Shown piece after piece: positions 1 to 64,000 of a stretch of DNA of 64,000 nt (the first letter of the stretch is position 1; the number at the start of each line of letters is the position of its first letter). Source of the DNA: an uncultured Gammaproteobacteria bacterium (GTDB lineage Bacteria; Pseudomonadota; Gammaproteobacteria; PS1; Pseudothioglobaceae); the NCBI GenBank assembly GCA_902556205.1, contig CACDVH010000005.1:9091-73090 (forward strand), in the 5' to 3' direction. Made by a program: the position numbers and the translations under genes. The notes under the pieces were generated by a model. The model was not told the DNA's origin, did no database searches, and saw only the letters and a program-made list of their open reading frames with translations.

Positions 1-89
1 AATGCCTGCATCACAGCCGAACTTTTTCGTCCCTCAGGGTATTTAGAAACCCAGAAATCAATCTCTTTTTTTGCTTCATTTGAAATCAT
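1..89 (-). CDS. nuoE: NADH-quinone oxidoreductase subunit E, N-terminal fragment (gene continues past the window start)
   Basis: Minus-strand ATG at 89-87 overlaps the nuoD stop (ATGA). Translation [29 protein letters not shown]... resembles NuoE N-termini. Expected position after nuoD. Confidence 0.7.
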
Positions 90-1339
90 CTATCAACCTC
101 ACCAAAAACAATATCTTGAGAACCAATGATGGTTACTACATCAGATAACATATGCCCCTTTGCCATTTCGTCCATTGCCGCAAGATGGGCAAAGCCTGGT
201 GCCCTAATTTTTACTCTATACGGCTTATTTGCCCCATCGGAAACTAGATACACTCCAAACTCACCCTTTGGAGCCTCGACTGCTGTATAACTCTCCCCCT
301 CAGGCAAACAGTAGCCTTCAGTAAATAATTTAAAGTGATGAATGAGTGATTCCATATCACCCTTCATATCTTCACGATCTGGAGGGGTCACTTTATGATC
401 ATCTGACATGACAGGGCCAGGATTTTCTTTAAGCCAGGCCACACATTGATTAATTATGTGGGTTGATTGACGCATCTCCTCCATGCGAACTAAGTAACGA
501 TCATAGCAATCCCCAGTCACTCCGACAGGAATCTCAAAATCAAGCTTATCATAGACTGAATAGGGCTCATTTTTGCGAATATCCCATTCGATTCCAGACC
601 CTCTTAACATAGCGCCAGTAAATCCAAGCTGCATGGCTCTCTCTGGAGAGACAATTGCAATATTGACAAGTCTTTGTTTCCAGATTCTGTTGTCAGTTAA
701 AAGATCAGAATACTGTTGGATACTTTTTGGAAAATTTTTTGCGAAATCATCAATAAAGTCAAGAAGTGAACCTTGTCGATTTTCATTAATTTCTTCGAGT
801 TTTTCTTTCGATCTTAATTTAGACTCCAGATACTGAGGCATCTTATCTGGCAAGTCTCTGTATACTCCTCCTGGTCTATAATAAGTCGCATGCATTCTTG
901 AACCACTTACCGCCTCATAGCAATCGATTAGGCTTTCTCGTTCACGGAAAGCATACAGAAATACACTCATCGCACCGACATCTAAACCATGCGTACCGAC
1001 CCACATCAAATGATTCATGATTCTAGTGATTTCATCAAACATAACTCTGATGTATTCTGCGCGCTCAGGAACTTTAATACCTAACATTTTTTCAATGCCC
1101 ATAACATAGGCATGCTCATTACACATCATTGATACATAATCAAGACGGTCCATGTATCCTATCGATTGATTGTAGGGCTTTGATTCTGCTAATTTTTCTG
1201 TACCCCTGTGCAGTAATCCAATATGGGGGTCGGCTCTTTCAACTACTTCTCCATCTAGCTCAAGAATAAGTCTGAGAACGCCGTGTGCAGCAGGATGTTG
1301 TGGCCCAAAGTTAAGAGTGTAGTTTTTCATTTCAGACAT
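86..1339 (-). CDS. nuoD: NADH-quinone oxidoreductase subunit D (49-kDa subunit)
   Basis: 417-aa ORF with hallmark N-terminus [15 protein letters not shown] and C-terminus [11 protein letters not shown]. Sits in nuoA-B-C-D order. Confidence 0.97.
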
Positions 1340-1341
1340 AT

Positions 1342-1956
1342 TTACTTCCTTATCACTCTTGGAACGTTCACGTTAGGTTCGATACTAACTGGCTCATAAA
1401 CCACTCTTCCTAACTCCTCGTCATAGCGCATTTCAACTTCACCAATCATTGGGAAATCTTTTCTTAGGGGGTGACCAACAAAACCATAATCTGTCAATAT
1501 CCTTCTTAGGTCATTGTGGTTTTCAAATAATATTCCGAAAAGGTCAAATGCCTCTCTTTCAAACCAGTCAGCACAGTTCCAAATCTTAGTGACCGATTGA
1601 ATCATCAAGTTCTCAGACGAGAGAAGAGCCTTTACTCGTAATCTCTGGTTATTTGAAACCGAAAGTATGTGGTAGACAACGCCAAAACGCTGATCTTTTT
1701 GGCTAGTCGATTTTTGTGCTTGTCGGGCTCTGCCAAATCCAGACGAGCTGGCATTACCATTCCAGTCAGACTCACCATAGGTTAAATAATCAATCCCGCA
1801 CAGATCCATCAATATTTCGAATTGAAACTCATCTTTCAACTTCTGGCAAACCTCAATAACATCTTCACTATTAATAGTAAGTGTGAGCTCGTTCAATGAT
1901 TCACTCACATTTTTTTTGCCGAAGGCTTTGGATAATTTTTGCTTTAGTTCTTTCAT
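1342..1956 (-). CDS. nuoC: NADH-quinone oxidoreductase subunit C (30-kDa subunit), not fused to NuoD
   Basis: 204 aa. Contains [14 protein letters not shown] and GHPLRKDFP motifs typical of NuoC. Lies between nuoB and nuoD with 2-3 nt gaps. Confidence 0.95.
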
Positions 1957-1959
1957 GTT

Positions 1960-2439
1960 TTAGGTTCGAGCAATTGTATTAGTTCTTCGAATTTTGTCCT
2001 GTAACTGAAGAATTCCATAAAGAAGTGCTTCAGCTGTTGGCGGACAGCCTGGGACATAAACATCAACTGGAACAATTCGATCACAACCTCTGACCACTGC
2101 ATAAGAGTAGTGGTAATAACCCCCTCCATTTGCACAAGAGCCCATAGACAAAACATACTTTGGCTCTGGCATCTGGTCATAAACCTTTCTAAGAGCAGGA
2201 GCCATTTTGTTTGTTAAGGTGCCGGCAACAATCATCAAGTCGGATTGGCGAGGTGTGGGTCTAAAAACTATACCAAAACGATCGAGGTCGTACCTAGATG
2301 ATCCAGCCTCCATCATCTCAACAGCACAGCAAGCAAGTCCAAAAGTCATCGGCCAGAGAGATCCTGTTCTTGCCCAGTTAATCACCTTGTCTAAAGAGGT
2401 TGTGACAAAGCCTTCTTTCATTAAGCCTTCAATAGCCAT
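1960..2439 (-). CDS. nuoB: NADH-quinone oxidoreductase subunit B (N2 Fe-S subunit)
   Basis: 159 aa. Contains [24 protein letters not shown] and VPGCPP cluster-ligand motifs. Confidence 0.97.
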
Positions 2440-2451
2440 ACTGACTCCTTA

Positions 2452-2808
2452 TTATTCCCACTCTAAAGCCCCTTTTTTCCACTCAAAAATAAATCCAACT
2501 ACCAGAAGTAGTAAAAATATAGACATTGAAATAAAACCAAACCATCCTAGCTCAGCCTGAACGACTGCCCAAGGAATAAAAAAAGCGACTTCAAGATCAA
2601 AAAGGACAAACAAAATCGCAACAAGGTAATAGCGAATGTTAAAGTGCATACGTGAATCATCAAAAGCTGGAAATCCACACTCGAATTGTGAGTTTTTTTC
2701 ATCACTCGGGTCGCTAGGACCGAGGAGATAGCCAACGACTGTAAGGCCCACTCCAAAGGCAATTCCTAGGAAAATAAATACGATAATTGGTAAATAATTT
2801 TCGAGCAT
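2452..2808 (-). CDS. nuoA: NADH-quinone oxidoreductase subunit A
   Basis: 118-aa protein with three TM segments. Contains YECGF-like motif (FECGFPAF) and FDLEVAF. First gene of the nuo array. Confidence 0.93.
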   Translation of the reverse strand: MLENYLPIIVFIFLGIAFGVGLTVVGYLLGPSDPSDEKNSQFECGFPAFDDSRMHFNIRYYLVAILFVLFDLEVAFFIPWAVVQAELGWFGFISMSIFLLLLVVGFIFEWKKGALEWE

Positions 2809-2901
2809 TGTTTATCCTCACTTAAACAGCGCAATATTATAACAAGATTATCGGAAAACAGCCAGTTAAAAAGTACTTAATTTAAGGCAAAAGGTAGTAA
2901 A

Positions 2902-4320
2902 TTAGAGCTGGGTTCCGCCTACAGTCAAGGTGTCAACTTTGAGGCTTGGTTGCCCAACACCAACAGGCACACTTTGGCCATCTTTACCGCAAACACCGAT
3001 ACCAGGGTCTAGTTTAAGATCATCGCCCACCATTGAAATCTGATGTAGCACCTCATCGCCAGATCCAATAAGAGTGGCGCCCTTGATTGGGGTTGTAATT
3101 TTTCCATTTTTGACCAGATACGCTTCATTTGCTGAAAATACAAACTTTCCAGAAGTAATATCAACTTGGCCACCATCAAAATTTTTGGCATAAATTCCAT
3201 CCTCAACAGATGAAATCATATCCTCAAATTTATCTTCTCCATTGAGCATATAGGTATTAGTCATTCGAGGCATAGGAATATGTGCATAGGATTCACGCCT
3301 ACCATTTCCAGTACTCGGTTTATTCATAAGCCGACCATTCATTTTGTCCATCATGTAGCCCTTGAGTAATCCATTTTCGATTAGGGTTGTCTCCTGAGTT
3401 GGAGTGCCTTCATCATCAATGGTTAAACTACCTCGGCGATTTTCTATAGTCCCGTTATCAACTATGGTGCACTTTTCGCTCGCAACTTTTTCACCAATTC
3501 TTCCACTAAAAACAGAGCTTCCTTTTCGATTAAAATCCCCCTCAAGTCCATGTCCAATTGCTTCGTGTAAGAGCACACCAGGCCATCCAGAGCCAAGTAT
3601 GACTGGCATTTTCCCAGCAGGTGCATCTTTAGATTCGAGCGCCACCAAAGCTAATCGAATAGCTTCTTTAGTGTAAGTTTCAGCCAGTGAGTTTTTTGCA
3701 AAATAACTGTAGTCATATCTTCCTCCACCTCCAGTTGAGGCCTGCTCGATCCTTCCATTATGTTCGACTACAACTGAAACATTGACTCTAACCATGGGTC
3801 TACAATCAACTTGATAAATGCCATCGGTAGAAGCTATCAATACTTCTGTATATGCGCCCGAGAGAGAAGCGTTGACTTGAACAACTTTTGGCTCCTTTCT
3901 TGCTAAAGAATCAATCTGCCTCAACAAATCAACTTTTTGTTTAGACTTTAAACTGTCAAGAGGGCTAATGGGAGCATATTTAGCTGAGTAATTAGTGCTT
4001 TTCAATATTTTTGGCGTCGTAATTGATTTATTATTTGAAATACCTTTTGCAAAATCAACAGCCGCTTTAATCGCCTTAAGATTAAGATCATCAGAGTAAG
4101 AAAAACCTGTTTGATCACCAGACACACATCTTGCTCCTACGCCATGAGTAATATTATATGAGCCATCTTTAACAATCCCTTCGTCAAGAACCCATGACTC
4201 AGCAATTGAGTGTTGGAAAAATAAATCAGAATAATCTGAGCCATTTTCTGACATGGAGCTCAGCAACTTAAAAACTTCAGTTTCATTAATTTTGTGATCA
4301 TTGAGTAATTGATTAATCAT
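2902..4320 (-). CDS. tldD: Metalloprotease TldD
   Basis: 472 aa. Contains HEAIGHGLEGDFNRKG (HExxxH) and the C-terminal PmbA/TldD fold sequence GQPSLKVDTLTVGG. ATGA overlap with the upstream yhdP-like gene, the same adjacency as E. coli yhdP-tldD. Confidence 0.93.
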   Translation of the reverse strand: MINQLLNDHKINETEVFKLLSSMSENGSDYSDLFFQHSIAESWVLDEGIVKDGSYNITHGVGARCVSGDQTGFSYSDDLNLKAIKAAVDFAKGISNNKSITTPKILKSTNYSAKYAPISPLDSLKSKQKVDLLRQIDSLARKEPKVVQVNASLSGAYTEVLIASTDGIYQVDCRPMVRVNVSVVVEHNGRIEQASTGGGGRYDYSYFAKNSLAETYTKEAIRLALVALESKDAPAGKMPVILGSGWPGVLLHEAIGHGLEGDFNRKGSSVFSGRIGEKVASEKCTIVDNGTIENRRGSLTIDDEGTPTQETTLIENGLLKGYMMDKMNGRLMNKPSTGNGRRESYAHIPMPRMTNTYMLNGEDKFEDMISSVEDGIYAKNFDGGQVDITSGKFVFSANEAYLVKNGKITTPIKGATLIGSGDEVLHQISMVGDDLKLDPGIGVCGKDGQSVPVGVGQPSLKVDTLTVGGTQL

Positions 4321-6833
4321 AAAACTTTAACTCCGTCTAATTGTTCAATAATTGGCTCAGACCATGGTCCAGAAATAATAAAGGTAACTTCAATCGCATT
4401 ATCTAGAAGTCCACTAATCACTTCACCACCAAAAAGCATCTTATCTGCGGCCCAAACACCCAGTCCAGCAAGACCGCCTCCAGCTAAATATGTGGCCAAA
4501 GGAATTGTGTCAGCTAGAGCAGGCTGAACGTTTGCTGCTAAATTATAATCTCTTTTTAATACGTCAACACTCCCAGTCAACTCAATATCACTCTCCTCAC
4601 TTTCAACTAAAAAATACTCCACCTTTGCAACTCCTTTATTAAAAAGTAATTTAGCGTTGATATGGTCATAGACGTAACCTTGCTCTCTGAGTTCATTTCT
4701 AGAAAGTCTCAGTCTATTGGCAATTGATTCTAGATTAATATATGAGAGTAGTTTGAAAAGGTTAGGGTCTTGATTGGTAAATACCCCTTCTGCGACATCT
4801 GCCTGCATATATCCTGTTATTTTTTCTAAAGAGACTTCCCATGGCTGGCAATCACAGTAGAGCCTCAAGTCAACATTAAAACCTCCTCCAATGACAGGCT
4901 CATCAACACCAAATTTATCTAAGAAGCTTGACAAGTTATCATTTGATGCTTTGGCCCTTAGTGCCGTTTTCCCATTCAGCCAGCTCCCATTAAACACCAG
5001 ATCCTCATCACTAAGTCCGATATTTTCAAATACTAGATTTTTAATTTCCATAACATAATCTAGGTTTATCAGATCAGCTTCAAAATTAGGGATGTCTTGG
5101 TCATTTACCTTTAGGTTTCTTGCTGTTAAATGAAAACTTGGAAAGATTTTTGGAGATAGCTCCCATTTATCAATGCTATCCAGGCTCGTTAAATTCAGGT
5201 CATCAATTGTAACTGTGTATTTCCCATCATCATCTGTCAAAATACCGACTTTAGCATTCAGATTTTCTGAACTAATTACACCACTCCATTGATCATTTAA
5301 ATTTTTACTAATGTAGGCATCAGTTGCAGTTTCTAAATGACTTAATTTGACTCTTAGCCCTGACTTTTCATTAATCCAATCCTTTGGGTTTAGTGAAATT
5401 TGAAACAGCTCTTCACCAATAATGCCTCTACCTTTTGTTCTAACTAGTCCTCCACTGTATGAGATCTGGGAATTAAACTCATCTACCTTAAGTTTTCCAC
5501 CTAAAACACTTAATGAATTATCCGATGCGAACATGTCAAAACTCAAATTAAGCTTTTGATTATTATCTCTTTGGATAGGAACTACCATGTTGACATTGCC
5601 CCAAAGCTTACCCTTCAATTCAAACTCCTCAAGATAGGCCTTAATTTTTTCAGAAACAGAGGATTTCTTGATAAAGTCTTCGATTATTAAGCTCTCGGAG
5701 TTAAATCTTGCGTTCAGCGACAAAGTCGAATCTGGCTGATTAAAGTCTCTTGTGGTAATGCTTAAATAACTTAAATCAATACCTTCAACGCTAGCTTGAT
5801 TTCCAACAATCTTAAGGTAATCATTCGAAAAATTAACTTTAGCATTGATGTTTTCAATAGAGGGCCATTTTGGGTCAGCAGTGATTGTGGCGCCATTTAG
5901 ATTTGCAGAAAACTTAGTATTTGGTGACTCTATCTCTCCCGACATATTAAAGCGAGTTGTGAGCATGATATCTGTAAGTGAGCCCTCTGTTAGGACGCCC
6001 TCTATCCATTGGACAGCCCTCGAATCTCCCAACGATTCAGGAATATTTTGACTAATCTTTGTGACCTCAATTTGGTCAATATAACTCTCAAAATCAAGAA
6101 AAACCTGGTCCTGTTGATTGAAGATTTTGACCTGTGCTGAAAGATTAAAATCCTCATTATTGATTGAAAAAGGTATAACAGCTACCCGCTCTTCTCTTGC
6201 TTTAGCAACATCAATGCTCGTATTAATTCTTACCGAACTGCCAAGTTTAGGGACTTGAGAGCTACTAAAGATTGACTCGTCCCTCATAGATAAACTAATT
6301 TTTTGCTCATTTCTTTTAAGCTCCAATGGAGCTAGATCTAAGGATTGCTCTCCAATTAGCTTTGTTCGATTAATTGAGAGAGACTTTAAAGCAAGTAATC
6401 CTGAAATGCCAATGTTGGATAACACTCCATCAGTATTAATAATTCCTACATAGTCATCGACATAGGATGTATCAATTAATAACTCATTGATATCCAGATG
6501 ACCCGGTATTTCAATGCCCTCATAAAGAGCTTTCAGATCCACATTCCACCTTAATACATCTATTTTTGCAATTGGTTTGAGTCCATCAGCACTAATTTGA
6601 AGGTCCTTGACAGCTAATAAAAGTTCATTCTCTTGAAACTCGAGTGATATTTTTTCGATACTTATGTCTAGTCCACTGAGCTGAGAGAGTCGATTTTCAA
6701 TTTGTCCTTTTATGGTTTGAGGAAACAAAATAAAAAAAGCAACTACCGCCAATAGAACTAGCGCTATCAATGCAGTAACCCAAGTACTAATCTTTAAAAT
6801 ATTGAGACTTTTGAGGAGGGTTTTTTTTAACAT
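4317..6833 (-). CDS. YhdP-like AsmA-family envelope protein (short form, 838 aa)
   Basis: N-terminal signal-anchor TM (STWVTALIALVLLAVVAFFILF), then a long beta-rich, repeat-like body and a hydrophobic AsmA_2-like C-terminus (LAGGGLAGLGVWAADKMLFGGEV). Conserved position upstream of tldD. Confidence 0.7.
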   Translation of the reverse strand: MLKKTLLKSLNILKISTWVTALIALVLLAVVAFFILFPQTIKGQIENRLSQLSGLDISIEKISLEFQENELLLAVKDLQISADGLKPIAKIDVLRWNVDLKALYEGIEIPGHLDINELLIDTSYVDDYVGIINTDGVLSNIGISGLLALKSLSINRTKLIGEQSLDLAPLELKRNEQKISLSMRDESIFSSSQVPKLGSSVRINTSIDVAKAREERVAVIPFSINNEDFNLSAQVKIFNQQDQVFLDFESYIDQIEVTKISQNIPESLGDSRAVQWIEGVLTEGSLTDIMLTTRFNMSGEIESPNTKFSANLNGATITADPKWPSIENINAKVNFSNDYLKIVGNQASVEGIDLSYLSITTRDFNQPDSTLSLNARFNSESLIIEDFIKKSSVSEKIKAYLEEFELKGKLWGNVNMVVPIQRDNNQKLNLSFDMFASDNSLSVLGGKLKVDEFNSQISYSGGLVRTKGRGIIGEELFQISLNPKDWINEKSGLRVKLSHLETATDAYISKNLNDQWSGVISSENLNAKVGILTDDDGKYTVTIDDLNLTSLDSIDKWELSPKIFPSFHLTARNLKVNDQDIPNFEADLINLDYVMEIKNLVFENIGLSDEDLVFNGSWLNGKTALRAKASNDNLSSFLDKFGVDEPVIGGGFNVDLRLYCDCQPWEVSLEKITGYMQADVAEGVFTNQDPNLFKLLSYINLESIANRLRLSRNELREQGYVYDHINAKLLFNKGVAKVEYFLVESEESDIELTGSVDVLKRDYNLAANVQPALADTIPLATYLAGGGLAGLGVWAADKMLFGGEVISGLLDNAIEVTFIISGPWSEPIIEQLDGVKVL

Positions 6834-6871
6834 ATTTTTGTTGCAATCAACTGCAAGTCATTATAACCAAA

Positions 6872-6879
6872 TGTATAAT
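6872..6879 (+). promoter_or_regulatory. Putative extended -10 element (TGTATAAT) for the cytochrome c5 gene
   Basis: TGTATAAT lies 36 nt upstream of the ATG at 6915, in the 81-bp divergent intergenic region. Only a weak -35 (CTGCAA, 17-nt spacer). AAGGGAAG RBS at 6902-6909. Confidence 0.3.
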
Positions 6880-6914
6880 ATTGCGGAATTTAATCTAATC
6901 TAAGGGAAGATGTA

Positions 6915-7376
6915 ATGAGTCAAGGCACAACAACTTCAACAAAATTAATGCTAATCGTTTGGGCGCTTGCCATGATTTTTATCGGCTATAAGTCACTAAG
7001 CTCTTATAGTGATGATTCATCTCATAGTGAGATGATGGTTGATAAGGGTGTTCTTGAGAGGATTAAACCTATTGGAGAAGTGCGAATTGACTCAAGCACT
7101 ATGGTTGCATCTGCTGATAACACCGAAACCGCTGAGCGATCAGGAGAAGAGATTTATAATGGTAAATGTGCTGGCTGCCACACTTCTGGAATCATGGGTG
7201 CACCGAAATATGCATCCTTAGCAGACTGGACATCAAGAATTGACCTTGGCCTGGATAAACTAACTGCCTCAGCAATTGCAGGTAAGGGAGGTATGCCAGC
7301 TAGAGGAACTTGCATGGATTGTTCTGATAATGATATCAAGGTGACTGTTCAATATATGTTGGACAGCCTAGAATAA
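6915..7376 (+). CDS. Membrane-anchored monoheme cytochrome c5-type protein
   Basis: 153 aa. N-terminal TM (LMLIVWALAMIFIGY). Heme site CAGCH followed by GIMGAPK, and a C-terminal GGMPARG...C..C pattern typical of c5. Confidence 0.85.
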   Translation: MSQGTTTSTKLMLIVWALAMIFIGYKSLSSYSDDSSHSEMMVDKGVLERIKPIGEVRIDSSTMVASADNTETAERSGEEIYNGKCAGCHTSGIMGAPKYASLADWTSRIDLGLDKLTASAIAGKGGMPARGTCMDCSDNDIKVTVQYMLDSLE

Positions 7377-7385
7377 AATAGCTTA

Positions 7386-7874
7386 TTAACCTAAAGGCTG
7401 GAAGACGCCCAAGTCTCTATTTTTTTCTACATCAACCCACGGTAAAACCCTTCCATTCATTGCTATATAGACTCCTGGGTCTAATAGCTGAAGCGACCCA
7501 AGGGCGCACCCAAAATTAAATAATGCATCCGAATTATTCACTGCATAAGGGACCATGGAGCCAAACAAAACAATTGTTTTGTTGATTTCACATTCTCCTA
7601 AAATTTTAGCTGTGTCACACATGGTGTCAGTTCCGTGAGTTATTAATATCAACTCCTCATCACATTTTTCACAGCTATCTAAAATTAACTGGCGATCTGA
7701 GTCAACCATATCTAAACTATCAATAAGAAGTAGCTCTTGTGTAATGAGGTCAACTTCGATTCTAGCTCTCTTAATCATCTCTGGAAAATGCGTCTTATCA
7801 AATTCTAGTTCACCATTCGATTGGTTATAAAACTTATCAATGGTTCCGCCCGTAATCATTAGTCTTACTTTCAT
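7386..7874 (-). CDS. Stand-alone asparaginase N-terminal-domain protein
   Basis: 162 aa. Contains the L-asparaginase catalytic motifs ITGGTIDK (TGGTI) and ITHGTDTM (HGTDT). There is no C-terminal asparaginase domain. Confidence 0.7.
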   Translation of the reverse strand: MKVRLMITGGTIDKFYNQSNGELEFDKTHFPEMIKRARIEVDLITQELLLIDSLDMVDSDRQLILDSCEKCDEELILITHGTDTMCDTAKILGECEINKTIVLFGSMVPYAVNNSDALFNFGCALGSLQLLDPGVYIAMNGRVLPWVDVEKNRDLGVFQPLG

Positions 7875-7904
7875 ATATTAATCCTACCCAACTGACTTGA
7901 AATA

Positions 7905-8535
7905 CTAATTATAACTTCTCTGTCCAAAAATGTCCGTTCCCACTCTCACAAGGTTTGCACCGTGCTCAATTGCAACCTCAAGGTCCGAGGACATGCCCAT
8001 TGATAGTGAGTCAAAATTAGGATATTTGGAGATTAAATGTTTCATTTCAGCAAAACTATTTTTTGAGTTTTCTGGTCTTGGTATCGTCATAAACCCTCTC
8101 AAACAAATATTAGGAAGGCTCTCTATTTCCATGACAATCTCTTCAACATTTTGAATTTCAACTCCTGACTTGCTCTCCTCTCTATCCACATTGACCTGAA
8201 TCAAAATATTTAAGGCCCCTAAAGCGGGATTTCGTTGATCACTAAGGCGCCTTGCAACTTTAATTCTATCAACACTATGCACCCAATCAAAGTTATCCGC
8301 TATTGAGCTCGTTTTATTCGATTGGATGGGGCCTATGAAATGCCAAATCAATCCACTTCCTTTGAAAAAATTAATTTTTTCAATTGACTCTTGGAGATAG
8401 TTTTCCCCAAAATGAACTTGACCAGCATCGACAGCTTCTTGAATTTCTGCCGTTGATCTAGTTTTACTTACAGCAATTAGCTCTACCTTCTGGCTAAATT
8501 GAACTGAATCAATTCTAGATTTGACCTGTTTTAAG

Positions 8536-8549
<14 letters not shown>
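7905..8549 (-). CDS. yggS: YggS-family pyridoxal-phosphate homeostasis protein
   Basis: Contains LIAVSKTR (PLP lysine), HFGENYLQE, HFIGPIQSNK and MGMS.D motifs. Start placed at MISDNLKQVK (ATG 8549-8547) by analogy with E. coli YggS; the ORF is open to 8588. Confidence 0.9.
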
Positions 8550-10279
<1,730 letters not shown>

Positions 10280-10321
10280 CTAAGTTTACAAAACTTGCGA
10301 GTATTTTAACAGCCACCAGGC

Positions 10322-10748
10322 CTAATGACAGGCTTTACCTAATTTTTTTAATCGCCAATAGTTATAGGGCCAAGGTGTTATAAAGCCAAAAAACAATGAA
10401 ATGGGAAGTACCCAAAGAACAAATTTAGCTCCTCCAGTAAGCCAGTAATCGACCAGATTCATTGCCAGCTCCATTGAAATCATAGAAATCAAACTCATGC
10501 CCAAAGCCGTCTTAATAGCAACATTAAGTTCAATCGATTGACGCATAAGAATGAAAGTCTCTAGAATAATGCTCGTGATGATTCCATTCACCATAGCTAA
10601 TGCAAAAAATATTCAGTGTTGGCCAGCCGCTATCTTGAAGCAGGGCGATTGTTCCAAAATCACCAATAGCAGAGCCTATCAAACACCACTTGGTGTTATT
10701 GGCACTTTTTTTCCAAGTATGCTTGCATGTCCATGAAATATTATTCAT
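10322..10748 (-). pseudogene. DUF4396-family membrane protein, interrupted by a +1 frameshift in a homopolymer
   Basis: Two overlapping ORFs in different frames (10530-10748 and 10322-10594). Removing one base from the A6 run at 10604-10609 joins ...CLIGSAIGDFGTIALLQDSGWPTLNIF to ALAMVNGIITSIILETF...MELAMNLVDYW...NYWRLKKLGKACH, giving one DUF4396-like protein. Confidence 0.7.
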
Positions 10749-10813
10749 TAATGATTAAATATAGGTCTTTAGATGTGGGTATTTTATAGTTATTTCATTG
10801 AGTTAAAGATTAT

Positions 10814-11947
10814 TTATAAGAATATTGCCTGTAGATCATTCAGAAAACTGTAACCTTTTTGAGTGGGTTTTATTTTATGAGTTTTTATATCTAATAAATC
10901 TAGGTTTTCAGCTTCTCTCAATTGCTGACTTAGCAATTCAATGGGTTGGCCTGTTCTAGATTCATAAAGCTCGGGATCAAAGCCATCGAATAGCCTAAGA
11001 CTGTTCAGCATGAATTCAAATGACAAGTTTTCTACAGCTTTGATACTGGATGTTTGTTTATTTTTTCTAACTGACAATAAATAGTCTTTGGGTGACTTCG
11101 TTTTCAAAGTCCTCATGATTTCATTTGAAGCGACATCTGTAATCTTTCCATGAGCTCCAGCACCAATTCCAATGTAATCACCAAACTCCCAATAATTCAT
11201 ATTATGCTTTGATGGCAGTGCGCTATATGCTGAAACTTCATACTGATGAAAACCCTTTTTATTCAATAGTTCTGAGCCTCTTTTGCCGACCTTCCAAATG
11301 TAATCATCTGAAGGAAGACTGGGTGGGAACTTAGAGAATAACGTATTAGGCTCAAGGGTCAACTGATAAAAGGAGATATGACTTGGATTTAGAGTGATTG
11401 CAGAAGTGATATCATTCATGCATTCATCAATACTTTGTCCCTTTAAGCCATACATTAAATCAATATTTAGATTTTCAAATCCTACATTTTGAGCCTCTAC
11501 AATTGCGTTTAGTGCCTCACTGGCGCTATGAATTCTGCCAAGGAATTTTAGCTGCTTGTCATTGAAAGATTGAACTCCAATTGATAGCCTGTTAATTCCA
11601 GAATTTCTATATTCAGCAAACCTATCAACTTCAAATGTTCCTGGATTTGCCTCAAGAGTAATCTCTATATTTGATGCAAAATCTAGCCTATCATTTAAAC
11701 CAATAAACAGATCATTAACCTCCTTAACATTCATCAAACTTGGCGTTCCCCCACCAATAAAAATAGAGCTAATTTCTCTTTGCTGAACATACTTCAAATC
11801 TTCATCTAAATCTTTCAAAAGGGCTTTGATATAGCCATCTTGAACTTCACTATCATGAGAATTGAAATCACAGTATGGACATTTTTTTAAACACCATGGG
11901 TAGTGAATATAGAGCGAAAGTGGAGGTAACTGAAGTAGATTATTCAA
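10814..11947 (-). CDS. hemW: Radical SAM heme chaperone HemW (oxygen-independent coproporphyrinogen oxidase-like)
   Basis: 377 aa. Contains LYIHYPWCLKKCPYCDF (CxxxCxxC) and the HemN_C-like tail. Next to rdgB, as in E. coli yggW-rdgB. Confidence 0.9.
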   Translation of the reverse strand: MNNLLQLPPLSLYIHYPWCLKKCPYCDFNSHDSEVQDGYIKALLKDLDEDLKYVQQREISSIFIGGGTPSLMNVKEVNDLFIGLNDRLDFASNIEITLEANPGTFEVDRFAEYRNSGINRLSIGVQSFNDKQLKFLGRIHSASEALNAIVEAQNVGFENLNIDLMYGLKGQSIDECMNDITSAITLNPSHISFYQLTLEPNTLFSKFPPSLPSDDYIWKVGKRGSELLNKKGFHQYEVSAYSALPSKHNMNYWEFGDYIGIGAGAHGKITDVASNEIMRTLKTKSPKDYLLSVRKNKQTSSIKAVENLSFEFMLNSLRLFDGFDPELYESRTGQPIELLSQQLREAENLDLLDIKTHKIKPTQKGYSFLNDLQAIFL

Positions 11948-12527
11948 TGAGTAATATTTCTGTTAATAGGTCACTCAGCGCGAGACCTCGGTGTGATATT
12001 TTATTTTTGGTTTTTGGATCAAGCTGTGCAGAGCTGCAATCATATTCCTTTAAGTAAAAAATAGGATCATAGCCAAAGCCATTAGAACCAATGGGTTTTC
12101 TTAAAATCTCACCATGCCACCGCCTTTCAATAATAATTGGGTTTGGATCTTCATAGCTCCTTATAAAAACCATTGCACAACAAAAATTGGCCTTACGATT
12201 ATTATGCTTCTCCATATCTTTAAGAAGCTTGCTTAAATTCTCTTCATCAGATGCATTGTCTCCTGCATATCTTGCAGAGTAAATCCCAGGCTCACCATTG
12301 AGCGCGTCAACTTCTAAACCTGAGTCATCTGCTAAAGCAGGTAATTGAGTCTGATAGGCAGCATTTCTTGCCTTGATTAAAGCATTTTCGACAAAAGAAC
12401 TGCCAGTTTCAGGCACCTCTTTAACCTGTAAATCTTTTTGGGAAACAACGCTGCAATGACCCACTAGCATTGCATTTAGCTCTCTAACTTTTGCTGGATT
12501 TCCAGTTGCAAGGATTATTTTTTTCAT
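11940..12527 (-). CDS. rdgB: dITP/XTP pyrophosphatase (Ham1/RdgB family)
   Basis: Contains [48 protein letters not shown] and GFGYDPIF motifs. Start set at ATG 12527-12525; the ORF is open to 12608 but that stretch is non-homologous. Confidence 0.92.
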
Positions 12528-12529
12528 CG

Positions 12530-12537
12530 TGTATAAT
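12530..12537 (+). promoter_or_regulatory. Putative extended -10 (TGTATAAT) for rpiA
   Basis: TGTATAAT lies in the 34-bp rdgB/rpiA divergent gap. GGAGAG RBS at 12553-12558 and ATG at 12562. Confidence 0.35.
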
Positions 12538-12561
12538 TTTGCACTAAAAGATGGAGAGTAT

Positions 12562-13227
12562 ATGACCCAAGATGAATTAAAAAATGAGGTAGCTAAAGTA
12601 GCTCTCAAATATGTTACTCCTGGGACTATTATAGGTGTTGGGACAGGCTCTACCGCAAATTTTTTTATCGATCATTTAGCCAGCATTAAAGACTCTATCA
12701 AAGGTGCAGTTGCAAGCTCTATTGATACTGCAAATAGACTAAAAAGAAATGGCATTAGAGTTGTCAACCTCAATGATGTTGATGAAATTTCTGTCTATAT
12801 TGATGGCGCTGATGAGTCTGACCATAATCTCAATCTGATTAAGGGCGGAGGGGGTGCATTAACTCGGGAAAAAATTGTTGCGGCAGTCTCTCATCAATTC
12901 GTCTGTATAGCAGATGAGACAAAGCTTGTTGATTCTCTAGGCAAATTTCCTTTGCCAGTTGAAGTTATCCCAATGTCAGCCAACTATGTAAAACGTCAGA
13001 TTATTGAGTCTATTGGTGGAAACCCAGTTTTAAGGGAGGAGTTAACTACAGACAATGGAAACCTAATACTCGATATTTATGAACTTGATATTGTTGATCC
13101 ACAAGATCTTGAGAATAATCTTAATAACATTGTGGGAGTAGTTACTAATGGATTATTTGCAAATCGTGGCGCTGATGTTCTTTTGATAGGCTCTCAAAAT
13201 GGTGTTAACATATTGCAATCAAAATAA
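12562..13227 (+). CDS. rpiA: Ribose-5-phosphate isomerase A
   Basis: Begins MTQDELK as in E. coli RpiA. Contains [26 protein letters not shown] and FPLPVEVIP motifs. ATG at 12562 is preceded by GGAG; the ORF track's upstream GTG (12529) is unlikely. Confidence 0.95.
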
Positions 13228-13338
13228 TTTTTTTAGTTTATTATAAACATAGGTCGGTCACTAGCCCTATTTAAAAAAGGCCATTAAGAAACAAGTCTTT
13301 ATTAAATGGATTTTCTTAATTGACTAGATTTATTGTTC

Positions 13339-13755
13339 ATGAAAAAAATTATAAAAAAAATCGCTAAAGCTTTAATTGCATTTCTTGGAATATGGTGCGT
13401 TTGTGCTTCGATTGCAGCAGTTTATGGTGTTTCTCTCTATTTTCCGTTCTATATATCTGATGAAGTGGAGATCCCATATCATCGAATGCTGGCTTTAAGA
13501 GTGACAATCTTACTTACCTTTGCCTATTACTCAATTAAATATTTGTTTTCTGAATCGAAGCAGCTTTACCCTATTCAGTTTTTAGATACTATCTTAAAGA
13601 TTTACTTTTGTTCTGCTTTGATTATTGGCATAAGGCTAAATGTTGCGACCAGTGAATTTATTGTGTTGATTTTATTTTTGCTCATGGCTATTGTTACCCA
13701 TGTTGTCTCAAGACCTAAATTAAGAAGGTTTTATTACTCCAAGTTCTCTGATTAA
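13339..13755 (+). CDS. Hypothetical small membrane protein (about 4 TM)
   Basis: ORF only, with four hydrophobic stretches and no motif I recognise. ATG at 13339 is preferred over the TTG at 13333. Confidence 0.45.
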   Translation: MKKIIKKIAKALIAFLGIWCVCASIAAVYGVSLYFPFYISDEVEIPYHRMLALRVTILLTFAYYSIKYLFSESKQLYPIQFLDTILKIYFCSALIIGIRLNVATSEFIVLILFLLMAIVTHVVSRPKLRRFYYSKFSD

Positions 13756-13785
13756 CAACAACTCTACAAAACTTCGAATTCTGTT

Positions 13786-13814
13786 ATTATTAAATATTGA
13801 AAACATTTAATAAT
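13786..13814. promoter_or_regulatory. AT-only inverted repeat (10-bp arms, 9-nt spacer) abutting the yeeE-like start codon
   Basis: ATTATTAAAT (13786-13795) and ATTTAATAAT (13805-13814) are perfect reverse complements. The repeat ends 5 nt before the ATG at 13820. It could be an operator, or chance in AT-rich DNA. Confidence 0.2.
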
Positions 13815-13819
13815 TAAGA

Positions 13820-14251
13820 ATGCATAACTTTACACCCGTCAGCGCACTTATTGGAGGAGTCATCATTGGACTCTCTGTCGTATTGTATTTCTATTCAACG
13901 GGAAGATTGGCTGGGATTAGTGGAATATTTGAGAATGCTATTACCAGCACTTCTCAAAAAGCTTCAAACCTCTTATTTTTAATTGGATTGGTCGTTGGTC
14001 CAGTCATCATCTACTATTTAATAATGCCAAATAAACCAATAGCGTTTGAAATAACAAACTCTTACCTTCTCATTATTCCTGGCGGCTTTTTAGTTGGCTT
14101 TGGAACCAGGCTTGGTGGTGGCTGCACCTCTGGTCACGGTATATGCGGCATTGGCAGACTATCAGTAAACTCAATGATTGCAACTTCAATTTTTGTCGCT
14201 ACAGGAGTGATCACTGTTTTCATTCTTCAACAACTAGGGATATACTTATGA
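13820..14251 (+). CDS. YeeE/YedE-family sulfur-compound transporter, first half-protein
   Basis: 143 aa, 4 TM. Contains the signature GFGTRLGGGCTSGHGICG. Confidence 0.85.
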   Translation: MHNFTPVSALIGGVIIGLSVVLYFYSTGRLAGISGIFENAITSTSQKASNLLFLIGLVVGPVIIYYLIMPNKPIAFEITNSYLLIIPGGFLVGFGTRLGGGCTSGHGICGIGRLSVNSMIATSIFVATGVITVFILQQLGIYL

Positions 14252-14658
14252 ATGATAAATTTATCTCCCTGATCTCTGGTGTAATTTTTGGTATTGGATT
14301 AGTAATCTCTGGAATGACTAATCCTGAGAAAGTCATTGGCTTTCTGAGTATTGCCCATAACTGGGACGCCTCATTGATTTTTGTCATGGGTGGTGGAATA
14401 CTAACCGCTGGCCCATTCTTTTTTCTATTAAAAAATAAAGAGACTTCAGCCTTAGGAAACCAAATAAATTTACCAAAAAAACAAAAACTTGATAGCAAGA
14501 CAATAATAGGTGTCTCACTTTTTGGGGTCGGCTGGGGACTTGTTGGGCTATGCCCAGGACCTGCCATAGCAGCTATTGCAACCCTTGATCCAATTGCTTT
14601 CGTTTTCTTAATTTCAATGGCTGCTGGAGTCTTAGCCAAAAAAAATATTGTTAAATAA
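14248..14658 (+). CDS. YeeE/YedE-family (DUF6691-like) transporter, second half-protein
   Basis: ATGA overlap with the first half. MNDKFISLISGVIFGIGLVISGMTNPEKV and GVGWGLVGLCPGPA are typical of the partner half. The ORF track's upstream extension (14143) overlaps the first gene and is rejected. Confidence 0.82.
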   Translation: MNDKFISLISGVIFGIGLVISGMTNPEKVIGFLSIAHNWDASLIFVMGGGILTAGPFFFLLKNKETSALGNQINLPKKQKLDSKTIIGVSLFGVGWGLVGLCPGPAIAAIATLDPIAFVFLISMAAGVLAKKNIVK

Positions 14659-14703
14659 AGCCTTTCCTACTAAAATATTGCAACTTGAATATAAGGTAAG
14701 CTT

Positions 14704-14928
14704 ATGACAAATCAAACTCTAGATATGTGCGGTTATGCATGCCCAATGCCGATTTTAAAAACCAAGCAAGCACTTGCATCAATGGCATCAAAAGAGGTAA
14801 TTGAAGTCATTTGTACCGACCAAGGATCAAAAAAAGATTTTGTTGCTTTCTGCAATCAACTCGGTCACAAGCTCATATCCCAAAGAGATGAAGGAAACAA
14901 AATAATCTTCAATATCGAAAAAAACTAG
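14704..14928 (+). CDS. tusA: TusA/SirA-family sulfur carrier protein
   Basis: 74 aa. Contains the DMCGYACPMPILKTK motif (D..G..CPxP active-site Cys). Confidence 0.88.
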   Translation: MTNQTLDMCGYACPMPILKTKQALASMASKEVIEVICTDQGSKKDFVAFCNQLGHKLISQRDEGNKIIFNIEKN

Positions 14929-14936
14929 TCTTTATT

Positions 14937-15452
14937 ATGTCTGATCTAAATGAAATGACGCTTATTGCGTCAAAAGGAACCCTTGACTGGGCTTATCCAC
15001 CCTTTATCTTGGCTTCAAGTGGTGTTGCAATGGGTAAAGAAGTGACTGTTTTTTGTACCTTCTATGGCTTAAACCTTTTGCTTAAAGACTTATCTCACTT
15101 GAGAATTTCGCCGCAAGGAAATCCTGATATGCCGATGAAGATGCCTTTTGGACCAAAATGGTTTCAAGCAATTGATTTTGGACCCAAAATTCCTAACTTG
15201 TTATGGAATATTCCTGGTTTAGAATTTTTTGCTACCCAAATGATGAAGAGGACCTTTAAAAATAATGGCATGGCGACCATTGAAGAGCTCAGAGAAATTT
15301 GTATTGATATGGGAGTAAAGTTTATCGCCTGCGAAATGACTATGGGAATGTTTGGCTTCTCTCGAGGAGACTTTATTGAAGGTATTGAGTTCGCTGGCGC
15401 TGCTACCTATCTAGATGTTGCTCACAATTCCAATCAAGATTTATTTATTTAG
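14937..15452 (+). CDS. DsrE/DsrF/DrsH-like family protein (DsrE2/E3-like sulfur relay)
   Basis: 171 aa. Contains KGTLDWAYPPFILAS....G.EV.VF.TFYGL and FIACEMTMGMFG (conserved Cys) as in PF13686-type proteins. Immediately follows tusA. Confidence 0.72.
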   Translation: MSDLNEMTLIASKGTLDWAYPPFILASSGVAMGKEVTVFCTFYGLNLLLKDLSHLRISPQGNPDMPMKMPFGPKWFQAIDFGPKIPNLLWNIPGLEFFATQMMKRTFKNNGMATIEELREICIDMGVKFIACEMTMGMFGFSRGDFIEGIEFAGAATYLDVAHNSNQDLFI

Positions 15453-15453
15453 T

Positions 15454-16110
15454 TTAGCGCCAATTAAAAACTTGCCAGCCTTTCTCTTCAGCAACTGAAG
15501 TTAGAATCTTGTCACTATTAACAGCTATAGGAGTATCAACCAACTCTAAAAGGGGAAGGTCATTGTGAGAGTCTGAATAAAAATAAGACCCATTCAAGCT
15601 TTCATTATGGTTTTCAAGCCAGGGCATTAAGTTGTCAATCTTTCCAGATTGAAAACACGGAATTCCTGAAACTTTGCCAGTAAACCGTCCTGATTTAAAT
15701 TCCGGCTCAGTTGCCAGCAAATGTTCAATACCATACATTTCAACAACAGGCTTTGTAATAAAAGTATTTGATGCAGTAATGACTAATACTGTATCTCCAT
15801 TCTTTTTATGAGTATCGATACAATTTTGAGCTTTTTCAAGAAATATTGGCCTTATTTTTGTATCAATGAATTCTTGGCGAAGCTTATTAAGTTCATTTAA
15901 AGAATAATCTGTTAGGACTTTAAAACTAAACTCAGCCCAAGCATAGATATCAAGCTTACCTATTTCGTACTGATGATAAAAATAATCATTCATCTTTTGA
16001 AACGAATCTTTATCAGAAATAATACCTTGATCACACAGGAACTCTCCCCATAGGTAATCACTATCTCCACCAATGAGGGTATTGTCTAAATCAAAAATTG
16101 CTAAAGGCAT
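15454..16110 (-). CDS. HAD-IB family hydrolase (SerB-like)
   Basis: 218 aa. Contains [10 protein letters not shown] (DxDxT), VITASN and SDSHNDLPLL motifs. Confidence 0.85.
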   Translation of the reverse strand: MPLAIFDLDNTLIGGDSDYLWGEFLCDQGIISDKDSFQKMNDYFYHQYEIGKLDIYAWAEFSFKVLTDYSLNELNKLRQEFIDTKIRPIFLEKAQNCIDTHKKNGDTVLVITASNTFITKPVVEMYGIEHLLATEPEFKSGRFTGKVSGIPCFQSGKIDNLMPWLENHNESLNGSYFYSDSHNDLPLLELVDTPIAVNSDKILTSVAEEKGWQVFNWR

Positions 16111-16703
16111 ACTTCTGTCTCCACAATGCTCATAATTTCCTCAACAGAATCAACAACTCTGATTAACTCAAAATGCTCCTGATTGACATAAGATTTATCA
16201 ACTGTCTGCTCTATCCAAGATAGAAGCGATCTCCAAAATTTTGAATCATATAAAACTATCGGCATTTTCTTCATTTTCCTAGTTTGCATTAACGTTAAAA
16301 CCTCCATCAACTCATCAGCAGTTCCATAACCGCCCGGAAAATAAATACATGCACTAGAGTACTTAACGAGCATCACTTTTCTTGAAAAAAAATAGTTGAA
16401 GGTAATGTTTTCATCCAAATAAGGATTGCTAGACTGCTCCTGAGGTAACAAGATATTGAGGCCAATACTTTTGGACTTGCCCTCATAGGCTCCCTTATTA
16501 GCCGCACTCATAATGCCCGGTCCGCCCCCAGTAAAAACATTGTACCCAGCATTAGATAATTCTTTACCCAATTCATACGCCTTGAAATACAAAGGGTCTG
16601 AAGACTCTATTCTTGCAGAACCAAAAACAGTGACATTATTTTCAAAACTCTGAAGTTTTTCTTTTGCTGACAATAACTCAGCACCGACAGTAACTAAGCT
16701 CAT
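16101..16703 (-). CDS. LOG-family (TIGR00730) nucleotide 5'-monophosphate nucleosidase
   Basis: 200 aa. Contains TGGGPGIM and [10 protein letters not shown] motifs. Confidence 0.88.
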
Positions 16704-17983
16704 AGTGACGAAAAAACAGCAGAAGCTGTTTCGATTGTTCTATTGATATCTTCTTCAGTATGAGCTATTGATAGGAATCCAGCCTCATAAGCAGAGGGTG
16801 CAAGATAGATGCCTTTATTAAGCATAGCTGTATAGAACTTTTTAAAAAGATCAATATCGCAACTAGATGCCTGCTTAAAATTGGTAACTTTATCTTCGGC
16901 ACTAAAAAATAAACCAAACATCCCTCCAACATAGTTACTTGTCATTGGAATACCGTTAGATTTTGCTTCAGAGACCACCCCATCAACCAGCTGAGAAGCT
17001 CGCTCACCAAGTTTATGATAAAAGGACTTGTCAGATTCTAGAGTATTCAGCATAGCTATTCCAGAGGCCATTGATAGAGGGTTTCCTGATAGCGTCCCTG
17101 CCTGATAAACCGGTCCAAGAGGAGCAATTTGATTCATAATTTCTCTCTTCCCACCAAATGCAGCGACGGGCAATCCGCCGCCTATCACTTTACCTAGGGC
17201 AGTCAGATCAGGAACAACGCCATAGACCTCTTGCGCACCCCCTAAGGCAACTCTAAAACCTGTCATTACTTCATCAAAAATAAGAACGACACCATATTGA
17301 TCACAAACTTTTCTTAGGCCTTGAAGGAAGCCCTCTTTGGGCGGAATGCAATTCATGTTACCGGCAATTGGTTCAACAATAATGCAACCAATATCCTCTC
17401 CCATTTTAGAAAACAAATCCTCTACAAGCTCTAAATTATTAAACTCCAGTGTCAAAGTATGTTTTGCAAGATCCTCTGGAACTCCTGGAGAAGTAGGAAC
17501 ACCTAAAGTAAGGGCGCCAGATCCCGCTTTCACTAGCAAGGAGTCCGAGTGCCCATGATAACAACCCTCAAATTTTAAAATTTTGTCACGATTAGTGAAC
17601 CCCCTTGCCAATCTAATCGCACTCATAGTTGCCTCAGTTCCTGAGCTGACCATTCTCACAAGCTCAATGGAGGGCATTATTTGACAGACTTTTTTCGCGA
17701 GAGAGGTCTCTATTTCAGTTGGTGCACCAAAACCCAAGCCCTTATCCAATACAGACTTTACAGCATCAACAATGACTGGGTTTGAATGGCCTAAGATCAT
17801 TGGCCCCCAGGAGCCGACATAATCAATATAAGAGTTTCCATCTACGTCAAATAGATAAGGACCCTCGCCCCTATCAAAAAATACTGGATCACCACCAACA
17901 CCATTAAAGGCCCTGACAGGAGAGTTGACACCACCAGGAATATACTCCTTAGCCTCTCTAAATAAAATTGAAGATTGTTTCAT
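16700..17983 (-). CDS. hemL: Glutamate-1-semialdehyde 2,1-aminomutase
   Basis: 427 aa. Contains [11 protein letters not shown], the class-III aminotransferase core and the GKVIGGGLP lysine motif. Confidence 0.96.
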
Positions 17984-19023
17984 TAATGCTCCTGAAAATT
18001 TGTTATAGCTGGATATTTTTTTAAGTTAGTAATGTGTGACCATACCACCAGGACATTATCCAATAATAATTTCATATTTACAGTTGTTTGTGAAAGAGAA
18101 ATTGCCTGATTGGTATCATCTAAAAGCTTGAATAAATGATTGAAAGAAGATTTTTCAATGACCTTGTTTAGCTCCAGATTAGCGCCGTCATGATTTAAGA
18201 TTTTAATTTTTATTCCTTCACTAATAAGGTGCTGTAAACATTTCAATACCTCCAATTCATTATCGGAAAAAATTTCTGTATCTTTAATTTTAGTTGGGCT
18301 AAGTGCTATTTTTAGCAGCAGGTTTTGCCAGCTCTGATATTGAAAATAAAAATCCCCTTTTAAATCATCGATTGCCCTATGTGGAACTCCATGAGCGCTA
18401 TCTAATAACTGCATAGGATCATAATCTGAACGAGTATCTATATCAATTTGCTCAGCAACCCACTCTGCAGTCTCCTCATCATAGGATGGGTTGATATGAA
18501 TGGCTTGGCATCTGGATAAAATGGTCATCGGAAGTCTATCGGCATTATGAGCAAGTAAAATAATGAGCGTGTTTTGTCTTGGCTCCTCTAGAGTTTTTAG
18601 AAGACTATTGGCCGCATTATTGTTCATTTGATCAGCGTAAAAAACCACTCCAATCTGAAGACTTTCGGCAGTTTTACCTAGTGATTCACAAAAGGCTCGA
18701 ATTTGATCGACTCTTATATCCTTTGACATCGAGCCGGAGTCATTTAGCTCCGTTCTGCAATAAATTAAATTTGGATAATGTGATCTTCGAATCAATACAC
18801 TGTGATCCAATTCAGACATGGGGTCATCATTATTTAGTGCATTACAAAGTTCACAACGATCACAAGATGCTTTAGGACAGAGAAGCTTTTTTATTAAGCT
18901 TTGAGTGAAATCAAATTTACCAATTTTTTCAACTCCAGTAATCAGAAGGGCATGAGGCATATGATTTTGCTCGATCATCTTATCAAGTTTATCACTTGCT
19001 TTTTTATGCCAAGGAAACATCAT
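17983..19023 (-). CDS. holB: DNA polymerase III subunit delta'
   Basis: 346 aa. Contains HALLITG..G.GK, a Cys-rich insert (C..C..C) and TLEEP...T..IL...A..L..TI.SRCQ. Sits downstream of tmk as in E. coli. Confidence 0.88.
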
Positions 19024-19637
19024 AGCGAGTCTATTAAAGCCCTAATTTTAGATTGAATATCATCAACTGATCCAGTTGCATCAATTAGTTTTATGCGTTC
19101 AGGAAAAGTCTCTGATCTGCTTATAAAAACAGACCTAACTCGTTCAAAAAAAGCTCTCTCTTCTAGTTCAATTCTATCTTTCGCTGAACGAGCTTCTATT
19201 CTCTGCATACCAACTTCAACGCTTACATCTAATAAAAGAGTTAAGTCTGGCTTAAAGTCACCTAGAACCCAATCTGCCAATTCAGAAATACGATTCAAAT
19301 CGAGCATCCTTCCACCACCTTGATAGGCAAATGAAGCATCGGTAAAGCGATCACTGACAACCCAATGCCCCTTATTCAAAGCGGGAATGATTTTATTTTG
19401 AATCAATTCATTTCTAGAGCTAAACATTAACATGAGCTCTGTATCACTATGCATTTCTTGATTGTCTACATCGAGAAGAACGGAACGAATTTTCTCTCCA
19501 ACTGGAGTTCCCCCAGGTTCACGCGTTCTAACAACTTCAATACCTTTTTCATGCAAATAGCTGCAAATAAGGTCAATTTGAGTGCTTTTACCAGCACCTT
19601 CAACCCCATCAATGGTAATAAATTTTCCGTTTCTCAT
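19020..19637 (-). CDS. tmk: Thymidylate kinase
   Basis: 205 aa. Contains FITIDGVEGAGKSTQ, TREPGGT and DRF..AS.AYQG motifs. Confidence 0.96.
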   Translation of the reverse strand: MRNGKFITIDGVEGAGKSTQIDLICSYLHEKGIEVVRTREPGGTPVGEKIRSVLLDVDNQEMHSDTELMLMFSSRNELIQNKIIPALNKGHWVVSDRFTDASFAYQGGGRMLDLNRISELADWVLGDFKPDLTLLLDVSVEVGMQRIEARSAKDRIELEERAFFERVRSVFISRSETFPERIKLIDATGSVDDIQSKIRALIDSL

Positions 19638-19653
19638 GCCTCATAATTTTAAA

Positions 19654-20643
19654 CTAGTTAACCTTTAAGTACTTCTTGATATTTTCTTTATGTTCATCAT
19701 AAGTCTTAGCAAATGCATGACTTCCATCTTTCTTTGAGACAAAGTATAGATCATTTCCCTTGGCTGGATTAAGAGCTGCGAAAAGAGACTGATAGCCAAC
19801 TGAAGAGATAGCCCCTGGTGGGAGACCCTTATTTCGATAGGTGTTATAGGGGTGGTCAAACTGTAAATCGCTTCGAGTTAATGGAGGTGAATATTGATCC
19901 CCTAGAGCATAGATAACAGTTGGGTCCGTTTGAAGACGCATATTTGAATTCAACCTGCCAATAAATACACTAGAAATCATTGGCTTTTCTTTATCAAGAG
20001 CTGTTTCATTCTCAATCAACGAAGCCAAAATAATGGCTTGATAAGGAGAATCAAGTGGGATACTTGTATCCCTATTTTTCCACAACTCTGCCAGTTTCAA
20101 CTTCATGGTTTCATGAGATTTTTTTAGAACATTCTCAATGCTTTCTCCATAATTAAAAATATAGGTTTCAGGGAAGAACCAACCATCATAAGGCTCCTGG
20201 ATACCAATTGAAGCCATAACATTATCAAAAGATTCATTGGGGGTTATGGAGGGATCTTTATTTAATTGTTGGAAGTAGTATTGAATTGTTTTTCCTTCAA
20301 TCAAAGTCACTTTAGTTTTCAGAACTTCCCCACTTGAAATTTGACCAATGAAATCAAAAATACTGGTATCTGGCTTTAATTCATAATAACCAGACTTTAA
20401 ATTCTTGTTTGCATTCAGCAATCTGCTTACCGTTGCAAAAAACTTCTTTGATTTGATTATTTGCCTGTCACTGAGCTCTTGTGCTACTTCGCCCATTGAA
20501 GAGCCAGATTTAACCTGAAAAATTTGAGGCTGGTTTACCAATATATCCTTCGATGTGAGAACCCATGCAATAAGTAATAGTAAAAGAACTGTAGCGATGA
20601 CTCTTGAAACAAATTTATGATGGTTTTTTAAATACATGTCCAA
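19654..20643 (-). CDS. mltG: Endolytic murein transglycosylase MltG (YceG)
   Basis: 329 aa. N-terminal TM, then ASLIE.E and YNTY...GLPPG.I motifs. pabC-mltG-tmk-holB order. Confidence 0.92.
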   Translation of the reverse strand: MDMYLKNHHKFVSRVIATVLLLLLIAWVLTSKDILVNQPQIFQVKSGSSMGEVAQELSDRQIIKSKKFFATVSRLLNANKNLKSGYYELKPDTSIFDFIGQISSGEVLKTKVTLIEGKTIQYYFQQLNKDPSITPNESFDNVMASIGIQEPYDGWFFPETYIFNYGESIENVLKKSHETMKLKLAELWKNRDTSIPLDSPYQAIILASLIENETALDKEKPMISSVFIGRLNSNMRLQTDPTVIYALGDQYSPPLTRSDLQFDHPYNTYRNKGLPPGAISSVGYQSLFAALNPAKGNDLYFVSKKDGSHAFAKTYDEHKENIKKYLKVN

Positions 20644-21461
20644 GATTTGATATCTTGAGTCACCGATTCAAATGCATTGTTAATTTGTTCAGTTATTGAG
20701 CTTTTTGGGAATTGACAATCCTCAATTGAACTGACTGACTGAATACCAATGATGCTATTTGAAATAAAGACTTCATCAGCTTTTTTTGCCTCATTTATTG
20801 AGATATTAACCTGTTCAACATTCATCTCTAACGATTCTGCTAGATCTAAAATAAGGGATCGCCGACTGCCTATCACTCCACATCTATCCAACTTGGGTGT
20901 CACTAGCCTTTGGCCAAAGATGAAATAGATATTCCCTTGAGTGACAGAAATGATATTTTGATTTTCGTCTAACATGATTGCCTCATCCCTTTTCAACGAT
21001 GCCCGGGCCAAAATCTGTTCAATTCTATTGCAATGTTTAATACCTGCTAGAATTGGATTTGAGTGATAACCACTTTCTGCATACTCAAGGGAAAATGATT
21101 TTTTTGACTGAACATTTCTCAACTCTGAAACAATGACAGTCCTAACTGGCGAAATATCATCAGGGTAGCTATACCCTCTTTGAGAATTACCCCTTGAAAG
21201 TATTAATTTAACAACACAGTTTTTTGTTGAAGTTAAGCTAAGTGCTTTTTTAACATCCTTTAGCCAGATGGATTCATCTGAATTTTTTATTTTGAGCCTT
21301 TCACACCCTTCATTAAGTCTAAACAGATGTTTGTCCCATAATAAAATTCGATTGTCTTTAACAACACAAGTTTCAAATAACCCATCTCCATATTGAAAAT
21401 TACGGTTATAAATACTTATATTTGACTGCTCTTGTCCATTGATGATAGCAATTGAATCCAT
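20628..21461 (-). CDS. pabC: Aminodeoxychorismate lyase (class IV aminotransferase fold)
   Basis: 277 aa. Contains YGDGLFET, and GIKH.N (the lysine-bearing loop). Conserved position upstream of mltG. Confidence 0.8.
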   Translation of the reverse strand: MDSIAIINGQEQSNISIYNRNFQYGDGLFETCVVKDNRILLWDKHLFRLNEGCERLKIKNSDESIWLKDVKKALSLTSTKNCVVKLILSRGNSQRGYSYPDDISPVRTVIVSELRNVQSKKSFSLEYAESGYHSNPILAGIKHCNRIEQILARASLKRDEAIMLDENQNIISVTQGNIYFIFGQRLVTPKLDRCGVIGSRRSLILDLAESLEMNVEQVNISINEAKKADEVFISNSIIGIQSVSSIEDCQFPKSSITEQINNAFESVTQDIKSWTCI

Positions 21462-21492
21462 TCTTATGAGAGCATATTATTGAGCAATAAAG

Positions 21493-21804
21493 TTAGGAAT
21501 ATGAGCAGCAATAATCAACAACTGACATGACTTTTAACTTAAAAATGCTGTGGGCAGGAACTTCAAATGATTCGCCGCCTTGAATAGTTTGCCAATTTTC
21601 GCTCCCTGGAAGCAAAACACTCAGCTCCCCTGATAATATCTCCATGAGCTCATGCTGTTCTGTGGAGAACTCGAATTCCCCTGGCATCATAATTCCAAGC
21701 GTCTTAGAACTTCCATCATTAAATTTAATAACTCTGCTAGTGACATTGCCATCAAAGTAAATATTGGCAGCTTTGATGATCTCTACATCTTTAAATGTTG
21801 ACAT
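21493..21804 (-). CDS. ppnP: Pyrimidine/purine nucleoside phosphorylase PpnP (DUF1255 cupin)
   Basis: 103 aa. ANIYFDG.VTSR...F.DGS.KTLG.M.PGEFEF.T...E.ME.L.G is typical of YaiE/PpnP. Confidence 0.85.
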   Translation of the reverse strand: MSTFKDVEIIKAANIYFDGNVTSRVIKFNDGSSKTLGIMMPGEFEFSTEQHELMEILSGELSVLLPGSENWQTIQGGESFEVPAHSIFKLKVMSVVDYCCSYS

Positions 21805-21814
21805 AAGTTACTCC

Positions 21815-23254
21815 CTAAACTTGATCCATAATATATTGAGTCAGCAGGGGAACAGGTCTTCCAGTTGCACCTTTCTTTGAGCCTCCAAGCCATGCAGTAC
21901 CTGCAATATCAATATGCGCCCAAGAATATTTTTTTGTGTAACGGGCCAGGAAGCAGGCCGCCGTTACTGTTCCAGCCTCTCTTCCACCAATATTTGCCAT
22001 GTCAGCAAAATTTGATTTAAGTAAGTCATCATATTCATCATCAAGTGGCAGTTGCCAAACAGTATCTTGAGCAGCCTCACCTGAAATTTTTAAGGCATCT
22101 GCAAGGCTTTGATCATTTGACATGACCCCAGAATGATGTTTGCCTAAAGCAATAATTACTGCTCCAGTAAGTGTTGCAATGTCGATGACTGTTTTTGGCT
22201 TATATTTTTCACAATAAGTTAAAGCATCACACAAAATAAGTCGGCCCTCAGCATCTGTATTCAAGATTTCAATTGTTTGTCCAGACATACTTTTGACTAC
22301 ATCACCCGGTCTTGAAGCATTATGAGCAGGCATATTTTCTACTGCAGGAACTACCACTATTAAATTCACTTTTAGATTCATTTCCGCAATTGCGCTCATA
22401 GTTCCCAGAACTGAAGCTGCTCCGCACATATCGTATTTCATTTCATCCATTCCTGAGCCAGGCTTCAAAGAAATTCCACCACTATCAAAAGTTACTCCCT
22501 TTCCTACCAAAACAATCGGCGCCGCATTGCCGTTATTTGAATAACTCAAACTGATTAGCTTTCCAGGCTGAGAAGAACCTTTAGAGACTGATAGTAGAGA
22601 ATTCATTCCTAATGACTCCATCTCAGACTCTTCTAAAATCTCACATTCTAAGTTATAAGTTTTTGCAAGTGATTTAGCGGCATCGGCAAGGTAAGTTGGT
22701 GTACAGATGTTTGGCGGCAAGTCTCCTAGCTTTCTAGTTAGTGCCATTCCATTTGCAACAGCCACTCCTTTTTGAATTTCCGAAGCGCCATTATTTTTTG
22801 AATAAAGATTGACTGCTTCAAGGGCAATATCGCTTGGCTCTTCTTGAACACCGACTTTGTTAACCTTGTAACTTTCATTCTTAAGTACTCTGGCAGTTGA
22901 AGTTTGAATCCAGGCTTCATCAGCATCCTCAACCTCTATGAAAGGAATAACAACATTTTTAACTTTTGCGTTGCCCATTGCTGATGAGAGTGACTTTAGC
23001 ACCTTAATGAAATCTTTCCTAGTTAAGGGTGACTCTCCTAGACCAACAACAAGTACTCTTTTTGATTTGTAACCTTCAACTTTTCCAAGCATCAAAGTGC
23101 TGGCTAATTTTGGCTCAAATCGATGAAGATCCAAATAAGTCTGAATTATTCTATTATCATTTGATTTATCCTTTGATGCAAAGGCTACTGAGCAGTCTCC
23201 ACTGTAGTGGTCAACGGCTTGATGGGTGACGAAAAACTCCATATCTTCTTCCAA
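21815..23254 (-). CDS. pepA: Leucyl aminopeptidase (M17)
   Basis: 479 aa. Contains VGKGVTFDSGGISLKP, NTDAEGRL and the DIATLTGA signature. The start may be the second ATG (MEFFV, 23242). Confidence 0.95.
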   Translation of the reverse strand: MEEDMEFFVTHQAVDHYSGDCSVAFASKDKSNDNRIIQTYLDLHRFEPKLASTLMLGKVEGYKSKRVLVVGLGESPLTRKDFIKVLKSLSSAMGNAKVKNVVIPFIEVEDADEAWIQTSTARVLKNESYKVNKVGVQEEPSDIALEAVNLYSKNNGASEIQKGVAVANGMALTRKLGDLPPNICTPTYLADAAKSLAKTYNLECEILEESEMESLGMNSLLSVSKGSSQPGKLISLSYSNNGNAAPIVLVGKGVTFDSGGISLKPGSGMDEMKYDMCGAASVLGTMSAIAEMNLKVNLIVVVPAVENMPAHNASRPGDVVKSMSGQTIEILNTDAEGRLILCDALTYCEKYKPKTVIDIATLTGAVIIALGKHHSGVMSNDQSLADALKISGEAAQDTVWQLPLDDEYDDLLKSNFADMANIGGREAGTVTAACFLARYTKKYSWAHIDIAGTAWLGGSKKGATGRPVPLLTQYIMDQV

Positions 23255-23320
23255 AAATTATAATCTCGGTATTCTACCAAAAAACTGTAAAATTTACTCC
23301 TTTAATCATGAGTTTCTAAT

Positions 23321-24040
23321 ATGAAAAAGTTTCTGGCAATCACTTTAATATTGTTAACCAACTATGCATTGGCAGATGTTAGTGTCGTTGTAAATAAGCT
23401 AAAACCTTTTTTTCCTGAAATTAAAGCTGAAAATATCAGTCCTTCTCAATTAGATGGTTATTACGAGGTCATTCTTACTGATCCATTCATAGATGTAATG
23501 TATATATCAACTAATGGTAAGTACGTAATCCAGGGAGCAGTTACCGACCTAGAGCTCATGACAAACATATCTACAAATCGAATTAATTCAATAAAACTTA
23601 ATATTCTAGAAAGTATAAGTGATAGTGATAAGATTGTTTTTAAAGCCAAAGAAGAGAAATATGTCATTAATGTTTTTACTGATGTTGATTGTCCTTATTG
23701 TGCCAAATTACATGCCAATATGCGTCAAATGAATGATCTTGGAATCACTGTCAAATATTTAGCCTCGCCTCTTGAGCAGCTTCATCCAAATGCTCAAAGC
23801 GCTATGGAAAAAATTTGGTGTGCTGAGGATAGGGAGCTTGCTATGCATAATTACAAGTCCAAAAGATACCTTCCTGATAGTCCAGATTGTATAAACCCAG
23901 TTTCAGATCAACTCGCAATTTCAAAGCAATTAGGTGTTAACGGAACACCGTCAATATTTTTTGAAAATGGTACGAATTTACCTGGCTACCTTCCGCCAAA
24001 CGATATATTAAATAGAATTTTGCAGACAGTTGCTCAATAA
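23321..24040 (+). CDS. dsbC: Periplasmic thiol:disulfide interchange protein DsbC
   Basis: 239 aa. Signal peptide, N-terminal dimerisation domain, thioredoxin fold with FTDVDCPYCAKLH, and GV.GTP. Confidence 0.85.
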   Translation: MKKFLAITLILLTNYALADVSVVVNKLKPFFPEIKAENISPSQLDGYYEVILTDPFIDVMYISTNGKYVIQGAVTDLELMTNISTNRINSIKLNILESISDSDKIVFKAKEEKYVINVFTDVDCPYCAKLHANMRQMNDLGITVKYLASPLEQLHPNAQSAMEKIWCAEDRELAMHNYKSKRYLPDSPDCINPVSDQLAISKQLGVNGTPSIFFENGTNLPGYLPPNDILNRILQTVAQ

Positions 24041-25295
24041 AGATAGCGCCAGATTTATTGCACTTAAAGCTATTTGTTTAGTAGCTTTAGAAAAACGCTC
24101 TTTGTCTGAATCACTTTTCCCAATTCATGGTGATGACTTATCATTTGCCAAATCATTAGCATTTGGCTCGATTAGGTTTTATCATCACCTAAATGACATC
24201 ATAACCCCCCGACTTAAAAAACCACTTGAAAAGAAAAATCTTGATCTTCATTGTTTGCTAGTGCTCGGCGCATACCAAATAATCTACACTGATATTTCTA
24301 AACATGCAGCAATAAATGAAACAGTTGAGGTGGCAAAGATTATTGATAAACCCTGGGCAACAGGATTTATTAACGCAGTCCTTAGGGGCATTGATAGAGA
24401 TCAAAAAGTAATTATTGAATCAAAGCATTTTTCTCACCCAAGCTGGCTTATAAAAAAAATCAAAAAAGACTATCCCGAAGATTATGAAAATATATTATCG
24501 GAAAACAACAGAAAAGCCCCTATGTCGATCAGAGTTCATCCATCAATTAATAGAGATGAGTTCCAAAAAGAACTTGAAGAGCTAAATATACATAGTCAAG
24601 CATCTGATATCTCTTCACAAGGATTAATTATTAAAGATGCAGTTAATGTTCATAAATTACCCAACTTTCAAAATGGTTCTTGTTATGTTCAGGATATCTC
24701 TGCTCAATTAGCTGGTTATCTGATTGCTCCTAAAAAAGGGGATTACATTCTTGATGCTTGCTCTGCTCCAGGAGGAAAAACAACACACATTGCTGAGCTT
24801 TGTGAAGAGACAGAAGTGGTTGCATTAGATAATGATAAGATAAGAGTTCAAAAAGTTTTTGAAAATATTAATCGACTGAAAGTGAATAATGTCACAGTTG
24901 TTCAGGGCGATGCCACCAATAAGGATTGGTGGAGTAAAAGACTCTTCGATAAAATTTTAATTGACGCTCCCTGCTCAGGAACAGGGGTGATAAGAAGACA
25001 TCCAGATATCAAGCTATTGAGAAAAGTAAAAGATGTGAGTCAAGCAACTAAAATTCAAGCACAAATTCTAGAAAACTTATGGGGCCTACTTAAGCCTGGC
25101 GGTGAATTAGTGTATGCAACTTGTTCAATTCTAAAAGTTGAAAATGAGTATCAAATAAAATCCTTTTTAGGCAAATTTCAAGATGCTAAAAATGTGGATA
25201 TTGAAATTCAATGGGGTGAAGGGAAAATTGGAAAACAAAAGCTTACAGAGCATAACTATGACGGATTTTATTACGCAAAACTTCTGAAAAATTAA
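24030..25295 (+). CDS. rsmB: 16S rRNA (cytosine967-C5)-methyltransferase
   Basis: 421 aa. NusB-like N-domain, then SAM fold (LDACSAPGGKTTH), DAPCSGTGVIRRHPD and ATCS motifs. Confidence 0.9.
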   Translation: MLNKDSARFIALKAICLVALEKRSLSESLFPIHGDDLSFAKSLAFGSIRFYHHLNDIITPRLKKPLEKKNLDLHCLLVLGAYQIIYTDISKHAAINETVEVAKIIDKPWATGFINAVLRGIDRDQKVIIESKHFSHPSWLIKKIKKDYPEDYENILSENNRKAPMSIRVHPSINRDEFQKELEELNIHSQASDISSQGLIIKDAVNVHKLPNFQNGSCYVQDISAQLAGYLIAPKKGDYILDACSAPGGKTTHIAELCEETEVVALDNDKIRVQKVFENINRLKVNNVTVVQGDATNKDWWSKRLFDKILIDAPCSGTGVIRRHPDIKLLRKVKDVSQATKIQAQILENLWGLLKPGGELVYATCSILKVENEYQIKSFLGKFQDAKNVDIEIQWGEGKIGKQKLTEHNYDGFYYAKLLKN

Positions 25296-25309
25296 GTTAT
25301 CTTGTCAAT

Positions 25310-27655
25310 TTAACTTTTTTCTTTTTCAAGAGCAATGTCTAAGACCTGATCAATCCATTTAACTTTAATAATCTCAAGCTTACTTTTAATTTTTTCAGGA
25401 ACTTCAGATAATTCTCGCTCGTTATCCTCAGGAATAATCACAGTTTTGATACCGCCCCTCATAGCTGCAAGAAGTTTTTCTTTGAGTCCACCAATTGGTG
25501 TAATTTCACCTCGAAGTGTAATCTCGCCTGTCATTGCTACAGCGGCTTTTACTTTTCGCCCAGTTAGAACTGAAACTAATGCAGTGCACATTGCAGCACC
25601 TGCACTTGGCCCATCTTTTGGAGTAGATCCATCAGGAACATGAATATGAATATCAAGCTTTTCGTGGAAATCATCTGAGATGCCCAGAGAATCTGCACGC
25701 AATCTAGTGACGGACATTGCGGCCTGAATTGACTCCTTCATGACATCACCAAGCTGTCCAGTGTAATTTAGTTTTCCTTTTCCTTTATAAGAAGATGCCT
25801 CAATTGTTAATAAGTCTCCACCAACTGATGTCCATGCTAAACCTGTTACCTCGCCGATCTGGTTATGCTCCTCAGCAAGTCCAAATCTAAATTTCTTCAT
25901 GCCTAAAAACTTTGGAAGACTTTTTGAGTTAATTATTGCTTTTGTTTTGCGTTTTTTTAGAGTGACATCTTTAATCACCTTTCTGCAAATACTTCCAATC
26001 TCTCGATCGAGATTTCTTACACCTGCTTCACGGGTGTAATAGCGAATAATATCCATGATTGCAGAATCTTTAAAGACTATTTCTGAGGCCTTAATGCCGT
26101 TATTTTTCATTTGCTTAGCAATTAAGTGTCTTTTTGCAATCTCAAGCTTCTCATCCTCAGTGTAACCAGACAGCTGAATTATTTCCATTCTATCGATCAA
26201 TGCTTCAGGAAGATTTAAAGAGTTCGCTGTTGCAACAAACATTACCTGAGATAAATCATAGTCAACCTCTAAGTAGTGATCGTTAAATGTATGGTTTTGC
26301 TCTGGATCGAGCACCTCTAACATGGCTGAACTTGGATCACCTCTAAAATCTGAAGCCATTTTGTCTATCTCATCAAGCAAGAATAATGGATTTTTAACAT
26401 TAACCTTTTGCATTTTTTGAACAATAGAGCCAGGCATCGCACCAATGTAGGTCCTCCTATGGCCACGAATTTCCGCCTCATCTCTAACTCCGCCAAGAGC
26501 CATTCTGACATACTTTCGATTCACCGATTTTGCTATTGACTCTCCTAGGGAAGTTTTTCCAACTCCTGGAGGTCCAACCAAACATAATATGTTTGCCTTA
26601 TTATGAGTCACACGACTCTGAACAGCAAGATGCTCCATAATCCTTTCTTTGACCTTATCTAGGCCATAATGATCAGCATCAAGGATCTTTTGAGCCTTCA
26701 CTAAGTCTTTATTTGTTTTTGTTTTCTTGCTCCATGGGACAGAACATAAATTTTCGATGTAAGTTCTGATAATTGATGCGTCGGATGACTGAGACGACAT
26801 TCTTTGAAGTTTATTCAATTCACTTTGGGCTTTGTTCTTTGCCTCTTTAGGCATCTTAGCCTTATTGATATTATTTTGTAGTTCCTCAATTTCATTTTCG
26901 TCATCAAGCGTTCCGAGTTCTTTTTGAATAGACTTCATTTGTTCATTCAAATAATAATCTCTCTGGTTCGACTCCATTTGCTTACGAACTCTATTTTGAA
27001 TCTTCTGCTCAGCGCCCAATACATCCAATTCACCCTCAAGTATAGAAAGGATAGCTTCAAGCCTATCTTTCGCCAGTCCGCTCTCAAGAAGACTTTGCTT
27101 TTCTTCAACCTTAAGATTTAAATTTGCAATAATTACATCACTAAATCTCTCTATATCAGTAATTTCTTTAAGAACCTTATAAACTTCTTCAGGAATTTTT
27201 TTACTCAGCTTAATATATTTTTCAAAATTTTCGAGAGCAAGGCGCATCATAGCCTTAATCTCAGTATCATCATCAAAACTAAGAGTACAGTCAGTGAGGA
27301 CAACCTCTGTGTAATCTCCTAAGTCAACAAACTCCTCAATTTTCCCTCGTTTAACGCCTTCAACAAGAACTTTGATGGTTCCATCAGGCAGTTTCAATAG
27401 CTGGAGAATTGTTGCAAGTGTGCCAACTTTGTGAAGTTCATCATTCGTTGGCTCTTCAATAGTTTCATCTTTTTGCGTTGCCAAGAATACATTTTTATCT
27501 GCTTCCATAGCTTGAGTAATTGCCTTTACAGACGACTTTCGGCCTATGAATAGAGGTATGACAGTGTGAGGGAAAACCACTACATCTCTAAGTGGTAAAA
27601 GAGGTATTGACTGCTTAACTATGCCGTTTGACTCTGCTGGGGATTCTGCTTCCAT
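25310..27655 (-). CDS. lon: ATP-dependent Lon protease
   Basis: 781 aa. Contains IPLLPLRDVVVFPH, Walker A GPPGVGKTS and the protease site PKDGPSAG. The start overlaps the hflX 3' end by 37 nt. Confidence 0.98.
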   Translation of the reverse strand: MEAESPAESNGIVKQSIPLLPLRDVVVFPHTVIPLFIGRKSSVKAITQAMEADKNVFLATQKDETIEEPTNDELHKVGTLATILQLLKLPDGTIKVLVEGVKRGKIEEFVDLGDYTEVVLTDCTLSFDDDTEIKAMMRLALENFEKYIKLSKKIPEEVYKVLKEITDIERFSDVIIANLNLKVEEKQSLLESGLAKDRLEAILSILEGELDVLGAEQKIQNRVRKQMESNQRDYYLNEQMKSIQKELGTLDDENEIEELQNNINKAKMPKEAKNKAQSELNKLQRMSSQSSDASIIRTYIENLCSVPWSKKTKTNKDLVKAQKILDADHYGLDKVKERIMEHLAVQSRVTHNKANILCLVGPPGVGKTSLGESIAKSVNRKYVRMALGGVRDEAEIRGHRRTYIGAMPGSIVQKMQKVNVKNPLFLLDEIDKMASDFRGDPSSAMLEVLDPEQNHTFNDHYLEVDYDLSQVMFVATANSLNLPEALIDRMEIIQLSGYTEDEKLEIAKRHLIAKQMKNNGIKASEIVFKDSAIMDIIRYYTREAGVRNLDREIGSICRKVIKDVTLKKRKTKAIINSKSLPKFLGMKKFRFGLAEEHNQIGEVTGLAWTSVGGDLLTIEASSYKGKGKLNYTGQLGDVMKESIQAAMSVTRLRADSLGISDDFHEKLDIHIHVPDGSTPKDGPSAGAAMCTALVSVLTGRKVKAAVAMTGEITLRGEITPIGGLKEKLLAAMRGGIKTVIIPEDNERELSEVPEKIKSKLEIIKVKWIDQVLDIALEKEKS

Positions 27656-28950
27656 AATAATGAAACACCTTGCTTATCTAATAATCTTTCTAGATAGTGA
27701 CTCGTAACGTTAATTTCAAGTAGCCATTGGCCAAATTCATTCATTATTTCTTTTTTTATAAATCCCACTTTATGGATTTCACTTCTGATATATGCTGACT
27801 GGACATCTAATTTAATACTGGCAAAAGTCATCATTCCACTAAGGCCTTGAGAGAGAGCTTCATAAAGAAGATCCACACCTTCACCAGTGTGAGCTGAAAG
27901 CCATACACGATAAATATTGCCTTCATTGTCCTTATCTATTCTTGGTTTAAAATCATTGATACCATCAATTTTATTCATAACAATGATTCTTGGAATTTCT
28001 GCAGCATCAATTTGCTCAATAATTTCTTCAACTTGCTCAATCTTGTCCCTACTGTTAGGGTCAGAAGCATCCACAACATGAAGAAGTACATCAGCCTGGC
28101 GGGTTTCCTCTAAAGTTGATTTGAAAGCCTCTATGAGCTCATGGGGGAGGTCTTGAATAAAGCCTACTGTATCTGCAATGACTGCTTCTCCAGATGCTGG
28201 CAGCATGACTCTTCTAATGGTAGAGTCTAAGGTTGCAAACAACTTATCATCTGCATAAACTTGAGCTTTAGTTAAAAGATTAAAAAGAGTCGACTTTCCA
28301 GCATTTGTATAACCTGCAAGTGAAATCATAGGAAGCTGATTTTTTACCCTGGATTTTCGTCCTAGGTCATGCTGTTTATGTACTTTTGAAAGGCGCTTAT
28401 TGATATTTTTAATTCTCAACGAGATTAGTCGTTTATCAGTTTCTAACTGCGTTTCACCAGGTCCTCGAAGCCCAATACCTCCCTTTTGCCTCTCTAGGTG
28501 AGTCCAACCTCTTACGAGTCTTGTTGATAGATGCTTTAATTGGGCCAATTCAACTTGAAGCTTTCCCTCAAATGAGCTCGCTCTTAATGCAAAGATATCA
28601 AGTATTAGGCCAGTTCTATCCATCACTTGGCACTTTAATGCTTTTTCTAAGTTACGTTCTTGAGAAGGGGACAACTGCATTGAAAAGATAACAAGCTCAA
28701 TTTCATTTTCTCTGACAAGCAATTCAAGCTCATCTACCTTACCTGTCCCAATAAAAAACTGTGCCTTTGTGAAGCTTCTTTTAATTGCTAACGTTTCAAC
28801 AATATTTAAACCAGATGATTCCGCTAGTTGTTGAAACTCTTCTAAACTTCCATTTGAATGGTTACCTGAGGTGAGCTCAACATGGACAAGGATTGTTCGC
28901 TCACCTTGACCAACTGCATCCTTCTGGCGATCAAATAGATCCGAAGACAT
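27619..28950 (-). CDS. hflX: GTPase HflX
   Basis: 443 aa. HflX N-domain (LQVELAQLKH...GPGETQLE.D.R), then G-domain GYTNAGKST, DTVGF and NKID. Confidence 0.93.
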   Translation of the reverse strand: MSSDLFDRQKDAVGQGERTILVHVELTSGNHSNGSLEEFQQLAESSGLNIVETLAIKRSFTKAQFFIGTGKVDELELLVRENEIELVIFSMQLSPSQERNLEKALKCQVMDRTGLILDIFALRASSFEGKLQVELAQLKHLSTRLVRGWTHLERQKGGIGLRGPGETQLETDKRLISLRIKNINKRLSKVHKQHDLGRKSRVKNQLPMISLAGYTNAGKSTLFNLLTKAQVYADDKLFATLDSTIRRVMLPASGEAVIADTVGFIQDLPHELIEAFKSTLEETRQADVLLHVVDASDPNSRDKIEQVEEIIEQIDAAEIPRIIVMNKIDGINDFKPRIDKDNEGNIYRVWLSAHTGEGVDLLYEALSQGLSGMMTFASIKLDVQSAYIRSEIHKVGFIKKEIMNEFGQWLLEINVTSHYLERLLDKQGVSLLWKQNPQQSQTA

Positions 28951-28984
28951 AGTTAAATTTCAAACATAAATGAGCTTAAAACTA

Positions 28985-30250
28985 TCAACTTGCTTTTCGA
29001 ATGTTAGTTTTCTTATTATTCGACTCATGAAGAATAACAGGCTGCTTTACGCCTTCTACAACAGCTTTATCTATAACAACCTCCTTTGCAGTCGGGGCAG
29101 AAGGTATTTCATACATTGTTTCTAGAAGAAGATCTTCCATGATTGCTCTAAGACCTCTTGCGCCAGTTTTTCTTTTGAGTGCTAATCTGGCAATTGCAAC
29201 TAGGGCATTTTTTCTAATTCTCAGCTTGACTCCCTCAATTGCAAAAAATTGTTGAAACTGCTTAACTACTGAATTTTTTGGTTTCATAAGAATCTCTATC
29301 AAAGCCTCTTCATCGAGCTCATCAAGTGAAGTATGAACTGCTAAACGACCTACTAATTCAGGGATAAGTCCAAACTTTATTAAATCATCAGGCTCTAAGA
29401 ATTTGTAAAGTTCAGTCAAAGTCTTTTTGTCTCCCTCATCTTTTACATTTGCAGAAAAGCCTATTCCAGTAGCCTTTTCAACTCGCCTATCAATTACCTT
29501 GCCAAGACCATCAAATGCGCCACCGCAAATAAATAAAATTTTAGAGGTATCTACATCGATGGTTTCCTGATTAGGATGTTTTCTTCCACCCTGAGGTGGA
29601 ACAGATGCGATAGTGCCCTCAATCAATTTAAGCATCGCTTGCTGAACCCCTTCTCCAGAGACATCTCTTGTAATTGATGGAGAATCTGAACGACGTGAGA
29701 TTTTATCAATTTCATCAATGAATATAATCCCTTGCTCAGCCCTTTCTGGATCAAAATCACACTTAGATAGTAGACTCTTTATTACATTTTCTACATCATC
29801 TCCTACATAACCAGCCTCGGTTAAGGTTGTAGCATCAGCAACTGCAAAAGGAACATCCAAAAATCTAGCTAAAGATTGTGCTAATAGAGTTTTTCCACTT
29901 CCAGTTGGGCCTATCAGTAATATATTAGATTTATCAAGCTCGACATCATTTGATACGTAATTGGATTTAAGCCTTTTGTAGTGATTATAGACTGCGACGG
30001 AAAGTACTTTTTTGGCATGAGATTGTCCGATGACATACTCGTTGAGTGAATTAAATAAATCTTTAGGAGTGTAATCCCAATCCTGATGTTGATCTTTTTT
30101 GTCCTTGATAGATTGTTCTTGAATTAGGTTGTAGCAAGAATCAATGCATTCATCACATATGTAAACGCCAGGGCCTGCTATAAGACGAGAAACCTCATCC
30201 TTGTTTTTAGAGCAAAATGAACAGCTTAGTTCTTCAGTATTTTGATCCAT
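28985..30250 (-). CDS. clpX: ATP-dependent Clp protease ATP-binding subunit ClpX
   Basis: 421 aa. Zn-finger CSFC....C..C, Walker A GPTGSGKT, and GYVGDDVE. Confidence 0.98.
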
Positions 30251-30262
30251 TAGTATGCTTTA

Positions 30263-30859
30263 TTAGCGTTTGTTAATCACTTTATCAATGAGTCCATATT
30301 TAGCAGATTCACTGGCCGACATAAAATTATCACGATCAGTATCTTTCTGGATATTCTTTAAACTCTGACCCGTATGATCTTTAAGAATTGAATTCAGATT
30401 ATCTCTTACCTTAAGAATTTCTTGAGCATGAATATCAATATCACTCGCCTGTCCAGAAAACCCGCCTAAAGGTTGGTGAATCATACATCTGGCATGAGGA
30501 AGTGCAAACCTTTTACCCTTAGTACCAGCAGTAAGTAACAAAGCACCCATGCTTGCGGCCTGTCCAATACATAAAGTTGAAATATCAGGCTTGATAAATT
30601 GCATTGTATCGTAGATAGCCAGCCCAGCAGTTACAGAACCTCCTGGAGAATTAATATATAAATGAATATCTTTATCTGGATTCTCAGATTCCAAGAAAAG
30701 TAGCTGTGCAACAACAACATTTGCGGCATAGTCTTCGACTGGACCGACCATGAAAACCACTCTTTCTTTTAAAAGTCTTGAATAGATATCGTAAGCTCTC
30801 TCACCTCTACCTGAGCTCTCGATAACCATAGGGATTTGATTTAAATTTTGAATTGTCAT
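30263..30859 (-). CDS. clpP: ATP-dependent Clp protease proteolytic subunit
   Basis: 198 aa. Contains GQAASMG (Ser) and MIHQP (His) catalytic motifs. Confidence 0.98.
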
Positions 30860-30860
30860 A

Positions 30861-32159
30861 TTAATTTTGAGTATTCATTATTTCTAAAAAGTTTTTTTCA
30901 GTTGAGGTAACTTTTGCCTCATCTGCGATGTGCTTAGCTACTAGATCTTCAACAACAATTGATTCAATATTAGCCAGACGTGAAGGGTCAGTATTGTACC
31001 AATCAATCATCTGTTGGGCACTTTCACCATATTGGAGTGACATTTCATTTAGTTTAGCATCAACTAAGTCTTTCTCAGCCGTTATTTCTGAATCAGTAGC
31101 AATTTTATTGATCAGTAAGCCAAGCTTAACTCTTCTAGCAGCCTCCTCATTAAACATTTCAGCTGGAAGCTTACCCTTTGAAGGCATTCCTTGTTGCTCC
31201 ATACGTGACTCCATATCTTGCTGAAGTCTCAAAGCCTCTGAAGAAACACTTCCCTCAGGAACCTCAAAATCATTTGCCTCTAATAGAGCTGAAAAAGCAG
31301 TATCTTTATTTTGTTGAACAAGGCGTGAATCTAGCTCCATTTTCATTTGACTTGTCATTCTTGTTTTCATTGTTTCGAAGTCTGATTCACCAAATTTCTT
31401 GGCAAACTCATCATCTCTTTTCAGCTCAATAGGAGAACCAACCTCGTTAACTTTAACTTTAAAAATAGCCTCTCTTCCAGCTAAATTCTCAACATGATAA
31501 TCTTCTGGGAATGTAGCATTCACCTCAACATTTTTACCTGGAGCAATATCAATAAGGCCCTTCTCAAAGCCATCAATCATTGTTCCTCTGCCCAGTATGA
31601 TTTCGAATGCTTCAGCAGCGCCGCCCTCAAAAGATTCACCGTCCATTAGGCCTTCAAAGTCAATTATTAAGCGGTCACCTTCTTTTGACTTACGCTTAAC
31701 GCTTTTGTATTCAGTTGATCTATCTTGAAGATCTTGTAATGCACGCTCTTCATCCTCTTCAGTGACTTTTGAGGTGACTTGGTCAATTTTTAGACTAGAC
31801 AAAGCATTTAATTTGATTTCAGGATAGACTTCAAATTCTATTGTATAAATTAAACTCTCAGAATTTTCAGTATCAACATTAGTGAGTGATGGCTGCGCAG
31901 CAGGAACTACATCCGCATCCTTTAAAGCATCTTCTAAGGTCTCACTGACCATTTCAGTGGCAGCGTCTGACTTAGCACTTGCACCAAATCTTTGACGCAA
32001 TATATTTGCAGGGATTTTGCCTTTTCTAAAGCCATCAATACGAACCTTAGTTGCGAGACTCTTGATGATTTTTTCTGTTTTTTGATTGAACGTGTCTACT
32101 GGCAATTCAACTGTAAGAGATCTCTTAAGTCCCTCGAGTGTGGTGAGTGATGTCTTCAT
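30861..32159 (-). CDS. tig: Trigger factor
   Basis: 432 aa. Contains GFRKGK.P and the central FKBP-type domain. Directly upstream of clpP. Confidence 0.95.
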
Positions 32160-32262
32160 CTATTTCTAAATCCGTAACATATTAAAAAAAGGCAAATTAT
32201 ACAGTATTTTGGGTCTTAAAAAAAAGTGCACTTAAGACGTAAAAATAAGTTTGTGTGCGATA

Positions 32263-33372
32263 CTAGAAGCGAGAACCAGCAAAGCTGATTTGATGATGAG
32301 TGCATGAAAGCCAATCTCTATTAATTTCAATTCCCCAGCCAGGCTGATGAGTCATTTCTAAGTTTCCTTTAACAATCTTAAAATCTGGGGTAAAAATGTT
32401 GTCTTGCCAAGGGTAATAATCAAGGCCCTCAATAGAAAATTCGAGATACTTTCCTGGATTATTTATAGAGCCCATAATGTGTGCAGAAAAAAGCGTTACT
32501 AATGAAAGATTAGCAGCATGCAGAGTCACTGGAATACTCTTTTTTTCAGCCATTTTAGCAACTTCTAATGTTCGAGTAATGCCTCCTAGGTAACAAATAT
32601 CAGGCTGGATAATATCAACTACTTTAGTGTCAATCATATGCCTCCAAACCCTCATGTCATTATCCTGCTCACCACCACTGACATCAATCTCAAGGGCATC
32701 AGAGACTTCTCGAGTCCAGTCTGGTTTCCAATAAGGACATGGCTCTTCAAAATGACTCACGCTATAATCCTGGAGCATATGTCCTACTTCTATTGCTTTT
32801 TTTGGACTGTAAGCACTATTAGCATCAACAAGCAAAGTCACTTTATCACCTAACTGCTTCCTCACCTCTTTGACAATTGATTCAGTTCGACCAGGCCATT
32901 GATCTATGTCATGGCCGCACTCTTTACCAATTCTAAACTTAAAGGCATAGTAGCCATACTTTTCCTTTAACTCCAGAAGTCTCTGGGCTTCAGCTTCAGG
33001 AGAAATTTCGCGCTGCATACTAGATGCATACACTGGAATAGATTTAGGGTTCCCTCCAATAAGCTGACATACACTTTGATTGGCTCTTTTCGCCTTAATA
33101 TCCCAAAGTGCGGTATCTACGCCGCATAGTGCCCTATAAAGATAAGTGCCAGGAAATTTATGTTCTCTTTCCAAAACCTCTCGGTTGACTTCCGGTATGT
33201 TAAGTCCACTCATCCCCAAAACATGGGGGGCAACTTGAAGATGGACTATTTGAGAGGTTATTTCACTGTTATAGGTTGCAGTCTGCCCCCATCCTTCATC
33301 ACCCTCATCAGTTCTCAAACGAACCAATCCAACATATTCATTAGTAAATGTTTCAATGCTAATTATCTTCAT
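32263..33372 (-). CDS. Enolase-superfamily enzyme (mandelate racemase / muconate lactonizing enzyme family)
   Basis: 369 aa. Metal-ligand pattern LLVDANSAY / HFEEPC / SGGEQD, then IIQPDI and TLHAAN (Asp/His-type base). 14-nt overlap with the upstream GMC gene. Confidence 0.8.
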   Translation of the reverse strand: MKIISIETFTNEYVGLVRLRTDEGDEGWGQTATYNSEITSQIVHLQVAPHVLGMSGLNIPEVNREVLEREHKFPGTYLYRALCGVDTALWDIKAKRANQSVCQLIGGNPKSIPVYASSMQREISPEAEAQRLLELKEKYGYYAFKFRIGKECGHDIDQWPGRTESIVKEVRKQLGDKVTLLVDANSAYSPKKAIEVGHMLQDYSVSHFEEPCPYWKPDWTREVSDALEIDVSGGEQDNDMRVWRHMIDTKVVDIIQPDICYLGGITRTLEVAKMAEKKSIPVTLHAANLSLVTLFSAHIMGSINNPGKYLEFSIEGLDYYPWQDNIFTPDFKIVKGNLEMTHQPGWGIEINRDWLSCTHHQISFAGSRF

Positions 33373-34993
33373 GCTTTGTTCTTTGATCCTTCAAAATGAG
33401 ATCGGATGCTTTTTCGCCAACCATAATAGTTGCGGCGTTAATATTACCACAGACTAAGCTCGGAAATATTGACGCATCAACAACTCTCAGACCTTCAATC
33501 CCATAAACTTTAAGGTCACTATCTACAACATTGCTTTTTGGATCAGACCCCATTCTACAGGTACTGGATGGATGAAATACTGTCCATACGGTATCTTTAA
33601 TGTGTTGAATCATTTGCTCATCTGTCTGGCACTGAGGGCCTGGTCGAAACTCCTCTCCAATAACTGGTCTAAAACTATCAGTTTTTGCTAGCTTCCTCAA
33701 AATCTTTACGCCCGCTAATAAGTCTTTGACATCATCCTCATTAGAAAGGTAATTAGGCCTAATGATGGGTGTTTTCAATGGGTCACTGCTTCTCAGATGC
33801 ACGCTGCCTCTTGATCTCGGACTACAATTTGAAATACCCAGAAGCATTGCTGAAAATGGATCTGGACTCATCATTGCACGTCTATCTGGAGACTCCAATG
33901 AGTAGCTGACTGGCGAAAAATAAAGCTGGATATTTGGCTTTTCAAGATCATCTCGAGTTCGAATGAAGCCGCCTGACTGATTGACACTTAAACTGAGCGG
34001 CCCTCTCCTTAAAAAAATATATCGAAGCCCGTGATAAACTTTACCTAGAACTGGTCTTAACTGGTCATTCAAAGTAGGTACTTTACTTTTATAAAAATAA
34101 CTCACACCGAGATGGTCTTGAAGGTTTTCTCCAACTGCAGGGCTATCATGAACTATTGGAACTGAAGCTTGCTCTAAGATATTTTTTGGCCCCACTCCGG
34201 AGAGTTGAAGGAGTTGTGGTGAGTTTATTGACCCTGCACTCAATATAACTTCACGCAATGCAGTAGCCTTGGAAGTCTTGCCTGACTTTAAGTATTCGAC
34301 TCCATACGCCCTTTTATTTTTTATGAGGACTTTTGTTACCCTAGCATTCTTGACAATTGTAAGATTGGATCGGCCCTTTGTTGGCCATATATACGCTCTC
34401 GAAGCAGACATTCGCTGACCCTTGTGGGTAGTAATCTGGTAATTACCCACTCCCTCTTGTTTCTCACCATTCATATCAGGATTTAACTGAATGCCAATCT
34501 CTTGAGCAGCAGATAAAAAATTCTCGCAAAGGAGGTGCAACTGGTTTGTCACTTCAGAGACATTTAAAGGCCCATCACCACCCCTGAAATTATCACTACC
34601 TTTTTGCCAAGATTCCATTTTCTTAAAGTAGGGCAGAACCTCTTTGTATGACCAGCCAGGATTTCCAGCTTCTGACCATTCATCAAAATCCTTTGGATTT
34701 CCTCTGACATAGACCATGGCATTGATTGAACTAGAACCTCCCATTACCTTTCCTCGCGGCCAATAACTGGGCTTATTGTCAGCATCTGGACTTGGCTCTG
34801 TCAAATACATCCAATTGACCTTTTTTTGGTGATAAGTAACTCCATAACCAATAGGCATCTGAATGAAAAAGCGTCGATCTGATCCGCCAGCCTCTATGAG
34901 TAAAACTTTATTCGCAGGGTCTTCACTTAGCCTATTCGCCAAAACACAACCTGCGGAACCTGCACCAACGATAATATAATCGTAATCTTTCAT
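33359..34993 (-). CDS. GMC-family FAD oxidoreductase (choline/alcohol dehydrogenase-like)
   Basis: 544 aa. Contains YDYIIVGAGSAGCVLANRLSED, GGSSSINAM.Y.RG and a C-terminal active-site region HPSSTCRMG....VVD..L.V.G...LRV.DAS.FP. Confidence 0.9.
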   Translation of the reverse strand: MKDYDYIIVGAGSAGCVLANRLSEDPANKVLLIEAGGSDRRFFIQMPIGYGVTYHQKKVNWMYLTEPSPDADNKPSYWPRGKVMGGSSSINAMVYVRGNPKDFDEWSEAGNPGWSYKEVLPYFKKMESWQKGSDNFRGGDGPLNVSEVTNQLHLLCENFLSAAQEIGIQLNPDMNGEKQEGVGNYQITTHKGQRMSASRAYIWPTKGRSNLTIVKNARVTKVLIKNKRAYGVEYLKSGKTSKATALREVILSAGSINSPQLLQLSGVGPKNILEQASVPIVHDSPAVGENLQDHLGVSYFYKSKVPTLNDQLRPVLGKVYHGLRYIFLRRGPLSLSVNQSGGFIRTRDDLEKPNIQLYFSPVSYSLESPDRRAMMSPDPFSAMLLGISNCSPRSRGSVHLRSSDPLKTPIIRPNYLSNEDDVKDLLAGVKILRKLAKTDSFRPVIGEEFRPGPQCQTDEQMIQHIKDTVWTVFHPSSTCRMGSDPKSNVVDSDLKVYGIEGLRVVDASIFPSLVCGNINAATIMVGEKASDLILKDQRTKHEDN

Positions 34994-35097
34994 AAGATAG
35001 ACATTAGAACCCTAGATGAATAATTTATAGAAATCAAAAAAAATAATACCAAAATAATCTATAAACTTGGAGCCATCCAATAAACTAATTTAATGCC

Positions 35098-35832
35098 TTG
35101 ACTTCAGACCCAGTAATTTTTCAATCAATATTAATTTTTGGTGCATTCATAGCAGGTATTGTCCAGGGTGCGACAGGCTTTGGAAGTGGAATTGTATTAA
35201 ATGCTTTTTGGCTTCATATTCTTGAGCCATCCGCTGCAATTTCATTAAACATTGTCTCCTGTTTATTTGTCTCTGCACTTCCCATATTCAAGCTTCGTAA
35301 AACTTTAAACTTCTCAAAACTTAAATCATTTGTAACTTTTGGTGTCATTGGAATACCGACTGGATTGCTCATATTAACTTTAACTGAACCAACAATTTTT
35401 AAGACAACAGTTGGGTTTATATTGGTTCTCTTTTCAATCTGGAAATTTAAAAGTAAAAACATTTTAATAAACTTTAAAAGCAGTCCCTCACTTGATAAAT
35501 TGATTGGCTTTATTAGCGGCATATTGGGAGGATTTGCTGCGCTTGGTGGAATACTCCCAACAATCTGGGTTAATCTTCAAAGACTTCCAAAAAATACTCA
35601 GCGTGGGACCTACGAACCATTCATTTTTATTACGAGTATTGCAGCAGTTGTTAGCTTTTATTTTGCTGGGTTTTTGAATTTAGATATTTTTTATTATTTT
35701 CTTAAGGTTTTTCCAGCCTTGATTATTGGGTCTCTTATTGGTGTCAAGATTTATTCATTTATTGATGAAGACCTTTTTCAAAAGGTTATTTTGGGGCTTA
35801 TTTTTTTTGCAGGGTTAGTATTATTATTTTGA
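35098..35832 (+). CDS. TauE/SafE-family (DUF81) anion exporter
   Basis: 244 aa, about 8 TM. G-rich TM motifs (GATGFGSGI; GGFAALGG). TTG start as given by the ORF track. Confidence 0.7.
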   Translation: MTSDPVIFQSILIFGAFIAGIVQGATGFGSGIVLNAFWLHILEPSAAISLNIVSCLFVSALPIFKLRKTLNFSKLKSFVTFGVIGIPTGLLILTLTEPTIFKTTVGFILVLFSIWKFKSKNILINFKSSPSLDKLIGFISGILGGFAALGGILPTIWVNLQRLPKNTQRGTYEPFIFITSIAAVVSFYFAGFLNLDIFYYFLKVFPALIIGSLIGVKIYSFIDEDLFQKVILGLIFFAGLVLLF

Positions 35833-35923
35833 TCAATCAAATAACTTTATAAATTATATAAAAAGATAGTAACTTTCTCAAAATAGTATTTCACTCTCAC
35901 ATGAATTAAGTTAAACTAGATTT

Positions 35924-35953
35924 AATCCACTTTTTTTCAGTGGATTTATTTTT
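35924..35953 (+). terminator. Rho-independent-type hairpin between the TauE gene and the SBP gene
   Basis: AATCCACT (35924-31) pairs with AGTGGATT (35939-46), with a 7-nt loop, followed by TATTTTT. It ends 17 nt before the AGGAGAG RBS of the SBP gene. Confidence 0.45.
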
Positions 35954-35970
35954 AAAATTAAGGAGAGAAA

Positions 35971-36987
35971 ATGAAACTAATAAATAAATTATTAGCTGTA
36001 ACAGCTATTTCGGTTGCTCTAGTGCCAGGAGTTGTGAGCGCTGACTGCGGAAAAGCAAGACTAGCTGATTTTGACTGGAGTAGTGCTAACATTCACACGG
36101 CAATTGCTGGCTTTATCTTAGAGCACGGCTATGGTTGCGATGTTTCTGTAACAAAAGGAAGCACAACACCAATTATGGCTGCACACTATGATGGACAGCT
36201 TGATGTTGTGACTGAGCTTTGGTATGACAACATTAAAGATACTTATGATAGTCATGAAGCAGCAGGAACAGTAAGAAACCTAGGAATTAATACGCCTGAC
36301 TCTCAGCAAGCATTCTACGTTGATAGAGCGACTGCTGATAAGTACAATCTTAGAAATGTGCTAGATATGAACAGCCCAGAAATTGCTGCGTTATTCAGTG
36401 ATCCAGAAAACCCTTCAATGGGAAGAATGACAAGTTGTATTGGTGGCTGGACTTGCTACACAATTAACCTTGTTAAACAAAAAGCTTACGGATTAGATAA
36501 ATACTACACTAACTTTGATCCAGGTTCAGGTGGAGCACTTGATGCGGCTATTGCTGGTGCGTTTGCTAAAAAGCAGCCAATCTTTACTTACTATTGGGCG
36601 CCAACAGGTTTGATGGGCAAAGTTGATTTAGTAAGACTAGCTGAGCCACCATTTAACGCCGAGTGCTGGGCATCAATGCAAGTTGTTGTTGAAGATATCA
36701 AGGCTAATGGAACAGATGCATGGAAGCCAACTTGTGGAGTTGAGTATAGAGACATGTCATTAGACAAGTCAGTTCTTGCCTCATGGGCTGATTCTCATCC
36801 TGATGAGACTGCATTCATCGAAGCATATAGCATACCAACTGCACAAGTCAATAGACTGCTTGCATTCTATGAAGATGAGTCAGATGGTGATATGGAGCTA
36901 ACTGCAATGGAATACTTATCCAATGATGACACATGGAAAGCTTGGGTGCCAGCAGACGTAGCTGCTAAGGTATCTGCAGCTCTATAA
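35971..36987 (+). CDS. Quaternary-amine (glycine betaine/proline betaine/carnitine-type) ABC transporter substrate-binding protein, ProX-like
   Basis: 338 aa. Signal peptide, then an aromatic-rich OpuAC/ProX-type fold (DWSSANIHT, ELWYDN, GGWTCY, YYWAPT). Followed by ProW/ProV-type genes. Strong RBS AGGAGAG. Confidence 0.8.
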   Translation: MKLINKLLAVTAISVALVPGVVSADCGKARLADFDWSSANIHTAIAGFILEHGYGCDVSVTKGSTTPIMAAHYDGQLDVVTELWYDNIKDTYDSHEAAGTVRNLGINTPDSQQAFYVDRATADKYNLRNVLDMNSPEIAALFSDPENPSMGRMTSCIGGWTCYTINLVKQKAYGLDKYYTNFDPGSGGALDAAIAGAFAKKQPIFTYYWAPTGLMGKVDLVRLAEPPFNAECWASMQVVVEDIKANGTDAWKPTCGVEYRDMSLDKSVLASWADSHPDETAFIEAYSIPTAQVNRLLAFYEDESDGDMELTAMEYLSNDDTWKAWVPADVAAKVSAAL

Positions 36988-37001
36988 GTTAGATTACATA
37001 T

Positions 37002-37032
37002 AAAAAAGAGCCCACTTGTGGGCTCTTTTTTT
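37002..37032 (+). terminator. Intra-operon rho-independent terminator/attenuator after the SBP gene
   Basis: GAGCCCA (37008-14) pairs with TGGGCTC (37019-25), with a 4-nt loop. Flanked by A6 and T7 tracts. Lies between the SBP stop (36987) and the permease start (37049). Confidence 0.75.
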
Positions 37033-37048
37033 AAATAGAATAAGCATC

Positions 37049-38050
37049 ATGATAAGAAAATTACTCACCTACTTTACTTTTCCCATAATCTTTGTTTGGC
37101 TTTTAGTTGTAAGCTATAACTCATCTAAAAGAAAGCCCGACAGCGCTATGGAACTTTTAACTGATCCCAGTTGGCTTTATGATTGGCCAAAATGGTTAGA
37201 TATTCCATTAATGAAGTGGATCAATGATGGCTTCAAGGTCTTCAATGAAAAGTATGGAATTTACTTTGAAGTAATCAATGACTTTCTTCTTGGTGCAATC
37301 CTGTCACTCAAAAAATTCTTAATTGTTTTGCCATGGCCAGTGGTCATCGCACTTGTTGTTGCAATTGTTTTCTTCTCGAGTGGAAGAAAACTTGGAACAA
37401 CCGTTTTTGTAGGAATCTGTACATTTTTTATTGGCTTCCTTCATCCCAAGTTTTGGGATAAAGCCATAGAAACCACCTCAATCATGATTATTGGAATTCT
37501 CATATGTATCATTATTGGTATTCCTCTAGGTATTGCAATGGCAAGAAATAACAAACTTCGAAATGCAATACTCCCTGTGCTCGATTTAATGCAAACAATC
37601 CCAAGCTTTTGCTATCTCATTCCAGGAATTATGCTCTTTGGACTTGGAGCAGTTCCAGCGATTATTGCAACCGTTATTTATGCAGTACCCCCACTAGTTC
37701 GTCTAACTGACCTAGGAATCACCTTAGTTGATACAGAAGTCATCGAAGCGGCTGAAGCCTTTGGGGCTAGCAAAAGACAGAAACTATTGGGCGTTCAGCT
37801 ACCACTCGCACTTCCAAATATTATGCAGGGAATTAACCAGTGCACGATGATGGCACTAGCCATGGTTGTTATTGCATCTATGATTGGAACGAGAGGCCTG
37901 GGCGATGAAGTTCTACTTGGACTCCAACAGTTGAACGTTGGAAAAGCTACCGAAGCTGGACTTGCAATTGTTCTTCTGGCAATCGTTTTAGATCGAATTA
38001 CCCAGGCTTATGGTAAAAAAATTCAAGATAGAAACCAACCACCAAAATAG
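37049..38050 (+). CDS. proW: Glycine betaine/proline-type ABC transporter permease
   Basis: The EAA-loop IEAAEAFGASKRQKLLGVQLPLALP and 6+ TM segments. Start moved to ATG 37049, because the ORF-track TTG at 37016 lies inside the terminator loop. Confidence 0.88.
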   Translation: MIRKLLTYFTFPIIFVWLLVVSYNSSKRKPDSAMELLTDPSWLYDWPKWLDIPLMKWINDGFKVFNEKYGIYFEVINDFLLGAILSLKKFLIVLPWPVVIALVVAIVFFSSGRKLGTTVFVGICTFFIGFLHPKFWDKAIETTSIMIIGILICIIIGIPLGIAMARNNKLRNAILPVLDLMQTIPSFCYLIPGIMLFGLGAVPAIIATVIYAVPPLVRLTDLGITLVDTEVIEAAEAFGASKRQKLLGVQLPLALPNIMQGINQCTMMALAMVVIASMIGTRGLGDEVLLGLQQLNVGKATEAGLAIVLLAIVLDRITQAYGKKIQDRNQPPK

Positions 38051-38059
38051 ATTCCTATT

Positions 38060-39094
38060 ATGTCGAAAATTGAAATAAACAATATTTATAAAATATTTGG
38101 TCCTAACCCTCAGCAAATAATGCCAATGGTAAAAGATGGAGCATCTAAAGAACAAGTGATGGAGGAAACAGGTCACACCGTTGGTCTTGATAACGTCTCA
38201 TTATCTATTGAAGAAGGGGAAATCTTTGTCTGTATGGGGCTTTCTGGCTCAGGAAAGTCAACACTAATTAGGCACATTAATAGGCTAATTGATCCTACTG
38301 CAGGAGAGGTTCTTGTTAACAATGTTGATGTTTGTAGTTTAGACGAAAAAGAAATATTAGAGTTCAGAAAAAAAACCATGAGTATGGTATTCCAGCGATT
38401 TGGACTATTTCCTCATAAGACGATTATTGAAAATGTTGCCTATGGTCTAGAGATTCAAGAGGTTCCTGAAGATCAAAGACATGAGATTGCACAGGGCCAA
38501 ATCAAGGCTGTTGGTCTTGAGGGCTTTGAACACCAGTATCCAGCCCAACTCTCTGGTGGAATGCAGCAAAGGGTTGGTCTAGCAAGAGCACTTGCAACTA
38601 ACCCCGAAATTCTTTTAATGGATGAAGCATTCAGTGCATTAGACCCGCTTATAAGAAGTGAAATGCAGAATCAATTGGTCGAACTTCAAGCCAAACTCAA
38701 AAAAACTATTGTCTTCATAACACATGATCTTGATGAATCTCTTAAACTAGGTGATCACATTGGTATTCTCAATGGTGGAAGACTGGTTCAGGTTGGAAAG
38801 CCGGAAGATATTATCTTAAATCCTGCTGATGATTACGTTAAAGCTTTTGTAAAAGATGTCAACCGCTCTAAAGTTCTTCGAGCAAGAACCATTATGACTA
38901 AACTGGATAAGTTTGATAAGTCATCAGTTAATCCATCATCAACATATAAGTATGATGAGGATACCTATATTGAAGATATTGTTCCTAAGGTATTAAAGGA
39001 CAGGTCAACAATTGAGGTTATTGATAAAGAAGGTATGACTACTGGATTTATCACATCTGATGAACTCTCAGTTGCACTAACTAAAACGAAATAA
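38060..39094 (+). CDS. proV: Glycine betaine/proline-type ABC transporter ATPase
   Basis: 344 aa. Walker A GLSGSGKST, signature LSGGMQQRVGLARAL, Walker B ILLMDEAFSALD, and a short CBS-like tail. Confidence 0.92.
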   Translation: MSKIEINNIYKIFGPNPQQIMPMVKDGASKEQVMEETGHTVGLDNVSLSIEEGEIFVCMGLSGSGKSTLIRHINRLIDPTAGEVLVNNVDVCSLDEKEILEFRKKTMSMVFQRFGLFPHKTIIENVAYGLEIQEVPEDQRHEIAQGQIKAVGLEGFEHQYPAQLSGGMQQRVGLARALATNPEILLMDEAFSALDPLIRSEMQNQLVELQAKLKKTIVFITHDLDESLKLGDHIGILNGGRLVQVGKPEDIILNPADDYVKAFVKDVNRSKVLRARTIMTKLDKFDKSSVNPSSTYKYDEDTYIEDIVPKVLKDRSTIEVIDKEGMTTGFITSDELSVALTKTK

Positions 39095-39101
39095 ACCCTC
39101 A

Positions 39102-39875
39102 TTGAAATCTGCGAGCAAAAATATAATTATTTCAGCAGCGGCAGATGGAATTGGCTGGTGCATTGCCAAGTCCTTGTTAGACCGGGGATACACAGTTTAT
39201 GCTTCTGATATAAATCAAAAAAAAATTAATGAACTAAATCATCATCCTCTAATCAATACAAGATTATTTGTTGACAACGTAGATGCTGCAAATGCAGATT
39301 CAGTAAATAATTATTTTGAATCTTTAAAATTATCAAGCATTGATGGCTTGATTAATAATGTTGGTATTGCAGGACCCACTGGAACAATGGAGGAAATATC
39401 AATAGATGACTGGAATCAAACTATAGAAACGAACTTAAATAGTCATTTTTATTTTACTAAGCAGGCTATACTACTTTTAAAGAAAAATAAAGGTGGGTCA
39501 ATTGTCAACCTATCTTCAACAGCTGGAATCTTTGGGTTTCCTTTGAGAACGCCCTATGCAGCATCTAAATGGGCAATTATTGGAGTCACTAAATCCTTGG
39601 CTATGGAGCTAGGAAAATTCAATATACGAGTCAATGCAATCTGTCCAGGTTCGGTGTCAGGAGATCGAATTAATAGGGTGATTGAGGCAAAGGCAAAATC
39701 ACTTAAAACTCCTGTTAGTGAAGTCAAAGAAGATTTTGAGGGTATGGTTTCACTGAAATCTTTCGTTGACAAAGAAGATATTGCTAATATGGCAACATTT
39801 CTTTTATCTGACCAAGCGAAGAAAATATCCGGTCAAGTCATGACCGTAGATGGCAATACTGAAAGGATGGACTAA
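39102..39875 (+). CDS. Short-chain dehydrogenase/reductase (SDR)
   Basis: 257 aa. Contains NNVGIAG and the catalytic SS...YAASK. TTG start. Last gene of the plus-strand transporter unit. Confidence 0.85.
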   Translation: MKSASKNIIISAAADGIGWCIAKSLLDRGYTVYASDINQKKINELNHHPLINTRLFVDNVDAANADSVNNYFESLKLSSIDGLINNVGIAGPTGTMEEISIDDWNQTIETNLNSHFYFTKQAILLLKKNKGGSIVNLSSTAGIFGFPLRTPYAASKWAIIGVTKSLAMELGKFNIRVNAICPGSVSGDRINRVIEAKAKSLKTPVSEVKEDFEGMVSLKSFVDKEDIANMATFLLSDQAKKISGQVMTVDGNTERMD

Positions 39876-39900
39876 ATAGAATTGATTCAATAATACCTAT

Positions 39901-40545
39901 TTAATGAAGCCCTGCAATATACTGAGATAGAGCATCTATTTCTTCATTAGTCAGACCCATAGCAACATTATTCATCATCTCATTGACTCGCTCTACACCA
40001 TCAGAGCCTGTCTGTTTATTGATGGAATACTGACGGAAAGCCTTTAGCTGTGATGCAGTGTACTCAGCGTGCTGCGCTGCAACTGCTGGGAATCCTGCAG
40101 TTGGTATCCCCTCGCCTTTGGCACCATGACATGCAATACAAGCAGTCGTTTGAGTTTCCATTTTACCGCCTACATAAATTTTTCTACCAAGTTCAATTTG
40201 TTCAGCTGAACCCTTAGCGGAGTTTTCACTAATTGTTTGGATTGAGTAGTAAGCAGCAATATCTTCCATATCTTGGTCAGAGAGTAATGAGGCGACACCA
40301 GCCATCATTGCATTGTTTCTCTCACCAGATTTAAAATGCTGAAGTTGCTTGACAAGATAAGCCTCTCCTTGACCAGCAAGCTTTGGAAAGTTTGGGATCG
40401 TACTATTTCCGGCTAGACCATGGCAGCCCATACATGTAGCAGATTTAACTTGGCCTGCTTCTGCATCTCCTGCAGCCATTGAAGGACTAACTAGCGTGGT
40501 CATTAGTATGGAAGCTAAAATAATAAGCGTTTTTTTCATTCTCAA
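39901..40545 (-). CDS. cc4: Diheme cytochrome c4
   Basis: 214 aa. Signal peptide, two heme sites (CMGCH, CIACH), and two Met-containing distal-ligand segments (ERNNAMM; VNEMMNNVA). Confidence 0.9.
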   Translation of the reverse strand: MRMKKTLIILASILMTTLVSPSMAAGDAEAGQVKSATCMGCHGLAGNSTIPNFPKLAGQGEAYLVKQLQHFKSGERNNAMMAGVASLLSDQDMEDIAAYYSIQTISENSAKGSAEQIELGRKIYVGGKMETQTTACIACHGAKGEGIPTAGFPAVAAQHAEYTASQLKAFRQYSINKQTGSDGVERVNEMMNNVAMGLTNEEIDALSQYIAGLH

Positions 40546-40628
40546 TCTCCAAAAAATTCAGTGAAATTATACGTGATAAATCTGGGTTAAGAAACCCTCT
40601 AATTACTTAAAATTTAAAAAGAAAAATT

Positions 40629-40952
40629 CTATCTTTGCGGATCTTGAATAGAGAGATATTCTGCTATCGATCTCTCAAAACCTTCAGCCATTGGAGCCAT
40701 TGCATTCATATATGAATTTTGACGCTGACCCGACTGAAAATATTCAAGTTGCTGGATGATCCATTCGACATCTTTGCCTGCAAGAGAGGGAATTGCTTCG
40801 TCATTAGAGCGTCCATTTTCACCGTGGCAACTTGCACATCCTAGTGCACCATACATTGCCTCACCCTCACTATTGGCATGAATACTAATAGAAAAAGTGG
40901 CTAAAACAAACACGATAATCGTATGAATAAATTTTGTCATAGTTCTAAGCAC
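40629..40952 (-). CDS. Monoheme class I cytochrome c
   Basis: 107 aa. Signal peptide, CASCH heme site, and a downstream NSYMNAMAPM Met ligand region. Confidence 0.85.
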   Translation of the reverse strand: MLRTMTKFIHTIIVFVLATFSISIHANSEGEAMYGALGCASCHGENGRSNDEAIPSLAGKDVEWIIQQLEYFQSGQRQNSYMNAMAPMAEGFERSIAEYLSIQDPQR

Positions 40953-41010
40953 TTATGATCTCTAATTCATTATACCCATTAATGTTTTACTAGACTCTAG
41001 TTGATGCAAG

Positions 41011-41796
41011 TTATTGACCTTTCCATTCAGGTGATCGTTTTTCTGAAAAGGCAATTGGCCCCTCCTTAGCATCCTCAGAATTTAGCATTTTATGATAGGC
41101 TTCAATTTTTCCAGATCGCATCAATTCATAAGCCTCCTCTAAGCCCATCATTTCAGTTGATCTCATAACAGACTTTATGGCTGCCAAAGAGAGTGGAGCT
41201 GAATTTGAAATCTGATGAGCCCACTCAAGAGCATCATTAATTAAATCATCTTGATCACAACTTCTATTAACCAGACCATAATGTTTTGCCTCTTCAACAC
41301 CCATCCTTCGGCCAGTCATAAGCATATCCATTGCGACTGGCTTTGGTAAGCGGCGTGGAAGTCTCAAAACACCACCACTGTCTGGGATAAGACCTAAAGT
41401 AGCCTCAGGTACAAAAAATTCTGCACTAGTTGAAGCAATTATCAGATCTGCAGCGAGTGCCAACTCAAACCCACCACCAACTGCTAATCCGTTCACTGCA
41501 GCAATTACAGGTTTATTTAGATCCCATAACTCTGTCAGACCCGCAAAACCACCGGGGCCAAAATCAGCATCAATCGCTTCCCCTTCAGAAGCGGCCTTTA
41601 AATCCCATCCTCCACAAAAAAAACGATCTCCAGCGCCAGTAATAACCGCAGCTCTAAGGTTATAATCATCCCTGAACCGAATAAAGGCTTCTCCAAGTTC
41701 ATAGCTCGTTTTTACATCGATAGCATTAGCTTTTGGACGATCCAAAGTGATTAAAACAACCTCGCCATGGATCTCATAATTTACTGAATCATTCAT
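41011..41796 (-). CDS. caiD: Carnitinyl-CoA dehydratase-like crotonase (CaiD family)
   Basis: 261 aa. Tracks E. coli CaiD, as I recall it, over the full length: [48 protein letters not shown]...[31 protein letters not shown] and SEDA.EGP.AF.EKR.P.WKG. Confidence 0.8.
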
Positions 41797-41811
41797 ATTT
41801 ACCTCAATCTA

Positions 41812-43869
41812 TTATTCTGAGTATAGCTTGATAAGTGTATCAGCTGCAACAACACCGTCTGAGCCTTTTAACACCAATAATGGATTAATGTCCAACTCTT
41901 CAACTGCGTTTGTACGGATTAATTCAATTACTGACATTACAGAATCTATTACAGCTTCAATATCTCCCTTCATACCGCCTCTGTAGCCCTCAAGTAGCTT
42001 GAAGACTTTTAAATTTGATAAAGCCTGACGGATATCTTCTCTACTAACAGGCAACATGAGAACAGAACTATCTTGCAAAAGTTCAACATATATACCGCCA
42101 CCGCCAACAATGATATGCTTCCCAAAGGTAGGATCATAGTCCATACCAATGATGAGTTCGCAAATAGGACTTTCAATCATTTTTTCAATTAAAAGCTCTG
42201 GGCTAATTTTGAATAAGTCATCACAAGCTTCTTTCAGAGTTTTCACATTTTGAATATTCAACCTAACACCATTCAATTCAGTCTTATGTGCTAATTTTGC
42301 ACCCGACACCTTAAGCGTTACTGGAAAGGAAATCTCCTCAGCAGCCTTTATCGCTTCAGTCACATTCTCAACAAGACATCCCATAGGTATTGTTACCCCA
42401 TATTTCTTTAGTAACTGTTTGCCTTGATACTCTGTTAATTGCTGCTTAGATTTATGTTCTGAACTATTTCTCAAAACCTCTAAATCAGGACTTGAATTAC
42501 TTGAAAAAGCCCTCCCAATTTTATAGGAGTGATTGAGCGCTTTTAAACATACATCTAACCCGACCATAGGAGCAATACCCAAACTTAGACACTCCTCTAT
42601 GATTCTTTTTGGCATACAGTCTGCCATAGATGCCAGTACGATTGCTTTTTCACTCGTGCCAGAAAGAGCATCTGAAAGAGCAAATAAAGTTGCGTCCCAG
42701 TCCTTTTGTTCCGATTCCTTAGACTTAGGCCAGTCCAAAAGCAGCATTGTTGCAGCAAATTGGCCACTCATCATGGCACTAAAGCATTCTGACGTTCTCT
42801 TTCTATCGCCCCAAATAAACGTATGGTAATCAAGCGGGTTATCTACCTCAACATAATCGTTTAGCGTCTGCTTAACTTTGGCCTTGTGTGATGAGCTGAG
42901 TGATGGAAAATTAATCTCTAAGCCATCAATTAAATCAGCCATCATTCCTGCCTCTCCCCCTGAGCAACTCATTGATGCGACGCCGCCATGTTCAATGACA
43001 CCCAATACATTGATAAGTTTAAGTGTTTCTAGAAACTCTGGAACAGTCTCTACTCTGGCTATACCAAGTCGCTCAAAAAGGGCATTATATAATTCATCTG
43101 AACCTGTTAATGAGCTTGTGTGGCTAAGAGCAATCTTTGCAGAGGCTTTTGTTTTTCCTGATTTAATAGTAATGATTGGAATTTTCATCATAAGAGCCCT
43201 TTTAGCTGCAATATCAAACGACTTAATGTCAGAAATACCTTCAATGTGGAGGCCAATCGCATTGACTCTTGAGTCATCCAACATCGCATGAATAATGTCT
43301 GCAATATTAGTATTTGTTTGATTTCCAAGAGTAAACATATAGGCAATTGGAAGACCGGAGGACTGCATAGTCATGTTCAGACCTATATTTCCGCTTTGTG
43401 TTATTATTGCAACACCTTCAGATACCGGTTCACAGCCATGAACATCTGGCCAAAGAGCAATCCCATCAAGACTATTTATAAAGCCATAACAATTTGGACC
43501 TATTAGCGGCATTCCAGAAGCAGCTTTCACTAATTGTTGATTGCGCATCAAACCCTCAGCGCCGACCTCTCCAAATCCAGAGGCATACAAAACAGCACCG
43601 CCACCGCCCATAGACTTCAGGTCAGATACAACCTCAATGGCAGACTCTGCATTAACTGCAATAAAAGTAGCGTCTGGAACTTCTGGCAAATCTTTAATGT
43701 CTTTAAAACATTTGATACCTTCAAGTGACTCTAGGTAAGGGTGAACTGCCCATATTTGATGACTATATCCTAATTTAAGAGATTCTCTAATCGCAAAATT
43801 TGCACCTCGATTGCCAACCACAGCGATTGACTTCGGAGAGATTAATCGATGCAAATTGCTTTTGCTCAT
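41812..43869 (-). CDS. NDP-forming acyl-CoA synthetase superfamily protein (CoA-binding + succinyl-CoA-synthetase-like + ATP-grasp); substrate unknown
   Basis: 685 aa. N-terminal CoA-binding Rossmann (SIAVVGN), a phosphohistidine-loop-like ALSHTSSLTGS, NPLDY, and a C-terminal ATP-grasp half (KQLLKKYGV..P, FPV.LK, ...HK...GGV.L). This is the architecture of acetate--CoA ligase (ADP-forming) and DddX. Confidence 0.8.
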   Translation of the reverse strand: MSKSNLHRLISPKSIAVVGNRGANFAIRESLKLGYSHQIWAVHPYLESLEGIKCFKDIKDLPEVPDATFIAVNAESAIEVVSDLKSMGGGGAVLYASGFGEVGAEGLMRNQQLVKAASGMPLIGPNCYGFINSLDGIALWPDVHGCEPVSEGVAIITQSGNIGLNMTMQSSGLPIAYMFTLGNQTNTNIADIIHAMLDDSRVNAIGLHIEGISDIKSFDIAAKRALMMKIPIITIKSGKTKASAKIALSHTSSLTGSDELYNALFERLGIARVETVPEFLETLKLINVLGVIEHGGVASMSCSGGEAGMMADLIDGLEINFPSLSSSHKAKVKQTLNDYVEVDNPLDYHTFIWGDRKRTSECFSAMMSGQFAATMLLLDWPKSKESEQKDWDATLFALSDALSGTSEKAIVLASMADCMPKRIIEECLSLGIAPMVGLDVCLKALNHSYKIGRAFSSNSSPDLEVLRNSSEHKSKQQLTEYQGKQLLKKYGVTIPMGCLVENVTEAIKAAEEISFPVTLKVSGAKLAHKTELNGVRLNIQNVKTLKEACDDLFKISPELLIEKMIESPICELIIGMDYDPTFGKHIIVGGGGIYVELLQDSSVLMLPVSREDIRQALSNLKVFKLLEGYRGGMKGDIEAVIDSVMSVIELIRTNAVEELDINPLLVLKGSDGVVAADTLIKLYSE

Positions 43870-43874
43870 TTTAA

Positions 43875-45032
43875 CTACTCAAAGGGTCTAAGCAAAGATC
43901 TAGAGATAATGTGCCTTTGTATCTCGCTCGTTCCATCCCATATTCTTTCTACTCGATGATCTCTCCATATTCTCTCAAGGGGAAGCTCATCCATCAGTCC
44001 CATGCCACCTAAAATTTGAATAGCCTCATCAGAAATCATTGCCAGAACCTCAGTTGCTTTAAGTTTTGCCATGGCGGCATCACTATTGGTCATCTGACCT
44101 TGAGAATCCTTCCATGCAGCTTTCAAAGTCAGTAATTCTGCTGCATTGAGCTCCATTGACATATCAGCAAGTTTAAATGAAACCCCTTGGAATTTGCCTA
44201 TCGTTTGACCAAATTGTTCTCGTGTTGCAGCCCATTCTGTTGCAATCTGCAAAGCCCTTTCCGCTCTACCAAGACACATCGCAGCAACGGACAATCGAGT
44301 CGCACCCAACCATTCATTAGCCACATCAAAACCATGGTCAACCTCACCGAGAACTTGTGATTCATGCACTCTACAGTTATCAAAATTAAGTATAAAGTTA
44401 TGGTAACCCCTATGAGAAACACTGTTGTAGCCGGGCTCAACTGAGAAGCCTGGCGTACCCATATCGACTAAAAAGCTTGTAATCTTTTTTTTCTCACCCC
44501 TTGGAGTTTGCTCAACACCCGAAGCAGCAAATAATATGACATAGTCAGCCATGTCCGCATGACTAATAAAATGCTTAGAGCCATTAATGACAAAAAATTC
44601 ACCATCTCTCTCCGCTTTACATTTCATTGAGCGAACATCAGAGCCAGCATTTGGCTCCGTCATCGCAAGACAGTCAACCTTTTCTCCCCGAATTGTTGGT
44701 AGCAAATATTCATCGATCTGTGATCCTTTACATGCCAATAAAATATTACTTGGACGAGCTACAATATACTGAAGTCCAAAATTTGCTTTTCCCAATTCTT
44801 TTTCTAATAGGCATAATGTAAGAGAATCTAACCCACCACCACCATGAGTTTCAGGCATATTGCATGCATAAAGTCCACTTTCTATTGATTTTTGCTTTAT
44901 CTGCTCTACAACTGAATCTTCTATTTTATTGTTCTTTTCAACCTCCTCTTCAAAAGGGTAAAGCTCTTTTTCAACAAAACTTTTGACAGAGTCAATAATC
45001 ATTTCTTGTTCGCTTGTAAGTCCAAAATTCAT
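43875..45032 (-). CDS. Acyl-CoA dehydrogenase
   Basis: 385 aa. Contains MTEPNAGSD, FISHA, QFG..IG.FQ and the C-terminal R...I.DGTSEIQR catalytic-Glu region. Confidence 0.92.
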   Translation of the reverse strand: MNFGLTSEQEMIIDSVKSFVEKELYPFEEEVEKNNKIEDSVVEQIKQKSIESGLYACNMPETHGGGGLDSLTLCLLEKELGKANFGLQYIVARPSNILLACKGSQIDEYLLPTIRGEKVDCLAMTEPNAGSDVRSMKCKAERDGEFFVINGSKHFISHADMADYVILFAASGVEQTPRGEKKKITSFLVDMGTPGFSVEPGYNSVSHRGYHNFILNFDNCRVHESQVLGEVDHGFDVANEWLGATRLSVAAMCLGRAERALQIATEWAATREQFGQTIGKFQGVSFKLADMSMELNAAELLTLKAAWKDSQGQMTNSDAAMAKLKATEVLAMISDEAIQILGGMGLMDELPLERIWRDHRVERIWDGTSEIQRHIISRSLLRPFE

Positions 45033-45058
45033 GTCTTTCGCCTCTTATTCAATTAACC

Positions 45059-45583
45059 TTATTTGATCTCCATTACTCGCCCTTTTTGCTTTGGTGAGGC
45101 TAGCTTTTTATGCTCACTCCAAATCTTTTGCAGTATTGTAAATACTGATTGATCTATCTCGCTTGCTTTTGCTTTATTCATATCTACATGAACGAGCATC
45201 TGTTCGGTTGTTGCCAATAATTCTCCACTTTCTCCATGAAACATTTGATGAAAAATGTGAAGTCTCTTTGAGTCAAGACCTAATATTTGAGTAGAAAACT
45301 GTAATGGCTCATTCTCTGATACCTCTAAATAATAATTAATATGCGTCTCTACCGTATAGAAAGACTGTCCCGCAAGCCTATAATCATTATCAATCCCTAT
45401 ATATTGAAAAAGTGCATCTGAGGCATCACCAAAAGCATAAAGATAGAATGACTCGCTCATATGTCCATTGTAGTCAATCCAATCTGTGTGAACTTTGGCA
45501 CTATAAAGGACAAGAGGCTTATCTAATTTATCACTCTCTGAATAATACTGATACTCTCTTGTTAGATATATTTCATTGTCCAT
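45059..45583 (-). CDS. Hotdog-fold (4HBT-type) acyl-CoA thioesterase, betainyl/carnitinyl-CoA-thioesterase-like
   Basis: 174 aa. WIDYNGHMSESFYLYAFGDASDALFQYIGID..YR......YTVETHINYY resembles thioesterases found with carnitine dehydrogenase (CdhB-type). Family assignment is from memory only. Confidence 0.6.
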   Translation of the reverse strand: MDNEIYLTREYQYYSESDKLDKPLVLYSAKVHTDWIDYNGHMSESFYLYAFGDASDALFQYIGIDNDYRLAGQSFYTVETHINYYLEVSENEPLQFSTQILGLDSKRLHIFHQMFHGESGELLATTEQMLVHVDMNKAKASEIDQSVFTILQKIWSEHKKLASPKQKGRVMEIK

Positions 45584-45677
45584 ATTAAATTAAAAAGCAA
45601 ATGCAGAAATTGAATGTTATGAGAACTGAATTAATTATGATTATATAATGGAATGAAAGGCCCTCATCTCTTGAATT

Positions 45678-46283
45678 ATGCACAATTTTTATCGTCAAGC
45701 TAAATTTCTTTTATCTTGTCCATCTATAAAAGGGTGCCCAGATGATAGTGGATACGAAGTGGTATTTGCAGGTCGATCAAATGCTGGTAAATCAAGTGCT
45801 ATTAACACGCTCACAGAACAAAAAAAATTAGCTAAAGTTAGCAGAACTCCAGGAAGGACACAGCACCTTGTTTTTTTTGATCTTGGGAATGACAGAAGGT
45901 TGGTGGATCTTCCGGGCTATGGTTATGCAAAAGTACCTGACTCAGTCAAACAAAATTGGCATCAAAATATGAGTGAATACTTTGATAATCGACAATGTAT
46001 TAAAGCTGCAATACTTGTTATGGATTGCCGTCACCCTTTCAAGCCTTTTGATCAAATGATGCTTGATTGGTGTGTGAATAGTCAAGTCCCTATTAATATT
46101 TTGCTAACTAAGTCTGATAAATTAAAAAGGGGAGCTGCAAGTGCAGCTAAACTTTCCGCATTAAAAGCTGTGAGTAATTTACCTTCAGTTAATGTTCAAC
46201 TTTTTTCTTCTTTAAAAAAAGAGGGAGTTCTAGATCTTAGTAGTTATCTAAACCAAGTATTTGAAATGAGTGATGAGAATTAA
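45678..46283 (+). CDS. engB: Ribosome-biogenesis GTPase EngB/YihA
   Basis: 201 aa. Contains [19 protein letters not shown] and TKSDKL G-motifs. Confidence 0.93.
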
Positions 46284-48777
46284 TTTAGATCTTAGCTCAA
46301 TCAAATCAAACGATACTATAATTGTTGCTAACAATCGTCAAGCTCTTGCACTTAAGAAGTCCCTAACACATTCAAATCAAGCTTCTAAAATATCCAAAGT
46401 TTACTCATATCAATCTTTTCTTGAAAAGTTTTGGAAGAGTAGTCCTATAGATCAGGAAAAACGTCTTTTAACTCAGCTTGAATTTCGACTTTTATTAATG
46501 AAGTTCTGTGGTGATGCGTCAATAAAGAATCCTGAAACTTTTATTGAGGAGCTTATTAAATGTTATAGATTATGCAAAAGCCATGAAATTGAAATCCATC
46601 AGCTTTCAAAATTACCTTCAATTCCTACCAAACTATTTGTTCGATTAGTTAGAGAATATGAAGTATTTAAAGTTCATAATAATTGCATTGATCAGACCGA
46701 TATTTTGGATTTAACTATAGATCATTTAAGTCAAGTCAGCGTTGGCACTGGAAATTACTATAGGTACGGATTTAATGAGCCCACACCAGAACAAAATAAG
46801 CTTTTTGAGACATTAGATTGTAAACCACTATTTACAAAGCAGCTAGAGAGCTCTTCTAGAAACTTCACATTTATTGATCAAGAGTCAGAATTAACAGCTA
46901 TTGCAAAATGGGCAAAAAAAACTAGCGCCAAGTATCCAGAACAACAAATTGGTATTGTTGTGCCTAACTTAAATGAATTACAGCATCAGGTTATGTCTAC
47001 TTTTGACCAAGAATTCAACTCTCATCTTTTTGAGATTCATAAAAAGCCCTTCAATATTTCTTTAGGAATTTCTCTAAGTGACTACCCATTAATTAAGCAT
47101 CTTATCTCAATCTTGAGGTTATCAAATCAGTATCAAAATGGTTATCTCGAATCTGAGATATTCATTAAGGTTGTGACGTCTCCTTATATAAAGGGCGCGA
47201 TGAGTGAACAAAATAATCGTGCCGTCTTAACTAGCAAAATACTGCAGTTATCTGCAACCCAGATTAAAACGAATGAAGTTATAAGTTTAATTAGAGATTG
47301 CCCTATTCTTAAAGATATTTTTATCAAGCTGGATAATGCTAGGTTCTCACAAAAAATTACTTTGGAACGATCATTGGATTCAATGAATGCATTTTTGCTA
47401 ATCTGGGGCTTCACTTCAGATAGAAATCTATCGAGTAGCGAATTTCAAGTGTATGAAAAGTATCAGGTTGAAAGTTTGGTACTAAATAAATTATCAAATT
47501 TTCATAAGTTAAACACTCTAGAAGAAGCCCTTAAAATTTTAATAGCACATATGAATGCCGTTATTTTTCAGCCACAAAGTGGTCCTGCGAATATTCATAT
47601 TCTGGGGTCTCTAGAGGCTGAGGGATTATTTTTTGATTTTGCATGGGTCACTAGCATGACGAATAGCTTCCTTCCGGGGAAAATCAAAATGCCTTTATTT
47701 ATTCCACCCAAAATCTCCATAGAATATTCTTTACCAGGCACGAGTTTTGAGCTCATTACCAAAGAAAGTGAAACCACACTTATCAACTTAAAAAATTTAA
47801 GCAATAATCTGACTTTTAGCTATTCAGCCTCTTCGGATAGTCGTGAGCAGCTATCCACTCCCTATCTATTATTTGAGGATTTTCAACCAGTGGAAGAGCA
47901 TCAAGTAGTTCATAGAGAGATGGAGCTAATTGAAGATTTTTCTGGGCCAAAAATTGATAATTTAAACATTAAAAAAGGTGTTAAAACACTTCAAGATCAG
48001 ATGGGTTGTGAATTTAAAGGCTTTGCCAATAGACTGAATTTTCAAGAAATTAATGATCCATCAATAGGCATTAGTAAACTTGAACAGGGAAATATCATTC
48101 ACCATATATTAGAGAGATTTTTCAACGAAGTCCCCTCAAGTTCAGATTTAAAGCAGTTATCAGAAATTAAACTCGACGAATTAATAGAAGCTCACTCTGA
48201 AAATGCCCTTAGAGATGTGCCTCAATCAAATTTTAAATATAATGAAAAGGAAAGAGTTAAAAGGGTGATAAAAAAATACATAGATCTTGAAAAAGATAGA
48301 GAATTTTTTGAAGTTATTGAGACTGAATCTGAAACTCAAGTTGATATTGATGGCTTAAAATTCTCGACCCGGATTGATCGAATGGATCGATTGAAAGATG
48401 GCTCAAAGCTCATTATTGATTACAAGACAGGGAAGAATATTGGATTATCAAAGCTCACTAACAAGCCCTTAGAGCAAGCACAACTTCCAATTTATGCAAT
48501 TTCAAATGAGGTTGATGGAATTGCATTTGCAACAATCAACACTCAAAACTGTGAATTTAAAGCGATTACAAAAAATAAATATGATTTACCAATCAGTAGT
48601 CAATCAATTAATAGAATGCCTGAATGGAAAAAACAAGTATCTGACTGGAAAAGTGAACTGGTCAATGCAAGTCAGCAATTCCAAAATGGAAATGCTCAAG
48701 TTCTACCTTCATCTCATGCTTGCGACTACTGTGATTATGATTTACTATGCAGGGTTGATAAATCGGGAAATGACTGA
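46270..48777 (+). CDS. AddB-like PD-(D/E)XK nuclease with iron-staple Cys cluster (inactivated-helicase N-terminal region)
   Basis: 835 aa. C-terminal RecB-family nuclease motifs ([30 protein letters not shown]) and Cys set C...[10 protein letters not shown] (C-x2-C-x5-C). No Walker A in the N-terminal part. Confidence 0.7.
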
Positions 48778-49821
48778 TAGCCTCTCTTCAGCTAGCTCCT
48801 GAGCAATATTAATATTCTTTAAATCTGATATCTTGATTGAGTTCAGCTGATTTTTTAATTGAACTATTGGAGAGGTATCAATATTTATATATTTAAAGGA
48901 ATCCAAAATTAGCTCAAACCTTTTTTGCCTTCTAAGACCATCAGTTTTTAGATAGAAATTTAGAATCTCTTCAGGCTTATGAGATAAAAAATCAGAAACA
49001 AAATTATGCCAAATTGAAACCAGTTCAGCAATTTGTTGAATATCTTTTGGGCATTTAAGATGTTCACAAAGGAGTCCAATATTGCTCGGATTCTGATCAT
49101 AAAGCCACAAAGCCAAACGAACCTCACTAGTTAAATTTTCATGGTCTAAAAGCTTAAGGTTTGCAGCTTGAGTCATATCAAGCATTGGAAACAATCTTTG
49201 ATAGGCGCCTGATTCAATTAAAACTTCAAAAAAGATAGATGGTGACTCTGAATTCATTGATAGATTAATTTCTTTAAAGACTCTTTCTGGAGTCAACGCA
49301 TCAACCTCACCCGAACTGACCATCATTTTCATTAAATCGAGTGTCTTAGAATCTATCTTGAAACCGAGGTGATTAAAACGGGATGCAAACCTTGCTGTCC
49401 TGAGAATTCTTACTGGATCCTCAGTGAATGCCTCTGACACATGCTTTAGCTTTCTTGCCTTAATGTCATCTAAGCCACCAAAAGGATCAATGTATTCACC
49501 AGAGCCATCCTTATTTTGGGCAATTGCATTGATTGTCAGATCTCTTCTGGAAAGATCTTGTTCTAATGTAACCGATTTTGACGTATTAAATTCAAATCCT
49601 TTATATCCCTTACCGACCTTTCGCTCCAATCGAGCTAGAGCATATTCTTCTTTAGATTGAGGATGTAGAAAAACTGGAAACTCTTTTCCCACTTGGCGAA
49701 AGCCCAATGACTTCATTTCTTCAGGAGATGAATCTACAACGACATAGTCTTTTTCTGTAGATTCAGTGGCAATTCCTAAAATCTTATCTCGGATTGCACC
49801 ACCGACCAAAAATTCTTGCAT
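48745..49821 (-). CDS. cca: tRNA CCA-adding nucleotidyltransferase (class II), no HD motif seen
   Basis: Contains MQEFLVGGAIRD, DYVVV, FPVFLHP...EYALAR.ERK, RRDLTINA and DPVRILR.ARF motifs. Start set at ATG 49821; the ORF is open to 49872. Confidence 0.9.
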   Translation of the reverse strand: MQEFLVGGAIRDKILGIATESTEKDYVVVDSSPEEMKSLGFRQVGKEFPVFLHPQSKEEYALARLERKVGKGYKGFEFNTSKSVTLEQDLSRRDLTINAIAQNKDGSGEYIDPFGGLDDIKARKLKHVSEAFTEDPVRILRTARFASRFNHLGFKIDSKTLDLMKMMVSSGEVDALTPERVFKEINLSMNSESPSIFFEVLIESGAYQRLFPMLDMTQAANLKLLDHENLTSEVRLALWLYDQNPSNIGLLCEHLKCPKDIQQIAELVSIWHNFVSDFLSHKPEEILNFYLKTDGLRRQKRFELILDSFKYINIDTSPIVQLKNQLNSIKISDLKNINIAQELAEERLSVISRFINPA

Positions 49822-49874
49822 ATTTCTTACTCTAGAAATTAAAGTTAAGTATAAATTTCTCTTATAATACACGA

Positions 49875-50249
49875 ATGAATAACAAGAAGAATTTATCCCC
49901 AGAAGCCTATCGTATTACTCAGGAGTGCGGAACAGAACCGCCTTTCACTGGTGAATATTATAACCACAACGAAACTGGAAACTATCATTGCATCTGTTGT
50001 GATGCTGTATTATTTGAATCGTCTACAAAATATGACTCTGGTAGCGGCTGGCCAAGTTTTTATGACCTTGCAAATGGTGGCTGTATTAGGCAGCTAGAAG
50101 ATGATTCCTTGGGGTATATGAGAATAGAAGTAAGATGTTCATCTTGCGATGCACATTTAGGTCATGTCTTTCCTGATGGGCCTCAACCAACTGGAAAGCG
50201 CTACTGCATAAACTCAGTTGCTCTCAACTTTTCCGGTGATGATTCTTAA
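49875..50249 (+). CDS. msrB: Peptide-methionine (R)-S-oxide reductase
   Basis: 124 aa. Contains [49 protein letters not shown]. Confidence 0.96.
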
Positions 50250-50266
50250 GTGGTAATTTTAGTTTT

Positions 50267-51052
50267 CTAAAATATAAGCACCATAGCTGCTAAAAAACCT
50301 AAGAAAACTGAAAATCCTTTTTTGAGTTTTTTACTGTCCATTTTATGAGTCACTTTTGCTCCAAGTGGTGCAAAAAAAATGCTGGCAGCAACTATTGCAA
50401 AAAGAGCCTCAAAGTTCACAAAGCCAATCCCTCCTGTTGGAAGAGATTGTGAGGATCCTGCAATCATAAACCCAATACTTCCAGCAATCGCAATTGGCAT
50501 ACCTACCGCTGCAGATGTGGCAATGGCATTTTTAATTTTTACATTGTTATAAACTAAAAATGGAGTGGTCATTGTACCGCCACCAATCCCAACCATAGCT
50601 GAAACTAGTCCTATCACATAGCCTACAACAGACCAAATCCATCTAGATAAATTATCGGCATGGCTTGAAGCACTGACGCCAAACCACATAATCAATGCAA
50701 CGGTTATTTCAAATAAAGCAAAGAAAACACGTAAAAAATCAAAGCTTAAATATTTAGCAAGAATAGCACCACTGTATGAACCTAATAAAATCGTTGGCGT
50801 TAGTTTTACAAAGTTTCTCCACAGTATAGCTCCATGACGATGATGGGCATATAGACTAGAAATAGAGGTAAAGACTATTGCGGCCAATGCCGTACCTATT
50901 GCAGTATGCATTAAAATGGATTGGTCAATGGATGGTGCCAACAGGTATAGCAGTACTGGAACAATTATTAGGCCTCCCCCAACACCTAGAAGCCCTGCAA
51001 CAAAACCCGAAAAGGCACCAAGAAGAATAAATAGGATTAACGCTTCACTCAT
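50267..51052 (-). CDS. TauE/SafE-family (DUF81) anion exporter, second copy
   Basis: 261 aa, about 8 TM. Repeated GxGGG motifs (GLLGVGGGLIIVP; VGIGGGTMTTP). Confidence 0.75.
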   Translation of the reverse strand: MSEALILFILLGAFSGFVAGLLGVGGGLIIVPVLLYLLAPSIDQSILMHTAIGTALAAIVFTSISSLYAHHRHGAILWRNFVKLTPTILLGSYSGAILAKYLSFDFLRVFFALFEITVALIMWFGVSASSHADNLSRWIWSVVGYVIGLVSAMVGIGGGTMTTPFLVYNNVKIKNAIATSAAVGMPIAIAGSIGFMIAGSSQSLPTGGIGFVNFEALFAIVAASIFFAPLGAKVTHKMDSKKLKKGFSVFLGFLAAMVLIF

Positions 51053-51075
51053 AACTCATCATTTGATTTATAAGC

Positions 51076-51657
51076 TCAAGTCTTCCAAATATGTTCAGAG
51101 AAATGCTTTCTGCACATAGATTGATAGCGATCATTGCCTCCAATAACCACCTGGTCGCCATCTTCAATGACATTTCCATGCTCGTCAATTCGAACCACCA
51201 TAGTTGCCTTACTTCCACAGTGACAAATAGTTTTTAGCTCAATTAGATTATCTGCCCATGCCAGTAGATGCTTACTTCCAGGGAAAAGCTCACCCCTAAA
51301 ATCAGTTCTAATTCCATAGCAAAGGACTGGAAAATTTAATTGGTCAACAGCTTGGGCAAGTTGTTGAACCTGCTCTCTACTTAGAAATTGACTTTCATCA
51401 ATCAATACACAGTCTATTGAATTTTTATCGTTTTGATGTTTTAAGATTGTAAATAAGTCGTCATCTTTATGAAAAAGATGGGCCTCCGCCTCAAGTCCAA
51501 TTCTGGAAGTCACTTTTCCAACACTATAGCGGTTATCAATTGCAGCCGAGAGTATAAAAGGAGTCATTCCTCTCTCTTTGTAGTTGTATGCTGACTGAAG
51601 AAGAGAGGTTGATTTACCTGCATTCATCGCAGAATAATAAAAGTAAAGCTTAGCCAC
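51076..51657 (-). CDS. tdk: Thymidine kinase
   Basis: 193 aa. [17 protein letters not shown] (GTG start), LIDE.QFL, and C.CG....C Zn motif, collinear with E. coli Tdk. Confidence 0.95.
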
Positions 51658-51791
51658 AAAATAAACCTAAAATTATTAATAAAGTTATATTATAACCCTT
51701 GGGACTAATTAGAAATTTACATCATTCTAGCTCTTAGAGAATATGCTATTGTGACCATCCAACATCGCTCTATGTTCCATTGGTGAATTAG

Positions 51792-53033
51792 TTATTGATT
51801 AATAATCCACTCTTTTAAGAGAGAAGTGCCCTTGACTATTCTTGGACAGATTCTATTTAAGTTATCAATAGATGACACCTCTTCCGAAATCAATCTGAGT
51901 GCCTCCTCACCATTAAAATCTACAAACGCAATGCGAGATAGTAATTTACCCTTGTCTAAGCCAAAGTCAGAACCTGGCAGCATTGCAAAACCAACTTCAT
52001 TCAGAATTGTTTGACAAAGTATTTTGTCATCATAAATTTTTCTAAAAATATTTGGAATTTTTGAAAAATCACAGATCATATAAAACCCACCCTGAGGTAG
52101 CTCACAACTAACCCCAACAGTAGACAATTCTTGATAAACAAAGTCTGCAATTGTCTTTAATATAAGTCTCGAATGATTTAAAAATACTGAGTGGTCTTCA
52201 GAGTATGCTTTTATTGCTGCAAACTGAATAGGCGCACTAACTGCAGTATAAGTTTCACTTGCAATTGCTCTGATACTATCCTTAATATAGCTCAATTCTT
52301 TTGGAAATGTCAAGGTCCCTATTCTCCAACCTCCAGCACCACACCACTTGCTAAGTCCACTACTGATAATTGTGTTTTCGGGATAAAAATGAGTCAGTGA
52401 CTTGTATACACCAGAGAAATCTAGTTCTGCATAAATCTCATCAGCAATAATAGTAACTTTGTGTTTTTTTGCAACTTCAGCAAATTCTTTAAGATCATCA
52501 TGAGTTGTTCCAGAGGGATTATTTGGAGAGTTCAAAATCAAAAGTTTGTTGACTGACTTTAGTTTTTCACATGCTATGTCCAGACTCTCGGGACTAAGGT
52601 GCCAATTACTTTCGGCATTTGATTCAATCCAATGAACTTTTTTATTTATCATTTGAGCTTGCGGCTCATAAGATACCCAGCTTGGACTAGGAAGCAATAA
52701 ATCACAATCCAATGCCATTTGAATTTGAAAAATCAACTCCTTAGAACCTGGTCCAATAATGACATTTTGTGAATCATAAGAGTATTGATTCTTACTTGAA
52801 TGATATTTAGCTACCTCTTCTCTAAGAGCTAATAGGCCTGATACATTAAGATAGTCTTTTTCGTGAGCGTGATCTTTTAACTCATTAACAATTACTTTTG
52901 GGACTGGAAACGGCGACTGTCCAAGCCCAAACTTATAAACTTCCTTTCCTTCGCTAATCAATTGCTGAGAAAGCTCATTGATAGCTAGAGTAGCTGAAGT
53001 TTTTAAATTTTGAATATTTTTTTGTATTTTCAT
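51792..53033 (-). CDS. PLP-dependent aminotransferase, class I/II
   Basis: 413 aa. Contains NSPNNPSGT, IADEIYAEL and the SGLSKW.GAGGWRIG lysine motif. Confidence 0.85.
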   Translation of the reverse strand: MKIQKNIQNLKTSATLAINELSQQLISEGKEVYKFGLGQSPFPVPKVIVNELKDHAHEKDYLNVSGLLALREEVAKYHSSKNQYSYDSQNVIIGPGSKELIFQIQMALDCDLLLPSPSWVSYEPQAQMINKKVHWIESNAESNWHLSPESLDIACEKLKSVNKLLILNSPNNPSGTTHDDLKEFAEVAKKHKVTIIADEIYAELDFSGVYKSLTHFYPENTIISSGLSKWCGAGGWRIGTLTFPKELSYIKDSIRAIASETYTAVSAPIQFAAIKAYSEDHSVFLNHSRLILKTIADFVYQELSTVGVSCELPQGGFYMICDFSKIPNIFRKIYDDKILCQTILNEVGFAMLPGSDFGLDKGKLLSRIAFVDFNGEEALRLISEEVSSIDNLNRICPRIVKGTSLLKEWIINQ

Positions 53034-53121
53034 ACTAGTTTTACAAACTACATCCTTGTATTATCAGAATACCAGAAATATATGTTTCTTTTTTTTAAAA
53101 AAATTAAAACTTTTGTATCTT

Positions 53122-55680
53122 TTATTGTTGAATTTGAACAACTTTCCTCTTTCTTCTTAATTGCACAAAACCAACCATCCCTATTAATAATATTGCTGGA
53201 ATATAAACAATTTGTTTAGGCATAGTCTCCCTTTCTTGAAGAACTGAAGTAATAATCCAGCCACTATCTACACCTGCAACTTTTATGGATTCAACCTGTT
53301 TATTTATGGCTCGACTATTTGAAATTCCTGGGAGCACCATTGCAACTTCCATATCTCCAAATAAGTCATCTATTTGAAGTCCAGTATTATTTACCCTTTC
53401 TCTACCTGTCGCCCCATCAGCTAATGGTAATAAAAATGTGTAACTTCTCTCAACACCTTCAATTGTCTCGCCCTCAACAACAAAACGGATTGATTCACCT
53501 TCACTCATACTCTCAGCAACTGTAAACAACTCCTGACCTGAAATATTTTCATAAGGAGGGTCGACTTTATCCAAAAAATATCCTGGCCTGAAAAACATGA
53601 ATGCTACAAACAACATCAATACAGTCTCCCACAGTCGATTTTTAACAAGCCAATAACCCTGAGTAGCTGCAGCAAAAAGTAGAATTGCAATAACTGATGA
53701 GGTTACAACTGAAATAAAACTTATTACACTGTCAATACCAATCATAAGTAGCTGGGTATTGAAAATAAAAATAAATGGAAGTACGGCTGTCCTCATGTCA
53801 TAGATGAAACCCTGAATACCAGTTCTTATCGGATCCCCCTTGGAAATCGCTGCTGCTGCATAGGCAGCAAGACCCACTGGTGGCGTGTCATCAGCTAAAA
53901 TACCAAAATAAAAAACAAACATATGCGCTGCAATCAAAGGAATAGCGACATTATTAGCTGCACCTAAACTCATGATTACAGGGGCCATTAGACTTGAGAC
54001 GACAATATAATTAGCTGTTGTTGGTAAGCCCATTCCTAGAATAAGACTTATCATTGCAGTAAAAAGTAATATTAAAAATAAGTTTCCTGCAGCAATGAAT
54101 TCAACCCAGCCAATTATTAATTGTCCCACTCCAGTTAGTGTTACCGTGCCAACAATGATTCCTGCTGCAGTAGTAGCAACTCCGACACCAATCATATTTC
54201 TAGCTCCATTTACAAAACCAAGCTTTAGATCTATCAAACTTGAAACTAGATGAGCTGCAAAATTAGATTGGCGTCGAAATAAAGCTAAGATAAATTTCTG
54301 CGTTAGCACAATAAACATCATGAACATAGTTGCCCAGTAAACTGAAGTTTCGGGCGAAAACCGCTCAACAGTTAGTAACCAAATTAACAAAATGACTGGC
54401 AGTAAAAAATGAAGTCCTGCCTTAACTGTCTTGCCAATTTCAGGAATTTCAATTATATCTCCTGAGGGCAAATCTGGCATTCTTGAAACAGAATACAAGA
54501 GTCCAACATAACTAAAAAACATAATTAATGCTACAATTAATGTAGTTGCTTCGCCAGCGATCATCTTAATAAATTCGAAGAGAGGCGGGAGCACCCAAAC
54601 AAGAGTACCCAGAACAATCAAAACACTTGAAATACCGATTAACCTATCAACTTTATTAAGCTTGTTGGTTCTAGTAAGTCCTTCCATTCCAGACTTTAAA
54701 GCCTCCAAGTGAACGATATAGATCAGTGCAATGTAAGAAATGACAGCAGGCAAGAAAGCATGCTTAATTACTTCAATGTAAGAGACGCCGACATACTCAA
54801 CCATTAGAAATGCTGCAGTACCCATAATTGGCGGAGTTAGTTGGCCATTGGTAGAGGATGCAACCTCAATTGCTCCAGCTTTCTCGGATGGGAAGCCGAC
54901 TCGTTTCATTAATGGAATTGTAAATGTGCCTGTCGTTACAACATTGGCAATGGAGGATCCAGAAATCATACCAGTCATGGCAGAAGAGACGACTGCAGCC
55001 TTTGCAGGTCCCCCTCGATAATGTCCAGTAAGTGCATAAGCAACCCGTATGAAATAATTACCAGCACCAGCTCTTTCCAGTAGAGCGCCAAAAAGAACAA
55101 ATAAGAAAACCATACTTGCCGAGACTCCAACAGCGATTCCAAATGCTCCTTCAGTAGTAATCCACATGTGTGAGACAATTTTATTTAATGAAGCTCCCCC
55201 ATAACCGCCAGCCCCAAGAAATGCATAGGTCAACGCAATAATTGCTACTACCATTAGCGGTGGCCCAAGAGATCTTCTTGTAGCCTCTAAAAGAAGTAGA
55301 ATTCCAATAATGCTCAAAAATAAATCCGTTGAGTTTGGAACACCTAGCCGCATTTCAAAAGCCCTTGAATCCCAAACCTGGTTATAAACCAAATACAGAC
55401 AAGAAACGACTATAAGAATTCCCATAATCCAATCAGCCCATGGAATGACGACTCTCGATGATCTTTTAAGAGCTGGATAACTTAGAAAAGCTAAAAAGCC
55501 TGCAAAAGAGACATGAACTCTCTTCACTACATCTGCATTCATCCAAGGTGTTACTTCAAGAACTAAAGGGGAAGAAACGTAAAGCTGGAAGACTGACCAG
55601 GCCATAGCAACATAGATTAATATGTTCCTAATTAGTAGATTTCCTGGGTTTCTGTTTCCCGTTTCTAGATCGACTTCCAT
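53122..55680 (-). CDS. TAXI-type TRAP transporter fused permease (4TM/12TM fusion with C-terminal DUF3394-like extension)
   Basis: 852 aa and very hydrophobic. Sits downstream of a TAXI receptor. The C-terminal ~150-aa soluble segment plus final TM resembles the extension common in this family. Confidence 0.85.
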   Translation of the reverse strand: MEVDLETGNRNPGNLLIRNILIYVAMAWSVFQLYVSSPLVLEVTPWMNADVVKRVHVSFAGFLAFLSYPALKRSSRVVIPWADWIMGILIVVSCLYLVYNQVWDSRAFEMRLGVPNSTDLFLSIIGILLLLEATRRSLGPPLMVVAIIALTYAFLGAGGYGGASLNKIVSHMWITTEGAFGIAVGVSASMVFLFVLFGALLERAGAGNYFIRVAYALTGHYRGGPAKAAVVSSAMTGMISGSSIANVVTTGTFTIPLMKRVGFPSEKAGAIEVASSTNGQLTPPIMGTAAFLMVEYVGVSYIEVIKHAFLPAVISYIALIYIVHLEALKSGMEGLTRTNKLNKVDRLIGISSVLIVLGTLVWVLPPLFEFIKMIAGEATTLIVALIMFFSYVGLLYSVSRMPDLPSGDIIEIPEIGKTVKAGLHFLLPVILLIWLLTVERFSPETSVYWATMFMMFIVLTQKFILALFRRQSNFAAHLVSSLIDLKLGFVNGARNMIGVGVATTAAGIIVGTVTLTGVGQLIIGWVEFIAAGNLFLILLFTAMISLILGMGLPTTANYIVVSSLMAPVIMSLGAANNVAIPLIAAHMFVFYFGILADDTPPVGLAAYAAAAISKGDPIRTGIQGFIYDMRTAVLPFIFIFNTQLLMIGIDSVISFISVVTSSVIAILLFAAATQGYWLVKNRLWETVLMLFVAFMFFRPGYFLDKVDPPYENISGQELFTVAESMSEGESIRFVVEGETIEGVERSYTFLLPLADGATGRERVNNTGLQIDDLFGDMEVAMVLPGISNSRAINKQVESIKVAGVDSGWIITSVLQERETMPKQIVYIPAILLIGMVGFVQLRRKRKVVQIQQ

Positions 55681-55693
55681 TGGAATATTGTAT

Positions 55694-55726
55694 AAAAAAA
55701 AAGGATGGCAAAGCCATCCTTTTTTT
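55694..55726 (-). terminator. Intra-operon rho-independent terminator/attenuator after the TAXI receptor gene
   Basis: GGATGGC (55703-09) pairs with GCCATCC (55713-19), with a 3-nt loop. Flanked by A9 and T7 tracts, so it looks bidirectional. Lies between the SBP stop (55740) and the permease start (55680). Confidence 0.75.
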
Positions 55727-55739
55727 CATAACTTAAATA

Positions 55740-56717
55740 TTACATTAAGCCTGCTTCTTTATAGTATTTTGCTGCACCGTTGTGAAGCGGAGCAGATAAA
55801 CCATCCGAAATCATTTCTGCTTTCTTCAAGTTAGCAAACGCAGGGTGAAGCTTCTTAAAACTATCAAAGTTTTCAAAAACTCCCTTAACGATACTGTGAA
55901 TTACATGGTCAGAAGTCGCCGTTGAAGATACAACTGTTGCGCCCACACCAAATGTTACTGTATCATCAGGATTTCCATTGTACATTCCGCCTGGAATAGT
56001 GGCAGTTCGATAGAAATCATTGTTAGCTACTAATCCATCAACTGCAGCGCCAGTCACATTTACTAAGACACTATCACATGAAGTTGTTGCTTCTTTGATT
56101 GACCCTGAAGGGTGGCCAACAGTAAAGACCATTGCATCAATCTTGTTGTCGCATAGTGCTTTTGACTGCTCTGAAGACTTAAGTTCAGAGGCAAGTGCAA
56201 AGGTTGATTTATCCCAACCGAGAGCGTCCATTAATACCTCCATAGTTCCTCTCTGACCAGAGCCAGGGTTTCCTATGTTGACTCTCTTCCCTTTAAGGTC
56301 TTCAAGATTACGAATACCTGAATCTGCTCGTGCTACAACTGTAAAAGGCTCAGGGTGAACAGAAAATACAGCTCTTAAACCTGTAAATGCACCAGCATCA
56401 GCAAACTTGCTTGTTCCGTTATAAGCATGGTACTGCCAGTCTGACTGAGCAACACCCAAATCTAGCTCTCCAGCACGAATAGTATTGATGTTATAAACTG
56501 AGCCACCTGTTGACTCAACTGTACAACGAACACCATGACTCGCTCTATCTTTATTTACTAGTCTACAAATTGAACCACCAGTTGGGTAGTAGACCCCTGT
56601 TACTCCTCCGGTTCCAATTGTAACAAAAGTATCTGCAGCAATTACTGGCGCTGACACCGTCATGCTGCTTAATACAGCCGCGGCAAGTGCGCCACTTAAA
56701 AAGTTAATTTTTTTCAT
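55740..56717 (-). CDS. TAXI-family TRAP transporter solute receptor
   Basis: 325 aa. Signal peptide, [15 protein letters not shown] motif (TIGR02122-like) and C-terminal [10 protein letters not shown]. Confidence 0.88.
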
Positions 56718-56805
56718 TTCATCTCCTTTGTTTTATTAGACAAAAAATTTAAGTCCAAAATAGTTATACCATATTTAATACAATTGTTTCAATATTTATA
56801 TGTAT

Positions 56806-56821
56806 AAAACACAAGTGTTTT
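56806..56821. promoter_or_regulatory. Candidate operator: AAAACAC-AA-GTGTTTT inverted repeat in the TRAP/RpiR divergent region
   Basis: Perfect 7-bp arms with a 2-nt spacer, 48 nt upstream of the regulator ATG (56870) and 88 nt upstream of the SBP start (56717). Confidence 0.35.
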
Positions 56822-56869
56822 CATTTTGTTCGAGTTTATTTAGCTAGATTTATAGTAGAATATTCAGCT

Positions 56870-57751
56870 ATGGATTCAAATAACTTTTCGACTACTGAAA
56901 TCAATCAAAAACTGTCTAATGGATACGTTGGTTTTTCTAAAGAAGTTAAAAAAGCAGCCAAGTATGTAATGGATAATCCTGCAGAGATTCCCTTGCACTC
57001 AATACGAACTATTGCTTCAAATGCCGCAGTTAATCCCTCGACAATGGTTCGTCTTATAACCATACTAGGATTCAAACGTTATGATGAATTTAAGACGATT
57101 TACAAAAAGGCTGCATCCCAGATGCCTGTCTCCAACTTTACATCTCACGCAAAAGATCTCCTGAATGAAAAACATAAGAACCCTTTTTCTGATGTAGAAG
57201 CAAATGTATATAAGTCTCTTTCTGGAGCCTTCAATGATAAAACCTATAAAGCCATTGACTCATCTGTTGATAAATTAATGAAAGCTGAGACTGTTTACAT
57301 TCTAGGAATGAGAAGTAGCTTCTCAATGGCATTTTATTTGCACTATCTTCTGCATTTCATTCTGCCAAAAACAAAATTGATACGTGGCCAAGAAGGAATG
57401 TTACTAAGTGAAATTTCTCAAATAAATGCAAATGATGTGGTGATTGTATTTGGAGCATCTCCTTTGTCACTTGAAACAACAAAAGCACTAGACAAAATCA
57501 AGAAAAGAAAGGCTTTCATTATTGTCGCAACCGATATGTATACCTCTCAAGCAGCATCAAATGCAGATATCATTGTCGCACTTGGCAATGAGACTCTTAA
57601 TTTCCTACCAAGTATCTTGCCATATGCAGCATTCTCAGAAATTCTCGTTTCACAGATTATGACGAAGGGAGGTAAAAAAATGTTAGCTCGAATCAAAAAA
57701 TTTGAAGATGAGCTTTCTGAGATGGGCGCATATATAAGTCCCAGTCAATAA
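56870..57751 (+). CDS. MurR/RpiR-family transcriptional regulator (HTH + SIS domain)
   Basis: 293 aa. N-terminal HTH_6-like region (IRTIASNAAVNPSTMVRL) and a C-terminal SIS fold (VYILGMRSS...VVIVFG). Confidence 0.85.
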   Translation: MDSNNFSTTEINQKLSNGYVGFSKEVKKAAKYVMDNPAEIPLHSIRTIASNAAVNPSTMVRLITILGFKRYDEFKTIYKKAASQMPVSNFTSHAKDLLNEKHKNPFSDVEANVYKSLSGAFNDKTYKAIDSSVDKLMKAETVYILGMRSSFSMAFYLHYLLHFILPKTKLIRGQEGMLLSEISQINANDVVIVFGASPLSLETTKALDKIKKRKAFIIVATDMYTSQAASNADIIVALGNETLNFLPSILPYAAFSEILVSQIMTKGGKKMLARIKKFEDELSEMGAYISPSQ

Positions 57752-57773
57752 TTACAGCTTATGGATCGTACCA

Positions 57774-58463
57774 TTATTTAGAGAGGCTATTTTCGATTTC
57801 TTCCCAGTCCTCAAAATGAAGAACTTGACATGGCGAATTGATATTTTCAAGCCAGGCAAATATAGATATAAAAGGTTGCTCGTAAACTCGAGCAGCATGT
57901 CGCTCTCCAGGTTCATTCCAAACTAATGAACCGGCTGGATAGTCTTTCCATTCTCCCAATTCAAATCGCCAACCTGATTTATCTGAAAGGTTTAGATATA
58001 ACTCTGGCGCATCATGCTTGTGATCACGATAGAGCGTACGTGGTCCAAGCATGAACACGCCTAGGAGAAAGTCATCGCTTTGATATCCACAAGAATTAGG
58101 GCCAATTAGCAGAGTATGCAGGTTGCAATTTTTGTAACCTGGCCCAAGATTTGCTCCAGGTTGATAATATTGAGAATTATCTTCCAACCAAACAAGATCA
58201 TTCTTAGCTGAATAAAGGCAATTTGCAATCTCATTAAGCTGCTGTGCTTTTATTTCATAAATTGCTTGATTTAAAACCTTTTCATGTCTCGTTCCTTTAG
58301 GCTTAACATCAACAAGTTTATCATCGGAAAGATCAATTTTTTCTAACTTTCTCAATGTCATTTCAACTCCTGACATTTCTACTCTATGCTTTTCAAGATA
58401 ACTAATAATGGATCTAACTAGTGCCTTGACTCTAATCTTTCTATCCGTCATCACTTTTTTCAT
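57774..58463 (-). CDS. dddL: Cupin-type DMSP lyase-like protein (DddL-like)
   Basis: 229 aa. Cupin metal/catalytic signature H-K-H-D-A-P-E-L-Y (HxHxxxExY), and a further His 41 residues after the first His (PGERHAARV). This spacing matches cupin DMSP lyases (DddK/L/Q/W), and the length and long N-terminal extension fit DddL. No alignment was run. Confidence 0.55.
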   Translation of the reverse strand: MKKVMTDRKIRVKALVRSIISYLEKHRVEMSGVEMTLRKLEKIDLSDDKLVDVKPKGTRHEKVLNQAIYEIKAQQLNEIANCLYSAKNDLVWLEDNSQYYQPGANLGPGYKNCNLHTLLIGPNSCGYQSDDFLLGVFMLGPRTLYRDHKHDAPELYLNLSDKSGWRFELGEWKDYPAGSLVWNEPGERHAARVYEQPFISIFAWLENINSPCQVLHFEDWEEIENSLSK

Positions 58464-60027
58464 TTAGATTTAAAACATTTTTGCGCATTACTTTTTTGTC
58501 AAGCTTGCCAACGCTTGTTTTAGGAAGTTGCTCAACATAAAAAATGTTGTCGGGAATCGCCCATTTAGATATTTCTCCTAATTCAACATGTTCTCGAAAT
58601 TTTCTTAGTAAATCTTGTCTAATAAGATCTGGCACTGCATTATTCAAAAGTTTTACAACTAATACTACTCTTTCACCCCACTTTTCATTTGGAATGCCAA
58701 TAGCAGCCACTTCTTCAACGCCTGAACATGAGGATGCAATATTTTCGAGTGTAAGCGATGAGATCCATTCGCCACCAGTCTTGATAACATCTTTGAGACG
58801 ATCAGTAACTTGCAATGATCCATTCTCACGAATAAATCCAACATCTCCAGTATGCAGATAGCCATTGCTCCAGAGATCATTAGAGCCCTTAAGGTTACCC
58901 ATATAGCCTTTTGTCAACCAGGGAGCTCGTACAACAATTTCACCAGTTGTTATTCCATCATTAGGAACATCATGCATATCAGGGGTTACAACACGCAGAT
59001 CAACTAGTGGTGCTGAAAACCCAGTTTGGGATTGAGTATCTGGATCAGTACTTGATAAATCTGCAACTGTTAAAAATGGGCAGGTTTCTGACATACCATA
59101 AGCAGCATGCAATCTTATACCAAACTCAGAAGCGCGCCTCTGCAAACTCTTTGATAGAGCAGACCCTCCAATAATTACTTTCCATCTACTCAAATTTACT
59201 TTTTTACTATGGGGATGATCCAATAACATTGATAAAACAGTAGGAACACAATGTGAAAAGGTCACTGCCTCGGAATCGATTAATCGCAATATTGTCTCAG
59301 GGTCGTAACGATTGGGATAAACTTGACGAAGTCCCAACATTGTCGCAGCATAAGGGAAGCCCCACCCATGAACATGGAATAGTGGTGTTAGCGGCATATA
59401 AACATCGTCGCGATGTAATCCAGAATTTCCTGAAAATACACCAAACCCTGCTAATAAACCCAATGTGTGAAGAACCAACTGCCGATGTGAATAGCTGACT
59501 CCTTTTGGATCACCTGTTGTCCCAGTTGTATAAAACAGTGTTGCAGTTCTATTTTCATCAAATTCTGGAAAATTAAAACTAGTTGATGAACGACTTATCC
59601 ATTCTTCATACTTTTCACCATATCCAATAGGGATGATTAGAGTTTCGCACTCAAAGTCTGATTTGATTTCTTCAATTAAGGGCATGAAGTCCTGATGAAC
59701 AATTATTAGATCAGGCTTGGCATGATTAATTGTATAAAGAACTTGCTTTGGAGACAAACGCACATTGATTGTATGCAGAGCTGCCCCCATCATGGGTACA
59801 GCAAAAAAATACTCAAGATAGCGGTGAGTGTCCCAATCCATAACGCCGACGCGCATTTTTTCAGAAATACCCTTAGCAGTTAGAGAATTGGCCAGTCTTC
59901 CAAGGCGTCCAGTAAACTCATGATAATTTAGCCTTACATTTGGGTTACTAACAATTTCTTGCGAAAAAGACATAACGCTAGATTTTGTAAGAATTTGCTT
60001 AATTAAAAGGGGATACTCAGAATCCAT
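58441..60027 (-). CDS. AMP-forming medium-chain acyl-CoA ligase, DmdB (3-methylmercaptopropionyl-CoA ligase)-like
   Basis: 528 aa. AMP-binding motif YTTGTTGDPKGV. N-terminal region (PLLI..IL...........EIVS, W.THRYLE, GAALHTINVRLSP.Q..YTINHA) resembles DmdB as I recall it. 23-nt overlap with the dddL-like gene. Confidence 0.6.
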   Translation of the reverse strand: MDSEYPLLIKQILTKSSVMSFSQEIVSNPNVRLNYHEFTGRLGRLANSLTAKGISEKMRVGVMDWDTHRYLEYFFAVPMMGAALHTINVRLSPKQVLYTINHAKPDLIIVHQDFMPLIEEIKSDFECETLIIPIGYGEKYEEWISRSSTSFNFPEFDENRTATLFYTTGTTGDPKGVSYSHRQLVLHTLGLLAGFGVFSGNSGLHRDDVYMPLTPLFHVHGWGFPYAATMLGLRQVYPNRYDPETILRLIDSEAVTFSHCVPTVLSMLLDHPHSKKVNLSRWKVIIGGSALSKSLQRRASEFGIRLHAAYGMSETCPFLTVADLSSTDPDTQSQTGFSAPLVDLRVVTPDMHDVPNDGITTGEIVVRAPWLTKGYMGNLKGSNDLWSNGYLHTGDVGFIRENGSLQVTDRLKDVIKTGGEWISSLTLENIASSCSGVEEVAAIGIPNEKWGERVVLVVKLLNNAVPDLIRQDLLRKFREHVELGEISKWAIPDNIFYVEQLPKTSVGKLDKKVMRKNVLNLNEKSDDG

Positions 60028-60071
60028 ATTCTTAGTAGATACTCAAACTGTAAGTCAGAAAACCAAGTCTA

Positions 60072-61718
60072 TTAGTTTTCTTTTAGCTCTCTTCTTAAGA
60101 CTTTTCCAACATTAGTTTTTGGAATCTCTTTGATAAATTCTATATGCTTTGGAACTTTATAAGCGGTTAACTTTTCCCTACAGAAACTGATAATTTCTTC
60201 CTCAGTTGCAGTTTGCTCATCATGAAGAACAATAAATACTTTTACAAGCTCTTGAGAACCTTCACCCTCTATTCCAACACAGCCACATTCAAGAACAGCA
60301 GGGTGCTCATTAACAACCGCTTCAACCTCATTTGGAAAGACATTAAAGCCTGAGACAATAATCATGTCCTTCTTTCGATCCACAATAAAAATATTACCAG
60401 TTTCATCAATTCGAGCAATGTCACCGGTCATAAACCAATTATTCTTATCAAGACCAGAGACTTCCGACTTCCAATAACCACTCATAACCTGTGGGCCTCT
60501 GACACAAAGCTCTCCAACAGCATTCGTTTCGGAAAGGGCATTTCCATCTTCATCCCTAATTTCAATTTCAGTGTAAGATGCTGGCAGGCCTACTGAGCCT
60601 GTAAATTCAGTCTGCTTGTAGTCGTTAACACTAACCAATGGAGAGGTCTCAGTGAGTCCATAAGCCTGCCAAATCACTGATTTAGTAACCTCTGCCCATC
60701 TTTTTGCCGTTGTGTCAAGGGCTGCCATACCCCCGCTTAATGACATGAGCAAGTTACTGAAATCTAACTCTTTAAATCCGTCATAATTCAATAGCGCCTC
60801 ATAAAGCGTGTTCACACCTGAGATCATGTGAAACTTATGTTTCTTCATTATTGAAACGAATGCCTTAAGATCTCTAGGATTGGTAATCAAAACGCTCCTT
60901 CCACCAATATGGAACAGCATGAAGTTATGAACAGTTAGAGCAAAAATATGATACAAAGGTAATGGGCAAATAGCGATCCTTTGTTCTTTTCTTGAGTCAT
61001 CGTACATTTTAGGATCGATTGTAAAGAAGGCCTGGATGATGTTAGCAAGAATATTTCGGTGAGTCAGAATAGCGCCTTTAGAAACACCAGTAGTTCCCCC
61101 AGTGTACTGAAGGAACGCAGTGTTCTCAATAGGAATATCTATGGGTGCTGACTTTGATCCTTCATTCTCCTTCAAAACCTCAAGAAACATTTTTGCACCA
61201 TCAATTTGATACTTCGGCACTAACTTTTTGACTTTTCTAGTAACCAAATTAATGATCTTTCCCTTAAATCCAAGAAGATCTCCAACAGTTGTTACCAGAA
61301 CTTTCTCCACGCTTGCAAGGTCTGATTTAGCAGCAACGTTAGCAACGCCCTCCCAAACCAATAATAATTTTGCTTCGCTGTCTCTCAAGACATGCTCAAG
61401 CTCTCTTTGAGTGTAGAGAGGGTTAATGTTCACCACAACGATACCTGCTTTCAAGGCACCATAGACTATGACAGGGTAAACCAGCATGTTAGGCATCATG
61501 ACAGCAACTCTGTCACCCACCTCAAAGTTGCTAGTCAGCCAAGAGGCAAAGGAGTGAACCTGGGCCGATAAATCATTGTAGGACATCTCAACCCCAAAAC
61601 TTTCAAACGCTATCTTTTCTTGATGCTCATTACAACAGTTATCAAAAAACTCTACTAAGTTTCCATGCTCCTTAAAAAAATCTGTCTCTTCAAGTTTGTT
61701 TGGTATGTTGACTGTCAT
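60072..61718 (-). CDS. fadD: Long-chain-fatty-acid--CoA ligase
   Basis: 548 aa. Contains LQYTGGTTGVSKGAILTHRNI, GYGLTE-like (AYGLTETSP), TGDIA and the C-terminal GK lysine. Closely FadD-like. Confidence 0.85.
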   Translation of the reverse strand: MTVNIPNKLEETDFFKEHGNLVEFFDNCCNEHQEKIAFESFGVEMSYNDLSAQVHSFASWLTSNFEVGDRVAVMMPNMLVYPVIVYGALKAGIVVVNINPLYTQRELEHVLRDSEAKLLLVWEGVANVAAKSDLASVEKVLVTTVGDLLGFKGKIINLVTRKVKKLVPKYQIDGAKMFLEVLKENEGSKSAPIDIPIENTAFLQYTGGTTGVSKGAILTHRNILANIIQAFFTIDPKMYDDSRKEQRIAICPLPLYHIFALTVHNFMLFHIGGRSVLITNPRDLKAFVSIMKKHKFHMISGVNTLYEALLNYDGFKELDFSNLLMSLSGGMAALDTTAKRWAEVTKSVIWQAYGLTETSPLVSVNDYKQTEFTGSVGLPASYTEIEIRDEDGNALSETNAVGELCVRGPQVMSGYWKSEVSGLDKNNWFMTGDIARIDETGNIFIVDRKKDMIIVSGFNVFPNEVEAVVNEHPAVLECGCVGIEGEGSQELVKVFIVLHDEQTATEEEIISFCREKLTAYKVPKHIEFIKEIPKTNVGKVLRRELKEN

Positions 61719-61733
61719 TAGATTACCTCATTG

Positions 61734-62303
61734 TTAGTTATTTTTTACTTTGCCTATTAAGATTTCCTTATATTCATTATAAACCTCTCCATCCTTTTTG
61801 AAAGCAAAACATGAGTTTGCAAACTTCTTTTCTATTGACTTGGCCTCTTCAAGAGTTATGGCTTCTGACTCACCACCTGTTTTTTCTTTCCACAGGGTTT
61901 GATAAGCAATAGTTCCAGCATAGGCCAGGAGGTCAGTAATGTGTCTGCAACCCTTTTCGCCCCCTAGAGCCTTTATGACCTTTCTATTAAAGCCAGCAAC
62001 GACATACTCGCCCTTTAGTTTTTGGCAGTTTTTAACCGCTTGAGGGCAAATGTTATAGGGAGAGGCGTTTATCGATGCCTCTATATCGATAATTTGTCTG
62101 TTATCATCGAGAGTCAGTCTGAGCGCCATGTCATGAAGAGGCTCACCGGCGCTAATATATCCTCGATGCATATTGTTAAAGGAGTAGGTTTTACTATCAA
62201 CAAGAAAAACTTCAATGTCCCACATTCCATCTTCTCTTTTATAGCCTTTGCCTTCAATCGTTCTATTATGTTTTAAATCTCTTCTGGCCGGCTTAGATAG
62301 CAT
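61734..62303 (-). CDS. DUF2889-domain protein
   Basis: 189 aa. The pattern HNRTIEGKGYKREDGMWDIEVFLVD.K, AGEPLHDM.LRL, P...CP and CRH.TDLL is typical of DUF2889. Confidence 0.65.
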   Translation of the reverse strand: MLSKPARRDLKHNRTIEGKGYKREDGMWDIEVFLVDSKTYSFNNMHRGYISAGEPLHDMALRLTLDDNRQIIDIEASINASPYNICPQAVKNCQKLKGEYVVAGFNRKVIKALGGEKGCRHITDLLAYAGTIAYQTLWKEKTGGESEAITLEEAKSIEKKFANSCFAFKKDGEVYNEYKEILIGKVKNN

Positions 62304-62313
62304 AGTGTGATCC

Positions 62314-63294
62314 TTATGAAATTCGATTTTTAGATTCTTTATATTGCTGCTCTAATTCTAACATCAAATCCTCAACACTCGGCACATTGGAAATTGAGCC
62401 AACACCTTGACCAGCAGAAAAAATATCCTTCCATCTCTTTGCTGAAGCCTTACTGACATCAAAATCTACCTTAAGTTTTTGCTTGATGAGTGGCATTATC
62501 ATTTTCTTAAAATTAGAGATTGTTGATTGAATACCTCCAGCATTTGGATTAATACCAGCGTTATTAAGGGATTGCTCAAGCCAGTTCCCATTCACTCCGG
62601 TAATCTTGTTAGACTTAATAATATCACCTGCCGATGCATTTAAGATCATCTGCTTATAGTCTTCAGTCGCGTCACTCTCTTCGGTGGCAATAAATCGAGT
62701 GCCCATATAAGCCATATCTGCCCCCAAAGCTTGAATCGCTAGAACTGAATCGCCAGAACTAATACTTCCACCAACTATAATTGTTCCATCAAATATGCTT
62801 CTCACTTCAGATATAAAGGCGAATGGGGAAAGGTCTCCAGTATGACCCCCCGCACCATTACAAACAAGAATAAGTCCGTCTACTCCAGCGCTAATTGCTT
62901 TTTTTGAGTGATACAAATTAATGACATCTGAATAGACTAGGCCGCCATATTCATGAACTTTATTTACAACCTCTTTAGGGTTCCCAAGAGAGGTAATAAC
63001 TATGGGCGGCTTATGCTTAAGAATTAACTCTATATCATCATTACTCCTGGCATACATTTTACTTACGATGATGTTTACCGCCCAAGGCAGAGCATCTTTA
63101 CCTGATCCTAATGCTTGTGTTATTTCTGTGAATTCTTGATCTAAAGCCTCTAAAGTTCGACAGTTAGCAGTCGGAAAGGACCCAACAATTCCTGCCTTAG
63201 AAGATGCTATCACAAGCCTAGCATTCGAGACAATAAACATAGGTGACTGAATAATTGGCAGTCTGAGCTGGTCGATGTAGTTTTGATTAGTCAT
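62314..63294 (-). CDS. Nitronate monooxygenase / FabK-like FMN-dependent enoyl reductase family protein
   Basis: Contains LPIIQSPM, GAGGHTG and MGTRF motifs. Start set at ATG 63294 (MTNQNY); the ORF-track extension to 63345 would overlap the thiolase. Confidence 0.85.
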   Translation of the reverse strand: MTNQNYIDQLRLPIIQSPMFIVSNARLVIASSKAGIVGSFPTANCRTLEALDQEFTEITQALGSGKDALPWAVNIIVSKMYARSNDDIELILKHKPPIVITSLGNPKEVVNKVHEYGGLVYSDVINLYHSKKAISAGVDGLILVCNGAGGHTGDLSPFAFISEVRSIFDGTIIVGGSISSGDSVLAIQALGADMAYMGTRFIATEESDATEDYKQMILNASAGDIIKSNKITGVNGNWLEQSLNNAGINPNAGGIQSTISNFKKMIMPLIKQKLKVDFDVSKASAKRWKDIFSAGQGVGSISNVPSVEDLMLELEQQYKESKNRIS

Positions 63295-63301
63295 AAATGA
63301 T

Positions 63302-64000
63302 TTAGCATCTTTTAATGATCCCTGCAGCCCCCATCCCAGTTCCAATACACATGGTTACCATTCCATAATCAATCTTTTCTCTTTGCATTGCAGAAACAAG
63401 TGTTGCAATTCTAATGGCTCCAGTAGCACCCAGAGGATGTCCAAGGGCTATAGCACCTCCAAGTGGGTTGACCTTTTCTGGATCAAGTTTTAACTCCTGA
63501 GTAACAGCCAGAGATTGCGCAGCAAATGCCTCATTAAGCTCAATCCATCCAATATCATCAAGAGAAAGGTCTAAGGAGTCAAGAACTTTAGGCACCGCCT
63601 TGACTGGACCAATACCCATTATTTCTGCAGGAACTCCGGCAACCGAAAAGCCCAGAAACTCTGCCTTAGGCGTTAAATTATATTTCTCAACTGCCTCTTC
63701 ACTAGCAACAAGAACAGCGGCGGCGGCATCTGACATTTGAGAGCTGTTTCCTGCTGTCACTGAACCATCTTGAGCAAAAACAGTTCTTAGTTTTGCTAAA
63801 ACTTCCAAACTTGTATCTTCTCTAGGTCCTTCATCTTTAGAAACAAGATTAGTGTTTTTTATATATTCATTTGATTCAACTGAGTAACTATCCTCAACAG
63901 TTGAAATGGGTACAATTTCATTTTCAAATAAACCGCTATTGTTTGCTTTTATTGCTTTTTGGTGGCTGTCGTAAGCGAACTGATCTTGTGCCTCTCGGGA
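63302..64000 (-). CDS. Acetyl-CoA C-acyltransferase (thiolase), C-terminal part; gene continues past the window end
   Basis: The reading frame is open from the window edge: SREAQDQFAYDSHQKA...VSKDEGPR...LAKLRTVF...GSVTAGNSS.MSD.AAAV, NEAFAAQ, GGAIALGHPLGATG and CIGTGMG. The ORF track's TTG at 63808 is internal. Confidence 0.92.
   Translation of the reverse strand, partial: SREAQDQFAYDSHQKAIKANNSGLFENEIVPISTVEDSYSVESNEYIKNTNLVSKDEGPREDTSLEVLAKLRTVFAQDGSVTAGNSSQMSDAAAAVLVASEEAVEKYNLTPKAEFLGFSVAGVPAEIMGIGPVKAVPKVLDSLDLSLDDIGWIELNEAFAAQSLAVTQELKLDPEKVNPLGGAIALGHPLGATGAIRIATLVSAMQREKIDYGMVTMCIGTGMGAAGIIKRC

What the first reader, a model, noticed from the sequence alone, without database searches (positions are those of the whole stretch)
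57774..64000. DMSP-lyase-like gene sits at the 3' end of a beta-oxidation-like operon
Seen: six minus-strand genes are separated by +7, +10, +15 and +44 nt gaps and a -23 nt overlap. In order they are a thiolase, an NMO/FabK-like FMN protein, DUF2889, FadD, a DmdB-like ligase and a DddL-like cupin. The ligase stop overlaps the cupin start, which suggests translational coupling. Inference: the arrangement would couple DMSP cleavage (acrylate + DMS) directly to CoA activation of acrylate or 3-methylmercaptopropionate. The FabK-like enoyl reductase is a candidate non-orthologous replacement for the AcuI acryloyl-CoA reductase. DUF2889 has no assigned role. Linking a cleavage-pathway gene and a demethylation-pathway-type ligase in one transcript would be unusual.
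Basis: inference. Interest (0 to 1): 0.65.

Follow-up and report, generated by a model that had tools for sequence, protein, structure and literature searches.

The report
Mobile ligase plus DMSP-lyase gene pair
A free-living marine bacterium of the SUP05 group (Pseudothioglobus) carries a two-gene mobile unit at the end of its fatty-acid breakdown operon: an acid-activating ligase overlapping a DMSP lyase. The same pair is conserved, and in one lineage fused into one protein, in many marine bacteria, which suggests an apparently undescribed link between release of the climate gas DMS and activation of the by-product acrylate.

Summary
Six co-directional minus-strand genes have exactly the stated spacings (+7, +10, +15, +44, -23 nt). 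The last gene is a genuine DddL-family cupin.

The interpretation needs revising in four ways.
- The window comes from Pseudothioglobus (SUP05 clade). The operon continues upstream as fadE-fadB-fadA-NMO-DUF2889-fadD, and that part is native and conserved without dddL.
- The ligase and dddL form a 2.3-kb accessory cassette. Only 4 of 45 fadD-anchored metagenome loci carry it, 2 carry a deletion scar, and other loci carry different cassettes at the same spot.
- The ligase is not DmdB. It fails the DmdB equivalog cut-off, and its closest solved relative is the Vibrio harveyi acyl-ACP synthetase AasS (about 50% identity).
- The ligase-dddL pair is not unique to this window. 38 of 65 genome loci with a dddL homologue have the same ligase immediately upstream, usually with an ATGA stop/start overlap. 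In Roseobacters the pair sits in a mobile island: betaine-type ABC transporter, LysR, ligase, dddL, fadB, fadA. One lineage encodes a 765-aa ligase::DddL fusion.

Best reading: DddL cleaves DMSP, and the coupled ligase thioesterifies the acrylate for hydratase or reductase handling. The reaction order and substrate are inferred, not shown. I found no description of this pair in the searchable literature.

The parts
57774..58463 (-). dddL: DddL-family cupin DMSP lyase (229 aa; 225 aa if it starts at the ATG at 58451)
   Evidence: PF16867 scores 76.4 bits against a cut-off of 27. The cupin motif H148-x-H150-x3-E154-x-Y156 and H189 are invariant across 15 homologues. It is 62-64% identical to DddL of the Roseobacter island and 53-56% to Sulfitobacter-type DddL. 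The best solved-structure matches by sequence and by fold are DddQ DMSP lyases.
58441..60027 (-). AMP-forming acyl-thioester ligase (528 aa) of the AasS/ttFACS group; its stop overlaps the dddL start
   Evidence: NCBIfam PRK06187 scores 553 bits against a cut-off of 476. The DmdB equivalog PRK07008 scores 383 against 822. Closest solved structure is V. harveyi AasS (8hsy), 543 bits and about 50% identity; DmdB (6ihk) scores 295 bits. It is 72% identical to the ligase upstream of dddL in Roseobacters.
57752..60069 (-). The 2.3-kb accessory cassette (ligase + dddL) between the fadD stop and the rpiR stop
   Evidence: At empty sites (L087, L094) homology to the window stops at 60070 and resumes at about 57738-57750. 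L078 and L079 retain the first 65 nt of the ligase joined to the last 50 nt of dddL, so window 57824-59962 is deleted there. The cassette is present in 4 of 45 fadD-anchored metagenome loci. Its GC3 of 0.28 matches the host mean of 0.30.
60072..61718 (-). Native FadD-like long-chain fatty-acid--CoA ligase (548 aa), last gene of the ancestral operon
   Evidence: Best NCBIfam hits are PRK07059 (657 bits) and the FadD equivalog (615 bits), both below their cut-offs. It is conserved next to DUF2889 and NMO in every related locus, with or without the cassette.
61734..62303 (-). DUF2889 protein (189 aa), native operon member of unknown role
   Evidence: PF11136 scores 123 bits. H12, C86, C119, H121 and C165 are invariant. 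The AF2 model (pLDDT 69) gives only weak IscU-like fold hits, E about 0.02. It lies between NMO and fadD in all Thioglobaceae-like loci examined; one more distant DUF2889 (48% identity, L139) sits in an unrelated context.
62314..63294 (-). NMO/FabK-family FMN oxidoreductase (326 aa from the ATG at 63294; the ORF extends to a TTG at 63345)
   Evidence: PF03060 scores 102 bits. The FabK equivalog TIGR03151 scores 109 bits against a cut-off of 453. Best solved structures are FabK enzymes, E 1e-23. It is a native operon member.
63302..64000 (-). 3' part of the fadA-type thiolase (cut by the window end; 396 aa in L006)
   Evidence: Thiolase_N and Thiolase_C are found. TIGR01930 scores 292 bits against a cut-off of 240. 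In L006-L008 the full gene is preceded by fadB (814 aa) and fadE.
56870..57751 (+). RpiR/SIS-family regulator, convergent with dddL (22-nt gap); flank of the insertion site, not part of the cassette
   Evidence: Pfam HTH_6 plus SIS. It directly abuts fadD in 10 loci that lack the cassette.

Best explanation
Shown:
- The window is from a Pseudothioglobus (SUP05/Arctic96BD-19 clade).
- Its native eight-gene fatty-acid beta-oxidation operon, fadE-fadB-fadA-NMO-DUF2889-fadD, has acquired a 2.3-kb two-gene cassette at its 3' end. The cassette is an AMP-forming ligase of the AasS/ttFACS group whose stop overlaps the start of a DddL-family DMSP lyase.
- The cassette is gained and lost as a unit within Pseudothioglobus populations.
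- The same overlapping pair is the core of a horizontally mobile island in Roseobacters and a few Gammaproteobacteria. The island reads: betaine-type ABC transporter, divergent LysR, ligase, dddL, fadB, fadA, often followed by AraC and an acyl-CoA dehydrogenase.
- In one lineage the two proteins are fused into one 765-aa polypeptide.

Inferred:
- DddL cleaves imported DMSP to DMS and acrylate.
- The co-translated ligase immediately thioesterifies the acrylate, most likely to acryloyl-CoA.
- The product is passed to an enoyl-CoA hydratase: FadB, encoded beside the pair in Roseobacters and upstream in the same operon here. It may also go to a reductase, and the NMO/FabK-like protein is a possible ArkA-like candidate.
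- In this genome the pair has no regulator or visible promoter of its own. It is probably read through from the beta-oxidation operon.
For: Organism and native operon:
- DddL is 87% identical, and flanking proteins 89-98% identical, in the same gene order as Pseudothioglobus sp. nBUS_23.
- fadE-fadB-fadA lies upstream in L006-L008.
- A relative with 61% DUF2889 identity has the same six genes and no dddL.

Cassette:
- Presence, absence and a deletion scar are documented.

DddL identity:
- A Labrenzia strain carries the full island.
- An L. aggregata dddL- mutant loses about 97% of its DMSOP-lyase activity (cleavage of a close DMSP analogue), and the cloned lyase genes tested, dddL among them, confer DMSP-dependent DMS production on E. 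coli (PMC10686828).

Coupling of ligase and DddL:
- 38 of 65 genome loci with a dddL homologue have the ligase directly upstream. The junction ATCATGAC, with a 4-nt overlap, is nearly invariant; the overlap is 11 nt in Pseudothioglobus.
- Ligase-linked DddLs form one clade.
- The ligase::DddL fusion is seen as 10 full-length sequences in its cluster, and one of them lies on 20 contigs.
- The host operon already has its own FadD, so the second ligase is not simply redundant.

Link to CoA chemistry:
- fadB and fadA follow dddL in the island.
- A 59%-identical ligase sits directly before fadB-fadA with no dddL.

Precedents:
- The acuR-acuI-dddL operon, and AMP-binding ligases next to acuI (PMC3338564; PMC4029986).
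Against: - No evidence shows that the ligase prefers a C3 acid. Its nearest characterised relative, AasS, loads C7-C18 acyl chains onto ACP. The acyl-pocket residues H226, V227 and gate W230 are conserved here.
- Some DddLs inside the linked clade lack the ligase (L034, L040, L043, L044), and the whole Sulfitobacter-type sister clade lacks it. DddL therefore works without it.
- The slot after fadD is a general hot spot that holds other cassettes in other strains. Co-location with beta-oxidation genes in this genome may be incidental.
- Acryloyl-CoA is regarded as more toxic than acrylate (PMC3338564). Making it only helps if a downstream enzyme is present, and none of the enzymes proposed here for that step has been tested.
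- Co-transcription is inferred only from spacing and the absence of signals.
Confidence: 0.5

Rival explanations
1. The ligase acts before the lyase. It activates a sulfonium zwitterion, either DMSP itself or a longer homologue such as gonyol or a dimethylsulfonio-fatty acid taken up by the betaine-type transporter. FadB and FadA (plus the acyl-CoA dehydrogenase) shorten the thioester to DMSP or DMSP-CoA. The DddL domain then releases DMS. This would make the pair an ATP-dependent route comparable in outcome to DddX.
For: - Gene and domain order is always ligase then DddL, including in the fusion.
- The island combines a betaine-type ABC transporter with a complete beta-oxidation set: ligase, fadB, fadA and an acyl-CoA dehydrogenase.
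- A ligase homologue occurs with fadB-fadA alone.
- ATP-dependent DMSP lysis through a CoA thioester exists in DddX (PMC8163506).
- Gonyol catabolic genes appear to be unknown (PMC7221440).
Against: - DddL enzymes cloned alone cleave free DMSP to DMS in E. coli.
- The cupin motif that, from my own knowledge of other cupin DMSP lyases, binds the free carboxylate through the metal is intact.
- Pseudothioglobus and the fusion lineage keep only ligase plus DddL, without an adjacent fadB-fadA from the island.
- The ligase pocket looks like a hydrophobic fatty-acid pocket.
Confidence: 0.2
2. There is no biochemical link. The ligase is a general medium/long-chain fatty-acid ligase, feeding acyl-CoA to beta-oxidation or, like AasS, acyl-ACP to lipid synthesis. 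It merely travels with dddL because the two became neighbours once in a mobile island.
For: - Closest characterised homologue is AasS, at about 50% identity.
- PGAP-type naming would call it a long-chain-fatty-acid--CoA ligase.
- A homologue sits with fadB-fadA and no dddL.
- The linked clade can be explained by one ancestral juxtaposition.
Against: - The stop/start overlap is maintained across Alpha- and Gammaproteobacteria.
- The pair alone, without fadB-fadA, was retained on transfer to Pseudothioglobus, which already has a FadD.
- In-frame fusion with a DddL domain from a different DddL clade (41% identity to the window DddL, while its ligase domain is 70% identical) argues for selection on the pairing.
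Confidence: 0.15
3. A DmdB-type MMPA/acrylate-CoA ligase bridges the cleavage and demethylation pathways in one dedicated DMSP operon. In that operon the NMO/FabK-like protein replaces AcuI, and DUF2889 and the thiolase are pathway components.
For: - DmdB is the second-best NCBIfam model (383 bits).
- A FabK-family protein, ArkA, confers acrylate resistance (PMC4029986).
- The genes are tightly spaced.
Against: - The ligase fails the DmdB equivalog cut-off and is nearer to AasS.
- NMO, DUF2889, thiolase and FadD are conserved as a unit in relatives that lack dddL, so they predate the cassette.
- No dmdA, dmdC or dmdD was found among the window genes I scanned, which were not all of them.
Confidence: 0.1

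Closest known systems
[quoted passage not shown]
   Same: A DddL lyase is co-transcribed with an enzyme that handles the acrylate or acryloyl-CoA it generates.
   Different: The partner here is an AMP-forming ligase, not the AcuI MDR012 reductase. The partner lies upstream and overlaps dddL. The regulator is LysR (in the island) or none (in this window) rather than TetR-type AcuR. The pair is mobile and sometimes fused.
DddX, the ATP-dependent DMSP lyase of Psychrobacter sp. D2 (PMC8163506; PDB 7cm9)
   Same: It combines ATP-dependent CoA ligation with DMS release. The ligase::DddL fusion would give the same net products if the two activities are coupled.
   Different: DddX is a single ADP-forming ACD-superfamily enzyme that works through DMSP-CoA. 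Here there are an AMP-forming ligase and a separate cupin lyase, and the reaction order is unknown.
PrpE/AcuI (and AcuH) acrylate route of Ruegeria pomeroyi (own knowledge; discussed in PMC3338564 and PMC4029986)
   Same: Acrylate goes to acryloyl-CoA through an AMP-forming ligase, followed by reduction or hydration.
   Different: PrpE is a propionate-CoA ligase family member that is not linked to a lyase gene. The ligase here belongs to the PRK06187/AasS group and is physically tied to dddL.
DmdB, 3-(methylthio)propionyl-CoA ligase (PDB 6ihk/6ijb)
   Same: Same broad AMP-binding subgroup. It is the second-best NCBIfam model for the ligase.
   Different: It scores 383 bits against a cut-off of 822. 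The solved DmdB scores 295 bits, against 543 for AasS.
Vibrio harveyi AasS acyl-ACP synthetase (PDB 8hsy; PMC12086093)
   Same: About 50% identity over 512 residues. H226, V227 and gate W230 are conserved, as are K465 and W466.
   Different: Of the ACP-contact residues, H463, K485 and L506 are changed and K492 and R502 are conservatively replaced. The genomic context (fadB-fadA, dddL) points to CoA rather than ACP chemistry. No hexamer or ACP evidence is available.
ArkA, the FabK-family acrylate-resistance protein of Bacillaceae (PMC4029986)
   Different: Orthology was not tested. The window protein belongs to a native beta-oxidation operon that exists without dddL.

Membership tests
DddL DMSP lyase (Pfam PF16867) | Scores above the Pfam gathering threshold | tested here: met
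   76.4 bits against a cut-off of 27, covering profile positions 31-161 of 162.
DddL DMSP lyase | Cupin metal and catalytic motif HxHxxxExY plus a distal His. The motif definition comes from my own knowledge of the cupin DMSP lyases DddK, DddQ, DddW and DddL. | tested here: met
   H148, H150, E154, Y156 and H189 are present and invariant in 15 aligned homologues.
DddL DMSP lyase | Close relationship to experimentally validated DddL (Sulfitobacter EE-36, R. sphaeroides, L. aggregata) | tested here: inconclusive
   It is 62% identical to DddL of Labrenzia sp. EL_208, 55% to Sulfitobacter sediminis and 63% to Ruegeria atlantica. Validation of L. aggregata and EE-36 DddL is taken from PMC10686828.
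DddL DMSP lyase | Converts DMSP to DMS plus acrylate | not testable with these tools
   Needs expression and a DMS assay.
DmdB (MMPA-CoA ligase, NCBIfam NF005426) | Reaches the equivalog cut-off | tested here: not met
   383 bits against a cut-off of 822. PRK06187 is the best model, and the only one among the 25 best listed to pass its cut-off (553 against 476).
DmdB | The nearest solved structure is DmdB | tested here: not met
   AasS (8hsy) scores 543 bits, ttFACS (1ult) 333 bits and DmdB (6ihk) 295 bits.
AasS acyl-ACP synthetase | ACP-interface residues of the C-terminal domain: K465, W466, H463, K485, K492, R502, L488, L505, L506 (PMC12086093) | tested here: inconclusive
   K465, W466 and L488 are kept. 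K492 becomes R, R502 becomes K and L505 becomes I. H463 becomes N, K485 becomes Q and L506 becomes P. From my own knowledge, the K-W pair is also common in CoA ligases.
AasS acyl-ACP synthetase | Acylates holo-ACP rather than CoA | not testable with these tools
   Context with fadB-fadA favours CoA but is indirect.
FabK enoyl-ACP reductase II (TIGR03151) | Reaches the equivalog cut-off | tested here: not met
   109 bits against a cut-off of 453. Only the broad PF03060 NMO family is met, at 102 bits.
AcuI acryloyl-CoA reductase (MDR012) | Medium-chain dehydrogenase/reductase fold | tested here: not met
   The candidate is an FMN TIM-barrel NMO-family protein, so it could only be a non-orthologous analogue such as ArkA. 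Its activity is untested.
Fatty-acid beta-oxidation operon | Encodes acyl-CoA dehydrogenase, hydratase/3-hydroxyacyl-CoA dehydrogenase, thiolase and acyl-CoA ligase in one co-directional cluster | tested here: met
   fadE (ACDH_C), an 814-aa 3HCDH+ECH protein, thiolase and a FadD-like ligase are present in L006-L008 and L136-L138. The window itself holds the distal part.

The most novel reading that the evidence does not exclude
The ligase and DddL work as a single ATP-dependent unit, as a complex or (in one lineage) a fusion. One possibility is that the unit converts DMSP to DMS and an acryloyl thioester without releasing free acrylate, which would make it a two-part functional analogue of DddX. 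Alternatively, together with the island's FadB, FadA and acyl-CoA dehydrogenase, it forms a catabolic route for longer sulfonium osmolytes such as gonyol, in which CoA activation and beta-oxidation precede DMS release. Either version would define a new DMS-producing pathway, one that is also present in SUP05-clade Gammaproteobacteria.
Probability: 0.2. Interest if true: 0.8.

Novelty: new variant of a known kind. Interest (0 to 1): 0.6.

Why it matters
DMSP cleavage is the main biological source of atmospheric DMS. How cells cope with the acrylate co-product, and which enzyme makes acryloyl-CoA in cleavage pathways, is only partly known.

- A ligase that is conserved next to DddL, overlaps it for likely translational coupling, and is sometimes fused to it is a strong, directly testable candidate for that missing step, or for an ATP-dependent variant of DMSP lysis.
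- The result adds heterotrophic SUP05-clade Pseudothioglobus, which is abundant in polar and coastal waters, to the potential DMS producers. It does so as a strain-variable trait, which matters for gene-based DMS budgets.
- It also shows that the NMO-DUF2889 pair is a fixed component of a beta-oxidation operon. That gives DUF2889 a context in which it can be studied.

Tried and rejected
- **RNA genes:** tRNA and Rfam scans of the window found nothing.
- **Signals:** The promoter/terminator scan gave only chance-level hits, so the operon structure cannot be settled from sequence.
- **DddL model:** The AF2 model is of low confidence (pLDDT 62). I used it only to note that DddQ lyases are the top fold hits.
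- **DUF2889:** No PDB sequence hit, only weak IscU-like fold hits and no informative literature. No function is assigned.
- **ACP versus CoA:** Checking AasS's ACP-contact and acyl-pocket residues in the ligase did not discriminate between ACP and CoA, or between chain lengths.
- **Profile search:** The DddL profile search of 1.84 billion representatives showed a small family (38 representatives at E <= 1e-30). It listed no fused representative, so it added nothing on fusion frequency.
- **Recent transfer:** I considered a recent import from high-GC Roseobacters and rejected it, because the cassette's GC3 equals the host's.
- **Transporter:** The betaine-type transporter in the window (35971-39094) is not the island's. 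Its binding protein is only 28% identical.
- **Literature:** Searches for dddL with CoA ligase, acyl-CoA, 3-hydroxyacyl-CoA dehydrogenase or Thioglobus found no description of the pair. The library covers open-access papers only, so this is weak evidence of absence.
- **Gonyol hypothesis:** It could not be tested computationally.

Full report
**1.

The ORF table gives six co-directional minus-strand genes at 57774-64000:
- cupin, 57774-58463
- ligase, 58441-60027
- FadD-like ligase, 60072-61718
- DUF2889, 61734-62303
- NMO-family protein, 62314-63294 (the longest ORF starts at a TTG at 63345, but the ATG at 63294 gives the 326-aa length of homologues)
- a thiolase whose 5' part lies beyond the window end

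The spacings are +7, +10, +15 and +44 nt and a 23-nt overlap. The overlap is 11 nt if dddL starts at the ATG that aligns with the homologues' MTD... start. Pfam confirms every family. No tRNA or Rfam element is present. The scan found no terminator-like site in the fadD-ligase spacer, and promoter-like matches are at chance level.

**2. The organism and the true extent of the operon.**

A genome scan with a DddL alignment returned Pseudothioglobus sp. nBUS_23 and two related single-cell genomes (labelled MAG in the records). They have 86-87% DddL identity, the same gene order, and flanking proteins 89-98% identical. In those loci the operon continues upstream with a FadE-type acyl-CoA dehydrogenase and an 814-aa 3-hydroxyacyl-CoA dehydrogenase/enoyl-CoA hydratase, followed by the thiolase that the window cuts. 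A more distant relative (61% DUF2889 identity) has AraC | fadE-fadB-fadA-NMO-DUF2889-fadD and then unrelated genes. So NMO, DUF2889, the thiolase and FadD belong to a native beta-oxidation operon that exists without any dddL.

**3. Ligase plus dddL is an accessory cassette.**

I anchored a metagenome scan on FadD, which returned 61 related loci. Of 45 loci with at least 400 nt after fadD:
- 4 carry ligase-dddL
- 10 go straight from fadD to the 3' end of rpiR
- 8 go straight to the TAXI-TRAP binding protein
- 21 have something else
- 2 (L078, L079) keep the first 65 nt of the ligase joined to the last 50 nt of dddL, a clean 2,139-bp internal deletion of window 57824-59962

Empty sites lose homology at window 60070 and regain it at about 57738-57750, which delimits a cassette of about 2.3 kb. 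Other strains carry other content at the same slot. L072 has nothing before TK-TauE-poly(A) polymerase. L082 has a Liv-type ABC transporter with another AMP-binding enzyme. The slot is therefore a flexible hot spot. The cassette's GC3 (0.28) matches the host mean (0.30 +/- 0.04), so it is not a recent import.

**4. The cupin is a DddL.**

- PF16867 scores 76 bits against a cut-off of 27.
- The HxHxxxExY motif and the distal His are invariant.
- Identity is 62-64% to DddL of many Roseobacters and 53-56% to Sulfitobacter-type DddL.
- DddQ lyases are the best PDB matches by sequence and by fold, although the model is only pLDDT 62.
- Labrenzia sp. EL_208 carries the same island. An L. aggregata dddL- mutant loses about 97% of its DMSOP-lyase activity, and cloned dddL confers DMSP-dependent DMS production on E. 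coli (PMC10686828).
- The family is small: 38 representatives at E <= 1e-30 among 1.84 billion.

**5. The ligase is not DmdB.**

NCBIfam places it in PRK06187 (553 bits against a cut-off of 476). The DmdB equivalog scores 383 against 822. Its nearest solved relative is the V. harveyi acyl-ACP synthetase AasS, at 543 bits and about 50% identity over 512 residues. ttFACS scores 333 bits and DmdB 295 bits. AasS pocket residues H226 and V227 and the gate W230 are conserved. ACP-contact residues are partly kept and partly changed, which does not decide between ACP and CoA.

**6. The pair is conserved far beyond this window.**

- Of 65 genome loci with a dddL homologue, 38 have this ligase (66-73% identity where full length) immediately upstream, 22 do not, and 5 are too short to tell.
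- In about 35 of them the junction is ATCATGAC, with the ligase TGA overlapping the dddL ATG. In Pseudothioglobus the overlap is 11 nt.
- In Roseobacters the pair sits in an island: OpuAC-type ABC transporter (three genes), divergent LysR, ligase, dddL, FadB (ECH+3HCDH), thiolase, often AraC and an acyl-CoA dehydrogenase.
- The island is more than 90% identical in protein sequence across genera. It also occurs in Cocleimonas, Luminiphilus and a Pseudomonadales MAG, which indicates horizontal spread.
- In a rough NJ tree the ligase-linked DddLs form one clade that includes the Pseudothioglobus branch, with sporadic loss of the ligase. The Sulfitobacter-type sister clade has LysR-dddL only.
- A 59%-identical ligase homologue sits directly before fadB-fadA with no dddL. 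This suggests the ligase originally belonged with CoA-dependent beta-oxidation genes.

**7. A natural fusion exists.**

The ligase search returned a 765-aa protein with AMP-binding, AMP-binding_C and DMSP_lyase domains. Its 90% cluster holds ten 765-aa sequences; one of them lies on 20 contigs. The cluster also holds a split 528 + 237 aa form on one NCBI contig. Its context is OpuAC ABC transporter, FA_hydroxylase, divergent LysR and the fusion, with no fadB-fadA. Its ligase domain is 70% identical to the window ligase, but its DddL domain is only 41% identical and falls in a distant DddL clade. The pairing has therefore been kept, or re-made, across divergent lyases.

**8. Mechanism.**

What is shown is the tight and repeated genetic coupling of this ligase with DddL, and its frequent company of a betaine-type importer, a LysR regulator and FadB-FadA.

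The most economical reading has three steps:
- DddL makes DMS plus acrylate.
- The co-translated ligase converts the acrylate to acryloyl-CoA.
- A hydratase (FadB) or a reductase removes this reactive thioester.

This parallels acuR-acuI-dddL and the AMP-binding ligases seen next to acuI (PMC3338564, PMC4029986). In Pseudothioglobus the pair brought no regulator and shows no visible promoter or terminator. It is probably expressed by read-through from the beta-oxidation operon, which also supplies a hydratase. The NMO protein could reduce acryloyl-CoA as proposed for ArkA, but it predates the cassette, so this would be opportunistic.

The rivals are:
- the ligase acts first on DMSP or on a longer sulfonium acid
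- the two genes merely hitch-hike together

**9. Novelty.**

Coupling a DMSP lyase gene to acrylate-handling genes is a known theme. I did not find this specific conserved, overlapping and sometimes fused ligase-DddL module, or its presence as a strain-variable cassette in SUP05-clade Pseudothioglobus, described in the searchable literature. I rate it a new variant of a known kind, of moderate to high interest because it can be tested directly.

Noticed in passing
window 41011-45032 (-), with 35971-39875 (+) and 33359-34993 (-): This looks like a second cluster for zwitterion catabolism. On the minus strand are an acyl-CoA dehydrogenase, a 685-aa ADP-forming ACD-type CoA ligase and a CaiD-like crotonobetainyl-CoA hydratase. 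The ligase's best PDB hit is the DMSP lyase DddX (7cm9, 250 bits). The hydratase scores 395 bits on PRK03580 against a cut-off of 500. Beside them are an OpuAC-type ABC transporter, an SDR and a choline-dehydrogenase-like GMC oxidoreductase. It could be a carnitine/gamma-butyrobetaine route or a DddX-like DMSP route.
   Followed up: partly
window 61734-62303: DUF2889 has invariant H12, C86, C119, H121 and C165. Its AF2 model (pLDDT 69) gives only weak hits to the Fe-S scaffold IscU (E about 0.02). In all Thioglobaceae-like loci examined it lies between the NMO-family flavoprotein and fadD, which hints at a metal- or cluster-binding partner of that flavoprotein.
   Followed up: partly
L072, L082, L073, L087 (region after fadD; equivalent to window 53122-60071): The slot downstream of fadD is hypervariable among Pseudothioglobus-like populations. 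It holds nothing (fadD then TK-TauE-poly(A) polymerase), or RpiR plus a TAXI-TRAP transporter, or TAXI-TRAP alone, or a Liv-type ABC transporter with a 608-aa AMP-binding enzyme, or ligase-dddL.
   Followed up: partly
L078:6632-6910 and L079:9599-9877: These loci carry a deletion scar. The first 65 nt of the ligase gene are joined to the last 50 nt of dddL, so 2,139 bp of the cassette are missing.
   Followed up: yes
L006:8438-10023 (Pseudothioglobus sp. nBUS_23 complete genome): The ligase is split into two ORFs of 370 and 153 aa in this genome; the paper that reports four cultured Pseudothioglobus genomes sequenced its cultures with Nanopore. This is either a real frameshift (pseudogene) or a sequencing indel. 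dddL is intact.
   Followed up: no
L046:7827-8876; L133:4190-5194; L135:3392-4396: A fatty-acid-hydroxylase-superfamily protein (PF04116) recurs next to the divergent LysR of dddL. It appears both in a Sulfitobacter-type locus without the ligase and in the fusion lineage. Its role is unknown.
   Followed up: partly
L133:6554-8851 (P0241/P0225): The 765-aa ligase::DddL fusion combines a ligase domain 70% identical to the window's with a DddL domain only 41% identical, from a distant DddL clade. This suggests that the pairing arose or was re-assorted more than once.
   Followed up: partly
L009-L031, L038, L016, L056: The island (transporter, LysR, ligase, dddL, fadB, fadA) is more than 90% identical in protein sequence among different Roseobacter genera. 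It also turns up in Gammaproteobacteria (Cocleimonas, Luminiphilus, a Pseudomonadales MAG), which indicates recent horizontal spread.
   Followed up: partly
L143:448-5201: A 59%-identical homologue of the ligase in a Hyphomicrobiaceae MAG is followed directly by fadB and a thiolase, with no dddL. This is a possible ancestral arrangement into which dddL was inserted.
   Followed up: partly
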